This document shows, piece after piece, positions 1 to 64,000 of a DNA stretch of 64,000 nt (within the stretch, counting starts at the first letter, position 1; each line of letters begins with the position of its first letter). Under the pieces are notes generated by a model. The model was not told the origin of the DNA and did no database searches. It saw only the letters and a list, made by a program, of their open reading frames with translations. Source of the DNA: a phage. The position numbers were made by a program, and so were the translations under genes. The stretch lies in the sequence record PZ445489.1. One strand, 5' to 3'.

Positions 1-573
1 ACTTTCGTTGATAGATGTAAATAAGAACTTGATTTGACCCTGAGTTACTTTAACATTAGATTCTAGTATTAAGTGCATTCGGATACCTGGTTTTAGCCCA
101 GCCGAAGATGACGCATGAGCGATAAACCCTGCATCAAGAGGAAACATATCCTCACTAATACTATTTAACATCCTAATAATATGTCGAGCCATGCCAACAA
201 GATCAAACTTGTTACAACCTCCTGTATCTACAATACCATCCACATCCATTGCGATTATATGACTTGGATTAGATACATTAAAGTTGCCCTTCTTACGTCG
301 CACATTATTTTTAGGTGCAAGACATCGACCTCGTACCGCAACGATATGAGGGTCAGACGTTAAACGTCTCATAAGAGGAAGCATTTCTACTAGGGTTTGA
401 GGATCAACTTCATCAATTACATCAAACTTGAAGGGCATTGAAGCTGGTTTACCTTCAGGATGCTTTGAGGAAAATCTTTTAGCAAAAAGATAATCTTCTG
501 CTTTAACTTCTCGCCAATTGCCTGTGGCTAAATCGCGATGAAATCCTGCATGACCTTGTAGGATTGAAAACAC
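1..573 (-). CDS. hypothetical protein, 3' end truncated by window edge
   Basis: Open minus-strand frame running off position 1; GTG at 571-573 with AGGAG 7 nt upstream; absent from ORF track because incomplete. Confidence 0.45.
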   Translation of the reverse strand, partial: MFSILQGHAGFHRDLATGNWREVKAEDYLFAKRFSSKHPEGKPASMPFKFDVIDEVDPQTLVEMLPLMRRLTSDPHIVAVRGRCLAPKNNVRRKKGNFNVSNPSHIIAMDVDGIVDTGGCNKFDLVGMARHIIRMLNSISEDMFPLDAGFIAHASSSAGLKPGIRMHLILESNVKVTQGQIKFLFTSINES

Positions 574-1059
574 AACAATACTCCTGTATTGGAAATGAAA
601 TAAGTTTTCTTTAGGACTATTCAGAAAGAATAGAACAACTGTTACTGTCAATTTCTCAACAAATTAATCGCAAATACTGAAGGGGGGTGGCAACTTCCCC
701 TTTCACGCTACACTGCCGCTTCACTATACCGCACAAATCCTTGAGGATGGCCGCTAAGCCAGATTTGCTCACCTAATGCTTCATGTACTAGCTCATACTA
801 GATGTAGTATACCTTACGTCATCACTTCTCAGAGTTTTTCACTCTTCCCGTCTCACTTCACAACCACCTCACACTAGGTTGCTTCGAGGCCTTACCAGGG
901 TTCCTACGGGATGTAGATCGCTAAGTATTCTATTAACTATTTGTTTAAAAACTAACACGTAACAGTTAAAACAACCCTTAATGGGGCAGCCTAACTGTTC
1001 CGTATCGCGGATTGTAAACAAGAAAAATTAGCAAAATCAATTTTTACTAATGTCTCTCA

Positions 1060-1112
1060 ATTCAATATAAATATTATATCAAGATTTTGGGCATCATGCA
1101 AGTAAAATTTTC
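1060..1112 (-). promoter_or_regulatory. T5-type sigma70 promoter, minus strand
   Basis: On minus strand: TTGCAT (1096-1101), 17-nt spacer, TATAAT (1073-1078), conserved leader. Confidence 0.5.
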
Positions 1113-1139
1113 CGGATGGTGCTATCATTGGTCTTGAGT

Positions 1140-1172
1140 ACGGATAAAACCGAGCCAAAATGACTCGGTTAT
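1140..1172 (-). terminator. hairpin terminator downstream of 1178..1375
   Basis: Minus-strand hairpin aaccgagtcattttggctcggtt followed by T-rich run. Confidence 0.4.
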
Positions 1173-1177
1173 GTGGA

Positions 1178-1375
1178 TTAGACACTTAAAATACTTCTAA
1201 TCTCTTCTATATACTTATCTACTTTTTTAGCATCTACTTTATTTAGTTTTCCTATATCAAAACTAGGATCAGTAAACATTCTAGCTATCTCTATCTCTAG
1301 AGACTTACTAATTTTCCCTGTAGTATTCCACTTAGAAATCTTACCTTTTATTTTCCAAAATTCCTTATTCATCAT
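1178..1375 (-). CDS. hypothetical protein (65 aa)
   Basis: ORF; start overlaps stop of upstream gene (translational coupling). Confidence 0.4.
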   Translation of the reverse strand: MMNKEFWKIKGKISKWNTTGKISKSLEIEIARMFTDPSFDIGKLNKVDAKKVDKYIEEIRSILSV

Positions 1376-1757
1376 TTAATCCCGGAACATATATCCCAAC
1401 ACGGTTTAATTGTTCTTTAGCTTCTTTGAGAATATCTGGAGTGTACTCCCAAATATCATCTTCCACCTGTAAAAGATGGGGCGAACAACCATCATCAGGC
1501 ACACGACATATGGCAAAACCACGTGGATGGAACAAAGAGAAATTTAGTGCAACAATTAAACCCATAGCAGACAATTCATTCCAATCCAATTCCCATTCCC
1601 CAGCGTAGCCTGATAGGCAAACACCAATACAGGGATCGTCTATTTGCTGCTCCGGAAAAGTGAAGGAGACTTGTCTTACTCCCAACCAACGTTGTAGCAG
1701 CTTCTCCGCACGTTTCACCAAACTAGGGTCAATCTGACGCCAATATACTTGTTCCAT
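1365..1757 (-). CDS. hypothetical protein (130 aa), paralog of 1767..2195
   Basis: Shares motifs with neighbour: SF.F....ID.PCIG, W.EL..MGL..ALN..LF.P, G..IPGL. Confidence 0.55.
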   Translation of the reverse strand: MEQVYWRQIDPSLVKRAEKLLQRWLGVRQVSFTFPEQQIDDPCIGVCLSGYAGEWELDWNELSAMGLIVALNFSLFHPRGFAICRVPDDGCSPHLLQVEDDIWEYTPDILKEAKEQLNRVGIYVPGLNDE

Positions 1758-1766
1758 TCTGCCTCC

Positions 1767-2195
1767 TTAAGCAGTTAAACCTGGGATCATATACCCGAAA
1801 CGTCGAAGTTTCTGAATCCCCTCATTTACTTCTTCCGGTGAGTAAGACCAACCATAACGTTCATTAACCTGAAAACCAGGAGATTCACTAGTTTTATAGT
1901 TAACAACGAGGCGATGCTTAGCAGGCATAAACAGCTTATAGTTTAACGCAAAAACTAAGCCCATTTCATCTAACTCTTTCCAGCCAACAATTTCTTCAAG
2001 ACCATCTTCTACCTGCACAATTAAACCAATACAGGGGGCCTCATCAATATCATCTTTAAAAGCAAAGGAGATTTCATTATTCTCACACCATATTTTCAGA
2101 GCATTAATAGCCTCATTGTACAGGTTGGCTGGAAGAGTATGCCAAAAATTAACCAATATTGGGTTAGCTTCTTTAGAGAATACATTATTGAACAT
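1767..2195 (-). CDS. hypothetical protein (142 aa), paralog of 1365..1757
   Basis: Tandem duplicate of downstream gene by shared motifs. Confidence 0.55.
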   Translation of the reverse strand: MFNNVFSKEANPILVNFWHTLPANLYNEAINALKIWCENNEISFAFKDDIDEAPCIGLIVQVEDGLEEIVGWKELDEMGLVFALNYKLFMPAKHRLVVNYKTSESPGFQVNERYGWSYSPEEVNEGIQKLRRFGYMIPGLTA

Positions 2196-2197
2196 AT

Positions 2198-2704
2198 TTA
2201 CACCTTAAATTGTTGTAAGGATTTACACATTTCAAGATCTGGGCTAAATTCTAGCATATAGCTAACAGCTTTTAAATCTTGAAGATTTATTCCAGTTCTA
2301 CCATTGACTATAACTGTTGGATACTGATACATCATAGCACCAGCGTCATCCAGTACACACCAATGTTTGAGCTTATGCTTTTCAACGAAGCGAAGAACAG
2401 AATTACCCCTAGATAGCCCACCACCAGTAAAATCCGTTGTACCAAGAAAACGATCGATAAGACCTAATCCGGTCATAATCTGAACGTTCTCCATCTCATT
2501 CCTGACAGAGAACCATGAGGATACTCCAACAATCATTATCGGAGAAGGACGAATAAAGTCCTGAAAAGCCTTGAGAAGCGGTTTGAAAACCCAGTCACTT
2601 CCAAAGAAAATCTTTTCATCATCAGGTGCATGATGGTGGGAGATGCTCGAATTGAGCACCCCATCAATGTCTAGAAAAATAATTGGAGTATTACTTATTT
2701 CCAT
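2198..2704 (-). CDS. HAD-superfamily phosphatase-like protein
   Basis: N-terminal IIFLDIDGVLN resembles HAD motif I (DxDGT/V). Confidence 0.5.
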   Translation of the reverse strand: MEISNTPIIFLDIDGVLNSSISHHHAPDDEKIFFGSDWVFKPLLKAFQDFIRPSPIMIVGVSSWFSVRNEMENVQIMTGLGLIDRFLGTTDFTGGGLSRGNSVLRFVEKHKLKHWCVLDDAGAMMYQYPTVIVNGRTGINLQDLKAVSYMLEFSPDLEMCKSLQQFKV

Positions 2705-2873
2705 TTTTGTTCCTTTCTAAGAACGTATCATACTCAACCGTATTCACATATATAACACCATAGTCATCGGATTTATAGTCCATTTCCCACAACTCACAGC
2801 GATAGTACCAACTACCGTCCGCCCATACAAATATATCATCAGGGTGTGTATACACAGATTTAATTATGGACAT
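2691..2873 (-). CDS. hypothetical protein (60 aa)
   Basis: ORF with start/stop overlaps to neighbours in operon. Confidence 0.35.
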   Translation of the reverse strand: MSIIKSVYTHPDDIFVWADGSWYYRCELWEMDYKSDDYGVIYVNTVEYDTFLERNKNGNK

Positions 2874-3688
2874 ATTTGTTTCCCTGGCATATAAGGTCTA
2901 CCCTCTAGATGAGCTTCTACACGAGCAATAAAATCAGGGTCACTAAAAGCATCTACCGCACCTTTACTCCAGTAAGGAATACCACGATCTTCCAACTGGT
3001 ACATCTCACTACGAGTCATACCTTGATAGCCCGGTTCTGCCGCTAGGGCACTATCGTAGTAGTTAACTACCATTAATTTGGCAGCAGTCAAATTAAGAAC
3101 AGGAAATAATTCCCAGTAGAAGTTAATTACTTGGTTAGAACAACCAACCACAATGATCATATCTTGACTGGTAATATCATCAAAAACATTGTACATTTCT
3201 GTATATGCTGGAGCATGCTCACCAAAGAAGATTACATTAGGTTTAACCCATTTATAATCATCTGGGTCAATAGAGCTATACCCAACATCAATAATTCGTT
3301 TATTACTACTATTGTAGCTGTCAGCTACAACAACCTCTTTTAAATATCCGTGAATGTGCAGAATGTCACTATGTGGAACGCCAGCACGTTCAATAAGGTC
3401 ATCAACATTGGTAGTCAAGTTTACTACTTGACCTGGATATTGTTTATACCATTCACCAATACGCAAATGTGCAAGATTGGGTTCAACAGTTTTTAGCTCT
3501 TCACGACGCTTGTTGTAAAACATATGGGTTTTATGATAAAAATTACCACGAAAGGCATGAATATTACATACTTCTTCTAGATTATAATCATCCCACAATG
3601 CTTTACCACTAGCAGTATCAGTACGAAAAGCTCGTACACCACTTTCAACACTCAAACCCGCACCGCTAATAATAATTAATCTACGCAT
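2864..3688 (-). CDS. Sir2-family (sirtuin-like) NAD-dependent protein
   Basis: Motifs SGAGLSVESGVRAFR, TTNVDDLIERAG, ILHIHG, IVVGCS match sirtuin signatures. Confidence 0.7.
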   Translation of the reverse strand: MRRLIIISGAGLSVESGVRAFRTDTASGKALWDDYNLEEVCNIHAFRGNFYHKTHMFYNKRREELKTVEPNLAHLRIGEWYKQYPGQVVNLTTNVDDLIERAGVPHSDILHIHGYLKEVVVADSYNSSNKRIIDVGYSSIDPDDYKWVKPNVIFFGEHAPAYTEMYNVFDDITSQDMIIVVGCSNQVINFYWELFPVLNLTAAKLMVVNYYDSALAAEPGYQGMTRSEMYQLEDRGIPYWSKGAVDAFSDPDFIARVEAHLEGRPYMPGKQICP

Positions 3689-3902
3689 TTTTCACCTGTT
3701 CTCTGAAGTTTTGCCCAATACTGTCTAATAGCTCAGCTAATTCTTTATTGCCTTTCTCCATTAAGGTGTTAGCAATAACTTCTAGCATAGTAGCGCAGGA
3801 TTCAACCCCATCCTTATAGCCAGTTTCCCAGTGCTGCATTAATGCGTTTTCCAAAGCGGCGTTTAAACCCTTATCTGGTAGCATCGGCTTCGAGAATGCC
3901 AT
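3681..3902 (-). CDS. hypothetical protein (73 aa)
   Basis: ORF, overlapping start/stop in operon. Confidence 0.4.
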   Translation of the reverse strand: MAFSKPMLPDKGLNAALENALMQHWETGYKDGVESCATMLEVIANTLMEKGNKELAELLDSIGQNFREQVKNA

Positions 3903-4074
3903 AAAGTTTCTCCTCTAGTTCCATAACACGATTTTCATAAGAGGCACGCAACTTTTCAATTGCCAGTGCACGCACTGTAACCTCATTAGAATTAATAGCT
4001 AACTGGGCCAGATCTTCTGTTTCCATACGTCCGTTGTAAATTAAGCGATATTTAAGATGTTTTACGTTTTTCAT
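3871..4074 (-). CDS. hypothetical protein (67 aa)
   Basis: ORF in operon. Confidence 0.4.
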   Translation of the reverse strand: MKNVKHLKYRLIYNGRMETEDLAQLAINSNEVTVRALAIEKLRASYENRVMELEEKLYGILEADATR

Positions 4075-4083
4075 TCTTGTTCC

Positions 4084-4365
4084 TTAGTTCTGTACTGTAA
4101 ATTCATTCTTATCACAGTGAGCATAATAATACCCATACATACGATAAATTTTCACAGCCTTAGTAGACCCCTTCGATTCTTCATAATCAATCCAGAGCCA
4201 CTTGTCTTTACCTACATAATGTACCCGAAACTTCTTAGCTTTCTTATCATTCCATGTTGCAACAACACGACGATAATCAAATCCGCCCAACCAATCTAGA
4301 GCCTTACGTTCTTCACTAGGCTCTCCAAGATGGGAGACATCTACTTTAGGAAGCAATTCGCTCAT
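4084..4365 (-). CDS. hypothetical protein (93 aa)
   Basis: ORF immediately downstream of nrdD; no radical-SAM CxxxCxxC motif. Confidence 0.45.
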   Translation of the reverse strand: MSELLPKVDVSHLGEPSEERKALDWLGGFDYRRVVATWNDKKAKKFRVHYVGKDKWLWIDYEESKGSTKAVKIYRMYGYYYAHCDKNEFTVQN

Positions 4366-4399
4366 AGCTTTCTCCTCTCAAATTTATAAATCTATTATA

Positions 4400-4450
4400 T
4401 ATAAATTTTTGGCTGAAAGCAAATAAAATAAAAGCCAGGTCGACTAGCAA
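4400..4450 (-). terminator. candidate hairpin after nrdD
   Basis: Imperfect hairpin agccgggttgc..ctggct followed by T-rich run on minus strand. Confidence 0.35.
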
Positions 4451-4464
4451 CCCGGCTGATTAGC

Positions 4465-6339
4465 TTACTTAGCTCGAATATCCTGATGCTTCACTCTACC
4501 CATCACCTCGTGCTGTTTGCCAGGGTTAAATGGACGAGCACCCGGATTTCCAAGATACCCACAAACTCGACGAGTTACTTCAAGAGTTTCGGGGTCATGA
4601 TTACCACAGATAGGACACTTAAACCCATCTTCGGATGCTATTGTTTCACCTAAGAATCCGCATTTACCGCAAGAATCCACTGGAGTATTAATACCGAAGT
4701 AATGAACTTTACTAGCAGCATAATTAATAACCCATTCCAGTGCATCTGGGAATCGTTTCATATCCGGTAGTTCTACATAGGAAATGCACCCACCAGAAGC
4801 AATAGGCGTAAAGTTAGATTCATAATCAAATTTCACGTTAGGAGCAACTTTACGCTCTACATCAAGGTGGTGCGAGTTAGTGTAGTATCCTTTAGACAGA
4901 ATATCTTCATGCTCTGGGAAATATTCACGGTCTAAACGGCAAAACCTATCACATAGGGACTCTGACGGTGTAGCATACAGGCTATAACCTAACTTAGTCT
5001 CTTCCTTCTTCTGATCGACTCTATCTCGCATGTACTGCAATACACGCTGAACAAACTTGATGCAGGTCTCTGACATTGTGTCTACATCTTTGCCAAACAT
5101 GAACTGTAGCATTTCATGGCAACCAATATACCCTAGAGATACAGAAGCACGGTTATAGAAATGATCGAATACATATTCATCAGGCTCCAAGCGTAACCCA
5201 AAGGCTCCTGACATATAGAGGATGGGTGCAGCTTTAGCTTGGATGTATTTTAAGCGATCAACTCTCCACTCCAATGCTTTTAACGCTGTATCCACACGTA
5301 GCTCAAGCAAATCAAAGAATAGATCAATATTTCCTTCAGCTTCGATAGCAATTCTAGGCAAGTTTACAGAAACAACACCTAAGTTATTACGGCCAGCAGT
5401 TTCACCATCTTCTGCAGCAGCTAGGAATGAACGGCAGCCCATAGAAACTTTATAGTCTCCAGTAACTTCTACAACCTTGTCATAGCTGATATAATCTGGA
5501 TACATACGTTCAGCAGTACATTTCATAGCTAACTTCTTGATGTCATAATTAACATCTCCTGGTTTCATATTTACGCCATCGCGAAGTACAAATACCAGTT
5601 TCGGGAAGATAGCTGTACGTTTATTGATACCTAAACCATCCATGCGTACTTTCAGTATTGCTTTCTGTACTAGACGTGCTTCCCAGGAAGTTCCTAGACC
5701 AAAACCAAAGGTAATAAATGGACTCTGACCATTAGAGTTGAACATGGTATTGATTTCATATTCTAAACCCTGACAAGCGTCATAGACTTCTTTTTCAGTC
5801 ATCTCCGTAGCCATTACTGATGCTTTGGCTTCATCCTTAGTCCAACGTTTTGCAAACGCATGATTTTTGTCATAGGATTTACGAACATAAGGGGCTAATA
5901 CTTCATCAAGGCGATCTACAGAAGTACCACCGTACTGATGGGAGCTAACCTGAGTGATAATCTGAGCAGTAATAGCCGCCGCAGTAGTGATAGAGTTTGG
6001 AGTGCTAATTTCAGCATTACCAACCTTCATACCATTCTTCAACATATCTTCCAAAGCTACCAGACAACAGTTAGTCATGCCTAATGCAGCATAATCAGCA
6101 TCGTGGAAATGAATATCCCCAATCATATGAGCATTTCGAATCTGAATAGGCATTTCTTCTAGAATTAGATACTTACTCAATTCACCTGCAAGCATATCCC
6201 TTTGTGTAGGGAAACGTTCTGAGGGTTTATTGGCATTATTAAACAGCAGCTCTTCATCTGCTGACCCTTCGATAATCTCTTTGCAGTTTCTAATTAACGC
6301 CTGCATTTCTTTATACTTTAGTTCTTCATTACGATTCAT
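4465..6339 (-). CDS. nrdD: anaerobic ribonucleoside-triphosphate reductase (class III)
   Basis: 624 aa; C-terminal glycyl-radical motif RVCGYLG and Zn-ribbon CGKCG..CPICG. Confidence 0.9.
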   Translation of the reverse strand: MNRNEELKYKEMQALIRNCKEIIEGSADEELLFNNANKPSERFPTQRDMLAGELSKYLILEEMPIQIRNAHMIGDIHFHDADYAALGMTNCCLVALEDMLKNGMKVGNAEISTPNSITTAAAITAQIITQVSSHQYGGTSVDRLDEVLAPYVRKSYDKNHAFAKRWTKDEAKASVMATEMTEKEVYDACQGLEYEINTMFNSNGQSPFITFGFGLGTSWEARLVQKAILKVRMDGLGINKRTAIFPKLVFVLRDGVNMKPGDVNYDIKKLAMKCTAERMYPDYISYDKVVEVTGDYKVSMGCRSFLAAAEDGETAGRNNLGVVSVNLPRIAIEAEGNIDLFFDLLELRVDTALKALEWRVDRLKYIQAKAAPILYMSGAFGLRLEPDEYVFDHFYNRASVSLGYIGCHEMLQFMFGKDVDTMSETCIKFVQRVLQYMRDRVDQKKEETKLGYSLYATPSESLCDRFCRLDREYFPEHEDILSKGYYTNSHHLDVERKVAPNVKFDYESNFTPIASGGCISYVELPDMKRFPDALEWVINYAASKVHYFGINTPVDSCGKCGFLGETIASEDGFKCPICGNHDPETLEVTRRVCGYLGNPGARPFNPGKQHEVMGRVKHQDIRAK

Positions 6340-6426
6340 TATACTCTCCTTCTCTAACTAAGACTACTATTATAACTCATTCGAGGGCGGATGTCAACAA
6401 TATTTTACTATAAAGTTCTGTAACAT

Positions 6427-6480
6427 GATCTGAGTCAAAAAATTTTATTTGCCAATCTCTATTAAAAATTGTATAATCAC
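6427..6480 (+). promoter_or_regulatory. T5-type early promoter
   Basis: TTGCCA 6439-6444, 17-nt spacer, TATAAT 6462-6467. Confidence 0.6.
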
Positions 6481-6576
6481 GCACTCGTGCACGCGATATA
6501 AAATGATTATCTAGTATCACACATCTCACGTTAAAAGCAAGCAAATTTTTTATTTAAATGCAATATCATAGGCTTA

Positions 6577-6630
6577 TTTAAAATTGTAGTTGCTTTTTAC
6601 TGTATATATTGGTATAATATATTTGTAAGT
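6577..6630 (+). promoter_or_regulatory. T5-type early promoter
   Basis: TTGCTT 6589-6594, 17-nt spacer, TATAAT 6612-6617. Confidence 0.65.
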
Positions 6631-6691
6631 TGATAAACAAGATCTTTTTGTTGATCCTCTGTTAGCGAAGTACACTATAGGAGTGTTATTT

Positions 6692-7444
6692 ATGGGAAAA
6701 GCACGTCAAAAAAGAGAGAACCGCAATGGTTCAAGAAAGCGTGGCAACAAATATGAGAATAACGTAATTCAGGCTGATTTTTCTAATGATTACGCTAACC
6801 CAGTTGCTAAATCCCTAGTAGGTAAAAACCGCGAGCAAAAATCATATATCAATATGATCAAGAACAACACAGTGACTGTGGGTATCGGTGAGCCAGGTAC
6901 TGGTAAAACCTTTATTCCGTCCGTTCTTGCAGCTCAGGAACTAGTAGACATTCACTCAGATATTGAGCAAGTGATTCTCGTACGTCCTAATGAACCTCTA
7001 GGTAAGTCTCTTGGTATGCTTCCTGGTGATCTAGCGGAAAAGCTAGAGCCTTGGTTGGAGCCAATAGCTGATGGTATGAAATGGGCCATCGGCGATCATG
7101 CATATAAAGGATATGTCGAACGTCAGAAAATTAAATTTTTGGCTATCGAACATGCTCGTGGCAGAACTTTCAACAACTCCTATGTAATTGTCGACGAAGC
7201 TCAGAATATTTCCGTTGAGGCAATGATTTGTCTCCTAACTCGTGTAGGGCAAGACTGCCGTTTAATTATCTGCGGAGATATAGCTCAGAAAGACATTAAA
7301 GGTGACTCAGGTCTAGCACTCCTTCTGGAAGTCTATGAGAAATATGAAAATGCCCCATTCTCAATGATCGAATTGATTGATAACGTTCGTTCTGTTGAGT
7401 CTAAAGCATTCTATGACATTTTTAAAGACATGGGGAAGGTGTAA
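6692..7444 (+). CDS. phoH: PhoH-like ATPase
   Basis: Walker A GEPGTGKTF, Walker B VIVDEAQN; ATG 6692 after AGGAG (track start 6683 is GTG). Confidence 0.85.
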   Translation: MGKARQKRENRNGSRKRGNKYENNVIQADFSNDYANPVAKSLVGKNREQKSYINMIKNNTVTVGIGEPGTGKTFIPSVLAAQELVDIHSDIEQVILVRPNEPLGKSLGMLPGDLAEKLEPWLEPIADGMKWAIGDHAYKGYVERQKIKFLAIEHARGRTFNNSYVIVDEAQNISVEAMICLLTRVGQDCRLIICGDIAQKDIKGDSGLALLLEVYEKYENAPFSMIELIDNVRSVESKAFYDIFKDMGKV

Positions 7445-7445
7445 T

Positions 7446-7667
7446 ATGGGAAACGTCGTTCATCTGAGCCGTAAAACTAAAATACATCGTACTTCACTGA
7501 GTGCTGCTAATATGATTACACGTAAGGAAGGGGAAGAAAGTCCTAAGACAACCCTAGCGTGGAAAATTGTAACCTCAAACCCAAATAAACCATTCAATTA
7601 TAACGAGCTGAGCACCTCCATAGATATTCTATTAAAAGAAGTAGCTAGAGCTAAAGTAATTGAATAA
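7446..7667 (+). CDS. hypothetical protein (73 aa)
   Basis: ATG overlaps phoH stop (TAATATG); track start 7377 lies inside phoH. Confidence 0.45.
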   Translation: MGNVVHLSRKTKIHRTSLSAANMITRKEGEESPKTTLAWKIVTSNPNKPFNYNELSTSIDILLKEVARAKVIE

Positions 7668-7729
7668 GCTAAAAAGCTAGACTGGTAATATACAGGCCTG
7701 GGTATGAAAATACTCGGGCCTTTTCTATC

Positions 7730-7783
7730 AGAAAATTTTATTTGCCTAATGACCAATAATAATGTAGAATATTCCTTAAATCC
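7730..7783 (+). promoter_or_regulatory. T5-type promoter upstream of nrdA
   Basis: TTGCCT 7742-7747, 17-nt spacer, TAGAAT 7765-7770. Confidence 0.55.
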
Positions 7784-7808
7784 TGATAACTATAAAAAGG
7801 AAAGCCAA

Positions 7809-10139
7809 ATGAGCCATCGCATTGAAAAAGTAATTAAACGTGACGGTACTGTAGAAGACTTTGCTCCTGAAAAACTCAATGGTTGGGCAGAGTATGGTTG
7901 CAAAACAGTTGATGTAAGTTGGTCAGCCATTACTATGGCTGCTCAAAAAACTCTACCTAAAGGGGTTGTAGATTCCGACACTCTGATGGACGCATTAATT
8001 AAAGCTGCTGAAAGTCTTATCAAAGATAATCCAGCATACGATGTGCCAGCAAAGGAATTACGTCTTGCGCAAATGCGTAAACGCCTTTATGATTCTTTCG
8101 AACCACCCTCTCTACGCTTCTTCCATGACCATATGGTTAGCGTAGGTGCATGGGAAGACATGAGTGCATGGATTACCGATGAGCAATTTGAAGCTCTGAA
8201 TCAGGTTATAGACCACGATCGTGACCGTCTTTTTACTAGTGGTGGACTGAAGCAGTTCTTTGATAAGTATTCCCGTCGTAACATAGCCACTGGTGAAATT
8301 TACGAAACCCCGCAGTTTGCCTACATGGGTATGGCAATGGCGATGTTATCTCAACCTAACTGGACAATTCTAGATGCAATCGACCTCTACAACGCAATGT
8401 CACTCCACAAAATCAACGTTCCTACGCCGCCACTGGTTGGTCTGCGCTCTAGTGACCGTGGATTTGCTAGTTGCTGCCTCGTGGATTCCACTGACACGTT
8501 GGATTCAATCGACACCGCCGAGCACATCGTCTTCAAAATGGTCGCAGCCAGAGCGGGAATCGGGTATCATCTTGAAAGCCGATCAATTGCTGATCCGGTG
8601 CGAAATGGGGCATTCCCACATTCCGGAAAACTGCCATATTATCGACACATTGACCGCTCAGTAAAGGCCAATACTCAGCAAACTCGTGGTGGTTCTGCCA
8701 CAGTGTCTTATCCATACTTCGACCCTGAAATCATTCAATTGATGCAGGTTAAGCAACAACGTGCTACAGATGAGAATAAAATCGATAAGATGGATTATTC
8801 TCTGAGCTTTAACAATCTTTTGTTAAAACGTTATCTTAAAAACGAGGATATTACGCTAATGTCATACTTCTATGCTCCAGAAGTTCATGAAGCGTTTTAT
8901 AGTGATGACGAGGCTAAATTTGAAGAAATCTACGTGGCAGCGGAGAAACGTGTGGCATCTCTTACAAAGATCGACCACGAAGGAAAAACAGTTCCTGCAG
9001 CTCCTAAAGTCTCTGCAAAAGAAATCCTAGATACTTGGCTACGTATCCGAATGGAAACAGGACGTATGTATGCTCATCACATCGGGGAATCTAATCGTCA
9101 CGGTAACTTCCTTGATCCAATCCGTATGACAAACCTTTGTGTTGAAATTACTCAGCCTACGCGCCCGTTCCATCATATCACAGAACTGTATAAGACAAAA
9201 GAGCAGCTTGATCAAATGAAGCCGGAGGATATTGGTGAAGTATCTCTGTGTAACTTAGGTGGTGTTGTACTGGGGCGCATGGAATCTCTGGCTGAGTGGG
9301 AAAAAACTTGCTACATCCTCCTGAAATTCGTTGATACAATTATTGAAATTCAGGATTATCCGTTCCCAACTATGGAATATACGGCTAAGAAACGTCGTAA
9401 TGTTGGTATTGGCCTAATGAACGCAGCAGGTGCAATGGCAGCAGAAGGTCTGGCTTATGAAGGTATTGAAGCCCGTAACTGGATTCACCGTGAGGCTGAA
9501 AAACTGTCCTACTTCCTGCATAAAGCCTCTGTACGCCTAGCTAAAGAACAGGGTGCATGTGAGTGGTTTGATCGTACTAAACCATCTAAAGGAATTCTGG
9601 TAATCGACACGTACAAGAAAACTGTTGATGAACTGGTATCCGTAGGTCTAGAAATGGATTGGGAGTCTCTGCGTGCAGATATTCTGAAATACGGTATGCG
9701 TAACTCTGTTCTGACTGCTCAGATGCCAGGAGAAAGTTCTTCTGTTCTGTTAGGTGTTACTAATTCTATTGAACCGCCTCGTAAGATTGTATCTATCAAG
9801 GGTAGTGCAGTGAATAAAGTAATTGCAATTGCTCCGGGTGCAACCGATTGGGAAACGTTAATGAGCTATAAACTGGCTTATGATGTAGATCGTATCGAGT
9901 GGATCAAATGGGTAGCAACTATGCAGAAATTCTTCAGTCAGTCTATCAGTACGAATATGTACTATGACTACACCAAGTTTGAGAATGAAATCATTCCTGG
10001 TCCAGTAGTAGTTCGTGATTTCATGACTGCTGTTAAGTATGGGTGGAAGACTTTCTACTACGCAAACTTCAACACCGCTAATGGTGGTGGTGCAGGGGAA
10101 GAATCCGCAGGCTGCGCTTCTGGTGGTTGTACCATCTAA
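7809..10139 (+). CDS. nrdA: ribonucleoside-diphosphate reductase alpha subunit (class Ia)
   Basis: ATP-cone HRIEKVIKRDGT, NLCVEI active-site region, C-terminal CASGGC; start chosen at ATG 7809 after promoter and RBS. Confidence 0.9.
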   Translation: MSHRIEKVIKRDGTVEDFAPEKLNGWAEYGCKTVDVSWSAITMAAQKTLPKGVVDSDTLMDALIKAAESLIKDNPAYDVPAKELRLAQMRKRLYDSFEPPSLRFFHDHMVSVGAWEDMSAWITDEQFEALNQVIDHDRDRLFTSGGLKQFFDKYSRRNIATGEIYETPQFAYMGMAMAMLSQPNWTILDAIDLYNAMSLHKINVPTPPLVGLRSSDRGFASCCLVDSTDTLDSIDTAEHIVFKMVAARAGIGYHLESRSIADPVRNGAFPHSGKLPYYRHIDRSVKANTQQTRGGSATVSYPYFDPEIIQLMQVKQQRATDENKIDKMDYSLSFNNLLLKRYLKNEDITLMSYFYAPEVHEAFYSDDEAKFEEIYVAAEKRVASLTKIDHEGKTVPAAPKVSAKEILDTWLRIRMETGRMYAHHIGESNRHGNFLDPIRMTNLCVEITQPTRPFHHITELYKTKEQLDQMKPEDIGEVSLCNLGGVVLGRMESLAEWEKTCYILLKFVDTIIEIQDYPFPTMEYTAKKRRNVGIGLMNAAGAMAAEGLAYEGIEARNWIHREAEKLSYFLHKASVRLAKEQGACEWFDRTKPSKGILVIDTYKKTVDELVSVGLEMDWESLRADILKYGMRNSVLTAQMPGESSSVLLGVTNSIEPPRKIVSIKGSAVNKVIAIAPGATDWETLMSYKLAYDVDRIEWIKWVATMQKFFSQSISTNMYYDYTKFENEIIPGPVVVRDFMTAVKYGWKTFYYANFNTANGGGAGEESAGCASGGCTI

Positions 10140-10198
10140 TATTAACAAGGGGACATACGTCCCCTTTATTAGACCTTCTATGGCTGTAATTTTAAATT

Positions 10199-10681
10199 AT
10201 GGAAGAAAAATACAAAGAAATAGTGGGGTTATTTGATTATAATCCAGAAACAGGGATATTTACCCATAAAGCTAGAGAAGATAAATCCTTCAATACTAGA
10301 TTTGCTGGCAAAGAAGCTGGTTCTCTAGAAAAATGCTCTGGATATATTGTAATGCAAGTAAAAGGCACTAAGTATTACGCGCATATCCTAGCATTCCTTA
10401 TCGTTAATGGGTATATTCCAAAGGAAGTAGATCACGATAATAGAATACGGCACGATAACCGAGCTATTAATTTAAAGGCCTCTGACAGACACAGTAATGG
10501 TAAAAATGTCGGGGCGCACAAAGATAATAAATTAGGTATTAAAAATATTCACCAAAAAGCGAGTGGATCTTACCAGGTACAGATAGCCCGTAAAGGTGTA
10601 AAATATACTAAAACATTCAAAGAACTTGAGGATGCTATAGAGTGGCGCGATATGAAACTATTGGAGCTTGATAGTTTATAA
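10199..10681 (+). CDS. HNH homing endonuclease
   Basis: HNH-like VDHDNRIRHDNRAINL plus C-terminal AP2-like DNA-binding region; sits between nrdA and nrdB. Confidence 0.7.
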   Translation: MEEKYKEIVGLFDYNPETGIFTHKAREDKSFNTRFAGKEAGSLEKCSGYIVMQVKGTKYYAHILAFLIVNGYIPKEVDHDNRIRHDNRAINLKASDRHSNGKNVGAHKDNKLGIKNIHQKASGSYQVQIARKGVKYTKTFKELEDAIEWRDMKLLELDSL

Positions 10682-10729
10682 TTTTACTTGCTAATCGCTA
10701 CCAGATTTGCTATAATATTCCTGAAATAG
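10676..10729 (+). promoter_or_regulatory. T5-type early promoter
   Basis: TTGCTA 10688-10693, 17-nt spacer, TATAAT 10711-10716. Confidence 0.6.
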
Positions 10730-10747
10730 TGAGAAAGAGGAAAATCA

Positions 10748-11893
10748 ATGACTACTTTACTAAACCTGAATTGGGATCATACTAATGCTGACCTTTTCCT
10801 GGGAGATTCTCTCGGTATCGCAGATTATGTACGTGTAGCACATCCAGAACTAGAACGTCTGGCACTTCTGCAACGCTCTCAATTTTGGACTGAAACTGAG
10901 ATCAGTCTGGAAGCAGATAAGAAACAATGGCCTAACCTCCCACGGGAAATTCAGGAAATTACACTCCTGAACTTAGCATGGCAGACTCAAACAGACTCCT
11001 TTATCAGTCGTGCTCCTGAAGCAGCTATTATGCCACTTGTAAGTCGTCCAGAATTGGAAGGTATGCTCAAACAGTGGAGCTATTTTGAAGACCTGCATAG
11101 TCGTGCTTATAGCAATATTATTCGTAATGTGCTGACTGACCCAGCAGAATTTATTGATTCTGTAACCAAAAACCAAGAAGCATTCGCACGCATCGCTGAT
11201 TCTGTTGAACTATTCGATGAACTGTACCTGTTAGGTCAGTATTTCATTGCAGTACGCGATCATCGTGGCGACAATACATACCCAGAAACTGAGTTCCCTG
11301 AAGTTAAACGTGAAACTCAGGCTAAACTATTAGACGCTTACTTTGCGATCTACGGTCTGGAAGCAATGCAGTTTTACGCATCCTTTGCATGTACCTTTGC
11401 ATTAGCAGAGAATGATATTCTGCAAGGTATTGCTAAAAATCTGCAATTAATCGCTAAAGATGAAGCTCTGCATACTCAGATGTCCAAAGCAATCATCCAG
11501 ATTATGTTTCAGCAATTTGACAAAGATCTGGTAGATGAAGCAGTGGCTAAAGCACCAGCACAGCTCCTGAAAACTCTGAAAACTGAAATTGAATGGGGTC
11601 ATTTCATTTTCAAAGGTCGTAGTCTGATTGGCTTGAACGCAGAACTTCTAGAAGAATATCTGTACTTTGTGGGGCGTAATGCATTTATGCACATTGGTGT
11701 AGAATGGCCTAGTCACTTACCAGTAATCACCAAAAACCCTATTCCGTGGATCATGAACTGGTTGGATACTACTTCTCTACAGCCTGCTCCACAAGAAATT
11801 CAGATTGGTGCAGCTTACCGTGTAGGTCAGGTAACTGAGACATCTACTGATACTCTGAAAGATCTGGGTAATGAATTTGGAGATTTCTTATGA
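10748..11893 (+). CDS. nrdB: ribonucleoside-diphosphate reductase beta subunit
   Basis: 381 aa; di-iron ligand motifs EDLHSRAY and EALHTQ. Confidence 0.9.
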   Translation: MTTLLNLNWDHTNADLFLGDSLGIADYVRVAHPELERLALLQRSQFWTETEISLEADKKQWPNLPREIQEITLLNLAWQTQTDSFISRAPEAAIMPLVSRPELEGMLKQWSYFEDLHSRAYSNIIRNVLTDPAEFIDSVTKNQEAFARIADSVELFDELYLLGQYFIAVRDHRGDNTYPETEFPEVKRETQAKLLDAYFAIYGLEAMQFYASFACTFALAENDILQGIAKNLQLIAKDEALHTQMSKAIIQIMFQQFDKDLVDEAVAKAPAQLLKTLKTEIEWGHFIFKGRSLIGLNAELLEEYLYFVGRNAFMHIGVEWPSHLPVITKNPIPWIMNWLDTTSLQPAPQEIQIGAAYRVGQVTETSTDTLKDLGNEFGDFL

Positions 11894-12423
11894 TTACAGC
11901 AATGTATGCAGTTGGGCCGAATGGGGAGTTCGGCCTCCGCGGTAAACTTCCATGGGGTTCCTTCAAAGAAGAACTAGATGCTTTCTATTCTCAACTGGAC
12001 GTGTTGAATCCAGATAACATCATCATTGGTGCGGGTACTTATTTAGCTCTTCCATACGCCGTTAGAGAACGTATGATTGGAGCTTCTGACCTATTTATTC
12101 GTGCTGATCGTCCACTGCCAGACGATATTACACATGATATTTACACTCCAATTTCTAAGATTGGGGATGCTTTACCTACATTTCTGAAAGATCAGCAGAC
12201 AGTAGTTCTAGGTGGGGCTAACCTTCTTCTAGAAATGTATATTCATGGACATATTGAAAGTGCTTTTGTATCCACAATCTTTAGTGATCAAAAACTAGAG
12301 GCAGATGTACATCTGGATAATACGATTCTAGATTACAACTACGAATCTACTCGTTTAGTTTACGCAACTGGCGCAAACAGTGATAACAGCCTGCGATTTG
12401 TACAGGAATTGGTTACTTATTAA
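11890..12423 (+). CDS. frd: dihydrofolate reductase
   Basis: 177 aa; N-terminal motif ending LPW; position between nrdB and thyA. Confidence 0.7.
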   Translation: MITAMYAVGPNGEFGLRGKLPWGSFKEELDAFYSQLDVLNPDNIIIGAGTYLALPYAVRERMIGASDLFIRADRPLPDDITHDIYTPISKIGDALPTFLKDQQTVVLGGANLLLEMYIHGHIESAFVSTIFSDQKLEADVHLDNTILDYNYESTRLVYATGANSDNSLRFVQELVTY

Positions 12424-13262
12424 TGCAACAATACTTAAAAATTTTGACAGATGTAACTTTACTAGGTGAACCCCGTAATGACCGTACAGGAACGGGCACA
12501 GTTTCAATTTTTGATTCCTATGCTAAGTTCGACCTACGTGAGGGATTCCCGGCTGTAACTACTAAACGCCTGGCCTGGAAATCAGTAGTAGGAGAACTCT
12601 TATGGTTCTTGTCTGGTTCCACAAATCTCCATGATCTACGTGTATTCACATTTGGTCGTGACGAAGGACAGTGGACCATCTGGACTCCAAATTATGAAGA
12701 CCAAGCTATAAGTATGGGGTATGATAAGGGTAATCTAGGACCAGTATATGGTAAACAGTGGCGCAACTTTGGTGGGCGAGATCAGATTCTAGAACTTATT
12801 GAAGGACTCAAGAATAATCCTCATGGCCGCAGACATCTAGTTTCTGCATGGAACGTAGCTGAACTTGATAAAATGGCATTACCACCCTGTCACTACGGCT
12901 TCCAGTGCTATGTAAGCAACGATGGATACCTAGATCTTAAATGGACACAACGTTCTGTAGACTGTTTTCTAGGCCTACCTTTCAATATTGCTAGTTATGC
13001 TTTATTAACACATATCCTGGCAAAACTGACCGGGTTAAAACCTCGCTACCTTATCTTTAGTGGCGGTGATACTCATATCTATAATGACCATATGGAACAG
13101 GTAGAAGAACAGGTAAAACGTAAACCTCGTTCTTTACCAACTCTAGTAATGCCAGAATTTGTAGATCTCTACGATTTACTGGAGAATAATACTGCAGCTT
13201 GGTCATTCCATTTAGAGGGGTACGATCCTCACCCAGCTCTTAAAGCTAAGATGTCTTCTTAA
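12423..13262 (+). CDS. thyA: thymidylate synthase
   Basis: Active-site LPPCHYGFQ and GGDTHIYNDH. Confidence 0.9.
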   Translation: MQQYLKILTDVTLLGEPRNDRTGTGTVSIFDSYAKFDLREGFPAVTTKRLAWKSVVGELLWFLSGSTNLHDLRVFTFGRDEGQWTIWTPNYEDQAISMGYDKGNLGPVYGKQWRNFGGRDQILELIEGLKNNPHGRRHLVSAWNVAELDKMALPPCHYGFQCYVSNDGYLDLKWTQRSVDCFLGLPFNIASYALLTHILAKLTGLKPRYLIFSGGDTHIYNDHMEQVEEQVKRKPRSLPTLVMPEFVDLYDLLENNTAAWSFHLEGYDPHPALKAKMSS

Positions 13263-13267
13263 CTCAA

Positions 13268-13295
13268 ATAGCCCTTTCGGGGGCTATTATATTTA
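13268..13295 (+). terminator. hairpin terminator after thyA
   Basis: tagccctttcgggggcta hairpin then AT-rich run. Confidence 0.45.
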
Positions 13296-13345
13296 AATTT
13301 CATTTGCTTATTTAGTGAAATTTAAATATAATATATTTTATAAAT
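13292..13345 (+). promoter_or_regulatory. T5-type early promoter
   Basis: TTGCTT 13304-13309, 17-nt spacer, TATAAT 13327-13332. Confidence 0.6.
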
Positions 13346-13357
13346 TGGAGGTATACA

Positions 13358-13639
13358 ATGATTTCAGCCAAAGAAGCCCAAGAACTTGCAGGATTAACAG
13401 AAGTACCCGCATTTCTAAAGTTTATAGAAGAAAAGATTGTAGAAGCTGCTAAGTCTGGAAATACAGAAGTAATTATTCGAGATAATCCTTACGCTAGGTG
13501 GCTATATAATCCTAGAGAAATGCCAGGAGCAGCTAAATCGGTACTAAAAACCTTATCGGATAAGGGGTATCATCTCTCACAATACTACCGAGAAGCCGCC
13601 TTTGTAGACATGGGTCTTAAAATTAGTTGGGAGGTATAA
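13358..13639 (+). CDS. hypothetical protein (93 aa)
   Basis: ORF with GGAGG RBS after promoter. Confidence 0.5.
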   Translation: MISAKEAQELAGLTEVPAFLKFIEEKIVEAAKSGNTEVIIRDNPYARWLYNPREMPGAAKSVLKTLSDKGYHLSQYYREAAFVDMGLKISWEV

Positions 13640-14115
13640 TGTCGGTTTTCCACATTTATACAGATGGTGCTTGTAAGTCTAACCCAGGTCCAGGTGCCTG
13701 GGGTTTTATTGTCTATGATGATAACGACGATCGTTTAGGTTCTAAATCTGGTTATAATCCTAAAACTACAAATAATGAGATGGAACTCACAGCTATCGTA
13801 GAAGCCCTACGTTGGTCTGTTAAAAAAGATAATAGACCAATTGCTATCTATACTGACTCTGCTTATTGCAAAAATGGTATGGAAAGTTGGATGTTTTCTT
13901 GGCAAAGGAAAGGCTGGAAGAAAGCAGATGGTGAAGTTCCTCTTAATCTAGAACTTTGGCAGGAAGCATTTAAATTAACACAGCAGTATATCAACTTTCA
14001 TAATACTAATCCTACCTTTATTAAGGTTAAAGGACATTCTGGTATTAGTGGTAATGAAGCTGTAGATGCATTGTGTAACACAGTTATTACTGAGCAAGAA
14101 CTTGCCGAGATGTGA
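13639..14115 (+). CDS. rnhA: ribonuclease H
   Basis: YTDGACKSNPGPGAWG, TNNEMEL, DSAY motifs; ATG 13639 after GGGAGG (track start 13627 is TTG). Confidence 0.8.
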   Translation: MSVFHIYTDGACKSNPGPGAWGFIVYDDNDDRLGSKSGYNPKTTNNEMELTAIVEALRWSVKKDNRPIAIYTDSAYCKNGMESWMFSWQRKGWKKADGEVPLNLELWQEAFKLTQQYINFHNTNPTFIKVKGHSGISGNEAVDALCNTVITEQELAEM

Positions 14116-14123
14116 TAAATAAA

Positions 14124-14177
14124 TTAAAAATCTTCTTGCTTAAAGCCCTCTAATTTAGTATAATATTCGTATTGAAA
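14124..14177 (+). promoter_or_regulatory. T5-type early promoter
   Basis: TTGCTT 14136-14141, 17-nt spacer, TATAAT 14159-14164. Confidence 0.6.
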
Positions 14178-14191
14178 GTGAGGAGGGCTTT

Positions 14192-14470
14192 ATGCGAATT
14201 TATAACTCAAATTCATTAGGATTTAAACCGTTGAGAAAACGTGCACAATCACCTCGTCAAATAAGAAAGGCTAATATTGGTGAGCCAGAGACACGTCTTC
14301 CGCCTCCTCCAGAACAACGTTTAGTTTATCTGGACGAAGAGTTAGCTGAACGCGAAAGAAAAGCTCAAGAAGAGATTGAGCGTAAGAAAATGTGTACTGC
14401 TCCAGCGTATAATAAAGGAGCGTATCAATATGTTTCCGACGCAGAACAAGCTAAGATGGTTGGTAGATAA
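14192..14470 (+). CDS. hypothetical protein (92 aa)
   Basis: ORF with GAGGAGG RBS. Confidence 0.5.
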   Translation: MRIYNSNSLGFKPLRKRAQSPRQIRKANIGEPETRLPPPPEQRLVYLDEELAERERKAQEEIERKKMCTAPAYNKGAYQYVSDAEQAKMVGR

Positions 14471-14471
14471 T

Positions 14472-14535
14472 TTTTAAAAAATTCATTTGCTAAACGCTTC
14501 AAATTCTTGTATAATATACTTCATAAATTGATAAA
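14472..14535 (+). promoter_or_regulatory. T5-type early promoter
   Basis: TTGCTA 14487-14492, 17-nt spacer, TATAAT 14510-14515, leader CATAAATTGATAAAC. Confidence 0.7.
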
Positions 14536-14553
14536 CAAAAAGGAAAACAAATA

Positions 14554-15069
14554 ATGGCTAAGCAGAAAAACGCAAAAACTCAAGCAGCTACTACAGTTAA
14601 AACTTTCCCGCAGACTGAGGCTAACCGCAAAGCTCGTCTGGAACGCCACCTGCGCAAGCACCCTACTGATGCTCAAGCTGCACAGGCACTGAATCGTCCG
14701 GCTCCGATTCGTCAAAAGCCGAAGGCTAAGAACGCTACTCGTTCTGTAGCCCGCCTTGTGACCTATGTACAAGGTTATGGTCACAAATCTGTTCCAGTAA
14801 CACTGAGTTTCAATGCTGGTGCAGAATTGTTCCCTCGTAATGGCATGGCCATGAAAGATTACGAGAAAGCAGTTAACCAGAAACGCAAACCAACGGCAGA
14901 TGTACTGCGTGATGCTCGTGGACAGTTTGGTTCTGTTAAGCCAAATATCTTCGGTGTAGAGTATAGCAAAGATAACGTTCGTGCTCTGTGTTACGGTGTA
15001 GGCATTAAGTTCACGGGTGATTCTGCTCGTAAATCTGCTAAACCAGCTCGCAAGCGTAAAGCGAAGTAA
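14554..15069 (+). CDS. basic Lys/Arg-rich protein, possible nucleic-acid binding (171 aa)
   Basis: Lys/Arg/Ala-rich composition, host-like codon usage. Confidence 0.5.
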   Translation: MAKQKNAKTQAATTVKTFPQTEANRKARLERHLRKHPTDAQAAQALNRPAPIRQKPKAKNATRSVARLVTYVQGYGHKSVPVTLSFNAGAELFPRNGMAMKDYEKAVNQKRKPTADVLRDARGQFGSVKPNIFGVEYSKDNVRALCYGVGIKFTGDSARKSAKPARKRKAK

Positions 15070-15072
15070 TAG

Positions 15073-15100
15073 ATAAGTAGGGGCGAAAGCCCCTACAATC
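15073..15100 (+). terminator. hairpin gtaggggcgaaagcccctac
   Basis: GC-stem hairpin right after stop; weak T-run. Confidence 0.4.
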
Positions 15101-15133
15101 TACTAATTCTCTAACTAATCAAGGATATTTTTT

Positions 15134-15349
15134 ATGTTCTCTAAGAAACCACGTTCTGTTACTGAAATCGTTGCTTCCTTTACCACTATCACTGATGAGC
15201 TTCAAGCTCGTATTGAGGCTGATCAAAAAATCGCAGCTGATATTCAGAAACAGCAGGAAGAACTCGCTTTAAAGTTGGCTGAAACTAACAAGAGTGAAAA
15301 GTCTGCCCAAACTATTATGGAAAATATCCTTAAACTGCTGGGCAAGTGA
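15134..15349 (+). CDS. hypothetical protein (71 aa)
   Basis: ORF. Confidence 0.45.
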   Translation: MFSKKPRSVTEIVASFTTITDELQARIEADQKIAADIQKQQEELALKLAETNKSEKSAQTIMENILKLLGK

Positions 15350-15355
15350 TTTAAA

Positions 15356-15385
15356 TCAGGGGGCGAAAGCCCCTCTTATTTGGAG
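15356..15385 (+). terminator. hairpin agggggcgaaagccccct
   Basis: Hairpin right after stop, followed by TTATTT. Confidence 0.4.
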
Positions 15386-15390
15386 AAACT

Positions 15391-15627
15391 ATGCGTAATT
15401 TTGTAGCAAAGAATGATTTTAACCGTGCTAGCACCCATAAGTCCACTAGAGATTATACACGACTTTCTAGTCATGAGGTAATGGATACCTGTTATGAAGA
15501 GCTGGAAGGTAGCTGGAATGAATGGCCTGACTTTTCTATGGAAGAGAACTGGGATGTCAGTGAGGATATGCTTCCTGGTTTTAAAGACCCCAAGAAGTGG
15601 GAGTCTATTAAAGAGACAGCTCTTTAA
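15391..15627 (+). CDS. hypothetical acidic protein (78 aa)
   Basis: ORF. Confidence 0.45.
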   Translation: MRNFVAKNDFNRASTHKSTRDYTRLSSHEVMDTCYEELEGSWNEWPDFSMEENWDVSEDMLPGFKDPKKWESIKETAL

Positions 15628-15655
15628 TAGTTTTCTACACAATAAAGGATAAGTT

Positions 15656-16357
15656 ATGAAAGTAAAACCATTTGGTATGCTAGATATTGAATCTCTAGGA
15701 ACTCCGGGAGATTGTGGTACTACTCATATTGTAATGCCTTCTTTCGCTTTTGTGGCTATGCATGGGATTGATAAAGACCCTGATCTAGTGTTTGTTACTT
15801 TAGATGTACAAGATCAGCTTAATTCTGGAGCTAAAGTTACGGCATCTACTCTAGCATTCTGGATGGATCAAGCTAAACATAGCCCGTCTGCTATCCACAT
15901 TATGGAAGCTATGAAGGAACGTAATCCAAAACTGATTGCCTTCCAAAATGGTAAACATCATTGCACTAATAAACTCGGCTCTAACTATGCTGCCTTCTCT
16001 ATGGCTAAAAACATTATGGAATTGGCTCTAGGCGACAATGCTTTGTACTATGGCAATGGCCCAGAGTTTGATATGACTATCTACTCTGCAAATACGTTCC
16101 ATGCTGGAACCAATGAAGAGGTAGTTCCGTGGAAATTCTGGAATTTGGGCAATGTTCGATCTCTTCGTAATCTCTGGATGCAAGCTGGATACAGTTATAA
16201 GGCTCTAGAGACCGAAGGTATTAGCTGGGCAATAGCTAAAATGGAGAAGATGGACACTATTCGTTATGGGATCTATCCGGTTAAGCATGATCCTGCATTT
16301 GATGCCTTAGTTGAAAGCTATTGTGTTGCAGCTATGATCGAAAAAATGAAAATTTGA
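15656..16357 (+). CDS. DEDD-type 3'-5' exonuclease-like protein
   Basis: N-terminal LDIESLG (DxE) and C-terminal HDPAFDAL resemble DnaQ-like exonuclease motifs; weak. Confidence 0.4.
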   Translation: MKVKPFGMLDIESLGTPGDCGTTHIVMPSFAFVAMHGIDKDPDLVFVTLDVQDQLNSGAKVTASTLAFWMDQAKHSPSAIHIMEAMKERNPKLIAFQNGKHHCTNKLGSNYAAFSMAKNIMELALGDNALYYGNGPEFDMTIYSANTFHAGTNEEVVPWKFWNLGNVRSLRNLWMQAGYSYKALETEGISWAIAKMEKMDTIRYGIYPVKHDPAFDALVESYCVAAMIEKMKI

Positions 16358-16405
16358 TTTGCTTCCGGCCCCAAAATTCTGTATAATATATTCATAAATT
16401 TGAGA
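16345..16405 (+). promoter_or_regulatory. T5-type early promoter (overlaps 3' end of previous CDS)
   Basis: TTGCTT 16359-16364, 17-nt spacer, TATAAT 16382-16387. Confidence 0.6.
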
Positions 16406-16427
16406 AAACAATAAAAGGAAAACAAAT

Positions 16428-16610
16428 ATGCCAGTATCTAAAAATGTTCGTAAAAATGGTAAGAAAGCTACTCGTAATCTGGGTATCCGTCGTATGGCTG
16501 AACGTCAATCAGGTATCCAGAAAATCTTTGATCTGCTAAATCGTGCTAATCCTAAAATTGATAACAGTAACGATACTGTTCTGCGCACTCTGCTGGCAAT
16601 TGGTCTGTAA
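16428..16610 (+). CDS. hypothetical basic protein (60 aa)
   Basis: ORF after promoter. Confidence 0.4.
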   Translation: MPVSKNVRKNGKKATRNLGIRRMAERQSGIQKIFDLLNRANPKIDNSNDTVLRTLLAIGL

Positions 16611-16663
16611 TAGACCAAATTTAAACAAATTCAAATCTCAAACTTCATATAAGGAAGCAAATA

Positions 16664-17302
16664 ATGACTACTCGTATCTCTAAAACTCGCGCTCTGGCAA
16701 CTATCAAATCTCTGGAAGCTAAAATCCGTAAAGCTACTGAACAACAGCTTCTGATCGCTGTTGGTGAAGGTAAGGATAAAAATAAGGTTGTAGTTGGCGC
16801 TGCAATCGAAGTAGACGATCTATCTGCTCGTATTAAGGCAGATTTCCAGTCTCTGCTGGATATGATGTCCCAGCGTGATCGTATCAAAGCTGCTCTGATT
16901 AAGAGCAATGCGGAAACAATCGTTGAGATTGGCTCTCGTAAGATGACTGTTGCGGAAGCAATTGAAGCTAAGCGTTCTATGGAACTTAAAGCTCAACTGC
17001 TGGCTAACATGCGTAAGCAGTTCCATGCTGCTACGGTTAAGTTTAACACGCAGAAAGTACAGTTTGATGCTAAATATGAGCGTTTGCAGGATAGCATGGC
17101 TACCCGCGATAAGAAAACTTCCGAAGATGAAGTTAAAATGCAGCTCAACCTGCTGGAACTCAAGAATACTCCATTCTTGATTGATCCGCTGGAACTGGAG
17201 AAGCTGATTAAGCAGCATGACGAGGAATATCAGGACTTTGCAACAAATGTTGACTTTGTTCTGTCCGAGTCTAACGCCTCTACCTTCATTGAAGTAGAGT
17301 AA
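16664..17302 (+). CDS. hypothetical coiled-coil protein (212 aa)
   Basis: ORF with host-like codon usage. Confidence 0.55.
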   Translation: MTTRISKTRALATIKSLEAKIRKATEQQLLIAVGEGKDKNKVVVGAAIEVDDLSARIKADFQSLLDMMSQRDRIKAALIKSNAETIVEIGSRKMTVAEAIEAKRSMELKAQLLANMRKQFHAATVKFNTQKVQFDAKYERLQDSMATRDKKTSEDEVKMQLNLLELKNTPFLIDPLELEKLIKQHDEEYQDFATNVDFVLSESNASTFIEVE

Positions 17303-17671
17303 TAATTTAAAAGCTAGTAAATCGGTAGACGAAAGCCCAAGCATCTTACCTCGCAGCAGCGGTTGAAATACGAGGTTAAATAAGACCGCTGACCATACTA
17401 TAAGGTATAATCTATTGGAGATTATGTTTATTACATCAGACATTTAATCTGACACGTAAAAACAAAGCGTCGTTGATATTACCGACACAACTTCAAAGAT
17501 CAACATTTAAGTATGAAAGCTGAAAAGTTTAAAGAACTCAAACTTCTAAACTTCTAAAGCTAAAAGATGCAAAGTATTCGTTGATGATTCAAACCCTAGA
17601 TCAAAGGTACATGGCTCATAAGATATGGCCTGTGGCGCCTCTAGGCTGTTTATCGGTTTACTAGTTTCACA

Positions 17672-17732
17672 ATTTAAAAATGTATTTGCTAATTTACTAA
17701 ATTATATGTATAATATATTTTTAAATTGATGA
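17672..17732 (+). promoter_or_regulatory. T5-type early promoter
   Basis: TTGCTA 17686-17691, 17-nt spacer, TATAAT 17709-17714. Confidence 0.65.
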
Positions 17733-17744
17733 AACGAGGCTATT

Positions 17745-18062
17745 ATGACTTTTCATATTTTGATTGATGATGTGCGTAATCTTCACGGAATGGACATTAT
17801 CATTCGAACCCCAGAAGCCGCTGTCGAGTTTCTGAATAAAACTGATACCACAGGCCACTTCGTTTATATGGATAATGACTTGGCTGTAGATGGTATGGAA
17901 GGTTATCAAATTCTTCGTTTACTCTTAGAATTTGGGCAGAGACCAAAGAAAGTGGTACTAGTAACCTCGAACCCAGTAGCTAAGCAACATATGCGTAATG
18001 ATTTGCTTGACTTAGGGTACAAAGAAAACCCCAATCGTGTTGAATATGATTGGCAGGAGTAA
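17745..18062 (+). CDS. hypothetical protein (105 aa)
   Basis: ORF after promoter. Confidence 0.5.
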   Translation: MTFHILIDDVRNLHGMDIIIRTPEAAVEFLNKTDTTGHFVYMDNDLAVDGMEGYQILRLLLEFGQRPKKVVLVTSNPVAKQHMRNDLLDLGYKENPNRVEYDWQE

Positions 18063-18067
18063 AAAGA

Positions 18068-18517
18068 ATGAAGGCAGCTTTGCTTTTAGTAGCTGCCCTT
18101 ACCTTCAGCTTTAGTAGTCAGGCATCGCACGATGCAAAAGAAATAGATTGCATTGCTAAAAATATCTATTTCGAAAGTCGTGGTGAGGGCATAAAGGGAA
18201 TGACGGCGATTGCACACGTTACTAAAAACCGTGTAAACTCCGGTAAATTCCCAGATTCCTACTGTAAAGTAGTATATCAGTCTAACCAGTTCTCTTGGGT
18301 ATCTAAGAGACCAAAAGTTGATAAAACTGATGAGGCTTGGCAAACCGCTAAGAATTTAGCTAGAGTGATATACTACGTTGATTTACCACAAGATCCTACA
18401 CATGGAGCACTATACTTCCATAGTGGTAAAGATAAACCTTACTGGACAAAGAAGTTTAAGAAAACAACTAAGATTAAGGGACATACGTTTTATAAACCTG
18501 TTGTCACTAAAACTTAA
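18068..18517 (+). CDS. secreted cell-wall hydrolase (SleB/CwlJ-like)
   Basis: Signal peptide MKAALLLVAALTFSFSSQA, then hydrolase-like region IAKNIYFESRGEG..AIAHVTKNR. Confidence 0.6.
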   Translation: MKAALLLVAALTFSFSSQASHDAKEIDCIAKNIYFESRGEGIKGMTAIAHVTKNRVNSGKFPDSYCKVVYQSNQFSWVSKRPKVDKTDEAWQTAKNLARVIYYVDLPQDPTHGALYFHSGKDKPYWTKKFKKTTKIKGHTFYKPVVTKT

Positions 18518-18572
18518 AAATTTACTTGCTTAAATACTTAAATTTCCGTATAATACTTCCATAAATTAATGA
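18512..18572 (+). promoter_or_regulatory. T5-type early promoter
   Basis: TTGCTT 18525-18530, 18-nt spacer, TATAAT 18549-18554. Confidence 0.6.
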
Positions 18573-18585
18573 GAGGAAGCGAAAT

Positions 18586-18756
18586 ATGAAATCAGTTGTA
18601 ATTATTGGTGTTAACACTCGCGGTATTCGTACTACGAAAATTGTTAAAACTTCTAACGTTGCTGAGATCACTACGAACCCTAAAAAGTTTGATTTCGCCA
18701 AAGTCTCAGCAGTTATGACAGAACAATCTTTTAACCAAGCGTTAGGAATGAAATAA
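18586..18756 (+). CDS. hypothetical protein (56 aa)
   Basis: Small ORF with GAGAGGAAG RBS after promoter; below ORF-track cutoff. Confidence 0.4.
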   Translation: MKSVVIIGVNTRGIRTTKIVKTSNVAEITTNPKKFDFAKVSAVMTEQSFNQALGMK

Positions 18757-19199
18757 TGGAAGAGAATATTTTAGATGTTTTGCGTAGAGCTTTGCAGGAT
18801 TCTAAGTTTAATGGTTCTGATAAAGAAGTCGCTAAAAGCTATCAGACCATAATCGGGGATCTTCAGCGTATTAATAAAGATTTCATCACTTCTGAACAAT
18901 TTGTGTCTTATCTCAAAGCTCAACTAAAAAGCATTAACCAGATGAAAGCTAAACTTCATGGTCAAGATCTTGATAGTTATAGCTTGCAGTCCGCTCAGTA
19001 TGAGTACATTCTAAATAAGTGGTTGCAGGAGTATCTGCCCCCTCAGTTATCTGATACTGAGATTCGTAAATACTTTGCAGAATTAGTTAAGCTAAACCCT
19101 GGAATTACAAAAGGTATGCTGATGAAAGCGATTAAGGAAGAATTTCCTGGGCGTTATGATGGTGGTACTGCTGCTCAGATTGCTGGTGAATTTAATTAA
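18756..19199 (+). CDS. GatB/YqeY-domain protein
   Basis: C-terminal EIRKYFAELVKLNPGITKGMLMKAIKEEFPGRYDG resembles YqeY domain. Confidence 0.5.
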   Translation: MEENILDVLRRALQDSKFNGSDKEVAKSYQTIIGDLQRINKDFITSEQFVSYLKAQLKSINQMKAKLHGQDLDSYSLQSAQYEYILNKWLQEYLPPQLSDTEIRKYFAELVKLNPGITKGMLMKAIKEEFPGRYDGGTAAQIAGEFN

Positions 19200-19254
19200 A
19201 AATTTATTTGCTAAATGCTTATAAATTCTGTATAATATATTCATAAATTAGAGA
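19196..19254 (+). promoter_or_regulatory. T5-type early promoter
   Basis: TTGCTA 19208-19213, 17-nt spacer, TATAAT 19231-19236. Confidence 0.65.
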
Positions 19255-19255
19255 A

Positions 19256-20048
19256 CAGCGAGCCGATTACGCTGAACTTGTCTTAATGTAAGATGCGTCG
19301 AGCACTAAGATTCGTTGAATAGAGTCGGTAGGTTAGTTGTAAAACTAGTACACAGGGGGCGGCAATCCCGGTTAGTGGCTAGAACGTGTAAAATGAGGCG
19401 TCTGAAACCTCTCCCCTAAACTCTTCTCTAATTTATAAATAGTGGGGTGTGGAAATCACTTATGTAGTAACACTGCCGTCCTAGTATAATTGGTATTATC
19501 AAGCCGTAACTGGTGGAAGATATAGATTCGAATCCTACGGTCGGTAAGAACTGGATAACTGATGCTTTTAACGTAAAAGCTTCCGAGGTTAGTTGCGCAC
19601 TGCCTAAACCACGCGGTAGTTGGTTCCAGGCTAACCAACCAGTCTGCTGAATAGTTTTATTACGATTTAACTATGTCCAGGCTAAAGAAGAACTTTAGAA
19701 GGTATTCTAGGATAGTGAAGTTTTTTCTCCATATCGGAGTAGTTTTTCAAGCTATCCACAAAGTGGGAAATGCTGACATGAGAGATGTCACTAATGGTGC
19801 ACAATAGCACAGGTAATTCGCGATAACTCCTGTTGAGTAGCAGCAAAAGGCGGGAAGTCATGACCCCAAGCCTAACCGAGTCCTCAATATACCGCAGGAC
19901 ATAACCACTAAGTCACCCTGACTTAAACTGGAAAATAATAGACGTTACTGTATTTTGTCTTGAAATACTTAATGAGTGAGACTTATGACTCTCCCGGTAT
20001 CGTCTGTATTTTTAAGAGTTTTTACGAGAGTTCTTAAAAATATTTAAA
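19256..20048 (+). ncRNA. promoter-driven ORF-free structured region (function unknown)
   Basis: About 790 nt with no ORF over 10 codons with RBS on + strand; hairpins and a T-loop-like GATTCGAATCC; precedes tRNA-Arg. Confidence 0.3.
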
Positions 20049-20123
20049 CGGGGTGTAGTCTAAGGGAGAGGCAGGAGTCTTCTAAATTCCTTTATGCAGG
20101 TTCGAATCCTGTCACCTCGGCCA
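20049..20123 (+). tRNA. tRNA-Arg (anticodon TCT)
   Basis: Hand-folded cloverleaf: acceptor cggggtg/cacctcg, anticodon loop CTTCTAA, T-loop TTCGAAT, encoded CCA. Confidence 0.7.
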
Positions 20124-20157
20124 ATTTTATTAACTGTAACTAAAACAAAGGAAATAT

Positions 20158-21105
20158 ATGTTTAATACTAAAAATATGAAAGAACTGACTTCTGAGCAGA
20201 AAGTAATTCGTACTATTAAACGTTGGGGTATTGGTGCTGTAGTTGGTTTAGCAGGCTTGATTCTAGCCTTTAATTCATATACTATTGTTTCTGATGGTAC
20301 GGTTAAAACCCAAACATTTCTGGGTAAAGTAGATCCTAACCCAGTATTACCAGGTTTCCATCTTGTAAACCCATTTGCATCTTTCGACACTTTTAGTACA
20401 AAAGATATTGCTGTAAAATTAGATAAACTTCAGGTTCCTAGCCAGGATAAGTTTAAATCCACTGTTGACCTGACTGTTATGTTGCAGTTTGATGGTTCTA
20501 AGGCACCAATTAACCGTATTAACGCAGGTACTCAGGATCAAGCGTTAGACAAATATGTAACTGAAAAATTACTGTCTACTATTCGTGAGTTTGGTAAGTC
20601 TGTACCTAAAGCACAAGATTTGTTTGATGCTAAAATTCAGGCTCAATTGCAAACTGCAATTCAACAGGAAGTTGAAGAGTATGCACGCCCATATGGTTAC
20701 ACAGTTAAGCAGGTATTCCTTCAGGATATTACTTTGCCACCGGTAATCATGGAACAGGTACAGAATACCAAAGTTCGTGAAGAACAGGTTAATGCTGCTA
20801 AAGCTGAATTAGCTCGTGTTGAACAGGAAGCACAGCAAAAAGTTAAACAAGCAGAAGCAGATCGTGAAGCTCGCAACAACCAAGCTATCGCTAATGAACG
20901 TGACGCAGATGCTAAACTGTACGCAGCTAAGAAAGAAGCTGAAGCTAACGCCGCACTGCAACGTACCATTACTCCTGAGATGATTCGTTGGAAACAACTG
21001 GAAGTCGAAATGATTCGTGCTCAGAAATATCAAGGTGGTGTACCACAGACTGTGGTAGGTACTGGCTACGATGGTCAAATGATCATGGATATGCGTAATA
21101 AATAA
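20158..21105 (+). CDS. SPFH/band-7 (prohibitin/HflC-like) membrane protein
   Basis: N-terminal TM helix then SPFH-like region and Ala/Gln/Glu-rich coiled coil. Confidence 0.7.
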   Translation: MFNTKNMKELTSEQKVIRTIKRWGIGAVVGLAGLILAFNSYTIVSDGTVKTQTFLGKVDPNPVLPGFHLVNPFASFDTFSTKDIAVKLDKLQVPSQDKFKSTVDLTVMLQFDGSKAPINRINAGTQDQALDKYVTEKLLSTIREFGKSVPKAQDLFDAKIQAQLQTAIQQEVEEYARPYGYTVKQVFLQDITLPPVIMEQVQNTKVREEQVNAAKAELARVEQEAQQKVKQAEADREARNNQAIANERDADAKLYAAKKEAEANAALQRTITPEMIRWKQLEVEMIRAQKYQGGVPQTVVGTGYDGQMIMDMRNK

Positions 21106-21127
21106 TATCCGCATGTAACATCTGAAG

Positions 21128-21170
21128 TAAGCCCTGCGTTCCCTGGAGAGCGCAGGGCTTTTCTTTTATC
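21128..21170. terminator. rho-independent terminator
   Basis: agccctgcg..cgcagggct stem followed by TTTTCTTTT. Confidence 0.6.
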
Positions 21171-21180
21171 TTAAATACAG

Positions 21181-21220
21181 AAAAGCCCCTAAGTCTTTCG
21201 ACTAGGGGCTTTATTGTTTG
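21181..21220. terminator. rho-independent terminator between convergent genes
   Basis: aaaagcccctag..ctaggggcttt stem with A/T runs on both sides. Confidence 0.6.
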
Positions 21221-21225
21221 GTTCT

Positions 21226-21420
21226 TCAGAACCACACTCTCGGTGTACAGCAACCACCCATACGGGAGGCCAATCTTGACTGAAAATCTACTCTAGGGGG
21301 CAGGATAAGAGTAGGCTTAAAGGCAAAGGGATTGAACGCCGGTATTTGTGTAAACATTGCTGGAGAGCAACAACGTGCTACAGGCATTGGGCAGCACGAA
21401 ACAGGTTTTCTGCAACACAT
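21226..21420 (-). CDS. Cys-rich small protein (64 aa)
   Basis: Strong RBS AAGGAG 5 nt before ATG; four CC pairs. Confidence 0.4.
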   Translation of the reverse strand: MCCRKPVSCCPMPVARCCSPAMFTQIPAFNPFAFKPTLILPPRVDFQSRLASRMGGCCTPRVWF

Positions 21421-21429
21421 AATTTCTCC

Positions 21430-21846
21430 TTAGGAGTTATTACCACCATTTTGAGCTTTTGCAACTTGGCTTTGGCAGAAGCTATTAAACTTACCCATAA
21501 GTGATACAAGCTGCTTCCCATCCTCTGTCTTTGCGAAGTCTTCGAAAAGGGCTAGTACTGCCTGTCCTTCCGCAGAAACCTGCGGTTGTTGGGTTTGCTG
21601 CTGAACTTGCTGCTGCGGCATCTGTTGTTGCATTTGTTGAGGCATTTGCGACTGCCCGCTCATTTGCTGCATCATTTGCATAGGACTCACACTTCCAGGG
21701 TTTTGCTGGAGTTGTTGTTGCATCTGTTGCGCTTCTGCTAAACGCTGTTGCAATTGTTGTAAGTAGGGGTTATCCAGACCCGGAATGGGCTGCTGGGAGC
21801 CCATACTTTGATTAAGTCCGTTATTTACAAAACCATATTTACTCAT
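21430..21846 (-). CDS. Gln-rich low-complexity protein (138 aa)
   Basis: ORF with poly-Q/M repeats and structured C-terminal segment. Confidence 0.5.
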   Translation of the reverse strand: MSKYGFVNNGLNQSMGSQQPIPGLDNPYLQQLQQRLAEAQQMQQQLQQNPGSVSPMQMMQQMSGQSQMPQQMQQQMPQQQVQQQTQQPQVSAEGQAVLALFEDFAKTEDGKQLVSLMGKFNSFCQSQVAKAQNGGNNS

Positions 21847-21867
21847 AATGGGCTCCTCCCCTTAATA

Positions 21868-22860
21868 TTAAGCCGGCAGTTTAGCCTGCAGACCAGCCAG
21901 AGTCTGAGTGATAGCACCAAGACTTACAGCGATTTGATTAATTACCTGACCGTTAGCACCGTTACCCGCAGCGATTGCTTCACGTAGGCGACATGCATCT
22001 AACTCATCCTGAATACGAGCAGTAGTTACACCAGCGATAGCAGTCTGAAGTTCACAGCAACATTCAGCGATCTGACGTTCCAGAGAGTTCTGGTTAGCAC
22101 ACATCTGAGCCTGAACAGCGGCAAACTGGTTATTAGTTTGTAAAGTCTGCTGGAAAGCGATCTGTGCAGAATCAAACTTATCTTGTGCACGAGCTATCTG
22201 ATTAGCTGCGAAAGATTGATCAATCTGGCGAGAAAGATCGAACTGACCCTGAATAACGTTGCGAGTTTCCTGACAGATCTGATTAGACAGATTAGCACCT
22301 GTACCATAGATCGTAGTTAGTACAGACTGAGTATCACGGCTCTGGTTTTGGGATGTCTGGCTAAACCCATTGTTAACTGCGCTTAAAACAGCTCCAGTAC
22401 CCTGGTTAGCTTCTGTACGAGTAGTGTTAATAGCTGCTAGAATACTAGCGGTATCTTGGTTCTGAAGTACTGCATCAACTGCGGTACCATCACCAACTAC
22501 ACCACGTCCACCGAATCCACCGAAACCACCGAATCCGCCTGTTAATAGAGCACCGATTAGGATAGCTCCGAATAGTCCCATACCTTCACCACCGAAAGCA
22601 CCTGCGTTTGCTGGGTAACCACCCAGTAGGCCAGGGAAGCCACTAGTAAATACGTTTACTGGTTCTTGCATTTTATGTTTTCCATATTTATGACAATGTT
22701 CATCGTCATCTTCTTCATCATCGTGTTCACGATGTTTTTCTTCGTAGGCTCTGACCTTCTCCCACTTTTTCTTATCTGATTCCTCGTGACGGTGCAGTTC
22801 TGCTGCAACGCTAGCGACGGTCTCAGGACTCTTAGCTACTTCTTCTGTCATTTTTGACAC
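21868..22860 (-). CDS. membrane protein with His/acidic N-terminus, Gly-zipper TM segment and Q/N/T-rich domain
   Basis: GLFGAILIGALLTGGFGGFGGFGG hydrophobic Gly-rich segment; ECCCELQ cluster; RBS GGAGG. Confidence 0.55.
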   Translation of the reverse strand: MSKMTEEVAKSPETVASVAAELHRHEESDKKKWEKVRAYEEKHREHDDEEDDDEHCHKYGKHKMQEPVNVFTSGFPGLLGGYPANAGAFGGEGMGLFGAILIGALLTGGFGGFGGFGGRGVVGDGTAVDAVLQNQDTASILAAINTTRTEANQGTGAVLSAVNNGFSQTSQNQSRDTQSVLTTIYGTGANLSNQICQETRNVIQGQFDLSRQIDQSFAANQIARAQDKFDSAQIAFQQTLQTNNQFAAVQAQMCANQNSLERQIAECCCELQTAIAGVTTARIQDELDACRLREAIAAGNGANGQVINQIAVSLGAITQTLAGLQAKLPA

Positions 22861-22912
22861 CTCCTAGTATATAGAAAATGTGTGTCTCTTTGATCACTCA
22901 TCCATAACATAT

Positions 22913-22942
22913 ACTTTACACTACCCCAGCGAAAATGTCAAG
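22913..22942 (-). promoter_or_regulatory. candidate sigma70 promoter for leftward operon
   Basis: Minus strand TTGACA (22936-22941), 16-nt spacer, TAAAGT (22914-22919); not the T5 early consensus. Confidence 0.3.
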
Positions 22943-23043
22943 GGGTCTTTAAAAATTGCCCCTGAATTTTTAGTGGGGTCACAAATTTTGGTCCTCACCA
23001 CTTATCTGCTATCCTTAAGTGCCCTATGATTTTCCTCTAAAAA

Positions 23044-23104
23044 GTTAAAAAATTTGATTGCTTGAATGCTAAATTCTCTGTATAATATATCTATAAATTT
23101 GAAA
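23044..23104 (+). promoter_or_regulatory. T5-type early promoter
   Basis: TTGCTT 23058-23063, 17-nt spacer, TATAAT 23081-23086. Confidence 0.65.
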
Positions 23105-23116
23105 GAGGAACCAAAT

Positions 23117-23635
23117 ATGAATGTTGATGAGCTAACACAGCACCTCTTATCTAGAGGATTTGATACAGATAAATATCATTGCTGGTTAAGTCCGGAAGGA
23201 TGGCTAACAGTCCCGTTGTATGACTTCTCTGGGATGTTGAGGGGCTATCAAACTTATAATCCTTCTGCTCCAAAAGGTCATGGTAAGTGCCCCTTTGAAG
23301 CTAAATACTTTACTTATTCTACTACCCAGTGTGTATGGGGACTAGAAACTCTCAATGGAGATGAAAAAGTAGTATTGATTGCTGAATCTGTATTTAAGGC
23401 AGTTGCGTTACATAATGCTGGTTATCCAGCCCTAGCAATGTTGGGTTCTTCTCCAGGAAAAGCGTTATTAAAGCAACTGAAATTACTACCTTTTAAATTG
23501 GTAGCTGTCGGAGATAATGATCCTGCGGGTGAAAAATTTGCTAGAAAATTAAACGGCTTTGTTTCTCCCGTAGATGTGGATGAGATGTCTACCGAAAACT
23601 TGAAAAATTTTCTTGCTATGAAGCTAAATTTCTAA
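23117..23635 (+). CDS. Toprim-domain-like protein (172 aa)
   Basis: VVLIAESVFKAVAL..LVAVGDNDPAGEKFARKL resembles Toprim acidic motifs; ATG 23117 after GAAAGAGG. Confidence 0.45.
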   Translation: MNVDELTQHLLSRGFDTDKYHCWLSPEGWLTVPLYDFSGMLRGYQTYNPSAPKGHGKCPFEAKYFTYSTTQCVWGLETLNGDEKVVLIAESVFKAVALHNAGYPALAMLGSSPGKALLKQLKLLPFKLVAVGDNDPAGEKFARKLNGFVSPVDVDEMSTENLKNFLAMKLNF

Positions 23636-23655
23636 TATAATATATCTTATAAATT
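23600..23655 (+). promoter_or_regulatory. T5-type promoter inside 3' end of CDS, upstream of tRNAs
   Basis: TTGCTA 23613-23618, 17-nt spacer, TATAAT 23636-23641. Confidence 0.55.
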
Positions 23656-23656
23656 C

Positions 23657-23745
23657 GGAAGAATAGCATAACGGTATTGCAGCAGATTGCTAATCTGTCG
23701 GTTTGAAATATAGCCTTGTGGGTTCGATTCCCGCTTCTTCCGCCA
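23657..23745 (+). tRNA. tRNA-Ser (anticodon GCT)
   Basis: Acceptor ggaagaa/ttcttcc, anticodon loop TTGCTAA, 19-nt variable arm, T-loop TTCGATT, CCA. Confidence 0.7.
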
Positions 23746-23751
23746 AATTCT

Positions 23752-23829
23752 GGTTCTCAAGCTCATATGGTATGAGCACCCGGCTCATAACCGGAAGGTA
23801 CGTAGGTTCGAATCCTCGGGGAGCCACCA
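23752..23829 (+). tRNA. tRNA with anticodon CAT (Met, fMet or Ile2 undetermined)
   Basis: Acceptor ggttctc/gggagcc (2 G-U), anticodon loop CTCATAA, T-loop TTCGAAT, CCA; T-stem has 2 mismatches. Confidence 0.55.
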
Positions 23830-23848
23830 AATTAAATAGAGGTCACAA

Positions 23849-24037
23849 ATGGATCTATATATAGTTTATGTTGTGTTTATCCAAGATAGAGAATACCCGG
23901 ATGAATATAAAAAAGGATATAGGTTAGCCAGAGCTACCTCTGAAGCCCAAGCTATGGATAAAGTGGCAGATTATATGATTACGGTAGAAAACATACACTA
24001 TATCGACTACCTTGAAGCCTCAAAAGTAATTGACTAA
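23849..24037 (+). CDS. hypothetical protein (62 aa)
   Basis: ORF with GAGG RBS. Confidence 0.4.
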   Translation: MDLYIVYVVFIQDREYPDEYKKGYRLARATSEAQAMDKVADYMITVENIHYIDYLEASKVID

Positions 24038-24046
24038 GGAGACTAT

Positions 24047-24232
24047 ATGTCTAAGTTTCAAGAACTCAAGCAAGAGCTAGAAGAATGTGCCTGCCCTGAG
24101 TGTAGAGGAATTGGTGAAAGTTCTGATGCAGAAGCAGGAGATACTTTTTGCAATATCTGGGTTTGCCCAAATTGCAATGGTACAGGTATTAATCCTAACT
24201 GTGGTATTTCCCTAGATATTGAACGAGGATAA
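24047..24232 (+). CDS. Cys-rich zinc-ribbon-like protein (61 aa)
   Basis: CACPECRG...CPNCNG paired CxxC motifs. Confidence 0.4.
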   Translation: MSKFQELKQELEECACPECRGIGESSDAEAGDTFCNIWVCPNCNGTGINPNCGISLDIERG

Positions 24233-24333
24233 TACCTGTAAAACTAAAAGATTATTATATTGGTTGGTTTGTGGGACTAGTAGTAGGATTTTCACTAGGC
24301 TATAATATGTATCAACTAATAAACTGATTACAC

Positions 24334-24410
24334 GGGGGTGTAATCGAATTGGCATAGGTACTGGACTTAAAATTCAGGTTTTGTGGGTTCGAATCCCACC
24401 ACCCCTACCA
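24334..24410 (+). tRNA. tRNA, anticodon TAA (Leu codon UUA) with short variable loop
   Basis: Acceptor gggggtg/cacccct, anticodon stem ctgga/ttcag, loop CTTAAAA, T-loop TTCGAAT, CCA. Confidence 0.55.
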
Positions 24411-24425
24411 AACTAAGGAAATAAG

Positions 24426-24593
24426 ATGTATAGACATCCACCTCCGCCAACACGTCGTTCTAGAGAAGTTATCCTCATGGAATTGACTAAAAACTTCAAG
24501 GCAACTCTTGAAGATAGAGATCTAGGTACAGATGAAGACGTTGATTTCATTTGTAAACTATTAAAAATGAAGCTGGAGAAACATCATGGCTAA
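24426..24593 (+). CDS. hypothetical protein (55 aa)
   Basis: ORF with AAGGAA RBS; stop overlaps next start. Confidence 0.4.
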   Translation: MYRHPPPPTRRSREVILMELTKNFKATLEDRDLGTDEDVDFICKLLKMKLEKHHG

Positions 24594-24792
24594 CCGTGAA
24601 ATTACTATGCAACGAATCATGACTAAAGGCATGATAGCCGAGGCAGGTATTGAACAAGAAGTAAAAGGCTATTACGAACAGATTAAGACTATTATAGACT
24701 CTGCTAAAAACACCGGAGAAAAAGAACACGGTGCAGCAATTATGGCTATAACTCTTATTAGCCTAGACTTAGCTGAAGAATCTGGAGTTTAG
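24586..24792 (+). CDS. hypothetical protein (68 aa)
   Basis: ORF, ATGGCTAA overlap with upstream ORF. Confidence 0.45.
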   Translation: MANREITMQRIMTKGMIAEAGIEQEVKGYYEQIKTIIDSAKNTGEKEHGAAIMAITLISLDLAEESGV

Positions 24793-24809
24793 CTCCTCCA
24801 AACAGAATT

Positions 24810-24868
24810 TTTAAAAATGTACTTGCCTTTTGCTTTAAATTTCTGATATAATAGTTGTATAAATTGAT
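24810..24868 (+). promoter_or_regulatory. T5-type early promoter
   Basis: TTGCCT 24823-24828, 18-nt spacer, TATAAT 24847-24852. Confidence 0.6.
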
Positions 24869-24882
24869 GAAGGAGTTAACGA

Positions 24883-25158
24883 ATGCAAAATCGTGTTGTA
24901 GCAACTGGTATTGAAAGTGCAATCTGCAAATCCTGGGAAGACTGGGAAGGTGAGATTGAGTGGCTCTATCTCTATAACGTAGATCTTCTACCGGAGGTTA
25001 AAGCTAAATGTATTGAAGCTGGCATGGCTCCAGATGCAAAAGCTGATATTGATATTTCAATGTCTGAACTTAAAGGTCGTGTAATTACTGTTAGTGATGA
25101 GGGCGAAGAAGTTTTCGAACTTCCGTTCTCCTTAACTGTCACTCCTAAGTTCGACTAA
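24883..25158 (+). CDS. hypothetical protein (91 aa)
   Basis: ORF with AAGGAG RBS. Confidence 0.5.
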   Translation: MQNRVVATGIESAICKSWEDWEGEIEWLYLYNVDLLPEVKAKCIEAGMAPDAKADIDISMSELKGRVITVSDEGEEVFELPFSLTVTPKFD

Positions 25159-25181
25159 CTAATACAGCACTGAGCAAGTTC

Positions 25182-25238
25182 TTTAAAATTTGACTTGCTC
25201 AGTGCCTTAAAACTTGGTATAATATTTACCTAATTTGG
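25182..25238 (+). promoter_or_regulatory. T5-type promoter upstream of tRNA block
   Basis: TTGCTC 25195-25200, 16-nt spacer, TATAAT 25217-25222. Confidence 0.55.
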
Positions 25239-25288
25239 AAACATATTTAAAAGTGTTTAAATGAGAATTTTTGAATACTTCTAAATAT

Positions 25289-25379
25289 GTTGGATTAGTA
25301 TCGTAGAGGTAGCGAAGCAGACTGTAAATCTGCCGACTCGGAAGGGTCTCGGGTGGTTCGACTCCATCATCCAACACCA
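25289..25379 (+). tRNA. tRNA-Tyr (anticodon GTA)
   Basis: Acceptor gttggat/atccaac, anticodon stem gcaga/tctgc, loop CTGTAAA, 18-nt variable arm, T-loop TTCGACT, CCA. Confidence 0.7.
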
Positions 25380-25386
25380 AATTTAA

Positions 25387-25463
25387 GTCCTGTTAGACAA
25401 ACTGGTAAAGTCACTACCCTTTCAAGGTAGGATTTGCGGGTTCGATCCCCGCACAGGACGCCA
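25387..25463 (+). tRNA. tRNA-Glu (anticodon TTC)
   Basis: Acceptor gtcctgt/acaggac, anticodon stem ctacc/ggtag, loop CTTTCAA, T-loop TTCGATC, CCA. Confidence 0.7.
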
Positions 25464-25471
25464 ATTTCTGC

Positions 25472-25548
25472 ATTCCTAGAGTGTTACTGGACAGCATGTC
25501 GGTCTCCAAAACCGTACGGTCTAGGTTCGAGTCCTAGTAGGTTTGCCA
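25472..25548 (+). tRNA. tRNA-Trp (anticodon CCA), possibly degenerate
   Basis: Perfect T-arm ctagg-TTCGAGT-cctag, anticodon loop CTCCAAA, CCA; acceptor stem has two U-U mismatches. Confidence 0.5.
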
Positions 25549-25554
25549 AAATTT

Positions 25555-25629
25555 GCACCTTTAGCTGAGATGGATTAGCGCTTGCCTGAAGAGCTTGAGA
25601 GGTTCGTTCGATACGAACAGGGTGCACCA
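25555..25629 (+). tRNA. tRNA-Phe (anticodon GAA)
   Basis: Acceptor gcacctt/agggtgc, T-arm gttcg-TTCGATA-cgaac, loop CTGAAGA; anticodon stem has 2 mismatches. Confidence 0.5.
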
Positions 25630-25646
25630 AATTGAAGGAGCTGCTG

Positions 25647-25919
25647 ATGCATCCTGAAAACTTCTTTATTTACTGCGCTGATAAGTCGCTAAAACGTAGA
25701 ATTAACAAAGTCTACCATTATCGTGCTAGTCAACAGCCTTATGTATATGCTTTTGACGGTGATCACATTCCATTAGAACAATTATCTTGTGATTACATGA
25801 TATTAAAGAACTTTGACGAGACGAAGATCTCAAGCGTTCACAATCGGCAGAATCCATTAACGTGGAAATATAAGAAGAAAAAGAAAGGCATCAAATTCTT
25901 AAAAAATATAGTTGCTTAG
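25647..25919 (+). CDS. hypothetical protein (90 aa)
   Basis: ATG 25647 after AAGGAG RBS (track start 25632 is TTG). Confidence 0.5.
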   Translation: MHPENFFIYCADKSLKRRINKVYHYRASQQPYVYAFDGDHIPLEQLSCDYMILKNFDETKISSVHNRQNPLTWKYKKKKKGIKFLKNIVA

Positions 25920-25955
25920 TTTCCAAAAGTTCTGTATAATAATTACATAAATTGA
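25898..25955 (+). promoter_or_regulatory. T5-type promoter
   Basis: TTGCTT 25912-25917, 17-nt spacer, TATAAT 25935-25940. Confidence 0.55.
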
Positions 25956-25988
25956 ACTGGAGAAGCAACATGACAGAACAAGATAAAC

Positions 25989-26064
25989 CGACCGTTGGCT
26001 GAATGGCTTAGGCGAAGGATTGCAAATCCTTTTTATGTGAGTTCAAATCTCATGCGGTCGTCCA
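25989..26064 (+). tRNA. tRNA-Cys (anticodon GCA)
   Basis: Acceptor cgaccgt/gcggtcg, anticodon stem aagga/tcctt, loop TTGCAAA, T-loop TTCAAAT, CCA. Confidence 0.65.
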
Positions 26065-26071
26065 AATTTTA

Positions 26072-26154
26072 GGGTCGTTAGCCAAGCGGTTTGGCGGTGG
26101 ACTGTTAATCCATGTCGAAAGACAACGTAGGTTCGAATCCTACACGGCCCGCCA
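26072..26154 (+). tRNA. tRNA-Asn (anticodon GTT) with 13-nt variable hairpin
   Basis: Acceptor gggtcgt/acggccc, D-stem gcca/tggc, anticodon loop CTGTTAA, variable gtcGAAAgac, T-arm gtagg-TTCGAAT-cctac, CCA. Confidence 0.6.
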
Positions 26155-26256
26155 AATTCTGTGTAGAGTTAAGTAAACCGGTAGCCAACCAGCTATCATT
26201 GCTGACATCGAATTCAGCCACAGATACCATTTTCATTAATAACTGAGGAAACAAGC

Positions 26257-26442
26257 ATGTCCAAGAATGTAATTGCGCAGCTAGAAGTTCATCGTGATAG
26301 CACTATCAACAATATTGAAGTTGAAAAGAAATACATCGAAGAACTTAAACATGATATACTAGTGAGTCTCAACCGTCTTAATGTACGAAAAGAGTTTCTT
26401 AAAGAACTTAATGCAGCTATTGAAAAACTCAAAGCTGAGTAA
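26257..26442 (+). CDS. hypothetical protein (61 aa)
   Basis: ORF with GAGGAA RBS. Confidence 0.45.
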   Translation: MSKNVIAQLEVHRDSTINNIEVEKKYIEELKHDILVSLNRLNVRKEFLKELNAAIEKLKAE

Positions 26443-26451
26443 ATGAATTAT

Positions 26452-26528
26452 GCGACCGGGGCTGGCTTGGTAATGGTACTCCCCTGTCACGGGAGAGAAT
26501 GTGGGTTCAAATCCCATCGGTCGCGCCA
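26452..26528 (+). tRNA. tRNA-Asp (anticodon GTC)
   Basis: Perfect acceptor gcgaccg/cggtcgc, anticodon stem ctccc/gggag, loop CTGTCAC, T-loop TTCAAAT, CCA. Confidence 0.75.
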
Positions 26529-26554
26529 AATTAATTTAGTATGAGAAATATGCT

Positions 26555-26902
26555 ATGATTAATGCTAAAGAAGAATTGTTACTTGCCCTAAAGAATACTA
26601 ATTCTGAAGTTAAGTGTATTAAGATAGAATTCGGTTATTATGGAGACAAAGAAGTTTGGGTATTACCCGTAGGTTATACAGAAAAAGATATTGAAGATTT
26701 TCTAAATAATCTAGACTTTAAATATGATTCTGGTTTCGGTGGACAATTGCTTTATGGTAACGTATGGTTTACTGATGGAACTTGGTTAGAACGTGGTGAA
26801 TATGATGGTTCTGAATGGTGGGAATATAAGACTACACCAGCAATTCCAGAGGAATGCCGAACAATTAATGGTGAAGTAGATCGTACTTTACTATTAAATT
26901 AA
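26555..26902 (+). CDS. hypothetical protein (115 aa)
   Basis: ORF. Confidence 0.5.
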   Translation: MINAKEELLLALKNTNSEVKCIKIEFGYYGDKEVWVLPVGYTEKDIEDFLNNLDFKYDSGFGGQLLYGNVWFTDGTWLERGEYDGSEWWEYKTTPAIPEECRTINGEVDRTLLLN

Positions 26903-27024
26903 CAAAATCTCAGTGCAGAACACGGAGCTAGCAATTCGGAAGTGCTGACTCATGATAAGCTGCCTATGTACTTGCGAAGCGGTCGTGTCCAAGACTCGGA
27001 CTCTTGCACTGAAAACAATCAAAC

Positions 27025-27145
27025 ATTCTAGCGTGGTTGATGGGGAAACCAGCTTGGCTAGGGCAGAAGCTCGTTCGATTCGAGTGAAAGAATGGTTCTC
27101 GTAAGTCCGCACAAGTGATAGCAGGTTCGAGTCCTGTCTAGAATG
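27025..27145 (+). ncRNA. tRNA-like RNA with about 50-nt internal expansion (about 121 nt)
   Basis: Perfect 7-bp acceptor pairing attctag/ctagaat 113 nt apart, canonical T-arm gcagg-TTCGAGT-cctgt, D-arm-like hairpin; no normal anticodon arm. Confidence 0.35.
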
Positions 27146-27334
27146 ACATATTCTGGAGGTTTTGTGAATTACAAAGAATTAGATCTTTTAGCAAATAAAT
27201 TCACAGAGCTATCTGATAACGTTGTATCAAAGGACTCCAACATAGATAATTTTATTACTGAATATCGTGATGGTATAATCTCTAAACAAGAGTTGTTAGA
27301 TAAAACGTATAAATATTTAAAGGGGTTCAGCTAA
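27143..27334 (+). CDS. hypothetical protein (63 aa)
   Basis: ORF; start overlaps end of tRNA-like element; weak RBS. Confidence 0.35.
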   Translation: MTYSGGFVNYKELDLLANKFTELSDNVVSKDSNIDNFITEYRDGIISKQELLDKTYKYLKGFS

Positions 27335-27631
27335 ACGGTTAAGCACTGTCCTACTTCGGACAGAGGGAGTAACACGTAGTCTCCCAAACTCCCCCAAATT
27401 TAGATTTCTGCTTCCTAGAGAACGGACTTCTGAATAAACAAGGCGATGAAGTTTCCGGCCGGTTCTAGTCGCTAAAGTCCCTCTAACGGGGCGTAAGTAA
27501 ATGAAAGTTTACTTATTATGTAGGTTCCGATAGATCGGCGGGTCTATTCTGGCATTTAAGAGAGGTCTCGCAAACTTCTTTGTCAGCCGTGGGGTTGGTA
27601 GCCTCCAGGTGGCCTACACAATAAGTAAATT

Positions 27632-27692
27632 TATTAAAAATTCATTTGCTATTCTGCTATATTATCTGTATAATATATTTTATAAAGTGAAG
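27632..27692 (+). promoter_or_regulatory. T5-type early promoter
   Basis: TTGCTA 27646-27651, 17-nt spacer, TATAAT 27669-27674. Confidence 0.65.
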
Positions 27693-27706
27693 AGAAGGAA
27701 AGCAAA

Positions 27707-27865
27707 ATGAAACACAAGATAGCTCAAGTTTTTATGACATTATGGTGTATGCCAATAGCTATAACAGCATTTAATCTAGATACTTTTACTATAGAAGAAA
27801 AATGTATCGGATTAGTTAGCGGCTTTAGTATGCTGGGCTTATCTTTGTTGTGGTTGAAGAAATAA
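27707..27865 (+). CDS. small hydrophobic membrane protein (52 aa)
   Basis: ATG after GAAGGAAAG RBS and promoter; below ORF-track cutoff. Confidence 0.4.
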   Translation: MKHKIAQVFMTLWCMPIAITAFNLDTFTIEEKCIGLVSGFSMLGLSLLWLKK

Positions 27866-27868
27866 TAT

Positions 27869-27946
27869 TCTCCGTGTAGCTCAGTTTGGCCAGAGCGTTT
27901 CGTTTGGGGCGATAGGGTCGGGGGTTCAAATCCTCCCACGGAGACC
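27869..27946 (+). tRNA. tRNA-Pro (anticodon TGG)
   Basis: Acceptor ctccgtg/cacggag, D-arm TAGCTCAGTTTGGCCAGAGC, loop TTTGGGG, T-loop TTCAAAT, CCA. Confidence 0.65.
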
Positions 27947-27952
27947 AAACAA

Positions 27953-28030
27953 TTGCGGGTTAGATCTCTGGTAGAGATCGCTAGTCTCATAAGCTAGAAA
28001 GAGGTAGGTTCGATTCCTGCACCCGCTTCC
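27953..28030 (+). tRNA. tRNA with anticodon CAT (Met, fMet or Ile2 undetermined)
   Basis: D-stem gatc/gatc, anticodon stem ctagt/gctag, loop CTCATAA, T-loop TTCGATT, CCA; position 1:72 is U-U. Confidence 0.6.
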
Positions 28031-28220
28031 ACTTTAATAGAGGATTTCGAAATGAAAGTATTTCGATTAGTAGTAAGTGACAAACGTTTAGGTAATAATA
28101 CCTCAAGATCCTTACTTGCACATTATGGTAAAAATTGGGATGAAGTAATGGCAGAGTTTAATACTAATCACCCTTACTTGAAAGTTCACTCTATTAAAGA
28201 GGTATATAATGGTTACTAAT

Positions 28221-28298
28221 AGATCGCTAGCTCAACTGGATAAGAGTAGCGGACCTTTAATCCGTCAGTTCTGGGTTCGAATCCCAGGCGATCTACCA
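28221..28298 (+). tRNA. tRNA-Lys (anticodon TTT)
   Basis: Acceptor agatcgc/gcgatct, D-arm GCTCAACTGGATAAGAGT, loop CCTTTAA, T-arm ctggg-TTCGAAT-cccag, CCA. Confidence 0.65.
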
Positions 28299-28302
28299 AA
28301 TT

Positions 28303-28376
28303 GCTCGGTTAGTTTAATGGGAGAACCCCGTCTTTACACGGCGGTTGTGATAGTTCGATTCTATCACCGAGTACCA
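28303..28376 (+). tRNA. tRNA-Val (anticodon TAC)
   Basis: Acceptor gctcggt/accgagt, anticodon stem ccgtc/ggcgg, loop TTTACAC, T-arm gatag-TTCGATT-ctatc, CCA. Confidence 0.65.
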
Positions 28377-28395
28377 ATTAACTCAAAATAAGGAA

Positions 28396-28764
28396 TTGCA
28401 AATGCAATTATCAAACAAGATTCAAGGTTATTTCGGTCATGTGACAATGGAGTTCGCATTGCAGCATGGCTGGGATATGGAAAAAGATCTATCGGAATTT
28501 TATGAGTCTCATAAAGAGATTGATCTTAGTTCTGTCTATTTGGGATTATCTACTGGTCAAGAACTTACAGAATATGATGTATTCAAGGCAAGTCAAGGTG
28601 AGATAACACCTAGTTTTGCCGAGTTCTGGCTAGGAATTACCTTGAAGGATAATGCACCAGATGAAGGTGTGGTTATGCAAAGTATGCACTCTGGAAGCTC
28701 TGATTACCTTTACGTTCGTGATGTAAAGGAACTACAGGAAATCGCTAAAAATGTACTTGCTTAA
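28396..28764 (+). CDS. hypothetical protein (122 aa)
   Basis: ORF with AAGGAA RBS. Confidence 0.5.
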   Translation: MQMQLSNKIQGYFGHVTMEFALQHGWDMEKDLSEFYESHKEIDLSSVYLGLSTGQELTEYDVFKASQGEITPSFAEFWLGITLKDNAPDEGVVMQSMHSGSSDYLYVRDVKELQEIAKNVLA

Positions 28765-28803
28765 TGCTTAATTTCTTGTTATAATATTTATATAAATTGA
28801 TGC
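28743..28803 (+). promoter_or_regulatory. T5-type promoter (overlaps 3' end of CDS)
   Basis: TTGCTT 28757-28762, 17-nt spacer, TATAAT 28780-28785. Confidence 0.6.
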
Positions 28804-29124
28804 GAAAATAGCTGCCTAGATACCAGGTGTATGACGTCTACACTAGCAGAGCTACCGAAAAAGAGATCCTCAGGATAAACGTCGTAGCAAAATTAGTCTG
28901 GTATCCATCAATTTAGTTCACTAAGGTATTAGCTCGACCTAGGACTGGCTGCCAAAAAGCACGATCCCTACAATTCGGGAGAAGTTCTAGATTAGTCCAC
29001 TAGATTCAGCGGCAACTGAATAGTGTATCGGGTTTGCGAGATGACGCAGTTCCTTCCGCTCGAAGCGAAGGTGCTGTAGTTACGCCGAGCTAATAGCCTT
29101 AGTAAACTTACAGGGGTTAACGCA

Positions 29125-29511
29125 GTGTGTACAAAAACATGTAGAGCCTGTGGGAATGAATATCCGTTAACAACCGAATATTTTTATTCGAATGGATTTA
29201 CTCCTAATGGCACAAAGAAGTGGAAGCCAACATGTAAAGCATGTGAAAAAGCTGAACGAGTAGCTGGACATGAAGAATTAATTAAAGAAGTATTTCCTGT
29301 ATTAGAATGTAGTATTTGTGGATATAATAGGTGTAAACAAGCCCTAGATTTCCACCGTACTAATCCAGAAGAAAAGGAATACTCCATTGCAAGGTTTAGA
29401 ACTTCTCGTAGAAACAGAGAAGTAGTAATAGCAGAACTTAAAAAGTGCGTACTATTATGCTCTAACTGCCATAGAGAAGTACATGCTGGATTAATAAATT
29501 TGGGCGAATAG
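29125..29511 (+). CDS. HNH endonuclease
   Basis: C-terminal LLCSNCHREVHAG HNH motif plus CxxC pairs; GTG start; stop codon lies inside tRNA-Ala acceptor stem. Confidence 0.6.
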   Translation: MCTKTCRACGNEYPLTTEYFYSNGFTPNGTKKWKPTCKACEKAERVAGHEELIKEVFPVLECSICGYNRCKQALDFHRTNPEEKEYSIARFRTSRRNREVVIAELKKCVLLCSNCHREVHAGLINLGE

Positions 29512-29577
29512 TGTCAGCGGGAGCACACCAGACTTGCAATCTGGTAGGGAGGGTTCGAGTCCCTCTTTGTCCACCAA
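29503..29577 (+). tRNA. tRNA-Ala (anticodon TGC)
   Basis: Acceptor gggcgaa/tttgtcc (2 G-U), anticodon stem ccaga/tctgg, loop CTTGCAA, T-arm gaggg-TTCGAGT-ccctc, CCA. Confidence 0.7.
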
Positions 29578-29582
29578 ATACG

Positions 29583-29659
29583 CGTGATTGATGGAATTGG
29601 CATACATACCGTCCTTAGAAGTCGGGTTTTGAGGGTTCGAATCCCTTGTCACGCACCAA
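29583..29659 (+). tRNA. tRNA, anticodon TAG (Leu codon CUA) with short variable loop
   Basis: Acceptor gcgtgat/gtcacgc, D-loop AATTGGCAT shared with tRNA at 24334, loop CTTAGAA, T-loop TTCGAAT, CCA. Confidence 0.55.
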
Positions 29660-29771
29660 ATTTGATGGTCAGAGTAAATTAAACCTACTATCTCGGTTGA
29701 GCTGTTTTAATGGGTTCGAATCCCAGCGAGGCGTAACTGCCTGGTGTGATAGAGGCATCATCTTATTATTG

Positions 29772-29862
29772 GAAGAGCAAATCGAATTGGCGACGAAAAC
29801 CGCTTGGAAAGTGGCTGACTGGTAAAACGGCTTGAGAGTTCAAATCTCTCCTCTTCCGCCAA
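29772..29862 (+). tRNA. tRNA-Ser (anticodon GGA)
   Basis: Acceptor ggaagag/ctcttcc, anticodon loop TTGGAAA, 18-nt variable arm, T-arm gagag-TTCAAAT-ctctc, CCA; architecture parallels E. coli tRNA-Ser. Confidence 0.65.
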
Positions 29863-29868
29863 ATAATA

Positions 29869-29958
29869 GAAGATAGGACGTAGTGGTACGTAACTGGTCT
29901 TGAAAACCAGCCCGCTGTAGCGATACGGTGATGGTTCGACTCCATTATCTTCTGCCAA
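29869..29958 (+). tRNA. tRNA-Ser (anticodon TGA)
   Basis: Acceptor agaagat/atcttct, perfect anticodon stem ctggt/accag, loop CTTGAAA, 19-nt variable arm, T-loop TTCGACT, CCA. Confidence 0.7.
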
Positions 29959-29977
29959 TTAGCTATAAGGAAACCTT

Positions 29978-30151
29978 ATGAGCAAAACAGTTACTGTAAC
30001 AATGAAGGATGGCAAAAAATTTAAAGCATGTCTTCATGAAACAGATAAGGGATGGATGGCTTACTTGCCACACCTAGATTCCACCGGGTATGGAATGACC
30101 CAACGTGAAGCTATTGTTGATGCTTTAAATGAGGCTTCTGCTGGTTTATAA
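29978..30151 (+). CDS. small protein (57 aa), possible HicB-like fold
   Basis: ATG after AAGGAAACC RBS; KDGKKFKACLHETDKGWMAYLPHLDSTGYG loosely recalls HicB-type antitoxin N-termini; unverified. Confidence 0.3.
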   Translation: MSKTVTVTMKDGKKFKACLHETDKGWMAYLPHLDSTGYGMTQREAIVDALNEASAGL

Positions 30152-30520
30152 AAAATTCTTGAAGTATGCCGGAATCGGTAGACGGGGCTGCCTAAAAGGT
30201 TTATAGGGAACATCCACTCCCTGCAACATACCTCATAAAGCGGCTGAGATAAATGGTCTATCTCGTGAAGGTTCAAGTCCTTCTGCTTCTTGATACATCT
30301 ATGGCTCAAAGTGTAACGGTGCTATTTGATGCTCTTGGTAAGACTTCCCCGACATGCGTTCGGGAGTAAGCTGCTAAGACTAGAGTAGAAGAGTTTCTGA
30401 GAGCCGCCACAATTGAAAATTCGTACTCGTCTTGAGCTGCGTGCAATAGGAGATAACTTGATTAGTATTCTAGAACATGCTAATTGAGGAAGGTTTCGCT
30501 AACCCTGCGAGTTTTCAATT

Positions 30521-30597
30521 GTGGCTATATCATAATTGGTTAATGATCCTGATTGTGAATCAGGCCTATGTGGATTCGAATTCCACTAGCCACCCCA
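30521..30597 (+). tRNA. tRNA-His (anticodon GTG)
   Basis: Acceptor gtggcta/tagccac, D-stem tcat/atga, perfect anticodon stem cctga/tcagg, loop TTGTGAA, T-arm gtgga-TTCGAAT-tccac, CCA. Confidence 0.75.
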
Positions 30598-30622
30598 AAT
30601 TAACTTAAATAGGAAATAAAAT

Positions 30623-30829
30623 ATGGCTGATTTCTGCAAACAATGCTCCATTGATATGTGGGGCAGAGATACTGGTGATCTTTCTGGTTTGATTACAGAA
30701 GCTGAGGTCAAAGAAGGTTATGGTGTAGTTGTGGTTTGCGAAGGGTGCGGAGTTATTCGAGTAGATCATGAAGGCAAACGTTTAGAAGATCCAAAAAGTA
30801 TTAAGAAGAAGGTTAGCCAAGTCGGTTAA
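30623..30829 (+). CDS. Cys-rich small protein (68 aa)
   Basis: CKQCS...CEGCG motifs; 3' end overlaps tRNA-Gln by about 23 nt. Confidence 0.4.
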   Translation: MADFCKQCSIDMWGRDTGDLSGLITEAEVKEGYGVVVVCEGCGVIRVDHEGKRLEDPKSIKKKVSQVG

Positions 30830-30882
30830 GGCTGGGGTCTCTGAAACCCCGATCAGTGGTTCGAACCCACTACCTTCTGCCA
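30807..30882 (+). tRNA. tRNA-Gln (anticodon CTG)
   Basis: Acceptor agaaggt/accttct, perfect anticodon stem ggggt/acccc, loop CTCTGAA, T-arm agtgg-TTCGAAC-ccact, CCA. Confidence 0.7.
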
Positions 30883-30888
30883 AACAGT

Positions 30889-30966
30889 TGGGGATTAGCT
30901 TAGCCTGGTCTAAAGCTTCGGCCTTTGAAGTCGAGATCATTGGTTCAAATCCAATATCCCCTGCCA
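30889..30966 (+). tRNA. tRNA-Gln (anticodon TTG)
   Basis: D-stem gctt/aagc, anticodon loop CTTTGAA, T-arm attgg-TTCAAAT-ccaat, CCA; position 1:72 is U-U. Confidence 0.6.
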
Positions 30967-30974
30967 AACAATAA

Positions 30975-31050
30975 GCGGTTAAGCACACGGGTTGTGTCGC
31001 AGGCCTTCCAAGCCTCGCTGAGTAGGGTTCGATTCCCTCTAGCCGCTCCA
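30975..31050 (+). tRNA. tRNA-Gly (anticodon TCC)
   Basis: Acceptor gcggtta/tagccgc, anticodon loop CTTCCAA, T-loop TTCGATT, CCA. Confidence 0.6.
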
Positions 31051-31066
31051 ACTTTAAGGGAACATT

Positions 31067-31288
31067 ATGCACGTTTTTGAGTTTCGTAATAAAAGTACTG
31101 ATAAACGAGTTATTGTTATTGGGGAAACATACCGAGCATACGAACAAACTGACGGTTCTGTTATCCTGAATGATGAGAAAGGAGGTTTTAGCTTTTATCC
31201 CAAAGAAACTTACGAAGAATTTCGTACAAAGTTTCTTCTACCAGACTGGCTAGAAGTAGCGCAGCAACGAGAACCCGAAGATGGCTGA
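31067..31288 (+). CDS. hypothetical protein (73 aa)
   Basis: ORF. Confidence 0.45.
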   Translation: MHVFEFRNKSTDKRVIVIGETYRAYEQTDGSVILNDEKGGFSFYPKETYEEFRTKFLLPDWLEVAQQREPEDG

Positions 31289-31445
31289 CAACCTAAAAGT
31301 CAAGATCGATAAACAAAAGAAACGTGTAGAAGTAGAGATTGGTGAAGAACGTGTAGCCTTCACCTTTGAATTTCTACAACAAATGGCAATGACAGTTATG
31401 ACTGATAAGTCTCCTGTTATTGAAAAAGAAATCCCGTTGAAATAA
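31281..31445 (+). CDS. hypothetical protein (54 aa)
   Basis: ATGGCTGA overlap with upstream stop; below ORF-track cutoff. Confidence 0.3.
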   Translation: MADNLKVKIDKQKKRVEVEIGEERVAFTFEFLQQMAMTVMTDKSPVIEKEIPLK

Positions 31446-31455
31446 CGGGATCATC

Positions 31456-31530
31456 GCTCCTAAAGCATTGCTGGCGATGCAGTTGCCTTGTAAGCATCTG
31501 AACCGGGTTCGATTCCTGGTGGGAGCACCA
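31456..31530 (+). tRNA. tRNA-Thr (anticodon TGT)
   Basis: Acceptor gctccta/tgggagc, D-stem gcat/atgc, anticodon loop CTTGTAA, T-loop TTCGATT, CCA. Confidence 0.65.
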
Positions 31531-31531
31531 A

Positions 31532-31592
31532 ATTTAAAAATTCATTTGCCTTCTCTCTTATTTCTTGTTATAATATCTATATAAATTAATGA
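31532..31592 (+). promoter_or_regulatory. T5-type early promoter
   Basis: TTGCCT 31546-31551, 17-nt spacer, TATAAT 31569-31574. Confidence 0.65.
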
Positions 31593-31604
31593 GAGGGAAA
31601 CCAA

Positions 31605-31895
31605 ATGAAACGTTATCTTTCTGTAGTATTCCAAACTGGTGGTCAAAGATATACCTATGAATTTCCATCTTCTTGGAAAATCAAAGAAGGTGATCAAGTA
31701 GTAGTGTTAACACCGCGTGAAGGATATAAAGTAGTAACGGTTAAACAAGTATTCCCAAAAGATCATGAACCAGCTAAAGGCATTCGCTATAAGATGATTC
31801 ATGGTGTGGTTCGTCAAGTACCACGAACTGAGGTAGAAGTAGATAAGACTGGAGAAGCTAAATTCCATTATACTTCTTACTTAGACAGTGTATGA
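31605..31895 (+). CDS. hypothetical protein (96 aa)
   Basis: ORF with GAGAGGGAAA RBS. Confidence 0.5.
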   Translation: MKRYLSVVFQTGGQRYTYEFPSSWKIKEGDQVVVLTPREGYKVVTVKQVFPKDHEPAKGIRYKMIHGVVRQVPRTEVEVDKTGEAKFHYTSYLDSV

Positions 31896-31910
31896 TGTAA
31901 ATATTCTAAT

Positions 31911-31987
31911 ACTTCGGTAGCTTAGCGATCTAAAGCACTCGGCTGATAACCGAGAGATCGGGGGTTTAAATCCCTCCCGGAGTACCA
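31911..31987 (+). tRNA. tRNA-Ile (anticodon GAT)
   Basis: Acceptor acttcgg/ccggagt, D-stem gctt/aagc, perfect anticodon stem ctcgg/ccgag, loop CTGATAA, T-loop TTTAAAT (atypical), CCA. Confidence 0.65.
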
Positions 31988-32083
31988 AATCTAGGAATTA
32001 AGACTATGCGTCCAGGAAAGTTTAAAAAAGCTAATTGGTCTAAAGAGTATAAAGAATACTTACTTAGTCTAGTAAAACATAAC

Positions 32084-32159
32084 AGTTAGTTGGCAGAGTG
32101 GTTATGCACCTCCTTCATACGGAGCGACTACAGTGGTTCAAATCCACTACTAACTACCA
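32084..32159 (+). tRNA. tRNA with anticodon CAT (Met, fMet or Ile2 undetermined)
   Basis: Perfect acceptor agttagt/actaact, anticodon loop TTCATAC, T-arm agtgg-TTCAAAT-ccact, CCA. Confidence 0.6.
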
Positions 32160-32196
32160 TTAAAAGAGCTAGAGATAGCTAAATATAGGAGCAATT

Positions 32197-32391
32197 ATGT
32201 TAACAGTTAAAATAATGTCCACTGATGGTGGTGAGCAGATTCATGTTGGTAAAAGCGTAGGGTTTAATCCCAGAAATAAAAGCATAGCTATTTCTGGAAT
32301 AGATCAAGCAATCTTCTTAAAAGAAGATGAAGTAGCATACGTTATGAACCAAACTGGTAAGACAGTTTCTGTATATCGTGGTAAACTATAG
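32197..32391 (+). CDS. hypothetical protein (64 aa)
   Basis: ORF with AGGAG RBS. Confidence 0.4.
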   Translation: MLTVKIMSTDGGEQIHVGKSVGFNPRNKSIAISGIDQAIFLKEDEVAYVMNQTGKTVSVYRGKL

Positions 32392-32433
32392 ACAATAAAG
32401 AGCTGAGCCAAATTCTAACATCAGGGAGATCTA

Positions 32434-32802
32434 ATGAAAGCATATCAAAATCTTAAGTCTGGCGTAATTAACCTTGTTCATGAAAATCAGATTATTCAGC
32501 TATACTCCGACAATGGTGAACTTAAACAGAAAGTTCTAGTTGAAGATCTAGAAGGTATCACACCACAATTCGATCCCGAAGCCTTCCGTGAAGTTAAGGT
32601 GGAAGTCGCCCCTCAAATCGAAGGTGGTCAGCACCTAAATGTCAATGTGTTAAGCCGTGATCAGCTTTTGGATGCGCAGAAACATCCTGAAAAATATCCT
32701 CAGTTGACCATCCGTGTCTCTGGCTACGCTGTTCGATTTAATGCACTGACTCGTGAACAACAGAACGACGTTATTAGTCGTACATTTACTCAGGCGATGT
32801 AA
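32434..32802 (+). CDS. grcA: autonomous glycyl-radical cofactor (GrcA/YfiD-like)
   Basis: C-terminal [34 protein letters not shown] closely matches the E. coli GrcA glycyl-radical region as I recall it. Confidence 0.8.
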
Positions 32803-32883
32803 TGGGGTTTGGATACGATTTCTCCCAGCTACGCAAGGTAGTCGAGCAAACTCCGTTTATCTCCCAAGTTTTAGGAGAAATGT

Positions 32884-33198
32884 GTGGATCGAGCATTAAG
32901 ACGCCATCACCGGCAACGTGTGAAGAACAACCGCAAGAAGTATTGGACAGTCTTCCCACATGAAGAAAGCCCTAAGCGGTTAGGTATTATCACTACTACT
33001 CCTTGCATCTGTTCTTGTTGGATGTGCGGGAACCCTCGCAAATATTATAAGAATAGTAAAGCAGGCATGAAAATTTCGGAGATTAGGAAAATGGAAGCAA
33101 TGATTATGGGCATCTCAAATGATGAATTTGATGGCTTTGTAGGATTCGGAGAAGGAATTAGCTCAGGCTGTTTCGAAGATGAACGCCCCGATCTGTAA
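32884..33198 (+). CDS. hypothetical Cys-containing basic protein (104 aa)
   Basis: ORF. Confidence 0.4.
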   Translation: MDRALRRHHRQRVKNNRKKYWTVFPHEESPKRLGIITTTPCICSCWMCGNPRKYYKNSKAGMKISEIRKMEAMIMGISNDEFDGFVGFGEGISSGCFEDERPDL

Positions 33199-33202
33199 TT
33201 AA

Positions 33203-33243
33203 TAACAAACCCCAGCTATTGAATAAGTAGTCTGGGGTTTTTC
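33203..33243 (+). terminator. rho-independent terminator
   Basis: ccccag...ctgggg stem followed by TTTTTCTG. Confidence 0.55.
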
Positions 33244-33319
33244 TGTATAAAGGTACATAATATATGTATAACAAAATTCATCCACATTAGGTTAATTTAA
33301 AAGACTTAATGGAGGTAAT

Positions 33320-33667
33320 ATGAGCCGTACTTATCGTAAACAATCTGGTGATCAGTGGTGGAAGTCTAAAGAACAATTCTCTCAAGAATATTCTTTCATC
33401 AAAGAAAATGGCTACTGGATTCGTGTTATTTATGCTAAATCCTGGGATGATGTAGAACAGGAAATGAAGGAAGCAACCATTCGTAATGAGAAAAAGGATG
33501 GTTATAACTGGAATTCTATTAGTAAGAATGTTAAGTGGCATTCTAATAAAATGGTTCGTCAAGGGAATCGTCAAGAACTCCACCGCGTGATGAAAGATCC
33601 AGAAAATTATGATTATAATCGCGATCATGACATGCGTAAGCGTGGATTATGGTGGTGCTATGACTAA
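33320..33667 (+). CDS. hypothetical Trp-rich protein (115 aa)
   Basis: ORF with GGAGG RBS. Confidence 0.5.
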   Translation: MSRTYRKQSGDQWWKSKEQFSQEYSFIKENGYWIRVIYAKSWDDVEQEMKEATIRNEKKDGYNWNSISKNVKWHSNKMVRQGNRQELHRVMKDPENYDYNRDHDMRKRGLWWCYD

Positions 33668-33670
33668 ATT

Positions 33671-33731
33671 CTGAAATAATTCATTTGCTAAACCTCTCTT
33701 TTCTTGCTATAATATATTTATAAATTGATGA
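33671..33731 (+). promoter_or_regulatory. T5-type early promoter
   Basis: TTGCTA 33685-33690, 17-nt spacer, TATAAT 33708-33713. Confidence 0.65.
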
Positions 33732-33743
33732 GAGAGGTTTGAA

Positions 33744-34025
33744 ATGAAAACTCGTCTAGACTGTGCTGTTCATGTTCTTGAACATGATGTTGTGGGAACC
33801 TGTATGTCTTATCACGAAGCAGGTCGTTTAATTAAAGAACGTGTGGCAGATGTGTGCGGATTGAAGATTACTGCTGAGGAAGCTGATGATCTTTTAGGTC
33901 AAGCACTAGAGAAAACCGAAATGTTTCTCTGCGATTCTTGTTCTTGGTGGTGTGAAGCTCACGAACGTTCTTTCAACGATTATGATGTATGTCGTGATTG
34001 TAGTGGGGAGGATGAAGATGAATAA
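33744..34025 (+). CDS. Cys-rich acidic protein (93 aa)
   Basis: CDSCSWWCEAHE..CRDCSG motifs. Confidence 0.5.
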   Translation: MKTRLDCAVHVLEHDVVGTCMSYHEAGRLIKERVADVCGLKITAEEADDLLGQALEKTEMFLCDSCSWWCEAHERSFNDYDVCRDCSGEDEDE

Positions 34026-34317
34026 GTTTATTATTGCACTGATGATCTCCACAGTTAGTTTCGGTTCTCTGGCATCTATCAAAGTTTCTATGAAAAATGG
34101 TAATGTTAAAGTCCAACAGAACGGCATTATTACCGAGTATGGTAAAGTTCGTGATGTTAAGGAACGTAATGGTAAAGTAGAAATATATACTAATAAAAAC
34201 TTCTCTACTCCAGCCGTTACTATTAGCAAACGCGGTGAAATAACCACTCAACGTACTAATAGCTCCAGTTCTTTTACTTGTCGTTATGATTGCGACTTTG
34301 AAGGTGAAGATGAATAA
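34018..34317 (+). CDS. secreted small protein (99 aa)
   Basis: Signal-peptide-like MNKFIIALMISTVSFGSLAS; ATG overlaps upstream stop. Confidence 0.45.
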   Translation: MNKFIIALMISTVSFGSLASIKVSMKNGNVKVQQNGIITEYGKVRDVKERNGKVEIYTNKNFSTPAVTISKRGEITTQRTNSSSSFTCRYDCDFEGEDE

Positions 34318-34729
34318 TTTAGACCCTAGAATTAAATTTGCAATTACAGAAATCCAAGATCAAATTGATGAGGATTTCACTGTTTGGTCAAGATCTGGTA
34401 ATGGAGAATATTGCCAGCTTTATAGCATGAAAATGGGTATCTCAATTGATCTTAATATCAACTCTGAAGGTAGAGTGGAAGCCCAACCCATGTTCAGTGT
34501 TCCAGGCTTCTCTGGATTTGTTGCAGGTATAAAATTGTGTCTACCAAATAACCATCTTCATCGAGTTATTTGTCAGCTAGAGACTATTAAGCATTTCTTG
34601 CCAGAAGGTAACATTAATGACTACTACCATGAAGTTGTAGCAGCTCATATGATGAAAGAATGCAAACGTAGGAGAGAAGAACGTGAAAAAGCTAAACATC
34701 AACAGCACGGTGCAGATTCCAGCAACTAA
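34310..34729 (+). CDS. hypothetical protein (139 aa)
   Basis: ATG overlapping upstream stop. Confidence 0.45.
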   Translation: MNNLDPRIKFAITEIQDQIDEDFTVWSRSGNGEYCQLYSMKMGISIDLNINSEGRVEAQPMFSVPGFSGFVAGIKLCLPNNHLHRVICQLETIKHFLPEGNINDYYHEVVAAHMMKECKRRREEREKAKHQQHGADSSN

Positions 34730-34979
34730 GGATGTTTTAACATTCCTACGTAGTGAGAATACCCAGTTTTGGCATGACTATATTCAGGAAAATAAAAATA
34801 ATCCAGATGTAGTTGCCTTTGCCAAAAAACGTATCGAAGAATATAAAGATCCAGAGATTAAAGATGGGATGATCACTATGCAGCTGTGGGTAGCTATGAA
34901 TACGTTTGGACCTGCTATGAGTCTAGGGGTTATTCCACTGTTTACTAATATTCTAATTAATGAAAAGGATCTGAAATGA
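34683..34979 (+). CDS. hypothetical protein (98 aa)
   Basis: ORF. Confidence 0.45.
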   Translation: MKKLNINSTVQIPATKDVLTFLRSENTQFWHDYIQENKNNPDVVAFAKKRIEEYKDPEIKDGMITMQLWVAMNTFGPAMSLGVIPLFTNILINEKDLK

Positions 34980-35260
34980 TTATCTCTCCATTTGCTCTTT
35001 GGTTCGTCATTGGATCTATAGTAGCTATTTACAGCTTGGTTGATGATCTGTATATTTCTAAGAATAAAGATGTAATATTATACGTTATACATAAAACTCG
35101 ACCGTTAGATCTGCCTCCTCTTGATGATAAAACATTACTCAGATGTGCTAGATCTATGATATTTATTGTGGATATTCTTCTAGGCCCAACATCTGTGTTT
35201 TTCTTTTATAGAAAGACTCGTAATATGAAAAAATTTAAAGCTGAAATGCAGAATACCTAA
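34976..35260 (+). CDS. small membrane protein (94 aa)
   Basis: Hydrophobic N-terminus; ATGA overlap with upstream gene. Confidence 0.45.
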   Translation: MIISPFALWFVIGSIVAIYSLVDDLYISKNKDVILYVIHKTRPLDLPPLDDKTLLRCARSMIFIVDILLGPTSVFFFYRKTRNMKKFKAEMQNT

Positions 35261-35370
35261 AGAACTCGCGTAGGACCGAGTTGCGTCACCTGCAACTGTT
35301 ACGGATAAGGGAGTCGTGCCCCTTAGTGCGGTAAGTGGTGAGTTGGTCGCTGACCTTAACTGGAGATTAT

Positions 35371-35715
35371 ATGACTATAATACTAATTCTTGTTACCACT
35401 TGGTTTTTAATTGGCGCTGGGTATGCAGTAGCTATACTTAGACACTTAGATGAATATTCTGCTGAATGGTTCATTAAACACCTTCGTATAGACAACAAGG
35501 AGCACGAGTTTGAAAACGAAAAACAAAGAAAAGCAGTTGAAGAAATGACAGGCGAAGAATGCTTGTTCTATATGCGTGCAATAGGATTCTTAGGGTTATT
35601 TAGTGCTGGCCCACTAGGTTTTACCATAGCTCCTTATAAAGAAACAGTAGACGATATTAAGTTATGGAGAAATGCAGGGGTACTACGCAAAGCTAGAGAA
35701 ACTAATATTACATAA
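35371..35715 (+). CDS. membrane protein (114 aa)
   Basis: ATG after GGAG RBS; two hydrophobic segments. Confidence 0.45.
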   Translation: MTIILILVTTWFLIGAGYAVAILRHLDEYSAEWFIKHLRIDNKEHEFENEKQRKAVEEMTGEECLFYMRAIGFLGLFSAGPLGFTIAPYKETVDDIKLWRNAGVLRKARETNIT

Positions 35716-35754
35716 GATTGACACTAAGTCAACTTACTAGCAAAAGCAAATAAT

Positions 35755-35795
35755 GACAAAGCCCAGCACGCACTTTTGCGACTGGGCTATTTTTA
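35755..35795 (+). terminator. rho-independent terminator
   Basis: gcccag...ctgggc stem followed by TATTTTTAT. Confidence 0.55.
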
Positions 35796-35856
35796 TAATA
35801 AAATTTTAGTTGCTTAGATGCCCAAACTTTTGTATAATATGTTTATAGATTGAGGC
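35796..35856 (+). promoter_or_regulatory. T5-type early promoter
   Basis: TTGCTT 35810-35815, 17-nt spacer, TATAAT 35833-35838. Confidence 0.65.
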
Positions 35857-35869
35857 AAGAGGATTAAAT

Positions 35870-36568
35870 ATGAGGATTATTTCTAAGTTCGCCGATGTGT
35901 ATGATTTGCAGAACAGTTTGTTCGACCCCGATCGTGTTTGGGAGCGTAAAACTGAAGAGCTACTGGTTAAGGTAACTGATGATGCAGAAAAGAACATTGT
36001 GCATACTCGCCAAGTATTTCGGGATGGTTCACTATCTTTCCGTGGCGACTTCGAATACTTTGTAAACCCACTGTTTGTTGCAGGTGAAGTTTACTGGTTA
36101 CACGAGCTGTACTGCTGGCATCCAGCATTTAGCTTCAAAACGTTTAATCTCGACACTATGTTTGATAAAATGGAAGAGATGGGATTACATGCTCGCTCTT
36201 ACTTAATGGATAAGAGTCGTGGAGATGTTCGTGAAACAATGCGTGATCTGCTCGCTGAAGCAAAACCTAAAGCAGAACGTATCTTATCCGAACTGCGTGT
36301 ACCAATTGCATATGTGAAAGGTATTAAAAAGAACGATAACGATGATGTTCGTAACTTCGTAATTCAGACTAACATTCGTTTCCATCAGTCCGGTATTCCG
36401 TGGCAGGAAATTGAAAGTAACTTATACCGTTTACACCAAGTTCTCGAACAGTATATCTTCGGTGTACTAGGAACTGGTGAGCCTGATATGATTAAAGTAT
36501 CAGATAAAGACAGGTTAGCAGCGCATGGATTTGATACAAAAACTTCTTTCAGGAATATGGCACGGTAA
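35870..36568 (+). CDS. hypothetical protein (232 aa)
   Basis: ORF with GAGGATT RBS and host-like codon usage. Confidence 0.55.
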   Translation: MRIISKFADVYDLQNSLFDPDRVWERKTEELLVKVTDDAEKNIVHTRQVFRDGSLSFRGDFEYFVNPLFVAGEVYWLHELYCWHPAFSFKTFNLDTMFDKMEEMGLHARSYLMDKSRGDVRETMRDLLAEAKPKAERILSELRVPIAYVKGIKKNDNDDVRNFVIQTNIRFHQSGIPWQEIESNLYRLHQVLEQYIFGVLGTGEPDMIKVSDKDRLAAHGFDTKTSFRNMAR

Positions 36569-36974
36569 GTGGTGTATCCTGGGAGCAGGTCTAGCGATAG
36601 GCATCGGGTTCGGTGCTTATCACTTAGTAGATAAAGTGGAGACTTTAGCGGGTGATCTTGCGGTAGCTACTAAAAAGATCTCTTCTCTAGAAACTTCCTT
36701 GAATAATGTAAAAGTTGAGAGTGAACGTCGTGAGACACGCATGAATCAATATTTTACACTGAATAATGTATCTCAAGCAGATCTAGACAAAAAGATTAAG
36801 CAGCTAGATAAAGCTCTTAGTCGCCAAGATGTTATCGCTGCAAAGCCTGGATTGGTAACATTAATTGCTAAAAAGCAGAATAAAGAGTTCGAGGAAAGAT
36901 TAGCGTGTTTAACTGGAAACTTGGAGTACTGCTCGCAGCCACAATCACAATCACAGGCTGTGCAGAAGAAATAA
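36525..36974 (+). CDS. membrane-anchored coiled-coil protein (149 aa)
   Basis: N-terminal hydrophobic segment then heptad-like region. Confidence 0.45.
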   Translation: MDLIQKLLSGIWHGKWCILGAGLAIGIGFGAYHLVDKVETLAGDLAVATKKISSLETSLNNVKVESERRETRMNQYFTLNNVSQADLDKKIKQLDKALSRQDVIAAKPGLVTLIAKKQNKEFEERLACLTGNLEYCSQPQSQSQAVQKK

Positions 36975-37258
36975 AACCAGAGCCATCTCATGAGTTAAAG
37001 CAAGCTCATGTAGACTGGCCTAAAGGACTTCAACCTTGTAGCTTTGACTTTAAGTTTGAAAAGAAATTAGCTACAAATGGAGAAGATGGCGTAGTAGTTG
37101 TTGTACCGTATAAAGATTGGAATGCAAAAGCAAAATGTGAGGAAGCAGTTTACTCTTACATTTCACGACTGACTGGTATGGTTTGCTTCTATCGCCAAGA
37201 TTTACAAGAAAAACGTTGCTTAGTTTACTATCCACCAATTAACAATAGGAAAGATTAA
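36905..37258 (+). CDS. putative lipoprotein (117 aa)
   Basis: Signal peptide with lipobox-like ITGC; GTG start. Confidence 0.45.
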   Translation: MFNWKLGVLLAATITITGCAEEIKPEPSHELKQAHVDWPKGLQPCSFDFKFEKKLATNGEDGVVVVVPYKDWNAKAKCEEAVYSYISRLTGMVCFYRQDLQEKRCLVYYPPINNRKD

Positions 37259-38010
37259 TGTCAGTATTAGTCGGTTTACATGGTGAAGCTGGTTCGGGAA
37301 AAGATACCGTTGCAAAATTAATTATCGATTGGTGTAATGACACGTATCCAACGTGTTTATCCCGTCGTTATAGTTTTGCTAAGCCCGTTTATGAACTTGC
37401 ATCCGTAATCCTCGGTGTAACTCCAGAGTTTTTAGGAGAGCGCAGGGGAAAAGAGATTGACCAATGGTTTACGGTCACACAATCTCAATTGGAGCGAGCC
37501 AGAGATGTGTGGTTTAAGTACGGTATCGATAAGTTTGAAGACTTCTCGTACGTTTGGCCTATTTTTGAGGAAAAATATCTTAATCCTCAACAACTTATCT
37601 CAGAGAATAAAGAAGACGGACTTTATAGTTTATTTAGTTCTCCGAGAAAAATGTTACAGCTCATAGGGACAGAGCTAGGAAGGCAGCTGGTGCATGAACG
37701 CATTTGGCTCATAATTCTGGAGCAATCCATCGCTAAAGACGACCCAGACGTCGCCGTAATAACAGATGTTAGATTCCCCAATGAAGGAGAGTTACTCAGA
37801 GAAACAAACCATTTAGATATGGATTCTTTGATAGTAAATGTAGTACCCGCTGAGCAGAAGTTCACTATTAAATCAGATCATCCATCTGAAAGTGGTATTC
37901 CTGCAAAATATATTACTCACGAATTAGTTAATAAATTCGATGGTATCAATAACCTTAAACTAGAAGTTTATAACTTCTGTGACTTAGAGCTAGAACCACT
38001 AGTTGGATAA
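37258..38010 (+). CDS. dnk: deoxynucleoside monophosphate kinase-like P-loop protein
   Basis: P-loop GEAGSGKDT near N-terminus; 250 aa matches the T5 dNMP kinase size as I recall it. Confidence 0.6.
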   Translation: MSVLVGLHGEAGSGKDTVAKLIIDWCNDTYPTCLSRRYSFAKPVYELASVILGVTPEFLGERRGKEIDQWFTVTQSQLERARDVWFKYGIDKFEDFSYVWPIFEEKYLNPQQLISENKEDGLYSLFSSPRKMLQLIGTELGRQLVHERIWLIILEQSIAKDDPDVAVITDVRFPNEGELLRETNHLDMDSLIVNVVPAEQKFTIKSDHPSESGIPAKYITHELVNKFDGINNLKLEVYNFCDLELEPLVG

Positions 38011-38022
38011 TCAAGGATCGCT

Positions 38023-38622
38023 ATGACTAATAAAAAAGAAGAAAAGACTAACCTGTTTCACTCCATTCGCCAATCTAATGAGTATACCTTTTTCTTTGAT
38101 GAAGAATTAGGCCCGCCGGATGAATACCGTGATTTATCAATGGTACTTATGCAAGCAAATGAGGACGACGAAATTAATCTGATGATTAATGGCCCGGGTG
38201 GTTATGTTGATACTGCTGCACAGTTATCTAACTTAATTGCTAATTGCCGTGGAACAGTTATAGGGCATCTGATTGGTCCTAGTGCTTCTGCTTACTGCAC
38301 AATTTTCCTATCTTGCCATGGATGGGTAGTACATCCACATGCTACGCTAATGGGACACACGTTCTCTGGCGGGTTCTGTGAGAAAGGTCAAGAAATCAAG
38401 AAAGCCTATGAATCTTACAACAAGTTTGTAGAAGATATGATGCTAGATGTCTACTATCCGTTCTTCTCAATAGATGAAATCGACGAGATGGTAAAAGACA
38501 ACAAAAATATCTATCTAGATAGCAAGGAAATCCGTAAGCGTATTGAAATCTTGGCAAAATATCGATCTGAGCAATATAATAAAGCCCAGTTACCTCAATC
38601 AGAGGAGCATAACGAAGAGTAA
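38023..38622 (+). CDS. ClpP-like serine peptidase
   Basis: INGPGGYVDTAAQL resembles the ClpP INSPGG motif region. Confidence 0.5.
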   Translation: MTNKKEEKTNLFHSIRQSNEYTFFFDEELGPPDEYRDLSMVLMQANEDDEINLMINGPGGYVDTAAQLSNLIANCRGTVIGHLIGPSASAYCTIFLSCHGWVVHPHATLMGHTFSGGFCEKGQEIKKAYESYNKFVEDMMLDVYYPFFSIDEIDEMVKDNKNIYLDSKEIRKRIEILAKYRSEQYNKAQLPQSEEHNEE

Positions 38623-38624
38623 GT

Positions 38625-38660
38625 AATTTTAAGCCAGGGTTTAACGACCCTGGCTTTTCT
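38625..38660 (+). terminator. rho-independent terminator
   Basis: agccagggt...accctggct stem followed by TTTCTTTTAT. Confidence 0.55.
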
Positions 38661-38713
38661 TTTATCTAAAATTCTTCTTGACAACGACAAAATTTTATGC
38701 TCCAGAAGTGATC

Positions 38714-38768
38714 TTTAAAAACACATTGTAATTTTCCTCCAAAATTAGTATAATGGTATTGGTTAGAG
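38714..38768 (+). promoter_or_regulatory. sigma70 promoter upstream of lysis genes
   Basis: TTGTAA 38726-38731, 17-nt spacer, TATAAT 38749-38754; an additional TTGACA at 38678. Confidence 0.5.
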
Positions 38769-38778
38769 GAGGTTACAA

Positions 38779-39435
38779 TTGGAAAAGTTCTTACAATTAT
38801 TAACGGTACTGCTCCAAGAAGCGAAAGATCCAGCATCGCTTCTTAAACGTCTGCTAACTATCTTAGTTGCTGTCATTATTTTCTTATTTGTTAGTAATAC
38901 TAGCGAGGTGATGTCATTCTTAAAGACTTTCTCCACGTCTGCGGTTCTACAGGATGTTCAAACTCAAAGGATAGATAACTTTCCTAATGTAGCTAGAGAA
39001 AAGAGCATGGTACTCTTTTCTCAAACGGGTGCGGATGCTGTTTTTGTCGTCAAGTATAAACCCGATGCCATTAATGATTATTCTAACATTATTGCATGGG
39101 AAAGCAATGCGCAATTAGATAGGGCTGACTTGGCCGATAAAGCGGTAAATAAAACGTCTGAGCTATATAGACGTCACTTGGAAGGCTTTAACTACGCATC
39201 GGATTTAAGTGTAAAAGTAAATAAATACATGGGGTTAAATATACCTGCGTTTAAGAACGTTACTTTTAATTACATATACACTTGTCCGTATTTCAATCTA
39301 AACAATATCTATGCTGGATATATTGGTATTGCTTGGAAAGATAACCCTGTAGATGCAGCCGATTCTGAGAAATTTAAGGAATATTTAACAAAGCTCTGTT
39401 CACCACAACAGAGATCTTTAGGTAGATCAATATGA
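38779..39435 (+). CDS. putative holin (218 aa)
   Basis: N-terminal TM helix LLTILVAVIIFLFV; sits directly upstream of endolysin with 4-nt overlap; TTG start after AGAGGAGG. Confidence 0.45.
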   Translation: MEKFLQLLTVLLQEAKDPASLLKRLLTILVAVIIFLFVSNTSEVMSFLKTFSTSAVLQDVQTQRIDNFPNVAREKSMVLFSQTGADAVFVVKYKPDAINDYSNIIAWESNAQLDRADLADKAVNKTSELYRRHLEGFNYASDLSVKVNKYMGLNIPAFKNVTFNYIYTCPYFNLNNIYAGYIGIAWKDNPVDAADSEKFKEYLTKLCSPQQRSLGRSI

Positions 39436-39845
39436 GTTTTAAATTTGGTAAAAATAGCGAAAAACAATTAGCTACCGTCAAGCCAGAGCTACAAAAAGTA
39501 GCTCGTAGAGCTTTAGAATTATCTCCATATGATTTTACGATCGTACAGGGTATTCGTACAGTAGCACAAAGTGCCCAGAATATTGCTAATGGTACTTCAT
39601 TTTTAAAAGATCCTAGTAAAAGTAAGCATATTACTGGGGATGCTCTTGATTTTGCTCCATACATTAATGGCAAAATTGATTGGAATGATTTAGAAGCATT
39701 TTGGGCAGTTAAGAAGGCTTTTGAACAAGCTGGTAAAGAGCTAGGCATTAAACTTCGTTTTGGTGCTGATTGGAATGCTTCGGGAGACTATCACGATGAA
39801 ATAAAACGTGGTACCTATGATGGCGGTCATGTCGAACTAGTTTAA
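39432..39845 (+). CDS. lys: endolysin, L-alanyl-D-glutamate peptidase (M15-like)
   Basis: 137 aa; HITGDALDF ... DGGHVEL zinc-peptidase motifs; same size as the T5 endolysin as I recall it. Confidence 0.8.
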   Translation: MSFKFGKNSEKQLATVKPELQKVARRALELSPYDFTIVQGIRTVAQSAQNIANGTSFLKDPSKSKHITGDALDFAPYINGKIDWNDLEAFWAVKKAFEQAGKELGIKLRFGADWNASGDYHDEIKRGTYDGGHVELV

Positions 39846-39851
39846 TTAATA

Positions 39852-39880
39852 ACTTAGGCGGGAGTATTCCCGCCTTTTTA
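39852..39880 (+). terminator. rho-independent terminator
   Basis: ggcgggagtattcccgcc hairpin followed by TTTTTAGG. Confidence 0.55.
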
Positions 39881-39923
39881 GGCAAAGGGGGCTTTAATAA
39901 TTTTTTGAAGATAGGAGAAAGCC

Positions 39924-40340
39924 ATGTTTGCAGAACTATTCACTATGATGCTGCTAGGTATCTGGAAAATAAGTCTAGTAGTATTCGTTTTAATGATAGT
40001 CTTTACTATCATTGCATTAACTACCCGAAATAGCTTATTAATAAAGGTTATTCACGGACTAGAGTATATAATTATGGGTTCATTCGGCGTTTGTAAATGC
40101 AATTGCCATAGAGATACGAAATATTGTTGGTTATGGATGGAACTAGAGAATCCTATATCCATAGCTTTGGCTGTTTCATTCGGCATGATTCTTATGGCCC
40201 TTACTCTAGCATTAATACCTTTGATGTTAGCTGGGGGAGTTACAGCGTATTTCACCCTTTTCTCCCCGATACTTATGTACTCAATTTACCCAATAACTAT
40301 GTATCTAGTTAGGAAAAGATTTATACATGCAGTAGATTAA
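39924..40340 (+). CDS. polytopic membrane protein (138 aa)
   Basis: Four hydrophobic segments; just downstream of lysis genes. Confidence 0.45.
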   Translation: MFAELFTMMLLGIWKISLVVFVLMIVFTIIALTTRNSLLIKVIHGLEYIIMGSFGVCKCNCHRDTKYCWLWMELENPISIALAVSFGMILMALTLALIPLMLAGGVTAYFTLFSPILMYSIYPITMYLVRKRFIHAVD

Positions 40341-40400
40341 GATAAAAAAGTAGTTGACTTTTAGCCCTAGTTATTATATAATATATACATAAATTAGTTA
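40341..40400 (+). promoter_or_regulatory. T5-type early promoter
   Basis: TTGACT 40354-40359, 17-nt spacer, TATAAT 40377-40382. Confidence 0.6.
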
Positions 40401-40415
40401 AGAGAGGTATATAAT

Positions 40416-40847
40416 ATGTCTGATCGTTTCTACACTCAAATGGCGGAACATTTTCGTATACCACATTACGAGCTAAACATTGCACTCCGCGATCATGACT
40501 CTCCTGAGTACAAAAAGCTCGAAAAGAAAGCGGAAAAATCTATTGATACAAAGGTAGGTGCATCTATGTCTAAGGGCAAAAAGTTAACTCGTCTTGATCT
40601 TAATAAAATTTTAACTGAACTTTTGGGTACTGATATTGAGGGTGCTAAATTACCGCTTCTTGTACTAGAGACTATGATTAAAAAGGTCAAAAATAAAGAA
40701 TATAAGAAGGTAGAAGTCCCAGAAGGCAGATTAAAGGCTCCTTATCAGGAAGCATTAACCGAGTGTTTGGGTGTAAATCTTGATCTGAGCACCGCAACCG
40801 TAAAAACTATGAAAAACTTCTTAGAGGCCATTAATAACTATGAGTAA
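40416..40847 (+). CDS. hypothetical protein (143 aa)
   Basis: ORF with GAGAGG RBS. Confidence 0.5.
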   Translation: MSDRFYTQMAEHFRIPHYELNIALRDHDSPEYKKLEKKAEKSIDTKVGASMSKGKKLTRLDLNKILTELLGTDIEGAKLPLLVLETMIKKVKNKEYKKVEVPEGRLKAPYQEALTECLGVNLDLSTATVKTMKNFLEAINNYE

Positions 40848-41130
40848 ATTAGTATATCTATTGAAAGGTTCTACTTGCAATCCTTGCAAAATGTTTGAGC
40901 CAGTATTTGATAAAGTAGTCAATGACTATAATTTGGAAGTCCATAAAGAGACTGATAATACAGAATTAATGCAGAAATTTGGTGTACGCCAAGTTCCTGT
41001 AGTAGTTCTAGCGGATCGCTTACCTAATGGTCGAGTAGAAGCTAATCATATTTTGATTGGACGCCAGCTTCGTAAAGAAACTATGCACGAAGCTATTAAA
41101 AATTTCCTGGATGATAATCCAGAGGATTAA
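40840..41130 (+). CDS. thioredoxin/glutaredoxin-like protein
   Basis: CNPC CxxC motif near N-terminus and RQVPVVVL beta-strand typical of the Trx fold. Confidence 0.5.
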   Translation: MSKLVYLLKGSTCNPCKMFEPVFDKVVNDYNLEVHKETDNTELMQKFGVRQVPVVVLADRLPNGRVEANHILIGRQLRKETMHEAIKNFLDDNPED

Positions 41131-41137
41131 TAAACCA

Positions 41138-41168
41138 AGCCTGATCTTAGCGGATCAGGCTTTTATTT
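41138..41168 (+). terminator. rho-independent terminator
   Basis: agcctgatc..gatcaggct stem followed by TTTTATTTT. Confidence 0.55.
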
Positions 41169-41218
41169 TACTTGCTTTTTGCTAAAAATTTTGGTATAAT
41201 AATTATATAAATTGATAA
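41160..41218 (+). promoter_or_regulatory. T5-type early promoter
   Basis: TTGCTT 41172-41177, 17-nt spacer, TATAAT 41195-41200. Confidence 0.6.
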
Positions 41219-41257
41219 GAAGGCTATCTACACACTACAAGAAATAGGGGTATTCCA

Positions 41258-41635
41258 ATGAACTATGCATATCTAATTATTAATAATAACGTAGTTTGTG
41301 GTACTCGCGCTGTTGAGATGGGTATTACAGAAGAAAAGTATAAGTCACTTCCAGAAAAGGAACAACAATATTATGTTGAAGAAGCTGCTTGGGAGTATGC
41401 TGAGGTTTATCCCGAAGAACGTGAAGATTGTCTTACTCTTGTTGTGTCTCTGGGTTTGGTTGGCTGTGATACCGAAGTTGATACAGACCTAGAGACTTTA
41501 GAGGAGTGGGAAGAGTTAGATATTTCAGCTAAAAACTCCTTAATCCGTGAAGCCTTTTGGGAAGCTGTAGATTGCCACGTAGTATTTGAACCTAATGATG
41601 AAGAGGCTGAAAAACATACTAACCATTGGGGATAA
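41258..41635 (+). CDS. acidic protein (125 aa)
   Basis: ORF; Glu/Asp-rich. Confidence 0.45.
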   Translation: MNYAYLIINNNVVCGTRAVEMGITEEKYKSLPEKEQQYYVEEAAWEYAEVYPEEREDCLTLVVSLGLVGCDTEVDTDLETLEEWEELDISAKNSLIREAFWEAVDCHVVFEPNDEEAEKHTNHWG

Positions 41636-41639
41636 TTAA

Positions 41640-41885
41640 ATGTTAGCAGAACAAGCAAAACGTTTAGCTAGAATAAATAGAGCTGCACTCCTTAAGAGCC
41701 GAAAGAAGCCGTATAGATACGTTAAAAGACGGATTCTAGCTTCTGTAGAGGCTGGGGGTTCTTTTATACAATTTAATCGTGATGAAATTAGTTATGAAGC
41801 TATAAAAGCCCTCTATAAAGATGGTTATACTCTAAAACTATCAAATAATTATGGTACAACTATTTTAAATGTTATTTGGGAATAA
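41640..41885 (+). CDS. hypothetical protein (81 aa)
   Basis: ORF. Confidence 0.4.
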   Translation: MLAEQAKRLARINRAALLKSRKKPYRYVKRRILASVEAGGSFIQFNRDEISYEAIKALYKDGYTLKLSNNYGTTILNVIWE

Positions 41886-41887
41886 TT

Positions 41888-42751
41888 ATGAAAAAAGAAT
41901 TTAATGTGCATAAAACACTAGTAGTACCTGATGACGTTAATTTATTCTTTGTTGGTGATATTCATGGATGCAACGATTTACTAGAAGATGCACTACAATT
42001 AGCTGGCTATAACGGCAAGAAAGACTGCGTTGTATGCGTGGGGGATTTAATTGATCGAGGCACGCAGAACCTACAAGTTTTAGCCAAATTCCTGTATAAT
42101 CCACGCTTTATCAGTGTCCGTGGTAATCATGACCAATTTATGATTGTGGGAGATTGGGCTAACTGGATGTATAACGGTGGTATGTGGGCCATGAATGAAC
42201 TAGATGCAGATACCATTAAAAATATTGCTGAAGACATGGCTGAAAAAATGCCAGTATTTCTGACTGTATTGCATCGTGGTAAAAAGTATGGTGTTGTTCA
42301 TGGTGGTGTACCTTTTACGTACAAAGAATGCGGTAACGAAGTAGAAACCCCAGTATGGGATAGTCTTATTGCACAAGTAGAAGCAGCTAAGGAAGACCCC
42401 CATGACCATCCTGGATACCATGTTGAGCCATACTTATGGGATCGAGATGTAATCCAAGAAATAGGTTTTCACTTAGCTAAAAATGGTGAAGAACACTCAT
42501 ATTTCCAGCGTTATGCAGGGTTTAAAGAGAAATACATGGTAGAAGTACCTCCAGTTAAAGGTGTAGATTTCGTGTTTCACGGACATACTGGAGTTCCTTA
42601 CCCACTTCTTTATAAGAACCGTGTTTATCTTGATACTGGCGGTGTTTTCAACGGGCAGTTGACGGTTGCGCAGGTTAACGATGAAACTGGCAAAATCACC
42701 ACATTTACCACAGACAAAAATGATAGCTGCGGTGTACAGAGGATCCTTTAA
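41888..42751 (+). CDS. Ser/Thr protein phosphatase (PPP family, calcineurin-like)
   Basis: GDIHGC, GDLIDRG, RGNHD signature motifs; ATG 41888 (track start 41876 is TTG). Confidence 0.8.
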   Translation: MKKEFNVHKTLVVPDDVNLFFVGDIHGCNDLLEDALQLAGYNGKKDCVVCVGDLIDRGTQNLQVLAKFLYNPRFISVRGNHDQFMIVGDWANWMYNGGMWAMNELDADTIKNIAEDMAEKMPVFLTVLHRGKKYGVVHGGVPFTYKECGNEVETPVWDSLIAQVEAAKEDPHDHPGYHVEPYLWDRDVIQEIGFHLAKNGEEHSYFQRYAGFKEKYMVEVPPVKGVDFVFHGHTGVPYPLLYKNRVYLDTGGVFNGQLTVAQVNDETGKITTFTTDKNDSCGVQRIL

Positions 42752-43050
42752 TGAATGATAGAATGAAAGAAGTACAAGAAGAATTACGAGCAATGCGTAT
42801 TGATGCCCTTCGTTGGAGGGCATTAGTTAATGCTTTCGTCAAAGGAGACACCGGAGTAATATATTCTGGAATAGCAGTCAATTTTTGTTTTAATTCTCCT
42901 GCTGAAATAGAGATAGAAACAAGGCTTACTACCTACCTTAATGAGGTAGATCTTAAGGAAGGAGAGACTCCCGAGGAGTTTAAAACCAAAGTGTTAACCT
43001 CTTGGGTTGATAGTTTAATACAGAATAAGGAAAAGAGTAATGAAAGTTAA
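42751..43050 (+). CDS. hypothetical protein (99 aa)
   Basis: ORF. Confidence 0.45.
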   Translation: MNDRMKEVQEELRAMRIDALRWRALVNAFVKGDTGVIYSGIAVNFCFNSPAEIEIETRLTTYLNEVDLKEGETPEEFKTKVLTSWVDSLIQNKEKSNES

Positions 43051-43630
43051 ATTCTGGTCAGACTTGCATCTAGACCACCCTGGAGCGTTACGTTTCCGTC
43101 CGTGGTTTAAGAACATGAAAGAGCACGATGAGTATATTCTAGATACTTTGTCTAAGCATATTGGTAAACGAACAAAACTTATTTTGCTAGGAGATATTGC
43201 AGTAGGTCGTGAAGGTCTAACCAAATTAAAGTCGGTTATCCACAATGTCCCTAATCAACTTATTATGGGTAATCATGATGCGGAACGTCAAGGACTGAGC
43301 ATCAGGGATTTAGCGGAAGTTTATGACGATATCCAGGCTCTAGGTAAACAGACTGGAGGCGGCAAAAAGTTTTGGCTATCTCACTGCCCTTTGCACCCTA
43401 ATGAACTTCGTGGCAAACTAAATATTCACGGACATGTACATACTACTTCTCTACGTGATCCACGTTATATTAATGTCTCATTTGAAATGAGTAAAACTCC
43501 AATCCCACTGGAGGATATTGTATCTGGTAAGTTTACTAGCTATGATAGAGTAGTTAATTGTACTACCGGCGAAGTATTACAAATAGGGGAAGATGTAGCT
43601 GCCGTATTGCGTGGAGATATAAATGTCTAA
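43040..43630 (+). CDS. metallophosphoesterase
   Basis: DLHLDHP, LGDIAVGREG, MGNHD motifs. Confidence 0.6.
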   Translation: MKVKFWSDLHLDHPGALRFRPWFKNMKEHDEYILDTLSKHIGKRTKLILLGDIAVGREGLTKLKSVIHNVPNQLIMGNHDAERQGLSIRDLAEVYDDIQALGKQTGGGKKFWLSHCPLHPNELRGKLNIHGHVHTTSLRDPRYINVSFEMSKTPIPLEDIVSGKFTSYDRVVNCTTGEVLQIGEDVAAVLRGDINV

Positions 43631-43716
43631 GTATATAGCTGAGGCTATTATTAAACGAATCATACAAACAGTAGCAATACTTATAATCATTTGTATTGCT
43701 ATTGGCACAGGATTAG

Positions 43717-43777
43717 GCATTTTAACTAAAAGTTTTATTTGCTAAAATGCTTAAGTTTCTGTATAATTACTTTATAA
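43717..43777 (+). promoter_or_regulatory. T5-type early promoter
   Basis: TTGCTA 43731-43736, 17-nt spacer, TATAAT 43754-43759. Confidence 0.65.
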
Positions 43778-43797
43778 ATTGATGAGAAGGAATCAAA

Positions 43798-44229
43798 ATG
43801 AACAAAGTTGATAAAGCTCTAGTTTTCGCAGCAGCAGATAAGTTTGAACAAGTTAAGGCAACTTTCCGAACCCTGTTTCAGTCTTACGTTCAGGATAAGT
43901 CTAATCCTATTTCTGAACGCTTGATGGTTTGGGAGTGTCATGCTTGCAATGCCCTATTAATTGCGGATTATCGTAGCGATATAGATAAAGATCTTTGTGA
44001 AATCCTTATCCCCGAGGAAGCAGAACGTTATCAGCTAATCTCTTTCCAAGATTTGGCGGAGCACATCATCCCCGATGATCTTTGGGATAAATACTATGGT
44101 GATCCTGAAGATGAAGGAATGACTCCAGAAGCATGCATTGAGCTGATCTGCAAAGATCATCCTGAAATTACAGAGAAATTTGAAAAAGTTTTTGCTTCTG
44201 AGTTCTCCGGCGTTGTTAATGATTGGTAA
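43798..44229 (+). CDS. hypothetical protein (143 aa)
   Basis: ORF. Confidence 0.5.
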   Translation: MNKVDKALVFAAADKFEQVKATFRTLFQSYVQDKSNPISERLMVWECHACNALLIADYRSDIDKDLCEILIPEEAERYQLISFQDLAEHIIPDDLWDKYYGDPEDEGMTPEACIELICKDHPEITEKFEKVFASEFSGVVNDW

Positions 44230-44232
44230 GTA

Positions 44233-44293
44233 ATTAAAAAATTCAGTTGCTTTAAGCCTTAAAATTCTGTATAATAAGTTCATAAATTAATGA
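44233..44293 (+). promoter_or_regulatory. T5-type early promoter
   Basis: TTGCTT 44247-44252, 17-nt spacer, TATAAT 44270-44275. Confidence 0.65.
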
Positions 44294-44307
44294 GAGAGGA
44301 AATTCTA

Positions 44308-44559
44308 ATGGAAAACATGACTAAAAATGAAATGGCTAACGTTCTGGCAATTCTCCTCGACATGCAGGGTTTTGAGGGTCAGCTCATGAAGATGTCTATT
44401 CCGGCAATGAAAAAGATGTATGATTCTCTGAATAAGAATGCTATGGCATTCAACCTTGCAAAACAGGAAGCACGTTTTGCTAAAGAGCATCAAGCGACTG
44501 CCGAACGTCGTGCAGCATCTTTTGAGCGTGAAGTTAAGCAACTGAAAGGTAAGAAATAA
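44308..44559 (+). CDS. hypothetical protein (83 aa)
   Basis: ATG 44308 after GAGAGAGG; track start 44290 lies in promoter leader. Confidence 0.5.
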   Translation: MENMTKNEMANVLAILLDMQGFEGQLMKMSIPAMKKMYDSLNKNAMAFNLAKQEARFAKEHQATAERRAASFEREVKQLKGKK

Positions 44560-44723
44560 TGGAAAGAGTATCAATTTCAATACTGTCATTCCTTATAGGA
44601 ATACTAATATATAATATGGTTTCTCTTAACATACGCTTAACTGAAGTAGACAAGTCTCTTCATGAGCTAAACGTAGAGATTTGCAAAGTAACGCCAAATA
44701 ACGAAAAATGTAGGGGCATTTAA
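44559..44723 (+). CDS. small membrane protein (54 aa)
   Basis: TAATG overlap with upstream gene; hydrophobic; below ORF-track cutoff. Confidence 0.35.
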   Translation: MERVSISILSFLIGILIYNMVSLNIRLTEVDKSLHELNVEICKVTPNNEKCRGI

Positions 44724-45004
44724 TGTTAACTGAAATTCTCATTGGATTGCTAGTGCTTATGACACTAGTAGCGATTGGCGGGATTATTGGTATTGTAAGC
44801 ATGCGAAAAAATATAGAGAGTATGCTTACTACTAATAGTGGACTTCACTGCCGCTTAATAGAACAAGAACAAGATATTGAACTAGCACAGAGACGCTCAG
44901 ATATTCTAAAAGAAAAACTAAATAATATTGAAGCAATAGCTGGGAATACAAAATTACCTAATAAAGTAATGCGTGCACAGATAATTACGGAGATTAAAAA
45001 ATGA
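44723..45004 (+). CDS. membrane-anchored protein (93 aa)
   Basis: TAATG overlap; N-terminal TM segment. Confidence 0.45.
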   Translation: MLTEILIGLLVLMTLVAIGGIIGIVSMRKNIESMLTTNSGLHCRLIEQEQDIELAQRRSDILKEKLNNIEAIAGNTKLPNKVMRAQIITEIKK

Positions 45005-45246
45005 TGATGTTTATTCTAGCGTTTTATCTAATTGTGGTTGGTGTACTGGTTACCAAGTACCACACATGGACGCCAAAGAATGTTGTTAAGGTAGCTTTAT
45101 TTGTTATTCCAGTCCCACTTATTATATTTTCTATGTTACTGGTGATGTTAATCGGTAGAGTGACGAAGACCGATATTAAGCGCATTGCTGACGAATTGCA
45201 ACAGTCCTGTGATATGGTTGAGGATATTCTTAAAGATGAAGCTTAA
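45001..45246 (+). CDS. membrane protein (81 aa)
   Basis: ATGA overlap; two hydrophobic segments. Confidence 0.45.
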   Translation: MMMFILAFYLIVVGVLVTKYHTWTPKNVVKVALFVIPVPLIIFSMLLVMLIGRVTKTDIKRIADELQQSCDMVEDILKDEA

Positions 45247-45562
45247 TTTTAATGAATTAAATACCTTACATGAGATATTACAGTTTGTGAATAATAATAT
45301 TAGTATTCCAGATGATACACTAGAAGTCCTCATGGTAATCGAGAAAAAGGTAGGAATTGAGATTGAGGACTTCTGGAAACCGCTTTCTGTATTAACACCT
45401 CTTAATATGAAAGTGATAGTTAAAAATATCGATACTGGTGAAGAATGTAAGATGATTCGTAAAGAGCTAGCTGATAGCTATTCACCAAAGTCTGTAGTAA
45501 TGTATCATGATGACACACCTAAGGTTCTACAGACAGCTAATTACGTATGGCGTCTCCCATGA
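45236..45562 (+). CDS. hypothetical protein (108 aa)
   Basis: ATG overlapping upstream stop; track start 45185 is upstream in-frame. Confidence 0.45.
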   Translation: MKLNFNELNTLHEILQFVNNNISIPDDTLEVLMVIEKKVGIEIEDFWKPLSVLTPLNMKVIVKNIDTGEECKMIRKELADSYSPKSVVMYHDDTPKVLQTANYVWRLP

Positions 45563-45661
45563 TTGATTTAGTACCAATTACTGCGGGGCTAATAGCACTA
45601 TTAGTGCTCGCAGTTTTCATTATTGTGGAGCAGGCCAAAGTAATAAGGAGACTTAAAAACA

Positions 45662-45862
45662 ATGATAAAACGTCTTGTTTATCGGGCACCAAAGATTGTA
45701 ACTGAGTATTTTGTATTACTGCCCCAGATTGTATTTCTAACAGCATTATTTAATATACTTTTTCGACATCTAGGAATAACGGAAAATATCTTCTACACTT
45801 CTGAACTACTTCCTTTTATGTATGAAGGCATCATCGTGGCAATTAACGGAGTTCGTAAATGA
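45662..45862 (+). CDS. hypothetical protein (66 aa)
   Basis: ATG after AAGGAG RBS. Confidence 0.45.
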   Translation: MIKRLVYRAPKIVTEYFVLLPQIVFLTALFNILFRHLGITENIFYTSELLPFMYEGIIVAINGVRK

Positions 45863-46320
45863 CAGCACTACAACAACTACAGAATTACTGGTTTGATAAC
45901 CAATTTAACGATCTTTTCATCCAGTTGTTTGTCGAAACGAACGGACGCTTCAACTACCGATTCTTTAATAAGTTTCACGAAACAAAATTCTCGCATACAG
46001 AAATTAATGCAGCGATCCAAGACCTAACTGGTTCTAAAGTAGTTCAATATCGTGAAGTAGACTTTACACCAGATTGTTTTGGGTTTGAATTGTTTAAGAA
46101 AGCATATAAATTTGGTAAGTTTGAGGATGCTCGTCAATGGGTTCATGATTTCTGGTACAACACTGATATTGTTCCTAGTCGTGTACTGATTCTTAGCTGG
46201 ATTGCTAAACAACATCCGCCTAAAGCTCAATCATCCTTCTTACCGACTGACACAGGAAACCTCTACCATGACAGAAAAGAAAAATCCATTATTGGAGCAG
46301 ATGAAGGAGTGGGAGAGTAA
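45859..46320 (+). CDS. hypothetical protein (153 aa)
   Basis: ORF, ATGA overlap. Confidence 0.5.
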   Translation: MTALQQLQNYWFDNQFNDLFIQLFVETNGRFNYRFFNKFHETKFSHTEINAAIQDLTGSKVVQYREVDFTPDCFGFELFKKAYKFGKFEDARQWVHDFWYNTDIVPSRVLILSWIAKQHPPKAQSSFLPTDTGNLYHDRKEKSIIGADEGVGE

Positions 46321-46639
46321 TATTGAATCTGGTCTAATAGATGGTGAAGATATTGTTAACTCCATGCTAGAAGTAACAGTAGATAATATTAATCCTATTC
46401 TGGCTGGAGAAACCTCAGATCTTATAGGACTCTCTAGCACATTTGATTCTTTGGCTAAATTAGCCTTAGACGATGAAGAGATAACCAAAGAAGATCTCGC
46501 TACAGCTATGAATATGGCTATTAACGCTTACATTGGTAAACGTACCGATGAACTCGGTAAACAGATCAATAAGCGTGATACTACGCTAGGTCTTATGGAA
46601 ACGGCCACTATGTTAAGAAGTGGTAAACAACTTCATTAA
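46268..46639 (+). CDS. hypothetical acidic protein (123 aa)
   Basis: Internal ATG chosen to minimise overlap with upstream ORF. Confidence 0.45.
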   Translation: MTEKKNPLLEQMKEWESNIESGLIDGEDIVNSMLEVTVDNINPILAGETSDLIGLSSTFDSLAKLALDDEEITKEDLATAMNMAINAYIGKRTDELGKQINKRDTTLGLMETATMLRSGKQLH

Positions 46640-46641
46640 TT

Positions 46642-46680
46642 TTAAGGGGCCAGGACTTAGTTGTTCTGGCCTTTTGTGCT
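46642..46680 (+). terminator. rho-independent terminator
   Basis: ggccag...ctggcc stem followed by TTTTGTG. Confidence 0.5.
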
Positions 46681-46694
46681 TCAAGGAACTTCAA

Positions 46695-46898
46695 ATGCAA
46701 GTATATGTCCTTACTAGAGATATAAATGAGTATAATCAGGATGGTGAGTATTTTGTAAAAGTATTCGCTGAAAAGCCAAGTAAACAACAATTATTAGATG
46801 CTGGAGTACCGGAAGACCAAGCTAAGTGTTTACTGCAGGATAAAGAGTTTACTGGGGATGCTTACGAATGTTTCTACCTTAACTGTGAGACTATTTAA
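46695..46898 (+). CDS. hypothetical protein (67 aa)
   Basis: ATG after AAGGAA; follows terminator. Confidence 0.45.
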   Translation: MQVYVLTRDINEYNQDGEYFVKVFAEKPSKQQLLDAGVPEDQAKCLLQDKEFTGDAYECFYLNCETI

Positions 46899-46899
46899 T

Positions 46900-47346
46900 A
46901 TGAGAGAGAAAGTAAATGAATTATTAATCGAGGAAGCTAACAACTTTCCAATAAATAGGTTCATTAAATCGGATGGATCTATTAATAGAACTAAGATTAA
47001 GCAGCTACACCCCGACTTTCAACAAGAAGCACTAAACCTTATATTTATCAAGAAAGCCGTTGCAGCTCACGGGGCTTTCTTCGGATATGAGCGTGTAAAT
47101 TATAAAACAATGCAGCAGCAAGTCGAGATTTATTGTCCAGATCATGATGGTTATTACTGGCAGACTGCTAGATCTCATTTAGAAGGGCATGGTTGTCGAC
47201 TGTGTGCACACAAGGTTGTGCAGCGCGTCACGGATTATGGAACTTATACCGTACCAGCATGTTACCATAAATTTGTGATTGACGATAATCATATAGTTTG
47301 GTATAATAAGTTTTCAAAGCTAAGAATGGAGATAAATAGTGAGTAG
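46900..47346 (+). CDS. hypothetical Cys/His-containing protein (148 aa)
   Basis: CPDHDGYYWQ..HGCRLCAH cluster suggests metal binding. Confidence 0.45.
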   Translation: MREKVNELLIEEANNFPINRFIKSDGSINRTKIKQLHPDFQQEALNLIFIKKAVAAHGAFFGYERVNYKTMQQQVEIYCPDHDGYYWQTARSHLEGHGCRLCAHKVVQRVTDYGTYTVPACYHKFVIDDNHIVWYNKFSKLRMEINSE

Positions 47347-47629
47347 CTATATTGTATGGTCAAACCCACTAGCAGCACTTAGTAACAAACTATTTAAAAC
47401 AACGTGGGGATATAATGAGATAGACTTAGGTAGTCGCCCAATACCAAACAAACACCCCTTAGTTCCAGAGCTGTATAGGGTAGTAATAAATGGCGCAGAG
47501 TATTTGGTTGATAAATTTGACAGAAAACGTTTACTAGAGGGTATCTACGATAATTCTACATCAATAAATGAATTAGTAGAACATGCTCAAATATATGATA
47601 AAAGCTGGATGTTAATATGGAGATCATAG
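47339..47629 (+). CDS. hypothetical protein (96 aa)
   Basis: ORF; GTG start. Confidence 0.45.
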   Translation: MSSYIVWSNPLAALSNKLFKTTWGYNEIDLGSRPIPNKHPLVPELYRVVINGAEYLVDKFDRKRLLEGIYDNSTSINELVEHAQIYDKSWMLIWRS

Positions 47630-47850
47630 TAATTATTTTAGCAGTTATGTTATTTATTGTAACATTTGTATCATTTGCTATTATGCGCAGAGCTAGAGAA
47701 CTAGCGGAAGATATAACAAAATTACGTGGTGAGTTAGCTGCTCTTAAATTACAGCGTGAGGCTTTAAAGTTGTTTGTGGTTCAGGGTAGCGTAGAACATA
47801 CAACAGAAGACTTCATCACGTATCTCAAACGTTACATGGGAATTAAATAA
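47617..47850 (+). CDS. membrane-anchored protein (77 aa)
   Basis: N-terminal TM segment. Confidence 0.45.
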   Translation: MEIIVIILAVMLFIVTFVSFAIMRRARELAEDITKLRGELAALKLQREALKLFVVQGSVEHTTEDFITYLKRYMGIK

Positions 47851-48035
47851 TGGAAACTCTTTTTCTTTTAATGCTCGTAGGTTCCCTGCTAGTTATACTA
47901 GCACTTCTACTAATCTGTAATATTCTTAATAATAAGAATTTAGAGTTAAAGTGTGAGAACCAAATCCTTAACCGTGAACTTAAACAATATAACCTAGCAG
48001 CTCATAAGCTGTTAGACAAACTGGAGAATAAATAA
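47850..48035 (+). CDS. membrane-anchored protein (61 aa)
   Basis: N-terminal TM segment; ATGG overlap. Confidence 0.45.
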   Translation: METLFLLMLVGSLLVILALLLICNILNNKNLELKCENQILNRELKQYNLAAHKLLDKLENK

Positions 48036-48655
48036 TGACTTTATATGCACAACAATCTATTCAAGTAGTACCAGAGCATGAACTGAATACATGGGATTAT
48101 AGCTTTAAAGATTTAACTGCTACTGTACAATTCAAATCTATGAAGCTAACCTTTGCACACACTAGTATTAAAGCATGTAAAGATCTTGAAGGTAAGCTCG
48201 AAGATGCTCGCAAGATTTTTGGTACGGCTCGCATCCCGGCGGATAACCTGATTAATGCACTGATCGATGCAGGGTACAAACTTGTGAAGACTGAGGTGAA
48301 CCGCCCCAGTACTCCAGTGACTATTAGAGATCCGTGGCAGTCAGGGACAATCTCAATGCTGAATAACTCCGATAAAAGATTAATGTCGGATATGCACAAT
48401 GTTCCTTGTGGGGGTGTGGTAAGTAGTACGAAGTCATATAAGTTTGGGGAAGATTACGGCCCTTCTGTACAGTTGAAACATACCCAAGAAGCTTTTGAAT
48501 CTGATATGCGAAGCGTAGCACCTGTGGATGCTGGAGTTTCTAGGAGTTCTGTTTGTACTATTCATTTTAATAATCCTAGTAAACATGGAAGTCTAGAAGA
48601 TGCAATTATGGAAGCACTGGGAGCTGTTATTAATGAAGATAAGAGGGGTAATTAA
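48035..48655 (+). CDS. hypothetical protein (206 aa)
   Basis: ORF. Confidence 0.5.
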   Translation: MTLYAQQSIQVVPEHELNTWDYSFKDLTATVQFKSMKLTFAHTSIKACKDLEGKLEDARKIFGTARIPADNLINALIDAGYKLVKTEVNRPSTPVTIRDPWQSGTISMLNNSDKRLMSDMHNVPCGGVVSSTKSYKFGEDYGPSVQLKHTQEAFESDMRSVAPVDAGVSRSSVCTIHFNNPSKHGSLEDAIMEALGAVINEDKRGN

Positions 48656-49386
48656 TGAAAGATTTGGCAGTAAAATTTAAGAATATTCTAGCCCTCGCTA
48701 AGGGGGCTGATCATCGCTGTTTCTCTGATCTAACTGCTCAAGAGAAACATGCAGTAATGTTTGTTTGTGAGATGTTCCCAGCTAGGTGGGAAGGTGGTAA
48801 GATTAAGTATGATAACAAAGCTGCAAAAGCTGACCTTGCTTACTCTTATGTTGATATGAATAAACTTCTCAAGTCTTTAGATCCAACTGCTAAAGGTCAC
48901 ATGGGAAACTATATTCATGTTATTATTGATGAACCTCTCCCAGCGTATAGAGAAACATCCGCTAGAGAAGCGTTAGAAGCGTATCCTGAGCAACTTCTTA
49001 TCCCACCTAAGAAATGTAAGTTCGATCATCTTCCAGCATTAGCTTTTGAAACTAGCATTACGTTTGAAGATATTTATAGAACGATTGGAGCTGTAGTAGC
49101 ACGGATTGCAGTGGCACATCATCGTGATATAGAACTAACTACAGCGGAAGATTACATTCTATATGCTATCCACGATGAAAAGGACTCCTTCAAACGTTTA
49201 ATGGATGCGCTAGGATTAGGTAGTCTCACTGCACTTGTGCTTAACCAGGCTCCTAGAACTAAGCGTTATGCAAAAGGATCTATTACTCTTGAAGAAACAG
49301 GATCTACATCTTCATTCCTTGCTACGTATATTTATCTAGCATCTAAAGGAATCTATCTAAAGGCTAGAAAGAATGTCACTATATAA
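48655..49386 (+). CDS. hypothetical protein (243 aa)
   Basis: ORF. Confidence 0.5.
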   Translation: MKDLAVKFKNILALAKGADHRCFSDLTAQEKHAVMFVCEMFPARWEGGKIKYDNKAAKADLAYSYVDMNKLLKSLDPTAKGHMGNYIHVIIDEPLPAYRETSAREALEAYPEQLLIPPKKCKFDHLPALAFETSITFEDIYRTIGAVVARIAVAHHRDIELTTAEDYILYAIHDEKDSFKRLMDALGLGSLTALVLNQAPRTKRYAKGSITLEETGSTSSFLATYIYLASKGIYLKARKNVTI

Positions 49387-49729
49387 AGTATATATTCTTG
49401 CAAATAGGGATCTGACGAAGATCCCTAAGAGAACAAAGATCGGTATTAGTATGAATCCACATAATAGGATTCAAACACTAAACTTAGATAAGATAGTTTA
49501 TCGTGGTTTTGACGATTTATACGTGTATGGGATCTATGAAACCCATAATCCTAGAGATCTAGAAGCCGCTGCACATATCTACTTTAAGAAATACCGCTGT
49601 AATTTAAAGGGATTCGAAGGATGCACAGAGTTCTTTGATATTCACCCACAACTTGCAGAACGATTCCTATTAAATACAGGAGCCAAGAAGATTTACGACC
49701 CCAATATCAATCTCGAAGGAGATGTATAA
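49373..49729 (+). CDS. GIY-YIG-like nuclease domain protein (118 aa)
   Basis: YKVYIL...KIGISMNPHNRIQTL resembles the GIY-(N10)-YIG-..R..N pattern; weak. Confidence 0.4.
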   Translation: MSLYKVYILANRDLTKIPKRTKIGISMNPHNRIQTLNLDKIVYRGFDDLYVYGIYETHNPRDLEAAAHIYFKKYRCNLKGFEGCTEFFDIHPQLAERFLLNTGAKKIYDPNINLEGDV

Positions 49730-49734
49730 ACGTT

Positions 49735-49790
49735 AACAAAATCTTCTTGACAACTCATTGCGGAACATGTTATAATAATCTCATAGATTA
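49735..49790 (+). promoter_or_regulatory. near-consensus sigma70 promoter with no downstream ORF
   Basis: TTGACA 49747-49752, 18-nt spacer, TATAAT 49771-49776. Confidence 0.5.
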
Positions 49791-49815
49791 AAAACAACTC
49801 TTGTTTTGAACTCTA

Positions 49816-49911
49816 GGGGCGATGATTATTACACTTAGTATTACGTCTATACGTTGCGACAGCACGAGTATAGATCTAATTACTAAGTCTTCCGTAATAC
49901 TCACGCGCCCC
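49816..49911. repeat. imperfect nested palindrome (about 95 bp)
   Basis: ggggcg..gtattacg..ctatac..gtatag..cgtaatac..cgcccc. Confidence 0.5.
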
Positions 49912-50224
49912 ACGAGGAATCTCACATGAAATGGGGGTATATTTACTTTTAAATAACTAAAAATATTTAAAGGCAATATCTGTGTTCAAGATGATACACC
50001 TGTTGCCGCTCATCTGCTAGGATGGCACAACACTTTCTAGTAGACTCCTAAGTTTCTAGGAATAGTTGAGCACTAACTCTAGAGTTTACATTAAACTTTA
50101 AATCTGTTTCTCTAGCCAACTCAGGCGGTTTTCATTGTTCCTAGAAACTCTAGCAATAGGCGGTTATAGGGAGGGCGGTTATTTCTAGAAGACATTTTTT
50201 GAAAACACATTTCCAGAAATTACT

Positions 50225-50825
50225 GTCGGATTTGCACACTGCATTTCTAGAAATTTATGGTCGGATTTGCACAAACGCCTAAGTTTTTAGGGACACATAA
50301 TCTCCTGAAAATAGCAGCATTATTTCGGGCCGAAGGCCCATGATTGCCTGAGTTTTTAGAGCCACAGAAATTTTCACTTGTCAAGCTATTTTGCCCCGTT
50401 TAGCTAATAAAATTTTACTTTTTCTGCACCTATCTCAAATTAACCCAAATTATCTCACATCTTCCCCAAAATCCCCGCAAATCAGGTGCTCCGCACCAAA
50501 CATGCGCCCCATCCTTCTAGCCTCCCAAATTTCTCTCACTCTCTCATCTTCTCCTCAAACCCACACAATCACACACCCTCCAATCGAAGTCACAAAAATC
50601 TTGTCGGATTCGCACAAATAAACCCATGTCGGATTTGCACATATTCTAGCTAATTCCACAGGATTGATGCGCAGCATCGGATTGCTGGAGTTTTTGGGAA
50701 AATTCATTGTCGGATTTGCACACTATAAAAATTTTTCGGGTCGGATTTGCACACTACCAAAAATTGTCGGATTCGCACATACATGCCCGCACGTAACACC
50801 CGTGGAGCAATGTCGGATTTGCACA
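50225..50825 (+). repeat. eight direct copies of 14-bp box GTCGGATT(T/C)GCACA
   Basis: Copies at 50225, 50260, 50603, 50628, 50709, 50740, 50766, 50812, all same orientation. Confidence 0.8.
50510..50585 (+). other. G-free C/T/A tract on + strand (about 75 nt)
   Basis: cctcccaaatttctctcactctctcatcttctcctcaaacccacacaatcacacaccctc has no G. Confidence 0.7.
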
Positions 50826-50871
50826 AAAGCGCAGGGCAATTGCCCTGCTAGCCTGAATGCGAATGATAATA

Positions 50872-51000
50872 AGAATCATTATCATTTAAAAAGCGAAATG
50901 AGAACTATTCAAAAAGTGAAATGATTCTCATTTAGGAAAGGAAATGATTATCGGTTAGAAAGTGAAATGCGAATGAGAATAATTCTCATTTAAGAATGGA
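50872..51000. promoter_or_regulatory. cluster of palindromic AATGAGAAT-N-ATTCTCATT-type operator-like boxes
   Basis: Palindromes at 50872-50896, 50928-50943, 50982-51000 plus GAAATGA half-site repeats. Confidence 0.55.
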
Positions 51001-51023
51001 AGTGAGAAACACTGTTATTTAAG

Positions 51024-51105
51024 TTATCCACAGACTTATTAACAGCACGATTTGACTTGACAGAATCCTAGCCATTTTGAGGCGTTATTAACAGACTTAT
51101 CCACA
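51024..51105 (+). promoter_or_regulatory. two DnaA-box-like TTATCCACA sites
   Basis: TTATCCACA at 51024-51032 and 51097-51105. Confidence 0.5.
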
Positions 51106-51129
51106 GCTTATCCTACTGTATAAATATAC
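51094..51129. repeat. 36-bp inverted repeat, left copy (partner 54637-54672)
   Basis: gacttatccacagcttatcctactgtataaatatac; 34 of 36 match reverse complement of right copy. Confidence 0.7.
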
Positions 51130-51327
51130 AGTATTCCTACGTAGTGAATAATTCTAATATACCGCTAAAACGTCCTAGATCGCATTCTAACGCGTTTAAT
51201 TTTGGTGGGGATACTAAAACAAGGGCAAAATTGGAGGAGGCTTAAAAATTAGTTAGCCCGCTAACGATCACACAAGTCGACACGTAACACCCTAATCATT
51301 AGCAGGCTAACCATCGCGGGCGCGCTC

Positions 51328-51348
51328 AAATGAGAATGATTCTCATTT
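51328..51348. promoter_or_regulatory. palindromic operator-like box AAATGAGAATGATTCTCATTT
   Basis: 10-bp arms, same family as the 50.9-kb boxes; just beyond 3' end of leftward operon. Confidence 0.5.
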
Positions 51349-51389
51349 GAGAATTGGGGGCACTCCCTGGTAGTTGCGCCCCGTTATTA

Positions 51390-51584
51390 TTAATCCGGTA
51401 ATTGATGCGTGATCTTCTCCTCTTCCCCATAGGAATCGACCAAATGCTGATAATAACCATCGGCATCATAAATAACGCTATCATATTCCCCCCGCTCGAC
51501 CGCTTGCCGGTTTTCCGGCGTATCGGGCACGTAAAAAACATCAACCATTGTACTGATTTTGGTTACAACAATTTTATTGCTCAT
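51390..51584 (-). CDS. hypothetical pre-early protein (64 aa)
   Basis: ORF, last gene of leftward operon; ATGA overlap with upstream gene. Confidence 0.45.
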   Translation of the reverse strand: MSNKIVVTKISTMVDVFYVPDTPENRQAVERGEYDSVIYDADGYYQHLVDSYGEEEKITHQLPD

Positions 51585-51925
51585 TGCGCCACCTTTCGAA
51601 ACGCTGTTTCAATACTATCCGCAGTGGATTGAATATACGCGCCTTTCATTACTAGGCGCTCGGTGCATACCTTGCGGAAAATATTAATAAAATCATCTTC
51701 ATTTTCTGCAATTAATGCTTCACCCATAACCTGAACGTCACAAGATGCAAAGGTCAAAAATTGAAACGCTAGTTCACGGGCAACGACCGCATTAATCTTA
51801 TAATGCGCTTTGCCCTCATAAATATTAATAACGCCCTTATAAGCTGGTGAAAGCTGGTTTAAATAGTTTGCTAACAATGCCGGGCGGCAATTAGCAACAA
51901 AGCGGTTGCCCTCATAAATAACCAT
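51581..51925 (-). CDS. hypothetical pre-early protein (114 aa)
   Basis: ATG after GGGAGG RBS (track start 51940 is upstream in-frame). Confidence 0.5.
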   Translation of the reverse strand: MVIYEGNRFVANCRPALLANYLNQLSPAYKGVINIYEGKAHYKINAVVARELAFQFLTFASCDVQVMGEALIAENEDDFINIFRKVCTERLVMKGAYIQSTADSIETAFRKVAQ

Positions 51926-51926
51926 T

Positions 51927-52052
51927 TTATAACCTCCCAATCAGATAGCCAGATAAAAGCATAAAAACCCCCAGTAAAAGGGGATCATTCTTAAATAGGG
52001 TGGCGGTAAAACCGCCAACCATTGCAAGGATAATAATAATAACGCTTTTCAT
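51927..52052 (-). CDS. small hydrophobic membrane peptide (41 aa)
   Basis: Single TM helix; stop overlaps next start; below ORF-track cutoff. Confidence 0.3.
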   Translation of the reverse strand: MKSVIIIILAMVGGFTATLFKNDPLLLGVFMLLSGYLIGRL

Positions 52053-52261
52053 AGTACCCCACGAAACGCAGCGTAAAAGGTGGCAAAGTGTTTAACCGTT
52101 TCAGCGATCACGTTGCCGCGCTTGTCAAATTTCTTTTCTGTAACACGAAAGGCATTCTTATTACGTGCTACATATTCGATTTTACAATCTTCACGCTCGA
52201 ACGTGTTAACATCCACCAGCTTAAAGCCTTTCGAACGGGCAAGGGAAACATTGCGGATCAT
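52049..52261 (-). CDS. hypothetical pre-early protein (70 aa)
   Basis: ATG after AAGGAG RBS. Confidence 0.5.
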   Translation of the reverse strand: MIRNVSLARSKGFKLVDVNTFEREDCKIEYVARNKNAFRVTEKKFDKRGNVIAETVKHFATFYAAFRGVL

Positions 52262-52263
52262 TT

Positions 52264-52419
52264 TTATTCTCCTTTACTAGTCATGCAGCCCAGCAGATAA
52301 GAAAATGCAGCGATACCTGCGCCAATAATAACCGCGTGAACGCCGAAAGCTATTGCAAACAACGATAAAATAGCGCCCAAGATACCCGCTAAAATAGCTC
52401 GAAAAATAACCATTTTCAT
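52264..52419 (-). CDS. small hydrophobic membrane peptide (51 aa)
   Basis: Single TM helix; below ORF-track cutoff. Confidence 0.3.
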   Translation of the reverse strand: MKMVIFRAILAGILGAILSLFAIAFGVHAVIIGAGIAAFSYLLGCMTSKGE

Positions 52420-52460
52420 TCCCCCTAGTTAGTGGGGCGAAAATAACGCCCCGTTATTAA

Positions 52461-52769
52461 TTACATTAAAACAATTTTAGCCGCTTGTTTTTTGGTGCAA
52501 TGTTCTGCTTTCAGGGTATCCAGCAAAAAGCCCGCCGTTTGCTGATCGATTTGATCATTATCATAAAGCGCCTGAATGGTAGTGTATGTTTTAGCAATGC
52601 CATATTCTTGCACCATTTCGTGAATAATAACGCGGTTAGATACCCAGCCTTGAGCGGTGAACAGATGACTAGCAGAAGAATAAGCAACCATTTTAAGCCT
52701 CCAATTTTTGGGAAAATTTTCAACCGTCCTCAAACGGTGTAAAGGCATTATAACAAAAAAGGCCACCAT
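52461..52769 (-). CDS. hypothetical pre-early protein (102 aa)
   Basis: ORF. Confidence 0.5.
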   Translation of the reverse strand: MVAFFVIMPLHRLRTVENFPKNWRLKMVAYSSASHLFTAQGWVSNRVIIHEMVQEYGIAKTYTTIQALYDNDQIDQQTAGFLLDTLKAEHCTKKQAAKIVLM

Positions 52770-52796
52770 AAAAGGCGACCTTTACAAAACTTTACA

Positions 52797-53291
52797 TTAG
52801 ACTACTTGTAGGGATTCAATATTGAAACATCGTTTCAATTCGTCATGCAAAACAGCATATTCATCCCATCGGGTACTATCAGGAATATAAACAAGCTGTT
52901 TTAATCGATTTGCGTATATTACCGCTTTGTTACCAACTATCTCGACGCCACCATATTTAATAATTAATCTCATGACGGAATTAATAGGATCGCCGCCGTT
53001 TACATATGTGCCGGATTTACTTAATTGATAATGATAAAGGCTTGCATATACGTTTTCATTTTCATACCATTCGCCAGTTTCTTCGTCTTCGTAACCATCG
53101 CTACCAAAACGAGAAGCATTATCAATAGCCATTTCCTGAGCGAAAGCGTCCAGATTACAGCCAGCTGGAACAAAATGTTCCTCCGTCCAACCTTCCCCGC
53201 AATAGCCAGTATGACAATCGACCAAAATGATCATATCATGTTTTGCCATGCTCACTTCTCCCAGTGAGAAGCCATATTTTTCATCAGCCAT
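52797..53291 (-). CDS. hypothetical pre-early protein (164 aa)
   Basis: ORF with GGAGG RBS. Confidence 0.55.
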   Translation of the reverse strand: MADEKYGFSLGEVSMAKHDMIILVDCHTGYCGEGWTEEHFVPAGCNLDAFAQEMAIDNASRFGSDGYEDEETGEWYENENVYASLYHYQLSKSGTYVNGGDPINSVMRLIIKYGGVEIVGNKAVIYANRLKQLVYIPDSTRWDEYAVLHDELKRCFNIESLQVV

Positions 53292-53356
53292 TTATTAGCC
53301 TCCTATTAATTAACAAGGGAATACTAAAGCGGGGTAACAATCCCCGCTTAGTATTA

Positions 53357-54367
53357 TTACTCGCTTTCGGTGTTAGTAGTAAAAGTAGAAATATCAATAC
53401 CTTTTACCATTTCATCAATCATTTCAGCGATGTTAAAACTTTGCACCATTTCTAACATAGCCGCTTCCATAGCCGCGCCTGCTACCGCTTTCGCTTTCTG
53501 GTTACTCGGGGCATACTGGTCAACCGCTACACTCAGCAGGTTGGCAATCACTACCCGACCAATCGGTGTATCAATATAACCTTTGATCATAAACGGTGCT
53601 TTTTTAGCCGCTACTTTCGTGATTTGAGTCAATGCAATTTTACCTGCTTCCAGTTTTGCAGCATTTACAACAGCGGATTTATTAGCGGCAACAATATTAG
53701 CGATCTTGGTCATGGTGTTTTTTCCTTTGTTTTCAGTAGTTTGAATTTTAACGCTTTGAGTGTTAGAATTTACAGCATGGTTTTCTACGCTGTCAATAAT
53801 CTGATCTTCATCTTTCCAGAAAGAAAAACCAGCGCTTTCTATATCCCCATCATAAATATATGGGTATAGCTCCCGTGGTAACAAAAAATTACCGTCGCCA
53901 TCAAAAGCCATTATACCGGTATATTGAGATCCGTCGTTATCCGGCTTATGCCATCCAGCCGGTAAATACTTCCAGATAACATCTAAAAATCCCTCAATAC
54001 TAGAAAGTCCGTTTATCAGATCAAGCCCAATAAGCTCAAAACCATTTATATTAAATGATTGACGGCCTGAATTGCTATGATACGCAACAATATTATTACC
54101 CTGTGCAACAATAAAATCGGTATCCGGCCCCGCTCCCCTGCCAGTAAAGATATGGCAATCACGGTTATATAAAACTAGCGTTGCCCCGTACTTATATAAT
54201 GGCAAAAAACCTTCCATATCATAGGCGTCATAGTCATCAAAAAAGTTTTGATGAATAGTTTCAGCCTTGTTAATAAAATGTTTAATGCTGGTTGACTTGC
54301 TACCGTCCAGCAGGTTACGCAGCGCACCTTTTAAGACGGTAGCATTATCAGGTTTATACAGCCTCAT
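53357..54367 (-). CDS. hypothetical pre-early protein (336 aa)
   Basis: First and largest gene of leftward operon; RBS GGAGG. Confidence 0.55.
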   Translation of the reverse strand: MRLYKPDNATVLKGALRNLLDGSKSTSIKHFINKAETIHQNFFDDYDAYDMEGFLPLYKYGATLVLYNRDCHIFTGRGAGPDTDFIVAQGNNIVAYHSNSGRQSFNINGFELIGLDLINGLSSIEGFLDVIWKYLPAGWHKPDNDGSQYTGIMAFDGDGNFLLPRELYPYIYDGDIESAGFSFWKDEDQIIDSVENHAVNSNTQSVKIQTTENKGKNTMTKIANIVAANKSAVVNAAKLEAGKIALTQITKVAAKKAPFMIKGYIDTPIGRVVIANLLSVAVDQYAPSNQKAKAVAGAAMEAAMLEMVQSFNIAEMIDEMVKGIDISTFTTNTESE

Positions 54368-54636
54368 TTGTTCGGCCTCCCTCGTTAATCGGTGAGTGAA
54401 TGATATAGATATTTTCTTTCTAGGGGCAAATATTATTTTACCTTTTTATTTTCCTTGCCTAGCGCCTAGTTTTATGCTAACCGCGCAGCGGTGCAATAAA
54501 GAGCAAAACACGGCGAAGCCCCCAGGGCGACGGGTGAAGGCTTTACTTTAATATTACCCCACCGCATTTAGCTCGTTAGAAAGCGTTTTAGGCCGCTTAA
54601 AATTGATTGCAGTTGTTAACACTACCTTTTTACCTT

Positions 54637-54672
54637 GTATATTTATACAGTAGGATAACATGTGGATAAGTC
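54637..54672. repeat. 36-bp inverted repeat, right copy (partner 51094-51129)
   Basis: gtatatttatacagtaggataacatgtggataagtc. Confidence 0.7.
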
Positions 54673-54742
54673 TGTGGATAAGCCCTTATATCGCCGCCTA
54701 TTGTGTCAAATCATTTTGTGCTGTGGATAACGTTGTGGATAA
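54661..54742 (-). promoter_or_regulatory. cluster of four DnaA-box-like sites
   Basis: TGTGGATAA on + strand at 54661, 54673, 54722, 54734 (TTATCCACA on minus). Confidence 0.55.
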
Positions 54743-55025
54743 CTTAAATGATAGTGGTTCTCACTTAGGCCGATAGTTTCTTATAGTTATTATTTCTATT
54801 GGTTACGATTTCTTATAATTATTATTTCTCATTAATTTATATGTATATTATATATCATGAAATAGTTAGTTGGCTAATGAGATTTTCCGTGATTAATAGT
54901 CTGCTAATAATTTAAGCCGTTACAATCCACCAGCACGATTATCATCCTAGCAATTATAAGCCTGCTATTCTCCCAATACACACTAACAAACAAAAGTCAA
55001 TTAATTTATTTCATAAAATAAGTAG

Positions 55026-55058
55026 TTATCCACTGGAAAATAAAAGTCAAGTGGATAA
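55026..55058. promoter_or_regulatory. inverted pair of DnaA-box-like sites
   Basis: agttatccact and agtggataact, 11-bp arms 14 nt apart. Confidence 0.5.
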
Positions 55059-55459
55059 CTAGGAAAATTTCATTTTTGCTTTTTGGGGATAAGTTATCAA
55101 CAAGGCTAGAATGCGCCTAAAACGCCCTAGAACGCGATGAAAGTTTTAGCCATGCCATTGCATTGCCTACCCTCGTTTATCGCTGCCACGAGCTTTTTAA
55201 GTTTTGTCAATACCCCCAAAGCAAATATAGATGAAAAAATTACTTGCCAACCTGCTGGGTTTTATGGTATTCGCGCGCCCGTTTCTTTTAATTTTAGTGC
55301 GGCGCGCCCAGGTCGCCGCACGCCGTCCGGTTAATCGTGTCTTTACGTTTCTTTACAAAAATAAGGTTGCGCCATTTTTGGTATTTGCTATTATTTACCA
55401 CGTAGGGCGGCAATGACGAACTACACGGCGGGAAGTTTACCGCCGCGCTCTTTAAAAAT

Positions 55460-55483
55460 TGGGTACATCTTAAAGCCTATCGG
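55460..55483. repeat. 24-bp perfect inverted repeat, left arm
   Basis: tgggtacatcttaaagcctatcgg; exact reverse complement at 55729-55752. Confidence 0.8.
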
Positions 55484-55516
55484 CGGTAAACTTATTCATT
55501 ATAAGGAATCGACGAT

Positions 55517-55720
55517 ATGAAACAAACTTTATTGATCACTGGTAAACCTAGCAAGGCACTGGACAGCAAAACAAAAAATTTGTTGACAGTAGCGCAAAGA
55601 TCGGTAAAATATCGATTTAAGCAGTACAAGAAAGGCCGCCAGCAAGGTCTGGAAATGATCTGGCGTAATATTATGATTGACTTAAAAGAAAATCATAAAA
55701 AACTGCAAAAAATTGTTTGA
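55517..55720 (+). CDS. small basic protein (67 aa) bracketed by 24-bp inverted repeat
   Basis: ATG with weak purine-rich RBS (GGAATCGACGAT upstream); Lys/Arg-rich. Confidence 0.45.
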   Translation: MKQTLLITGKPSKALDSKTKNLLTVAQRSVKYRFKQYKKGRQQGLEMIWRNIMIDLKENHKKLQKIV

Positions 55721-55728
55721 CACCCTAG

Positions 55729-55752
55729 CCGATAGGCTTTAAGATGTACCCA
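55729..55752. repeat. 24-bp perfect inverted repeat, right arm
   Basis: ccgataggctttaagatgtaccca. Confidence 0.8.
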
Positions 55753-55947
55753 GTTCGATAAGAGCGATAACTTGATAAAATTTGACGGTCGGCACTTACC
55801 ATAATGTGCCCCGCCCCCTAACTGGGATATAGCGGCCTGCGTGGAGTTCTTTAAATTGATTATATTGGCGAGCGGATTGTTGCTTATTACCTGCTAGAAA
55901 GTAGCAGGTAATGCGGAACAATCCCCTAAATAACTGGAGTTTATACT

Positions 55948-56199
55948 ATGCAAAACGTTATCATTACGCCGAAAGTTGGTCAATCCGTTTTTATTCCTTT
56001 CGTTACTAAAACGGATGAATTAACCGGAAAGGCCGAACGCATTAAAGGCGCGGCGCTTATGCCGTTCGATACAATCGACGCGGTATACGCTGAAACGGAA
56101 CGGAGTAACAACGGCAAAACCGTTTTTAGCGTTCGCGTTAAATCCGGCGACGTTGTAAAGGTTGTCCAGCGTAACGAAAAATGGGAAGCTGTAGCGTAA
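55948..56199 (+). CDS. hypothetical pre-early protein (83 aa)
   Basis: ATG after GGAG RBS. Confidence 0.5.
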   Translation: MQNVIITPKVGQSVFIPFVTKTDELTGKAERIKGAALMPFDTIDAVYAETERSNNGKTVFSVRVKSGDVVKVVQRNEKWEAVA

Positions 56200-56300
56200 T
56201 ATAGTGTTAACTTTATATTCCTCTGAAATATGGGGAATATAATGATTAACATTAAGTTAATCATTAAATCCCTTAAATTAAACTAACAGGAGCTACAATC

Positions 56301-56708
56301 ATGACTAACGTTAAAACCGCAAAATTCTCATGGAATGAAGAAAACACCCAAAAAGCTGTTACCATGTACCAGCAGTTAATTAATGAAAACGGTTTAGATT
56401 TCGCAAATAGCGACGGCCTGAAAGAGATTGCAAAAGCAGTTGGCGCGGCCTCCCCCGTGTCCGTTCGCTCAAAATTGACCAGCGCGAAAGCGTATCAGAA
56501 AAGCGATAAGCCGCGCAAAGTTGGCGGCGGTAGCTCAATCCGCAAAGCGCATTATGTGCGCGTTATTGCAAAACACGCTATCGATTCCGGCATTATCAAA
56601 GACGCCGACGATCTGGCATCACTGGAAAGCGCAAAACTGGAAACGCTGGACGCCGTGGCGCAACTGTTAGGCGTTGCCGATGAAGTGAAACAAGCCGCAG
56701 GCGAATAA
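56301..56708 (+). CDS. A2: pre-early protein, A2-like by size and position
   Basis: 135 aa, AGGAG RBS, directly upstream of A1-like gene; assignment by synteny and size only. Confidence 0.4.
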   Translation: MTNVKTAKFSWNEENTQKAVTMYQQLINENGLDFANSDGLKEIAKAVGAASPVSVRSKLTSAKAYQKSDKPRKVGGGSSIRKAHYVRVIAKHAIDSGIIKDADDLASLESAKLETLDAVAQLLGVADEVKQAAGE

Positions 56709-56765
56709 ATTTAATTAGTGGGGAATATTCCCCACTATAATTTCCCTTTGACTGGAGTTATTAAA

Positions 56766-56963
56766 ATGATCTTTTACCCTACTGAATCCTTAATTCTAGG
56801 CTTATTTATTATGGCGGCCTCATTACTATTCGCTTATTTTCAAAATGATTTAGATTCATATTATTTTAAACGTAAATCTAAGTTAGCAAAGCGTTTAGGT
56901 CTGATTTGTTTTATTGCCGCCGTTGTTTGTGGTGTTAGTTCTAGCCTTATGCCTTTAAATTAA
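56766..56963 (+). CDS. small membrane protein (65 aa)
   Basis: ATG after GGAG RBS; two hydrophobic segments (track start 56718 is upstream). Confidence 0.45.
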   Translation: MIFYPTESLILGLFIMAASLLFAYFQNDLDSYYFKRKSKLAKRLGLICFIAAVVCGVSSSLMPLN

Positions 56964-57060
56964 TGTTGCAAATTATAACGCCTCAAATAATAGGCGTTAT
57001 ATTTGGCAATATTTGCCAATAACAAACGTTTTTTAATCCCTTTAATGGAGTTTTATTACT

Positions 57061-58725
57061 ATGATTATTTCCGCAGAAAAACAAACCGTTATCCTGAAAA
57101 TGGCCGCTGACTTTAATTTCTACGGTAAACGTCTGCGCGCTACTAAACTGGAGGTCTGCGACGATATATCAAAAGCGGTTTACGATACTCCAAAACATTC
57201 CACCGCTATTTGTGATTGGCTGGAAGCAAATAAACCAGCGAAACCGAAAGCGGCGAAAGTAGCAAAAGCCATTAAAAACGATGAGCGCCCAGAAGCGGCG
57301 GGGATTGTTTCTAGCACGGTGGAAAGCTGGGAAGTAAAACAAGGCAAACGCTTTATTATTACATCGATTCAGAATAATACGTTCCCGCATAAAAACTTTT
57401 TAGCCTCACTGGAGCAATTTGCTAAATATATCGGCGCTGATTTGCTGGTTAGCAAGTATATTTATAATAAAAACGGATTCCAAAATGGCGAGGGCGCGGA
57501 TGGAATAAAATATGATTCCGCGTTCGATAAATATATTTGCAGCAAAAACGTGTTTTTGAATAATCGCCGTTTTGCTTTCATGGCTGAAATTAATGTTTTG
57601 CCCACCGCAGATTATCCGCTTTCTGGATTCGCTGAAACTGCAACCGCGCTTAATCTGGAAGGTCTGGCAATTGGTCACGCTAAAATCACCGCCGAAAGCG
57701 TGCCAGCTTTAAAAGGTGAAGTAGTGCGCCGCATGTATTCAACTGGCACGGCAACGCTTAAAAATTACATCCAGCAGAAAGCAGGACAGAAAGCGGAAGC
57801 ACTGCATAACTTCGGTGCGCTGATTGTTGAGTTCGACGAAGACGGTGAGTTTTTTGTTCGCCAGCTTGAAACAATGGACGAAAGCGGGGTGTTTTATGAT
57901 CTGAATGTTTGCGCTACTCCCGCCGGATGCTATGAAACATCGGGGCATGTTTTAGGCTTACAATACGGCGATATTCACGCAGAAAAATTAGATGAAGAGT
58001 GCGCCGCCGCGTCATGGGCTGGCGAAAATAGCTTGCTTGATATTCTTAAACCAAAATATCAGTTTATCCATGACGTTCACGACTTTACATCACGCAACCA
58101 TCACAACCGCGCTTCGGGTGTATTCCTAGCAAAACAATACGCCGCCGGACGTGATAAAGTTCTGGATGATCTTATCGATACCGGTCGCGTGCTGGAATCA
58201 ATGGAACGTGATTTCTCGCAAACAATCATTGTTGAATCTAATCACGATCTGGCGCTATCCCGTTGGCTGGATGATCGTAATGCTAACATTAAAGACGACC
58301 CCGCAAACGCGGAACTATATCACCGCCTTAATGCCGCGATTTATGGCGCTATTGCAGAAAAAGACGATACTTTCAACGTGCTAGATTATGCGCTGCGTAA
58401 GGTTGCAGGTTGCGAGTTTAACGCCATTTTCCTAACGACTGACCAATCATTTAAAATTGCAGGCATTGAATGCGGCGTACACGGTCACAATGGCATAAAC
58501 GGCAGCCGTGGCAATCCGAAACAGTTTAAGAAATTGGGCAAATTAAACACGGGGCACACTCATACCGCCAGCATTTACGGCGGGGTATATACCGCTGGCG
58601 TGGCTGGTAGTCTGGACATGGGTTACAACGTTGGCGCGTCAAGCTGGACACAAACGCATTTAATTACCTATGCAAATGGTCAGCGTACTTTGATCGACTT
58701 TAAGAACGGTAAATTTTTTGCGTAA
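57061..58725 (+). CDS. A1: pre-early protein A1-like with calcineurin-like phosphoesterase motifs
   Basis: 554 aa; GDIHAE, ESNHD and GHTHTAS resemble Mre11/SbcD-type metallophosphoesterase motifs; size matches T5 A1 as I recall it. Confidence 0.55.
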   Translation: MIISAEKQTVILKMAADFNFYGKRLRATKLEVCDDISKAVYDTPKHSTAICDWLEANKPAKPKAAKVAKAIKNDERPEAAGIVSSTVESWEVKQGKRFIITSIQNNTFPHKNFLASLEQFAKYIGADLLVSKYIYNKNGFQNGEGADGIKYDSAFDKYICSKNVFLNNRRFAFMAEINVLPTADYPLSGFAETATALNLEGLAIGHAKITAESVPALKGEVVRRMYSTGTATLKNYIQQKAGQKAEALHNFGALIVEFDEDGEFFVRQLETMDESGVFYDLNVCATPAGCYETSGHVLGLQYGDIHAEKLDEECAAASWAGENSLLDILKPKYQFIHDVHDFTSRNHHNRASGVFLAKQYAAGRDKVLDDLIDTGRVLESMERDFSQTIIVESNHDLALSRWLDDRNANIKDDPANAELYHRLNAAIYGAIAEKDDTFNVLDYALRKVAGCEFNAIFLTTDQSFKIAGIECGVHGHNGINGSRGNPKQFKKLGKLNTGHTHTASIYGGVYTAGVAGSLDMGYNVGASSWTQTHLITYANGQRTLIDFKNGKFFA

Positions 58726-58781
58726 ATAATTAATACCCTAGCGGCTTGAAATATAGCCGCTATTATAGGAGCTAAATTAGA

Positions 58782-59039
58782 ATGAAAGTTACATTACCCA
58801 AAACGCTGGACGAAAAAGCATTTATTTCACCGGATGAAATGGAATCCGATAAAGTTTACAGCTTCGGGCCTATCCTAGCCGCCAAAACTAATACGGATGG
58901 GATTATTACGGTCGATTATCGTGATAATGATATTATCCCTTTTGACGATGATGACGCTTTTTATGAGTGGCTAAGCGATAATAATTTACCCGTAAATGGT
59001 GAATTAACGCCGTATCAAATGCAGATTATTATCAAGTAA
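58782..59039 (+). CDS. hypothetical pre-early protein (85 aa)
   Basis: ATG after AGGAG RBS. Confidence 0.5.
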   Translation: MKVTLPKTLDEKAFISPDEMESDKVYSFGPILAAKTNTDGIITVDYRDNDIIPFDDDDAFYEWLSDNNLPVNGELTPYQMQIIIK

Positions 59040-59079
59040 ATTAAATACCCTTTATTAAATTAATTGGAGTTTTATAAAT

Positions 59080-59472
59080 ATGAAAAAGCAAAATATCCCA
59101 TTCGATCGCGCTCAATCTTCCATTGTTCTGGTTTATTCTAATGGTGAACGTTACCACGTCGAGGCGGGGCACGTTATTGATGAGCTATTGGACTTTAACG
59201 ACGCTTTGCAGGTTACTACCTTTGCCTATACGCAAGGTAAACTAACTAGCCATATTAAAGCAAAAGGTGTTTATGTTGACACTGTGAAACAAGAAACGAT
59301 TATCATCGACGCCGTAAAATCCGGCCTAGCCTTTGCAGTTGTCGCGCCTTGCCCCGCTTGCCTCGATGATCAATTGACCAGCGCAAAGGTATATACCTGC
59401 GCGGGCATTCGTTCCGGTGTATCTGGTGAAGATATTAGTTTTATTGCTGATGCGTTGGCGTATGGTCTTTAA
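59080..59472 (+). CDS. hypothetical pre-early protein (130 aa)
   Basis: ATG after GGAG RBS. Confidence 0.5.
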   Translation: MKKQNIPFDRAQSSIVLVYSNGERYHVEAGHVIDELLDFNDALQVTTFAYTQGKLTSHIKAKGVYVDTVKQETIIIDAVKSGLAFAVVAPCPACLDDQLTSAKVYTCAGIRSGVSGEDISFIADALAYGL

Positions 59473-59552
59473 TAGTTAATTTATTATTACCCGCTTATAA
59501 ATAGCGGGTAATGCTGAATTAATCTAATCCCTTAAATGGAGAACGTAACAAA

Positions 59553-60287
59553 ATGAATCAAGTTAAAACGAATATTACCCGTAATTTCCCGCATATTTCC
59601 CGCGTCATGATTTGGGATCTGGACGGAACTATCATTAATTCTTTCCATCGCGTAGCGCCTTGCTTTGATAGCGAGGGCAATTTAGATTTAAATAAGTATA
59701 AAAATGAAGCATGTAAACATGATTTAATAATGCAAGATACACTATTGCCGCTTGTTACATATATGCGCCAGTGCATGAATGATGTTAGTACGTTAAACAT
59801 TATTTGCACCGCTCGACTGATGAGCAAGTCGGACTATTATTATTTGCGCAAACAAGGATTGCGAGGGCGTGGGGATAGTAATATCCGTGTATTTTCCCGC
59901 GATACACTACACAAATATTTTGAGGCTGATAAAGTTAGCGAGATATACCACAGCAAAGACGCTATTTATAAAAGCCATTACTTTGAGTTATTTAAACAAT
60001 TATATCCGAACGCTGATTTCACGATGATTGATGATCATAAAGGCGTGCTATCAGCGGCGGCGTCATACGGATTTAAAACGCTGGACGCGCAAGCCGTTAA
60101 CGATATTCTATCGATTGGGGTTACATTGATAGGTGAAACCTTTATCGATGAATCTCTTGAGGATGATAATGATTATCAGTTCCTAGCCGACCGCCTGCAA
60201 TTATGTTGGGAAGGTATGACCGAAGAAGAACGCGCAGAATATAGTTGCAGCCCGCAACAATATATTGAGAAATTAAAAGTTGCGTAA
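59553..60287 (+). CDS. dmp: HAD-family 5'-deoxyribonucleotidase-like protein (Dmp-like)
   Basis: 244 aa; HAD motif I IWDLDGTIIN; size and position match T5 dmp as I recall it. Confidence 0.55.
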   Translation: MNQVKTNITRNFPHISRVMIWDLDGTIINSFHRVAPCFDSEGNLDLNKYKNEACKHDLIMQDTLLPLVTYMRQCMNDVSTLNIICTARLMSKSDYYYLRKQGLRGRGDSNIRVFSRDTLHKYFEADKVSEIYHSKDAIYKSHYFELFKQLYPNADFTMIDDHKGVLSAAASYGFKTLDAQAVNDILSIGVTLIGETFIDESLEDDNDYQFLADRLQLCWEGMTEEERAEYSCSPQQYIEKLKVA

Positions 60288-60299
60288 TAATTAAAGTTG

Positions 60300-60345
60300 A
60301 AATAGTCACGGTGTGTAATGATAACATGCCGTGACTATTAGCCTG
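60300..60345 (+). terminator. hairpin after dmp-like gene
   Basis: agtcacggtgtgtaatgataacatgccgtgact stem-loop; no clear T-run. Confidence 0.35.
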
Positions 60346-60438
60346 CTAAGTACCGGGCGGTAATGAGACTCATTCTCATCTGGAGGGCCACTGGACACAC
60401 CTCCATGTGTAATCTTATGAAATTTGGCAAAAAGTCAA

Positions 60439-60684
60439 TTAGCGCATAGAAGGGTCATCAAAACGATGTTCAGGTTTAAACTCACGAAATCTCTTCCGCG
60501 ACGCCCGAGATCCATCCGACCATTCTCGCTCAAACTCCGCACGTTTCTCGTCAAACTTCCGCTCCCTATCCGCAATCTCCCGCGTCACTCCCGCAATATA
60601 TTTACGATGCTTGTTGATTGCCGCAGTTGTCCCGAAAACCCCCGCGAGTATCCCGATAATAAAAGCAATTACAATACTAAACAT
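60439..60684 (-). CDS. small membrane protein (81 aa)
   Basis: N-terminal TM helix then charged tail. Confidence 0.45.
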   Translation of the reverse strand: MFSIVIAFIIGILAGVFGTTAAINKHRKYIAGVTREIADRERKFDEKRAEFEREWSDGSRASRKRFREFKPEHRFDDPSMR

Positions 60685-60871
60685 CTAATTCCCTCTCAAT
60701 TTGCAGAATACGGGTACTATCACAACGTTGCAGTAGTGCTAGCTTTTCTAGAGTAACTTGTTGTTGTTTTACCTGAGCTTCTAGCGTTTTTAGGCGAACG
60801 TACACGGTGTAAGAAATAATGAAAACTGCCCAGACTAGTATTACTGTTAGTGTAGCTACTACCTCCATCAT
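60677..60871 (-). CDS. small membrane protein (64 aa)
   Basis: N-terminal TM helix; overlaps downstream gene start. Confidence 0.45.
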   Translation of the reverse strand: MMEVVATLTVILVWAVFIISYTVYVRLKTLEAQVKQQQVTLEKLALLQRCDSTRILQIERELDV

Positions 60872-60974
60872 TTACATTTCTCCGATAGTAAGGTTTCGAT
60901 TCTAGCTAAGTGATTATCTAAGATACATTGCCCAATAATCACAATCCCTAGTAATGCAATAATTACCCATTCCA

Positions 60975-61160
60975 TTAAATCCATCCCGCCATAGCTGCTA
61001 ACCAAAAACCTACGAAGATTAGGAATAATACAAAACCAAATCCGTAAATATTAATCCACTCTTCGTACACCTCTCCGCGTCTGTTCTTTCTTTTGTTGCC
61101 GTTTGACATGTCTTTCATACTCCCGTAAATGTGGTATTTGGAATATTCTAGCAATTGCAC
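60975..61160 (-). CDS. small membrane protein (61 aa)
   Basis: C-terminal TM helix. Confidence 0.4.
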   Translation of the reverse strand: MQLLEYSKYHIYGSMKDMSNGNKRKNRRGEVYEEWINIYGFGFVLFLIFVGFWLAAMAGWI

Positions 61161-61272
61161 AAGTCATAACATTTTATCTTATATGATGTTCTGAATGACC
61201 TCAATTGCATTGTGAACTAGTTTTGACCTAGGATCCACCCTAAGTGGCATGGGTTTATGGGAGGGATTCTCC

Positions 61273-61506
61273 TCAGAAAACTCCTTCACATGTATTCCCC
61301 TCGGTAAAGTAGCTTACTGGAGCCCAGAAAGATCCATAGGCCATGATTGGTGCCACCAGGAACATATCCCCTTTTCTATCAAAAACATTAGCCTTATATT
61401 TCACATGATCTTGTACATAGTAGGCCTCACATTTAATATCTTTAGGCCCAAAAGTAGAGCAAGCCGAAAGAAGTACCACTGCCATAGCTAAAAATAATTT
61501 TTTCAT
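61273..61506 (-). CDS. llp: lytic-conversion lipoprotein Llp-like
   Basis: 77 aa; signal peptide with lipobox LSAC; AGGAG RBS; divergent from pb5-like gene as in T5. Confidence 0.75.
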   Translation of the reverse strand: MKKLFLAMAVVLLSACSTFGPKDIKCEAYYVQDHVKYKANVFDRKGDMFLVAPIMAYGSFWAPVSYFTEGNTCEGVF

Positions 61507-61585
61507 TTACATTCTCCTCTGTTTAATTTATAATACTATTATACAGAATTATAGCAACATAAGCAATTAAATTTTTGGAGAACTT

Positions 61586-63508
61586 ATGAGTTTTTTCGCT
61601 GGCAAGCTAAATAACAAATCTATACTCTCTCTACGCAGGGGTAGTGGCGGAGATACTAATCAACATATTAATCCTGACTCTCAGACCATATTCCATTCAG
61701 ATATGCCCCATGTTATCATAACAGAAACTCACTCCACAGGGTTGAGGCTAGATCAAGGTGCTGGAGATTACTACTGGTCTGATATGCCTAGCAGAATTAC
61801 CCAGTTACATAATAATGATCCTAATAGGGTTGTGCTGACAGAGATTGAGTTCTCAGATGGCTCTAGACATATGCTATCTGGCATGTCTATGGGGGTAGGA
61901 GCTAAAGCGTATGGAATTATAAATCCGCAGGTCATGTCTCAAGGTGGTTTAAAAACACAAATAACAGCTAGTGCTGATCTATCTCTTGATGTAGGCTATT
62001 TTAATAGTGGTACTAGCGGTACGATCCCCCAGAAGCTTAGAGATGGTACTGGATGTCAGCATATGTTTGGAGCCTTTAGTGGGCGTAGAGGATTTGCATC
62101 TAGTGCAATGTACTTAGGCGGTGCCGCTCTTTACAAATCTGCCTGGGATGGTTCAGGATATGTAGTGCCGGATTCAGGAACTCTAACTATCCCTAGCGAC
62201 TACGTTAGGCATCCAGGAGCTAGAAACTTTGGATTTAACGCCATATATGTTCGTGGTAGGTCTTGTAATAGAGTTCTTTATGGTATGGAAGGGCCCAACT
62301 ACACCACTGCTGGAGCTGTACATGGGGCGTCGAGTTCAGGGGCTCTTAACTTTATGTCTAATCCTAGCAATCCCTCGGCTCCTAAGTACTCTGTAGGTTT
62401 CGCACGTGCTGATCCCACTAACTATGCGTATTGGGAAAGTATGGGTGATCCGAATGATGCTGCTAATGGGCCCATAGGTATATATAGTGAGCACCTCGGT
62501 ATTTATCCATCTAAAATTACCTGGTATGTTACTAACTTAGTGTATAATGGTTCAGGTTATAGTATTGATGCTGGATTATTTACAGGTAATGATATAAAAT
62601 TAAGCCCCACTGAATTTATTATTAAAGGTATTAACGTTAATAATACATCTTGGAAGTTTATCAACTTTGTTGAGAAAAACTTTAATGTAGGGAGCAGAGC
62701 TGATTTTCGTGATGTTGGGTGTAACTTGAGTATGGGTGGCCCCTCTACTGGGATCTCTGGCATAGCAACATTTGGACTACCAACCACAGAAAGCAATAAC
62801 GCACCAAGTATTAAGGGTGGTAACGTTGGTGGTTTAAATACTAATGTAGTTAGTATTTATAACTTTTTACCTTCAGCATCTTGGTATGTTTCTAGTAATC
62901 CTCCAAAAATAGGGAGTAATTATGGGGACGTTTGGAGTGAAAATCTTCTACCTTTAAGACTTCTAGGTGGTAGCGGAAGTACTGTACTATCTGGTAACAT
63001 AGTATTTCAGGGTAATGGTTCCGTGCATGTTGGTACCGTGGGACTAGATCTTAATAGTAGTAGAAATGGTGCAATTGTATGTACTATGGAGTTCCTAGAT
63101 GACACATGGTTGTCTGCAGGAGGTATTGGCTGCTTTAATCCTACGGAAATGCTATCTAAAGGCGCTGAATATGGCGATAGTAGGTTTAGAATGGGTGGCA
63201 ATACTATTGATAAAAAACTTCACCAAATATTGTCCCTACCTGCAGGAGAATATGTACCATTTTTTACTATTAAAGGTACTGTAGTAAATGCTTGTAAATT
63301 ACAGGCTGCTGGGTATACTCCAACTCCGTACTGGGTATCTGGGTTGCCAGGATCCGTAGGTCAAACGGGTTACTATACTCTAACATACTATATGAGAAAT
63401 GATGGAAATAATAATATCTCTATTTGGTTAGAATCCTCTATGAGCAATATAATTGGCATGAAAGCATGCTTACCAAATATTAAACTTATAATTCAACGCC
63501 TTACCTAA
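61586..63508 (+). CDS. oad: receptor-binding tail protein pb5-like
   Basis: 640 aa, the size of T5 pb5 as I recall it; Gly/Ser/Asn-rich; adjacent and divergent to llp-like gene. Confidence 0.65.
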
Positions 63509-63518
63509 AGGAGGAAAT

Positions 63519-64000
63519 ATGGCAAATGATGTATTAGTACCAGATCTTATGTCCCCTGAAGGGATGGATGTAATTGAAGCTTATTTACAGTGCGGCAGCG
63601 ATGTGCCTTCTGCCGCACGTAGTCTTGGAATGTCCGAAATTGCTTTCCGAGATATTATGAATCGTAGTGAGGTTAAGAACTACTTAAATGGTATTTTTAT
63701 GGAGAGTGGTTTCCGTAATAGGGATCGTTTATTTGGTGTTCTGGATGAAGTTATTAAGCGTAAGCTGGAGGAACTAGAAGAAACTGGCATGGGTTCTGAC
63801 CAGGATATTATGGATATTCTCTGGAAAGCACACAAAATGAAGATGGAAGAAATGAAGATGATGGTGGAGTTAGAAAAAGCTAAAGCTGCCATCCGAGCTC
63901 CTGCTAATCAGACTAATATCCAGAATAACATTATTGCTGGAGCCGGGGATCAAAACTACATGGATTTAATTACTTCCCTAGCTACTGGAGGTAAGAAGTA
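63519..64000 (+). CDS. late-region protein with HTH-like N-terminus, possibly terminase small subunit; 3' end beyond window
   Basis: Open frame from ATG 63519 to window end; RBS AGGAGG; [16 protein letters not shown] helix-turn-helix-like segment. Confidence 0.35.

What the first reader, a model, noticed from the sequence alone, without database searches (positions are those of the whole stretch)
56301..60287. Pre-early A2/A1/dmp-like block and a family of TTA-stem-TAA intergenic hairpins
Gene sizes (135, 554, 244 aa) and order match T5 A2, A1 and dmp as I recall them. The A1-like protein has metallophosphoesterase motifs (GDIHAE, ESNHD, GHTHTAS), consistent with a nuclease role in host DNA degradation. 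Five intergenic hairpins share the same form without T-runs (about 55886-55910, 56716-56737, 56975-57000, 58739-58762, 59487-59511), suggesting RNA processing or stability elements rather than terminators.
Basis: partly seen in the sequence, partly recalled or inferred. Interest (0 to 1): 0.45.

Follow-up and report, generated by a model that had tools for sequence, protein, structure and literature searches.

The report
T5 pre-early operon with intercistronic hairpins
This is the well-known "first-injected" gene block of a T5-like phage (A2, A1 and Dmp, 96-98% identical to T5), and the small hairpins between its genes are real, evolutionarily maintained RNA structures that do not look like ordinary terminators, although what they do has not been measured.

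Summary
The window is a Tequintavirus (97.8% DNA identity to phage vB_EcoD-Elw). Positions 55.7-60.4 kb are the rightward pre-early (first-step-transfer) operon of the terminal repeat. A2, A1 and Dmp are 98%, 96% and 98% identical to the T5 proteins.

All five hairpins are present, and I found two more. Six perfect stems of 8 bp or more lie in 716 nt of spacer, against none in 3909 nt of coding sequence (shuffles: 0.28). In relatives the stems are kept by compensatory changes or replaced by unrelated hairpins at the same place, also in a Klebsiella Sugarlandvirus. G·U pairs favour the sense strand. None has a U-tract, although canonical terminators occur elsewhere in the window.

Best reading: intercistronic mRNA stability or processing structures. 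Five of the seven are 16-21 bp helices, close to RNase III substrate size. Function is inferred, not shown. "TTA-stem-TAA" is not a true motif. T5 record AY587007 already marks three of them as palindromes or a terminator. Overall ordinary, with a modest regulatory lead.

The parts
55717..55745 (+). Sigma-70 promoter (TTGACA-17-TAAGAT), equivalent of T5 promoter P-D/E20, that drives the operon.
   Evidence: Promoter scan. It maps onto the P-D/E20 feature of T5 records AY692264 and AY587007.
55874..55924 (+). HP0: bipartite stem-loop (21 pairs) in the 5' leader, in front of the T5.007-like ORF.
   Evidence: Folds at -30.6 kcal/mol, z -7.0. Seven pairs carry compensatory changes in 16 relatives.
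55948..56199 (+). T5.007 homologue (83 aa, DUF7177).
   Evidence: Pfam PF23801, E 3e-42. T5 annotation.
56202..56254 (+). HP1: bipartite stem-loop (21 pairs) between the T5.007-like ORF and A2.
   Evidence: Folds at -20.3 kcal/mol, z -6.1. 99.1% of cells are paired and 6 pairs change on both sides; 0 of 500 shuffles reach this.
56240..56266 (+). Conserved palindrome (core GATTAAC-N5-GTTAATC). It overlaps the 3' arm of the outer stem of HP1, so the two pairings exclude each other.
56301..56708 (+). A2 (135 aa), DNA-binding protein needed for second-step transfer.
   Evidence: 98% identical to T5 A2. PHROG 1725.
56716..56737 (+). HP2: 9-bp stem-loop after A2. It is 'palindrome B' of T5 record AY587007.
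   Evidence: Folds at -14.4 kcal/mol, z -3.9. A compensatory TAGTGGGG/CCCCACTA to TAGCGGGG/CCCCGCTA change is seen. T5 annotation.
56766..56963 (+). T5.005 homologue (65 aa, membrane protein).
   Evidence: PHROG 4820. T5 annotation.
56962..57013 (+). HP3: bipartite stem-loop (20 pairs) that starts inside the stop codon of the T5.005-like gene.
   Evidence: Folds at -21.3 kcal/mol, z -6.5. Conserved in 25 variants, with stem-top changes and a flipped loop.
57003..57019 (+). Conserved palindrome TTGGCAA-TAT-TTGCCAA that overlaps the 3' arm of the outer stem of HP3.
57037..57050 (+). TCCCTTTAATGGAG: the 'CCC box' plus Shine-Dalgarno sequence of A1. Similar boxes lie at 56269-56292 (A2) and 59528-59541 (dmp).
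   Evidence: Pattern search found 4 hits against 0.05 expected. The box precedes 6 of the 7 operon genes and is invariant in relatives.
57061..58725 (+). A1 (554 aa): N-terminal helical domain, a beta-rich middle domain and a C-terminal metallophosphoesterase domain.
58739..58762 (+). HP4: 8-bp stem-loop after A1.
   Evidence: Folds at -12.9 kcal/mol, z -4.2. At least four unrelated hairpin sequences occupy this position in relatives.
58782..59039 (+). 85-aa ORF (PHROG 8297). This slot is variable and is replaced in some relatives.
59080..59472 (+). T5.002 homologue (130 aa).
   Evidence: PHROG 4576. T5 annotation.
59475..59523 (+). HP6: bipartite stem-loop (20 pairs) between the T5.002-like ORF and dmp. 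It is 'palindrome A' of AY587007.
   Evidence: Folds at -23.0 kcal/mol, z -6.4. 100% of cells are paired and 4 of 9 inner pairs change on both sides; 0 of 500 shuffles reach this. T5 annotation.
59553..60287 (+). dmp: deoxynucleoside-5'-monophosphatase (244 aa).
   Evidence: 98% identical to T5 Dmp.
60301..60339 (+). HP7: 16-bp stem-loop after dmp, about 58 nt from the physical end of the genome.
   Evidence: Folds at -22.9 kcal/mol, z -7.2. 7 of 15 pairs carry compensatory changes. The repeat ends at about 60397.

Best explanation
Positions 55.7-60.4 kb are the rightward pre-early (first-step-transfer) operon of a T5-like phage. Host RNA polymerase transcribes it from a P-D/E20-type promoter as one polycistronic mRNA. 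It encodes a T5.007-like protein, A2, a T5.005-like protein, A1, two small ORFs and Dmp.

A1 is a metallophosphoesterase-fold nuclease and the driver of host DNA degradation. Dmp dephosphorylates the released dNMPs. A2 is a DNA-binding protein needed for second-step transfer.

Nearly every spacer, plus the 3' end of the operon, carries a G+C-rich stem-loop that starts 0-15 nt after the stop codon. I propose that these act on the sense mRNA, not as intrinsic terminators. They would be structural barriers or processing sites that protect upstream cistrons from 3'-to-5' exonucleases and set segment-specific mRNA stability. The five long ones (16-21 bp helices: HP0, HP1, HP3, HP6, HP7) are near the size of RNase III substrates. 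They could be cut in the way the RNase III sites of the T7 early region are cut.

Shown here: the identity of the genes, the fold of A1, the existence of the hairpins, their evolutionary maintenance, their strand bias and the lack of U-tracts.

Inferred: that they work in RNA, and that the effect is stabilisation or processing.
For: Genes:
- DNA is 97.8% identical to a Tequintavirus.
- Proteins are 96-98% identical to T5, in T5 order.
- A1 motif residues D304, H306, D338, N394, H395, H474, H499 and H501 are invariant in 54 homologues.
- The literature says A1 is necessary and sufficient for host DNA degradation.

Hairpins:
- z-scores run from -3.9 to -7.2.
- There are 6 in 716 nt of spacer against 0 in 3909 nt of coding sequence, with 0.28 expected.
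- Compensatory substitutions occur in HP0, HP1, HP6 and HP7, with 99-100% of cells paired. 0 of 500 shuffles reach the observed covariation, and sliding the partners by 1-3 columns drops pairing to 31-60%.
- Unrelated hairpins occupy the same post-stop position after A1 and after A2 in other Tequintaviruses.
- The same holds in all five spacers examined in Klebsiella phage Spivey, a different genus.
- One-sided changes are almost all to G·U on the sense strand.
- Sense folds are 2-7 kcal/mol more stable than antisense folds.
- No hairpin scores as a terminator on the + strand, whereas stem plus T-run terminators occur elsewhere in the window at 38631, 39856 and 41137.
- HP7 is maintained although, in the left-repeat copy, the DNA ends about 110 nt after dmp. 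Transcripts would run off there, so no terminator is needed, but a 3' protective hairpin would be useful (inference).
- Early genes at 44-49.7 kb abut or overlap without spacers. The spacer-plus-hairpin layout is therefore special to the pre-early operon.
Against: - No transcript-end, processing or half-life data for T5 pre-early mRNA were found in the searchable literature.
- HP2 and HP4 have only 8-10 bp, too short for RNase III. RNase III therefore cannot explain the whole family.
- The stems are perfect or near-perfect inverted repeats, so DNA-level roles are not excluded.
- G·T pairs are also tolerated in single-stranded DNA hairpins.
- Other annotators called two of these hairpins putative terminators.
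- Covariation shows selection for pairing, not which process uses it.
Confidence: 0.5

Rival explanations
1. The hairpins are weak, non-canonical intrinsic terminators or pause sites. They would attenuate transcription stepwise along the operon and set a gradient of expression from the T5.007-like gene down to dmp.
For: - They are G+C-rich 8-12 bp stems placed directly after stop codons.
- The HdH2 record labels the HP6 equivalent 'putative transcriptional terminator'. AY587007 labels the HP7 equivalent 'putative rho-independent terminator'.
- The tail of HP2 (TAATTTCCCTTT) is moderately T-rich.
Against: - No U-tract follows any stem on the sense strand, and the terminator scan finds none of them on the + strand.
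- The same genome uses classical stem plus T-run terminators elsewhere.
- The essential gene A1 lies downstream of four hairpins and dmp downstream of six. Efficient termination would therefore be self-defeating.
- The AY587007 terminator call for HP7 is on the strand opposite to dmp.
Confidence: 0.2
2. The hairpins isolate the translation of neighbouring cistrons or regulate ribosome access. Together with the conserved CCC box, which is partly complementary to GGA of the Shine-Dalgarno sequence, they would tune or couple initiation at each pre-early gene.
For: - Each hairpin lies between a stop codon and the next ribosome-binding site.
- The outer stems of HP3 and HP6 include the stop codon, so a terminating ribosome must melt them.
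- The CCC box precedes 6 of the 7 operon genes, against 2 of about 40 elsewhere. It is conserved across genera.
- Box-to-SD pairing is predicted for orf85, orf130 and dmp.
Against: - The predicted box-SD pairing is weak and inconsistent: none for A2 and little for A1.
- The hairpins themselves do not include the SD or the start codon.
- HP7 has no downstream cistron, yet it is equally conserved.
Confidence: 0.15
3. The inverted repeats act in DNA. They could be protein-binding palindromes, cruciforms or recombination junctions that allow gene modules of the pre-early region to be exchanged between phages, as proposed for the promoter-stem-loop cassettes of T4-type phages.
For: - Loops are found in both orientations among relatives for HP0, HP3, HP6 and HP7. 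This is a DNA-level inversion between the repeat arms.
- Gene content changes exactly at the spacers. The module after A2 and the slot after A1 differ between relatives, and a homing endonuclease is inserted after A1 in HdH2.
- AY587007 lists two of them simply as palindromes.
Against: - Stem sequences differ completely between positions and between relatives while pairing is kept. This argues against sequence-specific protein binding.
- G·U pairs are strongly biased to the sense strand.
- The hairpins are confined to transcribed spacers.
- Loop inversion can be a passive by-product of any inverted repeat.
Confidence: 0.1

Closest known systems
Bacteriophage T5 left-terminal-repeat pre-early region (dmp-T5.002-T5.003-A1-T5.005-A2-T5.007, promoters P-D/E20 and P-H22; NC_005859, AY587007, AY692264)
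   Same: - Same gene order.
- A2, A1 and Dmp are 98%, 96% and 98% identical to T5.
- The same hairpins are present in T5 itself (loci L019 and L035).
- 'Palindrome A', 'palindrome B' and a putative terminator are already marked in AY587007.
   Different: - The slot between A1 and the T5.002 homologue holds an 85-aa ORF here, against the 92-aa T5.003 in T5.
- Several hairpins differ from T5 by compensatory changes or flipped loops.
- HP7 is a different sequence from the T5 version.
RNase III processing sites of the T7 early region (R0.3, R0.5, R1, R1.1, R1.3)
   Same: - Both are intercistronic stem-loops in an early operon transcribed by host RNA polymerase.
- Both have a bipartite helix with a small internal loop.
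- Neither has a U-tract.
- In T7 the processed hairpin stays at the 3' end and stabilises the upstream mRNA (established knowledge; folds compared).
   Different: - The T7 sites share a conserved sequence (CAAGGUC...GGCCUUUAUGAUU). The T5-type hairpins share none with T7 and little with each other.
- Two of the seven are too short for RNase III.
- Cleavage has been demonstrated for T7 and is untested here.
Intercistronic stabiliser hairpins of bacterial operons (REP elements such as malE-malF; the puf operon of Rhodobacter)
   Same: They are stable stem-loops just after a stop codon inside a polycistronic mRNA, with no U-tract. They act as 3'-exonuclease barriers and give differential cistron stability (established knowledge).
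   Different: REPs are a dispersed sequence family of the host genome. The hairpins here are phage-specific, each is different, and each evolves by covariation.
PeSL (promoter-early stem-loop) cassettes of T4-type phages
   Same: Both are short repeated regulatory cassettes, with a stem-loop, that flank small early genes in a variable region. Gene modules are exchanged at these cassettes (recalled from the literature, not re-read here).
   Different: A PeSL carries its own early promoter. Here no promoter accompanies the hairpins. The repeated unit is hairpin, CCC box and GGAG.
Mre11/SbcD and PolD-DP1 metallophosphoesterase nucleases (for A1)
   Different: - No sequence-level match in Pfam or PDB.
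- A1 has an extra N-terminal helical domain, which is HTH-like in some homologues, and a beta-rich middle domain.
- No Rad50/SbcC partner is encoded nearby.

Membership tests
T5 A1 / A2 / Dmp orthologues | High sequence identity to the T5 proteins over the full length. | tested here: met
   A2 132/135, A1 531/556 and Dmp 239/244 identical residues.
T5 A1 / A2 / Dmp orthologues | Same order and orientation inside the terminal repeat, next to the genome end, downstream of P-D/E20. | tested here: met
   Annotation of Elw and T5. Promoter at 55717-55745. The repeat ends at about 60397.
Calcineurin-like metallophosphoesterase superfamily (A1) | Five motifs: D-x-H, G-D-x-x-D, G-N-H-D/E, H, G-H-x-H. 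| tested here: met
   GDIHAE, HDVHD, SNHD, GVHGH and GHTH are present. D304, H306, D338, N394, H395, H474, H499 and H501 are invariant in 54 homologues.
Calcineurin-like metallophosphoesterase superfamily (A1) | Beta-sandwich phosphoesterase fold. | tested here: met
   [not shown]
Calcineurin-like metallophosphoesterase superfamily (A1) | Significant match to a Pfam Metallophos model or to a solved MPE by sequence. | tested here: not met
   No Pfam hit at E <= 0.01. phmmer and a profile search against PDB gave nothing relevant.
Calcineurin-like metallophosphoesterase superfamily (A1) | Metal-dependent nuclease activity. | not testable with these tools
   Genetics only: A1 is necessary and sufficient for chromosome degradation in vivo (bioRxiv 10.64898/2026.04.02.716235).
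Intrinsic (Rho-independent) terminators | G+C-rich stem-loop. | tested here: met
   Stems of 8-12 bp with 4-5 G-C pairs.
Intrinsic (Rho-independent) terminators | U-tract immediately 3' of the stem on the transcribed strand. | tested here: not met
   None of the seven is called on the + strand. The 10-nt tails hold 1-5 T, never as a run. Canonical examples elsewhere in the window have 4-7 T, including runs.
RNase III processing sites (T7 early type) | Roughly two helical turns (about 20 bp) of mostly continuous double helix. | tested here: inconclusive
   HP0, HP1, HP3 and HP6 have 20-21 pairs and HP7 has 16. HP2 and HP4 have only 8-10.
RNase III processing sites (T7 early type) | Cleavage by RNase III in vivo or in vitro. 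| not testable with these tools
   No data found in the literature.
RNase III processing sites (T7 early type) | Sequence relationship to the T7 sites. | tested here: not met
   The T7 sites share CAAGGUC...GGCCUUUAUGAUU, which is absent here. No Rfam family matches.
Structured RNA element under selection | Base pairs maintained by compensatory substitutions, beyond the controls. | tested here: met
   HP1 has 6 pairs and 25 cells changed on both sides (0 of 500 shuffles reach the cell count, 1 of 500 the pair count). HP6 has 4 pairs. HP0 and HP7 have 7 pairs each. Slid controls pair at 31-60%, against 99-100% observed.

The most novel reading that the evidence does not exclude
The repeated unit 'stop codon - hairpin - A/U-CCC-A/U box - GGAG' may be a dedicated post-transcriptional control cassette of T5-type pre-early genes. 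A host or phage RNA-binding factor or nuclease would read it. This would resemble the way T4 RegB and RegA act on early ribosome-binding sites, or the way RNase III acts on T7 early mRNA. It would allow the burst and then rapid shut-off of pre-early protein synthesis, independently of promoter control. The competing small palindromes in front of A2 and A1 would act as switches.
Probability: 0.08. Interest if true: 0.6.

Novelty: new member of a known kind. Interest (0 to 1): 0.25.

Why it matters
The gene block itself adds nothing new. It is T5's pre-early operon, and the metallophosphoesterase nature and role of A1 are already in the literature.

The modest value lies in the spacers. Every cistron boundary of this operon carries a stem-loop that selection has kept for pairing across at least two genera. 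None is a classical terminator. A conserved CCC box sits in front of nearly every Shine-Dalgarno sequence.

How T5 times and balances pre-early expression is poorly understood. These proteins are toxic and are needed for only a few minutes. The elements described here give concrete, mutable targets for testing mRNA processing and stability. They also matter for people who engineer or delete pre-early genes, because deletions that remove a spacer may change expression of the neighbouring genes.

Tried and rejected
- Pfam on all eight ORFs: no hit for A1, A2 or Dmp.
- phmmer and a 54-sequence profile of A1 against PDB sequences: only spurious hits, such as MAP kinase and dehydroquinase.
- Single-sequence AlphaFold of A1: failed, pLDDT 33. 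It was repeated with an alignment.
- Foldseek against PDB: E-values of 0.06 or worse, not significant by themselves.
- Rfam scan of 53-62 kb at E <= 1: only three sub-threshold chance hits, none on a hairpin.
- Literature searches for T5 transcript mapping, terminators or RNase III processing: nothing specific. Davison's 2015 review is not held.
- Idea that the CCC box is a boxA-like NusB/NusE site, since UCCCUUUAA resembles rrn boxA GCUCUUUAA and follows a hairpin as in rrn leaders: rejected. The Spivey boxes (AUCCCAUAC, AACCCAUAA, ACCCCGAAA) keep only the CCC.
- Idea that the box sequesters the Shine-Dalgarno sequence: pairing probabilities are inconsistent between genes.
- Idea that HP0, with its GAAAG loop, is a lambda boxB-like element: rejected, because relatives carry the flipped loop CUUUC.
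- Distant A1-bearing contigs (A1 below 50% identity, L042-L067): neither the box nor a consistent post-stop hairpin is seen next to A1. The architecture is therefore limited to the T5-like and Sugarland-like groups.
- Comparison with folded T7 RNase III sites: no decisive similarity.

Full report
WHAT THE REGION IS

The 5-kb stretch is 97.8% identical to Escherichia phage vB_EcoD-Elw and 90-96% identical to many other Tequintaviruses. About 500 phage records match it. In Elw it lies inside the annotated terminal repeat. The genes there are annotated as A2-A3, A1 (DNA transfer protein) and 5'-deoxynucleotidase, followed by the lytic-conversion lipoprotein and the receptor-binding protein pb5.

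- A2: 132 of 135 residues identical.
- A1: 531 of 556 residues identical.
- Dmp: 239 of 244 residues identical.

The other ORFs are also T5 homologues:
- 55517-55720 is T5.008 (hdi).
- 55948-56199 is T5.007 (DUF7177).
- 56766-56963 is the 65-aa membrane protein T5.005. The 81-aa GTG ORF listed mechanically is not the gene.
- 59080-59472 is T5.002.
- 58782-59039 is an 85-aa ORF in the slot that T5.003 occupies in T5.

A TTGACA-17-TAAGAT promoter at 55717-55745 coincides with the position of T5 promoter P-D/E20.

A1

Pfam gives no hit for A1. Sequence searches against PDB, with the single protein and with a 54-sequence profile, give nothing meaningful.

A database search returned 843 homologues. 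In an alignment of 54 of them, identities to the window protein run from 95% down to about 41%. The invariant columns include G303-D304-x-H306, H337-D338-x-x-D341, S393-N394-H395-D396, H474 and G498-H499-x-H501.

A single-sequence AlphaFold run failed with pLDDT 33. With the alignment, the model reached pLDDT 90 and pTM 0.81.

This agrees with a 2026 preprint from the Rossier/Boulanger group. It calls A1 a predicted metallo-phosphatase with features of double-strand-break-repair and proofreading nucleases. It shows genetically that A1 is necessary and sufficient for chromosome degradation.

THE HAIRPINS EXIST AND ARE NOT CHANCE

All five reported hairpins are present at the stated positions. 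Two further ones of the same kind were missed:
- HP1 at 56202-56254, in front of A2.
- HP7 at 60301-60339, after dmp.

Folded as RNA, the seven elements have energies of -12.9 to -30.6 kcal/mol and z-scores of -3.9 to -7.2. None of 200 shuffles folds as well.

Perfect stems of at least 8 bp occur six times in the 716 nt of spacer and never in the 3909 nt of coding sequence. Shuffled spacers give a mean of 0.28 and a maximum of 2.

Four of the seven are bipartite. They have a G+C-rich upper stem of 10-12 bp, a 1-2 nt internal loop and an A+U-rich lower stem of 8-10 bp, giving 20-21 pairs in all. HP7 is a single 16-bp stem. HP2 and HP4 are simple 8-10 bp stems.

The hairpins begin 0-15 nt after the stop codon. 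The lower stem of HP3 starts inside the stop codon, and that of HP6 starts 2 nt after the tandem stops (TAATAG).

THE HAIRPINS ARE CONSERVED AS STRUCTURES

I fetched 66 loci that encode A1 relatives and aligned each spacer.

The stems vary by compensatory change. Examples:
- TATATTCC/GGAATATA, TATATACCCC/GGGGTATATA, TATATCCCCC/GGGGGATATA and TATATGCCCC/GGGGCATATA in HP1.
- TTACCCGC/GCGGGTAA, TTGCCCGC/GCGGGCAA and TTGCCAGC/GCTGGCAA in HP6.
- CACGGTG/TGCCGTG against CACACTG/TGGTGTG in HP7.

The formal counts are:
- HP1: 19 pairs, 99.1% of cells paired, 6 pairs and 25 cells changed on both sides. 0 of 500 shuffles reach the covariation score. Pairing falls to 39-60% when the 3' partners are slid by 1-3 columns.
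- HP6: 9 inner pairs, 100% paired, 4 pairs with changes on both sides, 0 of 500 shuffles.
- HP0: 7 of 20 pairs with compensatory changes.
- HP7: 7 of 15 pairs with compensatory changes.

After A1, at least four unrelated hairpins occupy the same place in different phages: TAGCGGCT.., GGCGGTTG.., GCGGGGTATATACCCCGC and GCTGGAAATACTTCCAGC. After A2, phages with a different downstream module still carry a hairpin, TTGCCCCC...GGGGGCAA, directly after the stop codon.

In Klebsiella phage Spivey (Sugarlandvirus) the spacers are largely unalignable. Even so, each of the five spacers and the operon end has a post-stop hairpin, and again some are bipartite.

In contigs whose A1 is below 50% identical, the pattern is not seen.

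RNA OR DNA, AND WHICH STRAND

One-sided changes in the stems are almost all to G·U as read on the sense strand: U-A to U·G and C-G to U·G. The A·C class, which would be G·U on the other strand, is rare.

In the window, the sense strand folds 1.8-7.1 kcal/mol better than the antisense strand for all five long hairpins. Over all variants, sense is the more stable in 16/26, 21/24, 24/25, 16/20 and 20/22 cases for HP0, HP1, HP3, HP6 and HP7.

This points to function in the pre-early mRNA. It does not strictly exclude a single-stranded DNA form of the coding strand.

NOT CLASSICAL TERMINATORS

No hairpin is followed by a U-tract, and the consensus scan calls none of them on the + strand. The same genome has textbook stem plus T-run terminators elsewhere, for example at 38631, 39856 and 41137.

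A1, an essential gene, lies behind four hairpins, and dmp lies behind six.

HP7 is also informative. In the left-repeat copy, which is the only one in the cell during first-step transfer, the DNA ends about 110 nt after dmp. The repeat boundary is at about window 60397. A terminator is superfluous there, yet the hairpin is maintained by covariation. That fits a 3' protective structure.

By contrast, the early genes at 44-49.7 kb abut or overlap without spacers.

MOST LIKELY MECHANISM

The hairpins are most likely intercistronic mRNA structures that act after transcription. They would be barriers to 3' exonucleases and, for the five long ones, possibly RNase III sites. The effect would be to divide the polycistronic pre-early RNA into segments of defined stability.

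This is how the RNase III sites of the T7 early region and the REP-type hairpins of bacterial operons work (established knowledge). I compared folds of the T7 sites. The layout is similar, but there is no sequence relationship, and two of the seven elements here are too short for RNase III.

I put about 0.5 on 'RNA stability or processing element', of which perhaps half would be RNase III. The rivals are leaky terminators or pause sites (0.2), translational insulation or regulation (0.15) and DNA-level palindromes or recombination junctions (0.1).

No transcript-end data for T5 were found in the searchable library.

PRIOR KNOWLEDGE

T5 record AY587007 already marks three of these elements:
- the HP6 equivalent as 'palindrome A';
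- the HP2 equivalent as 'palindrome B';
- the HP7 equivalent as a 'putative rho-independent terminator', on the strand opposite to dmp.

The HdH2 record calls the HP6 equivalent a putative terminator. NC_005859 and AY692264 annotate none of them.

I found no description of them as a family, of their covariation or of their function.

SIDE OBSERVATIONS

1. A short 'A/U-CCC-U/A' box lies between hairpin and GGAG in front of 6 of the 7 operon genes. For the seventh it lies 5' of the hairpin. It also precedes one or two genes of the divergent pre-early operon. Only 2 of about 40 other GGAG-ATG sites in the window have it. It is nearly invariant in relatives and is kept in Spivey. Its role is unknown. 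The boxA-like and SD-sequestering readings did not hold up.

2. The loops of HP0, HP3, HP6 and HP7 occur in both orientations among relatives, as exact or one-mismatch reverse complements. The loops have therefore been inverted repeatedly between the repeat arms, and their orientation evidently does not matter.

3. Two conserved 7-bp-arm palindromes just upstream of A2 and A1 overlap the 3' arms of the outer stems of HP1 and HP3, so the pairings exclude each other.

VERDICT

The gene block and the nature of A1 are already known. The hairpin family is a real, selected feature of a familiar kind, with a modest open question about its mechanism.

Noticed in passing
window 55921-55926, 56270-56274, 56750-56754, 57038-57042, 58736-58739, 59051-59055, 59529-59533; also 53300-53315 (- strand): A short 'A/U-CCC-U/A' box (e.g. 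AATCCCTTTAAT) lies 3-17 nt upstream of the GGAG Shine-Dalgarno sequence of 6 of the 7 genes of the operon. It is rare in front of other genes of the window. It is nearly invariant in relatives and is kept in Klebsiella phage Spivey. Its function is unknown. The boxA-like and SD-sequestering readings were not supported.
   Followed up: partly
loops of the hairpins at window 55897-55901, 56984-56991, 59496-59502, 60317-60323, compared with loci L002-L041: The loop sequences occur in both orientations among related phages: GAAAG against CTTTC, CAAATAAT against ATTATTTG, TATAAAT against ATTTATC, and AATGATA against TATCATC. This means the segment between the inverted-repeat arms has been inverted repeatedly.
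   Followed up: partly
window 56244-56262 and 57003-57019: Two strongly conserved palindromes with 7-bp arms, GATTAAC-N5-GTTAATC and TTGGCAA-TAT-TTGCCAA, sit just upstream of the essential genes A2 and A1. They overlap the 3' arms of the outer stems of HP1 and HP3, so the pairings are alternatives. They could be RNA switches or protein-binding sites.
   Followed up: no
window about 60397; layout of 43.8-63.5 kb: The terminal repeat ends at about 60397, roughly 110 nt after dmp. The window joins early genes (below 49.7 kb), the non-coding injection-stop region (about 49.8-51.3 kb), both pre-early operons (51.3-60.4 kb) and the late genes llp and pb5 (61.3-63.5 kb). It therefore comes from an assembly with the two terminal repeats collapsed into one.
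   Followed up: partly
window 55750-55947: The roughly 195-nt leader between the P-D/E20-like promoter and the first gene is highly structured (-68.7 kcal/mol for 227 nt) and contains further hairpins besides HP0. There is no Rfam match.
   Followed up: no
window 53327-53349 and 51325-51351 (- strand operon): The divergent pre-early operon shows the same design. One hairpin lies between the 336-aa and 164-aa genes and is followed by TATTCCCTT...AGGAG. A 12-bp hairpin lies after the last gene. Neither has a T-run.
   Followed up: no
[not shown]
   Followed up: no
window 44290-49729: The early genes in this stretch abut or overlap (stop and start codons shared or adjacent) with no spacers or hairpins. 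This contrasts sharply with the 40-100 nt structured spacers of the pre-early operon.
   Followed up: no

Follow-up and report, generated by a model that had tools for sequence, protein, structure and literature searches.

The closest described counterpart of the locus considered here is the receptor module of phage T5, which consists of oad (T5.157), encoding the receptor-binding protein pb5, and llp (T5.158), encoding the lytic-conversion lipoprotein. Both T5 proteins are structurally characterised (PDB entries 8A60 and 7QJF for Llp, 8B14 and 8A8C for pb5). In T5, pb5 is established as a late product, located at the tail tip, that binds the outer-membrane ferrichrome transporter FhuA with four loops entering the FhuA lumen, and Llp is established to bind the FhuA plug, drawing extracellular loops 7 and 8 inward and so blocking pb5. 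The FhuA-inserting loops of pb5 were defined as L1 (tip Gln115), L2 (tip Phe170) and L4 (residues 570–590); mature T5 Llp contains a disulfide Cys11–Cys58 and contacts the FhuA plug with Ile39–Trp46 (PMC9586334). The Cor superinfection-exclusion lipoproteins of T1 and phi80 (phrog_1119) are likewise small FhuA-blocking outer-membrane lipoproteins, whose genomic contexts differ from that of llp and for which a pairwise identity of only about 20% is reported (PMC9586334). Receptor modules are swapped as units among T5-like phages (PMC10644984; PMC8624392), and the BtuB-type hrs/llp modules of BF23, Spc35 and Epseptimavirus share one architecture with the T5 type: a receptor-binding gene, a divergent lipoprotein gene, small membrane open reading frames (ORFs), the edge of the terminal repeat, and a convergent dmp.

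Comparison of the locus with T5

The window, i.e. the whole stretch of 64 000 nucleotides of phage DNA that was analysed (record PZ445489.1), was compared with T5 and related phages. Positions 59500–63600 (4.1 kb) were colinear with T5 at 86.4% nucleotide identity, with the same gene order and strands, and 97.9% identical to phage Elw. At one side lies dmp (59553–60287, + strand), encoding a 5′-deoxyribonucleotidase identical to T5 Dmp in 239 of 244 residues, annotated as dmp in T5, Elw and BF23, and placed as the last gene within the terminal repeat. At the other side, a sciB homolog (63519–64000, + strand) encodes a translation matching T5 SciB; RefSeq T5, Elw and BF23 name the gene small terminase subunit. 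The window includes all 160 codons, and the stop codon lies beyond its end. Between them, the original prediction had described a divergent pair of ORFs of 77 and 640 aa and had likened it to the llp/oad (pb5) arrangement of T5. Both ORFs were found exactly as described, separated by 79 bp, and gene order, divergent orientation, protein lengths and back-to-back promoter region all corresponded to T5, where the promoter spacer also measures 79 bp. Comparison with the T5 proteins, proposed as a check, gave identities of 97.4% for Llp and 94.4% for pb5, far beyond chance. No observation speaks against llp and pb5 being what they are taken for. With high confidence, and with the role proposed below for the small proteins included, the locus is read as the place where the right unique arm of a Tequintavirus (T5-like) genome meets the terminal repeat, carrying an FhuA-specific receptor-binding and receptor-blocking module. 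It is an ordinary instance of the already known T5 module.

Promoters and predicted transcripts

The 79-bp spacer (61507–61585) contains a divergent promoter region with TTTACA-17-TATAAT on the + strand (11/12 match) and TTGCTA-16-TATTAT on the − strand. Across this region, 89 of 96 positions are invariant relative to T5, where the late promoter T5P42 and the early promoter T5P41 are annotated. Transcription of llp would run opposite to oad from the early promoter of this back-to-back pair, and it is most likely, judged from the sequence, that llp and the four small ORFs following it are co-transcribed. As a separate observation, a further promoter is predicted in BF23 in the interval from llp to the first small ORF, which counts against a single llp transcript.

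Between the convergent dmp and llp-operon units, a hairpin was predicted from folding energy at 60301–60339, 58–96 nt inside the repeat (ΔG −18.5 kcal/mol on the − strand and −23.4 kcal/mol on the + strand; z-scores −5.3 and −7.0, respectively). T5 and BF23 have a hairpin of other sequence at the equivalent place, which is annotated as a rho-independent terminator in T5. Since a U-rich tract follows the hairpin only on the − strand, it looks like a terminator of the llp operon. The transcript would then cross the 42 nt that separate the last small gene from the terminal repeat and stop at this hairpin, shared with dmp.

Lipoprotein Llp

The gene llp (61273–61506, − strand) encodes a lipoprotein precursor of 77 aa, identical to T5 Llp at 75 positions, with M31V and S52A as the two substitutions. 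Structure searches matched 8A60 chain B (E = 6.3e-50) and 7QJF (E = 1.2e-39). The protein also matched the Cor profile phrog_1119 (E = 1.4e-18) and had barely any similarity to BF23 Llp. The lipobox LSAC reported in the original prediction is present at the end of the signal peptide (MKKLFLAMAVVLLSA/C), with Cys16 as the predicted acylation residue; the RefSeq T5 record marks the same Cys as the N-terminal residue that is fatty-acylated in the mature lipoprotein. Precursor residues 54–61 (IMAYGSFW), corresponding to the plug-contacting Ile39–Trp46 of the mature protein, are unchanged, and Cys26 and Cys73, the counterparts of the mature Cys11–Cys58 disulfide pair, are present in the sequence. 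As in T5, the product would be lipidated at Cys16 and placed at the periplasmic face of the outer membrane, where binding to the FhuA plug would fold loops 7 and 8 inward and block pb5. Infected cells and debris would therefore stop capturing phage.

Small membrane proteins downstream of llp

Three small transmembrane proteins had been predicted at 60439–61160. Membrane ORFs are indeed located there, between llp and dmp, and there are four of them, an ORF of 35 aa having been missed. They are homologs of T5.159–T5.162 (ORF148–151) and share with these the order, the overlaps and the 42-nt distance to the repeat edge, at 73–91% protein identity. Each contains one strongly hydrophobic segment (best 19-aa Kyte–Doolittle window 2.3–2.45).

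The T5.162 homolog (81 aa; 60439–60684, − strand) is 84% identical to T5 ORF151 (phrog_6447, E = 5.8e-47) and has an N-terminal membrane helix running into a long, highly charged helix; in the AlphaFold2 model, residues 2–68 form a single long helix. The T5.161 homolog (64 aa; 60677–60871, − strand; 82.5% identical to T5 ORF150; phrog_5851, E = 4.9e-32) combines an N-terminal membrane helix with a coiled-coil-like tail ending in ERELDV. The T5.160 homolog (35 aa; 60868–60975, − strand) is the ORF that had been overlooked; it likewise starts with a membrane helix and is identical to T5 ORF149 at 32 of 35 positions (phrog_6369, E = 7.9e-25). The fourth is the T5.159 homolog (60975–61109, − strand), whose frame can be read as an ORF of 61 aa reaching to 61160. 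The upstream part is a GTG-started extension of what is probably a gene of 44 aa: RefSeq T5.159 has 42 aa, T5.159 and phrog_8596 span only the last 40–44 residues of the longer ORF (phrog_8596, E = 7.1e-29 on residues 22–61), and GGGAG is located 10 nt upstream of the ATG at 61109. The protein has a basic N-terminus and a C-terminal membrane helix of the tail-anchored type. Relative to T5.159 it carries a 2-residue insertion, and its N-terminal half is more diverged, being the Elw/Epseptimavirus-like variant MSNGNKRK.

A 104-aa ORF, intact in Epseptimavirus phages, has left two out-of-frame remnants at 61054–61274 (− strand), as tblastn showed; residues 4–37 of the Eps7 ORF correspond to 61274–61176 and residues 65–103, in another frame, to 61170–61054. 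The small ORFs carry wrong names in several public records, where they appear as tail fibre, tail assembly, lysozyme or capsid-scaffold proteins.

Scans of the small ORFs against Pfam and NCBIfam yielded sub-threshold compositional matches only. LapA_dom (21 bits, cut-off 28), FtsL (13.5, cut-off 50) and SecE (13.6, cut-off 106) were rejected as homology, and the PADLOC scan gave no match. Members of the T5.162 family turned up in T5-like phages only, both when 5.8 billion proteins were searched by word index and when 1.84 billion representatives were searched exhaustively with a profile. A full-text literature search for T5.159–162 gave no paper; data on them came only from the supplement of a T5 CRISPRi-ART knock-down screen, in which all four are scored 'Not Fit' (PMC11879866, supplementary file 16); recent papers on Llp, BF23, phiR2-01 and HIDEN-SEQ are silent on them.

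Hydropathy and charge distribution by themselves suggest that almost nothing of the small proteins is exposed to the periplasm and that their soluble parts are cytoplasmic. The likeliest assignment, as far as the sequences allow, is that of non-essential early accessory proteins at the inner membrane. A putative role as membrane-acting early proteins is plausible in view of the orientation shared with llp, the start/stop overlaps and the T5 early promoter upstream of llp.

A function in lysis, as holin, antiholin or spanin components beside the outer-membrane lipoprotein Llp, was weighed against this assignment. The small single-pass architecture and the adjoining outer-membrane lipoprotein gene would fit such a function, and the T5.161 homolog superficially resembles an inner-membrane spanin, having an N-terminal membrane helix, a coiled-coil-like segment and one Cys. 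However, a full T5 lysis set, 90–99% identical to T5.044/045/041/040, is located elsewhere in the window, with spanins at 36555–37255, holin at 38779–39432 and endolysin at 39432–39842; T5-like lysis cassettes including spanins have been described (PMC4342426). The role of Llp is moreover established and structurally defined, the small proteins are predicted to have their soluble parts in the cytoplasm, and the T5 knock-downs were scored 'Not Fit'. No lipobox was found in any of the four ORFs, their charged tails are predicted to be cytoplasmic, and neither a periplasmic coiled-coil component paired with an outer-membrane lipoprotein nor a holin adjoining an endolysin was recognised among them. 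The spanin/holin idea was dropped once the lysis cassette had been located at 36.5–39.8 kb, and a lysis function is considered improbable.

Edge of the terminal repeat

The original prediction had placed the repeat edge, as probable, inside the 1-kb interval of the small ORFs. By homology, the edge maps to 60397, just outside that interval. The junction at the outer edge of the repeat (60391–60416, − strand) reads AAGATTACACATGGAGGTG/TGTCCAG, the slash marking the edge; GATTACACATG is conserved at this junction. The motif occurs once in the window, where chance alone would give 0 matches. In T5, BF23 (PhageTerm), Spc35, Elw and SIY1lw, the repeat is annotated to start within 1 nt of the slash. 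Mapped in this way, the repeat would comprise 60397 and below and unique DNA would begin at 60398, the edge lying 42 nt beyond the stop of the T5.162 homolog in the 151-nt spacer between it and dmp. All four small genes would thus be located in unique DNA and would not be pre-early (first-step-transfer) genes.

An edge within the small-ORF block (60439–61160), by which some of the membrane proteins would be duplicated, pre-early and transferred in the first step, is very unlikely. It draws on the window holding no second repeat copy for checking and on the annotated repeat starts of chee24 and Kenya-K18, which lie about 94 nt and about 34 nt, respectively, off the consensus position, so that annotated edges are not perfectly consistent. 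Both of these starts, however, lie deeper in the repeat, towards dmp and away from the small ORFs, and the edges of T5 (two independent records), BF23, Spc35, Elw and SIY1lw lie 41–42 nt beyond the stop of T5.162 or coincide with the conserved junction.

The window contains one repeat copy only, with both unique arms flanking it; the assembly has collapsed the repeat, whose two ends map by homology to about 50359 and 60397. No copy of the outer-edge junction motif was found at the inner repeat edge. The block of about 30 bp conserved exactly at the edge could be the signal that generates the T5 genome ends.

Conservation of the small genes and exchange of receptor modules

The small ORFs are very short (35–81 aa), match no Pfam family and have homologs in T5-like phages only, and the T5.161 homolog has a relatively high dN/dS (0.35–0.48) and is missing in Spc35 and IrmaTschudi among the 10 loci compared. 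On these grounds they might be taken for chance frames or for a non-coding spacer between llp and the repeat. This is hardly credible, given that the frames remain open in two genera with long invariant motifs, that T5.162 homologs occur in 444 phage records and that dN/dS is below 0.5 for all four ORFs (T5.162 homolog 0.12–0.37; T5.160 homolog 0.07–0.08; T5.159 homolog 0.25–0.28). Each ORF is also preceded by a Shine–Dalgarno sequence, and neighbouring ORFs overlap at their start and stop codons (ATGA, TAATG and ATGTTTAG), an arrangement that suggests translational coupling. Synteny of the small ORFs, in their place between llp and the repeat edge, was seen in 10 loci. The T5.160 homolog was found in all 10 loci; because the T5.161 homolog is missing in two relatives, the four proteins need not work as one unit.

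The small ORFs are kept beside non-homologous llp and receptor-binding genes in BF23, Spc35, chee24, K18, Eps7, IrmaTschudi and SIY1lw. In the BtuB-type modules, the receptor-binding protein is just 30% identical to the present one and the lipoprotein essentially unrelated, whereas the flanking small ORFs are still 70–100% identical; the swapped unit therefore is the receptor-binding gene plus llp alone. As the small ORFs stay constant while FhuA- and BtuB-type receptor genes are swapped, and are confined to T5-like phages, they could provide, at the inner membrane, a second layer of superinfection exclusion or envelope protection that does not depend on the receptor, co-expressed with Llp and complementing it. 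Such a layer might, for example, stop a second phage genome from entering. Although this is the favoured guess at a specific function, it is tentative and, on balance, rather unlikely.

Receptor-binding protein and receptor specificity

The gene oad (61586–63508, + strand) encodes the 640-aa receptor-binding tail-tip protein pb5 of the FhuA type, identical to T5 pb5 at 604 positions. Matches were obtained to the structures 8B14 and 8A8C (1400 bits) and to the profile phrog_4815 (E = 4e-257). The 36 substitutions relative to T5 pb5 are spread along the protein and are densest at residues 241–400. A comparison of the receptor-specificity region, which had been proposed as a further check, showed the contact loops to be essentially unchanged: the FhuA-contacting tips Q115 (L1) and F170 (L2) are kept, L1 and L2 differ from T5 only by I116V, and L4 (residues 570–590) has two substitutions, A576G and N578T. 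As in T5, the protein would be a late product located at the tail tip (assumed from the 94–97% identity of the module) and would bind FhuA with four loops entering the lumen. FhuA binding and exclusion are inferred for the present pb5 and Llp, and no functional difference from their T5 counterparts is predicted.

A receptor other than FhuA, e.g. BtuB or FepA as in other T5-like phages, would draw on the exchange of receptor modules as units (PMC10644984; PMC8624392) and on the 36 substitutions, and can practically be dismissed on the near-identity of the contact loops, on the 94% full-length identity to T5 pb5 against only 30% to the BtuB-type Hrs of BF23, and on the cognate Llp being 97% identical to the FhuA-blocking Llp.

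The locus is closely orthologous to a phage receptor module that ranks among the best characterised, so it carries little weight as a discovery and is mainly good for typing. Its practical use is that the host receptor becomes predictable and that the phage can be typed as FhuA-dependent and T5-like.

Gene organization of the llp–oad locus

The 59500–63600 interval was matched by 404 phage records using megablast, among them vB_EcoD-Elw (97.9%) and three T5 records (86.3–86.4%), each colinear across the whole 4.1 kb. The ORF listing comprised a dmp-like ORF (59553–60287, + strand), four short ORFs between 60439 and 61160 (− strand), a 77-aa ORF (61273–61506, − strand) encoding Llp, the receptor-blocking lipoprotein, and a 640-aa ORF (61586–63508, + strand) encoding the receptor-binding tail-tip protein pb5 (oad). 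The latter two are divergent with 79 bp between them, and their coordinates are exactly those originally predicted. A homolog of SciB, the small terminase subunit (63519–64000, + strand), is present with 160/160 codons and has its stop codon beyond the window end. Order and strands are those of the T5 annotation: A1, two small ORFs, dmp, terminator, repeat edge, ORF151–148 (T5.162–159), llp, back-to-back promoters, pb5 (oad) and sciB. Identity to T5 was 98.0% for dmp, 84%, 82.5%, 91% and 73% for the homologs of ORF151, ORF150, ORF149 and ORF148, respectively, 97.4% (75/77) for Llp and 94.4% (604/640) for pb5; the last two values confirm the predicted similarity to the T5 proteins. The main interpretation of the original prediction, a T5 llp/oad arrangement, is correct, and the whole locus is already annotated in T5 and relatives.

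The 79-bp spacer contains promoter-like sites toward pb5 (TTTACA-17-TATAAT, + strand) and toward llp (TTGCTA-16-TATTAT, − strand). Around it, 89 of 96 positions are invariant compared with T5, for which the late promoter T5P42 and the early promoter T5P41 are annotated there. Early expression of Llp was described by Decker et al. 1994, according to papers citing that work. Elsewhere in the window, a tRNA gene cluster (20049–32159, + strand) with 23 (ARAGORN) to 24 (Rfam) genes was located, as expected for a T5-like phage.

Receptor specificity

Codon differences between the pb5 genes of the window and T5 were mostly synonymous (237, with 36 non-synonymous). Top structure matches were the solved T5 proteins, 8B14 and 8A8C for pb5, and 8A60 (complex with FhuA) and 7QJF for Llp. 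In contrast, the BtuB-type receptor-binding protein of BF23 is 30% identical to the window pb5, and the BF23 blocking lipoprotein has hardly any similarity to the window Llp. The parts of T5 pb5 inserted into FhuA are Gln115 (L1 tip), Phe170 (L2 tip) and residues 570–590 (L4) (PMC9586334). Comparison of this receptor-specificity region, as originally proposed, showed Q115 and F170 unchanged and loop L4 differing at A576G and N578T. Llp has the lipobox LSAC with Cys16, retains Cys26 and Cys73, corresponding to the mature Cys11–Cys58 disulfide pair of T5 Llp, and keeps the segment IMAYGSFW (mature residues 39–46), whose position is that of the FhuA switch helix. Since Q115, F170 and the Llp features are kept and BtuB-type proteins are distant, we infer from identity that the window phage is specific for FhuA, with the mechanism published for T5. 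In T5, pb5 plugs FhuA's extracellular lumen, and periplasmic Llp binds the FhuA plug, whereby EL7 and EL8 are forced inward and pb5 binding is prevented (PMC9586334). In the window phage, pb5 would likewise plug the FhuA lumen, and Llp would bind the plug, push EL7/EL8 inward and bar pb5.

Terminal-repeat edge and repeat content

Annotations of the right-repeat start put it 41–42 nt past the stop codon of T5.162 for both T5 records, BF23 and Spc35, the BF23 edge having been set with PhageTerm (PMC10644984), and at the same conserved junction as T5 in Elw and SIY1lw. The edges of T5, BF23, Spc35, Elw and SIY1lw all lie within 1 nt of the junction between AAGATTACACATGGAGGTG and TGTCCAGTGG, a motif occurring once in the window. 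Homology would place the repeat edge at 60397, inside the 151-nt dmp/T5.162 spacer and outside the 60439–61160 interval in which it had been expected. In chee24 and Kenya-K18, the edge is annotated 94 and 34 nt further into the repeat, respectively, probably imprecisely. A block of ~30 bp, CCAAATTTCATAAGATTACACATGGAGGTG followed by TGTCCAGTGG (within 60380–60430, − strand), is conserved across Tequintavirus and Epseptimavirus, whereas flanking intergenic DNA diverges; annotated repeat starts coincide with the junction between its two parts. No similar motif was seen at the inner repeat edge. The block may be the signal generating the genome end.

A hairpin at 60301–60339 (dG −18.5 and −23.4 kcal/mol; z −5.3 and −7.0) is located between dmp and the llp operon, which are convergent, 58–96 nt inside the repeat; a hairpin whose sequence differs occurs at this position in T5 and BF23. 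A U-rich tract follows the hairpin on the − strand only, matching the T5 annotation of a terminator in the llp-operon direction. The window shows colinearity, in reverse, with T5 1–12000 that extends across the inner repeat edge; window position 50359 is the counterpart of T5 position 10139. One repeat copy (~50359 to 60397) is flanked by both unique arms; the source assembly therefore collapsed the ~10-kb direct terminal repeat. Inside it, an 85-aa ORF (58782–59039, + strand) at the position of T5 ORF154 (92 aa; 18% identical) is a non-homologous gene replacement common to Elw (phrog_8297).

Small membrane protein genes

Small transmembrane ORFs were found where predicted, but they number four rather than three, all on the − strand: the homologs of T5.162 (60439–60684, 81 aa; PHROG E 6e-47), T5.161 (60677–60871, 64 aa; 5e-32), T5.160 (60868–60975, 35 aa; 8e-25) and T5.159 (60975–61109, 44 aa; 7e-29). 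The 61-aa ORF probably counted originally is a GTG-started extension of the T5.159 homolog; the PHROG profile and RefSeq T5.159 reach only its last 40–44 residues, and a GGGAG stands 10 nt upstream of the ATG at 61109. The genes overlap at ATGTTTAG, ATGA and TAATG, and a Shine-Dalgarno sequence precedes each (4/4), a layout that fits translational coupling in a single operon. Each ORF has one hydrophobic segment (4/4; Kyte-Doolittle mean 2.3–2.45 over 19 residues), and RefSeq T5 likewise annotates a single transmembrane domain for each of T5.159–162. With dN/dS of 0.07–0.48 (vs T5, BF23 and Eps7) and long invariant motifs kept across Tequintavirus and Epseptimavirus, all four are, judged by sequence comparison, real genes under purifying selection. 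Between llp and the T5.159 homolog, in what looks like a spacer, two out-of-frame remnants (61054–61274, − strand) of a 104-aa ORF, intact in Eps7 and SIY1lw, were located; as its central part is lost, this is a decayed gene.

The AlphaFold2 model of the T5.162 homolog was a single unbroken helix (residues 2–68, mean pLDDT 78). The membrane helix is N-terminal in T5.162 and T5.161, with basic residues and a long segment, charged or coiled, after it; in T5.159 the N-terminus is basic and the membrane helix is C-terminal. Under the positive-inside rule, a cytoplasmic location would be expected for the soluble parts of all three. In a T5 dCas13d knock-down screen, T5.159–162 were all "Not Fit", so that they are dispensable under laboratory conditions, and oad was "Semi-Fit" (PMC11879866 supplement). 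They would best be described as non-essential early accessory proteins at the inner membrane. Receptor-independent exclusion or envelope protection beside Llp would be our preferred guess at their role, albeit a rather doubtful one. A function as lysis genes was rejected, the full set being located elsewhere in the window: overlapping Rz-like spanins (36555–37255), holin (38779–39432) and endolysin (39432–39842), 90–99% identical to T5.044/045/041/040.

T5.162 homologs were found in 444 phage records and none outside T5-like phages (5.8 billion proteins; profile search against 1.84 billion representatives). The family contained no Pfam domain, PADLOC gave no match for the small ORFs, and LapA_dom, FtsL and SecE were discarded as sub-threshold, compositional matches. 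In records OR621298 (Elw), PP105779 (SIY1lw) and the EC100/EC142 series, homologs of the small ORFs are named 'tail fiber protein', 'tail assembly protein', 'capsid and scaffold protein' or 'lysozyme', labels supported by none of our profile searches. In Kenya-K18 (L008, 1706–2203) and IrmaTschudi (L006, 2951–3424; each in locus coordinates), inserted HNH homing-endonuclease genes separate the T5.162 homolog from the repeat edge and take the place of the last ~14 residues of T5.162; the family thus has two C-terminal variants, as HNH insertion replaces the C-terminus in some relatives.

The comparison covered ten loci (T5, Elw, BF23, Spc35, chee24, Kenya-K18, Eps7, IrmaTschudi, SIY1lw and the window). 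In all ten, T5.159, T5.160 and T5.162 lie between lipoprotein gene and repeat edge; T5.161 is absent in Spc35 and IrmaTschudi. In BtuB-type loci, receptor-binding and lipoprotein genes are non-homologous, yet the T5.159/160/162 homologs are retained. The exchangeable module therefore comprises only the receptor-binding gene and llp, the small genes being part of the conserved backbone.
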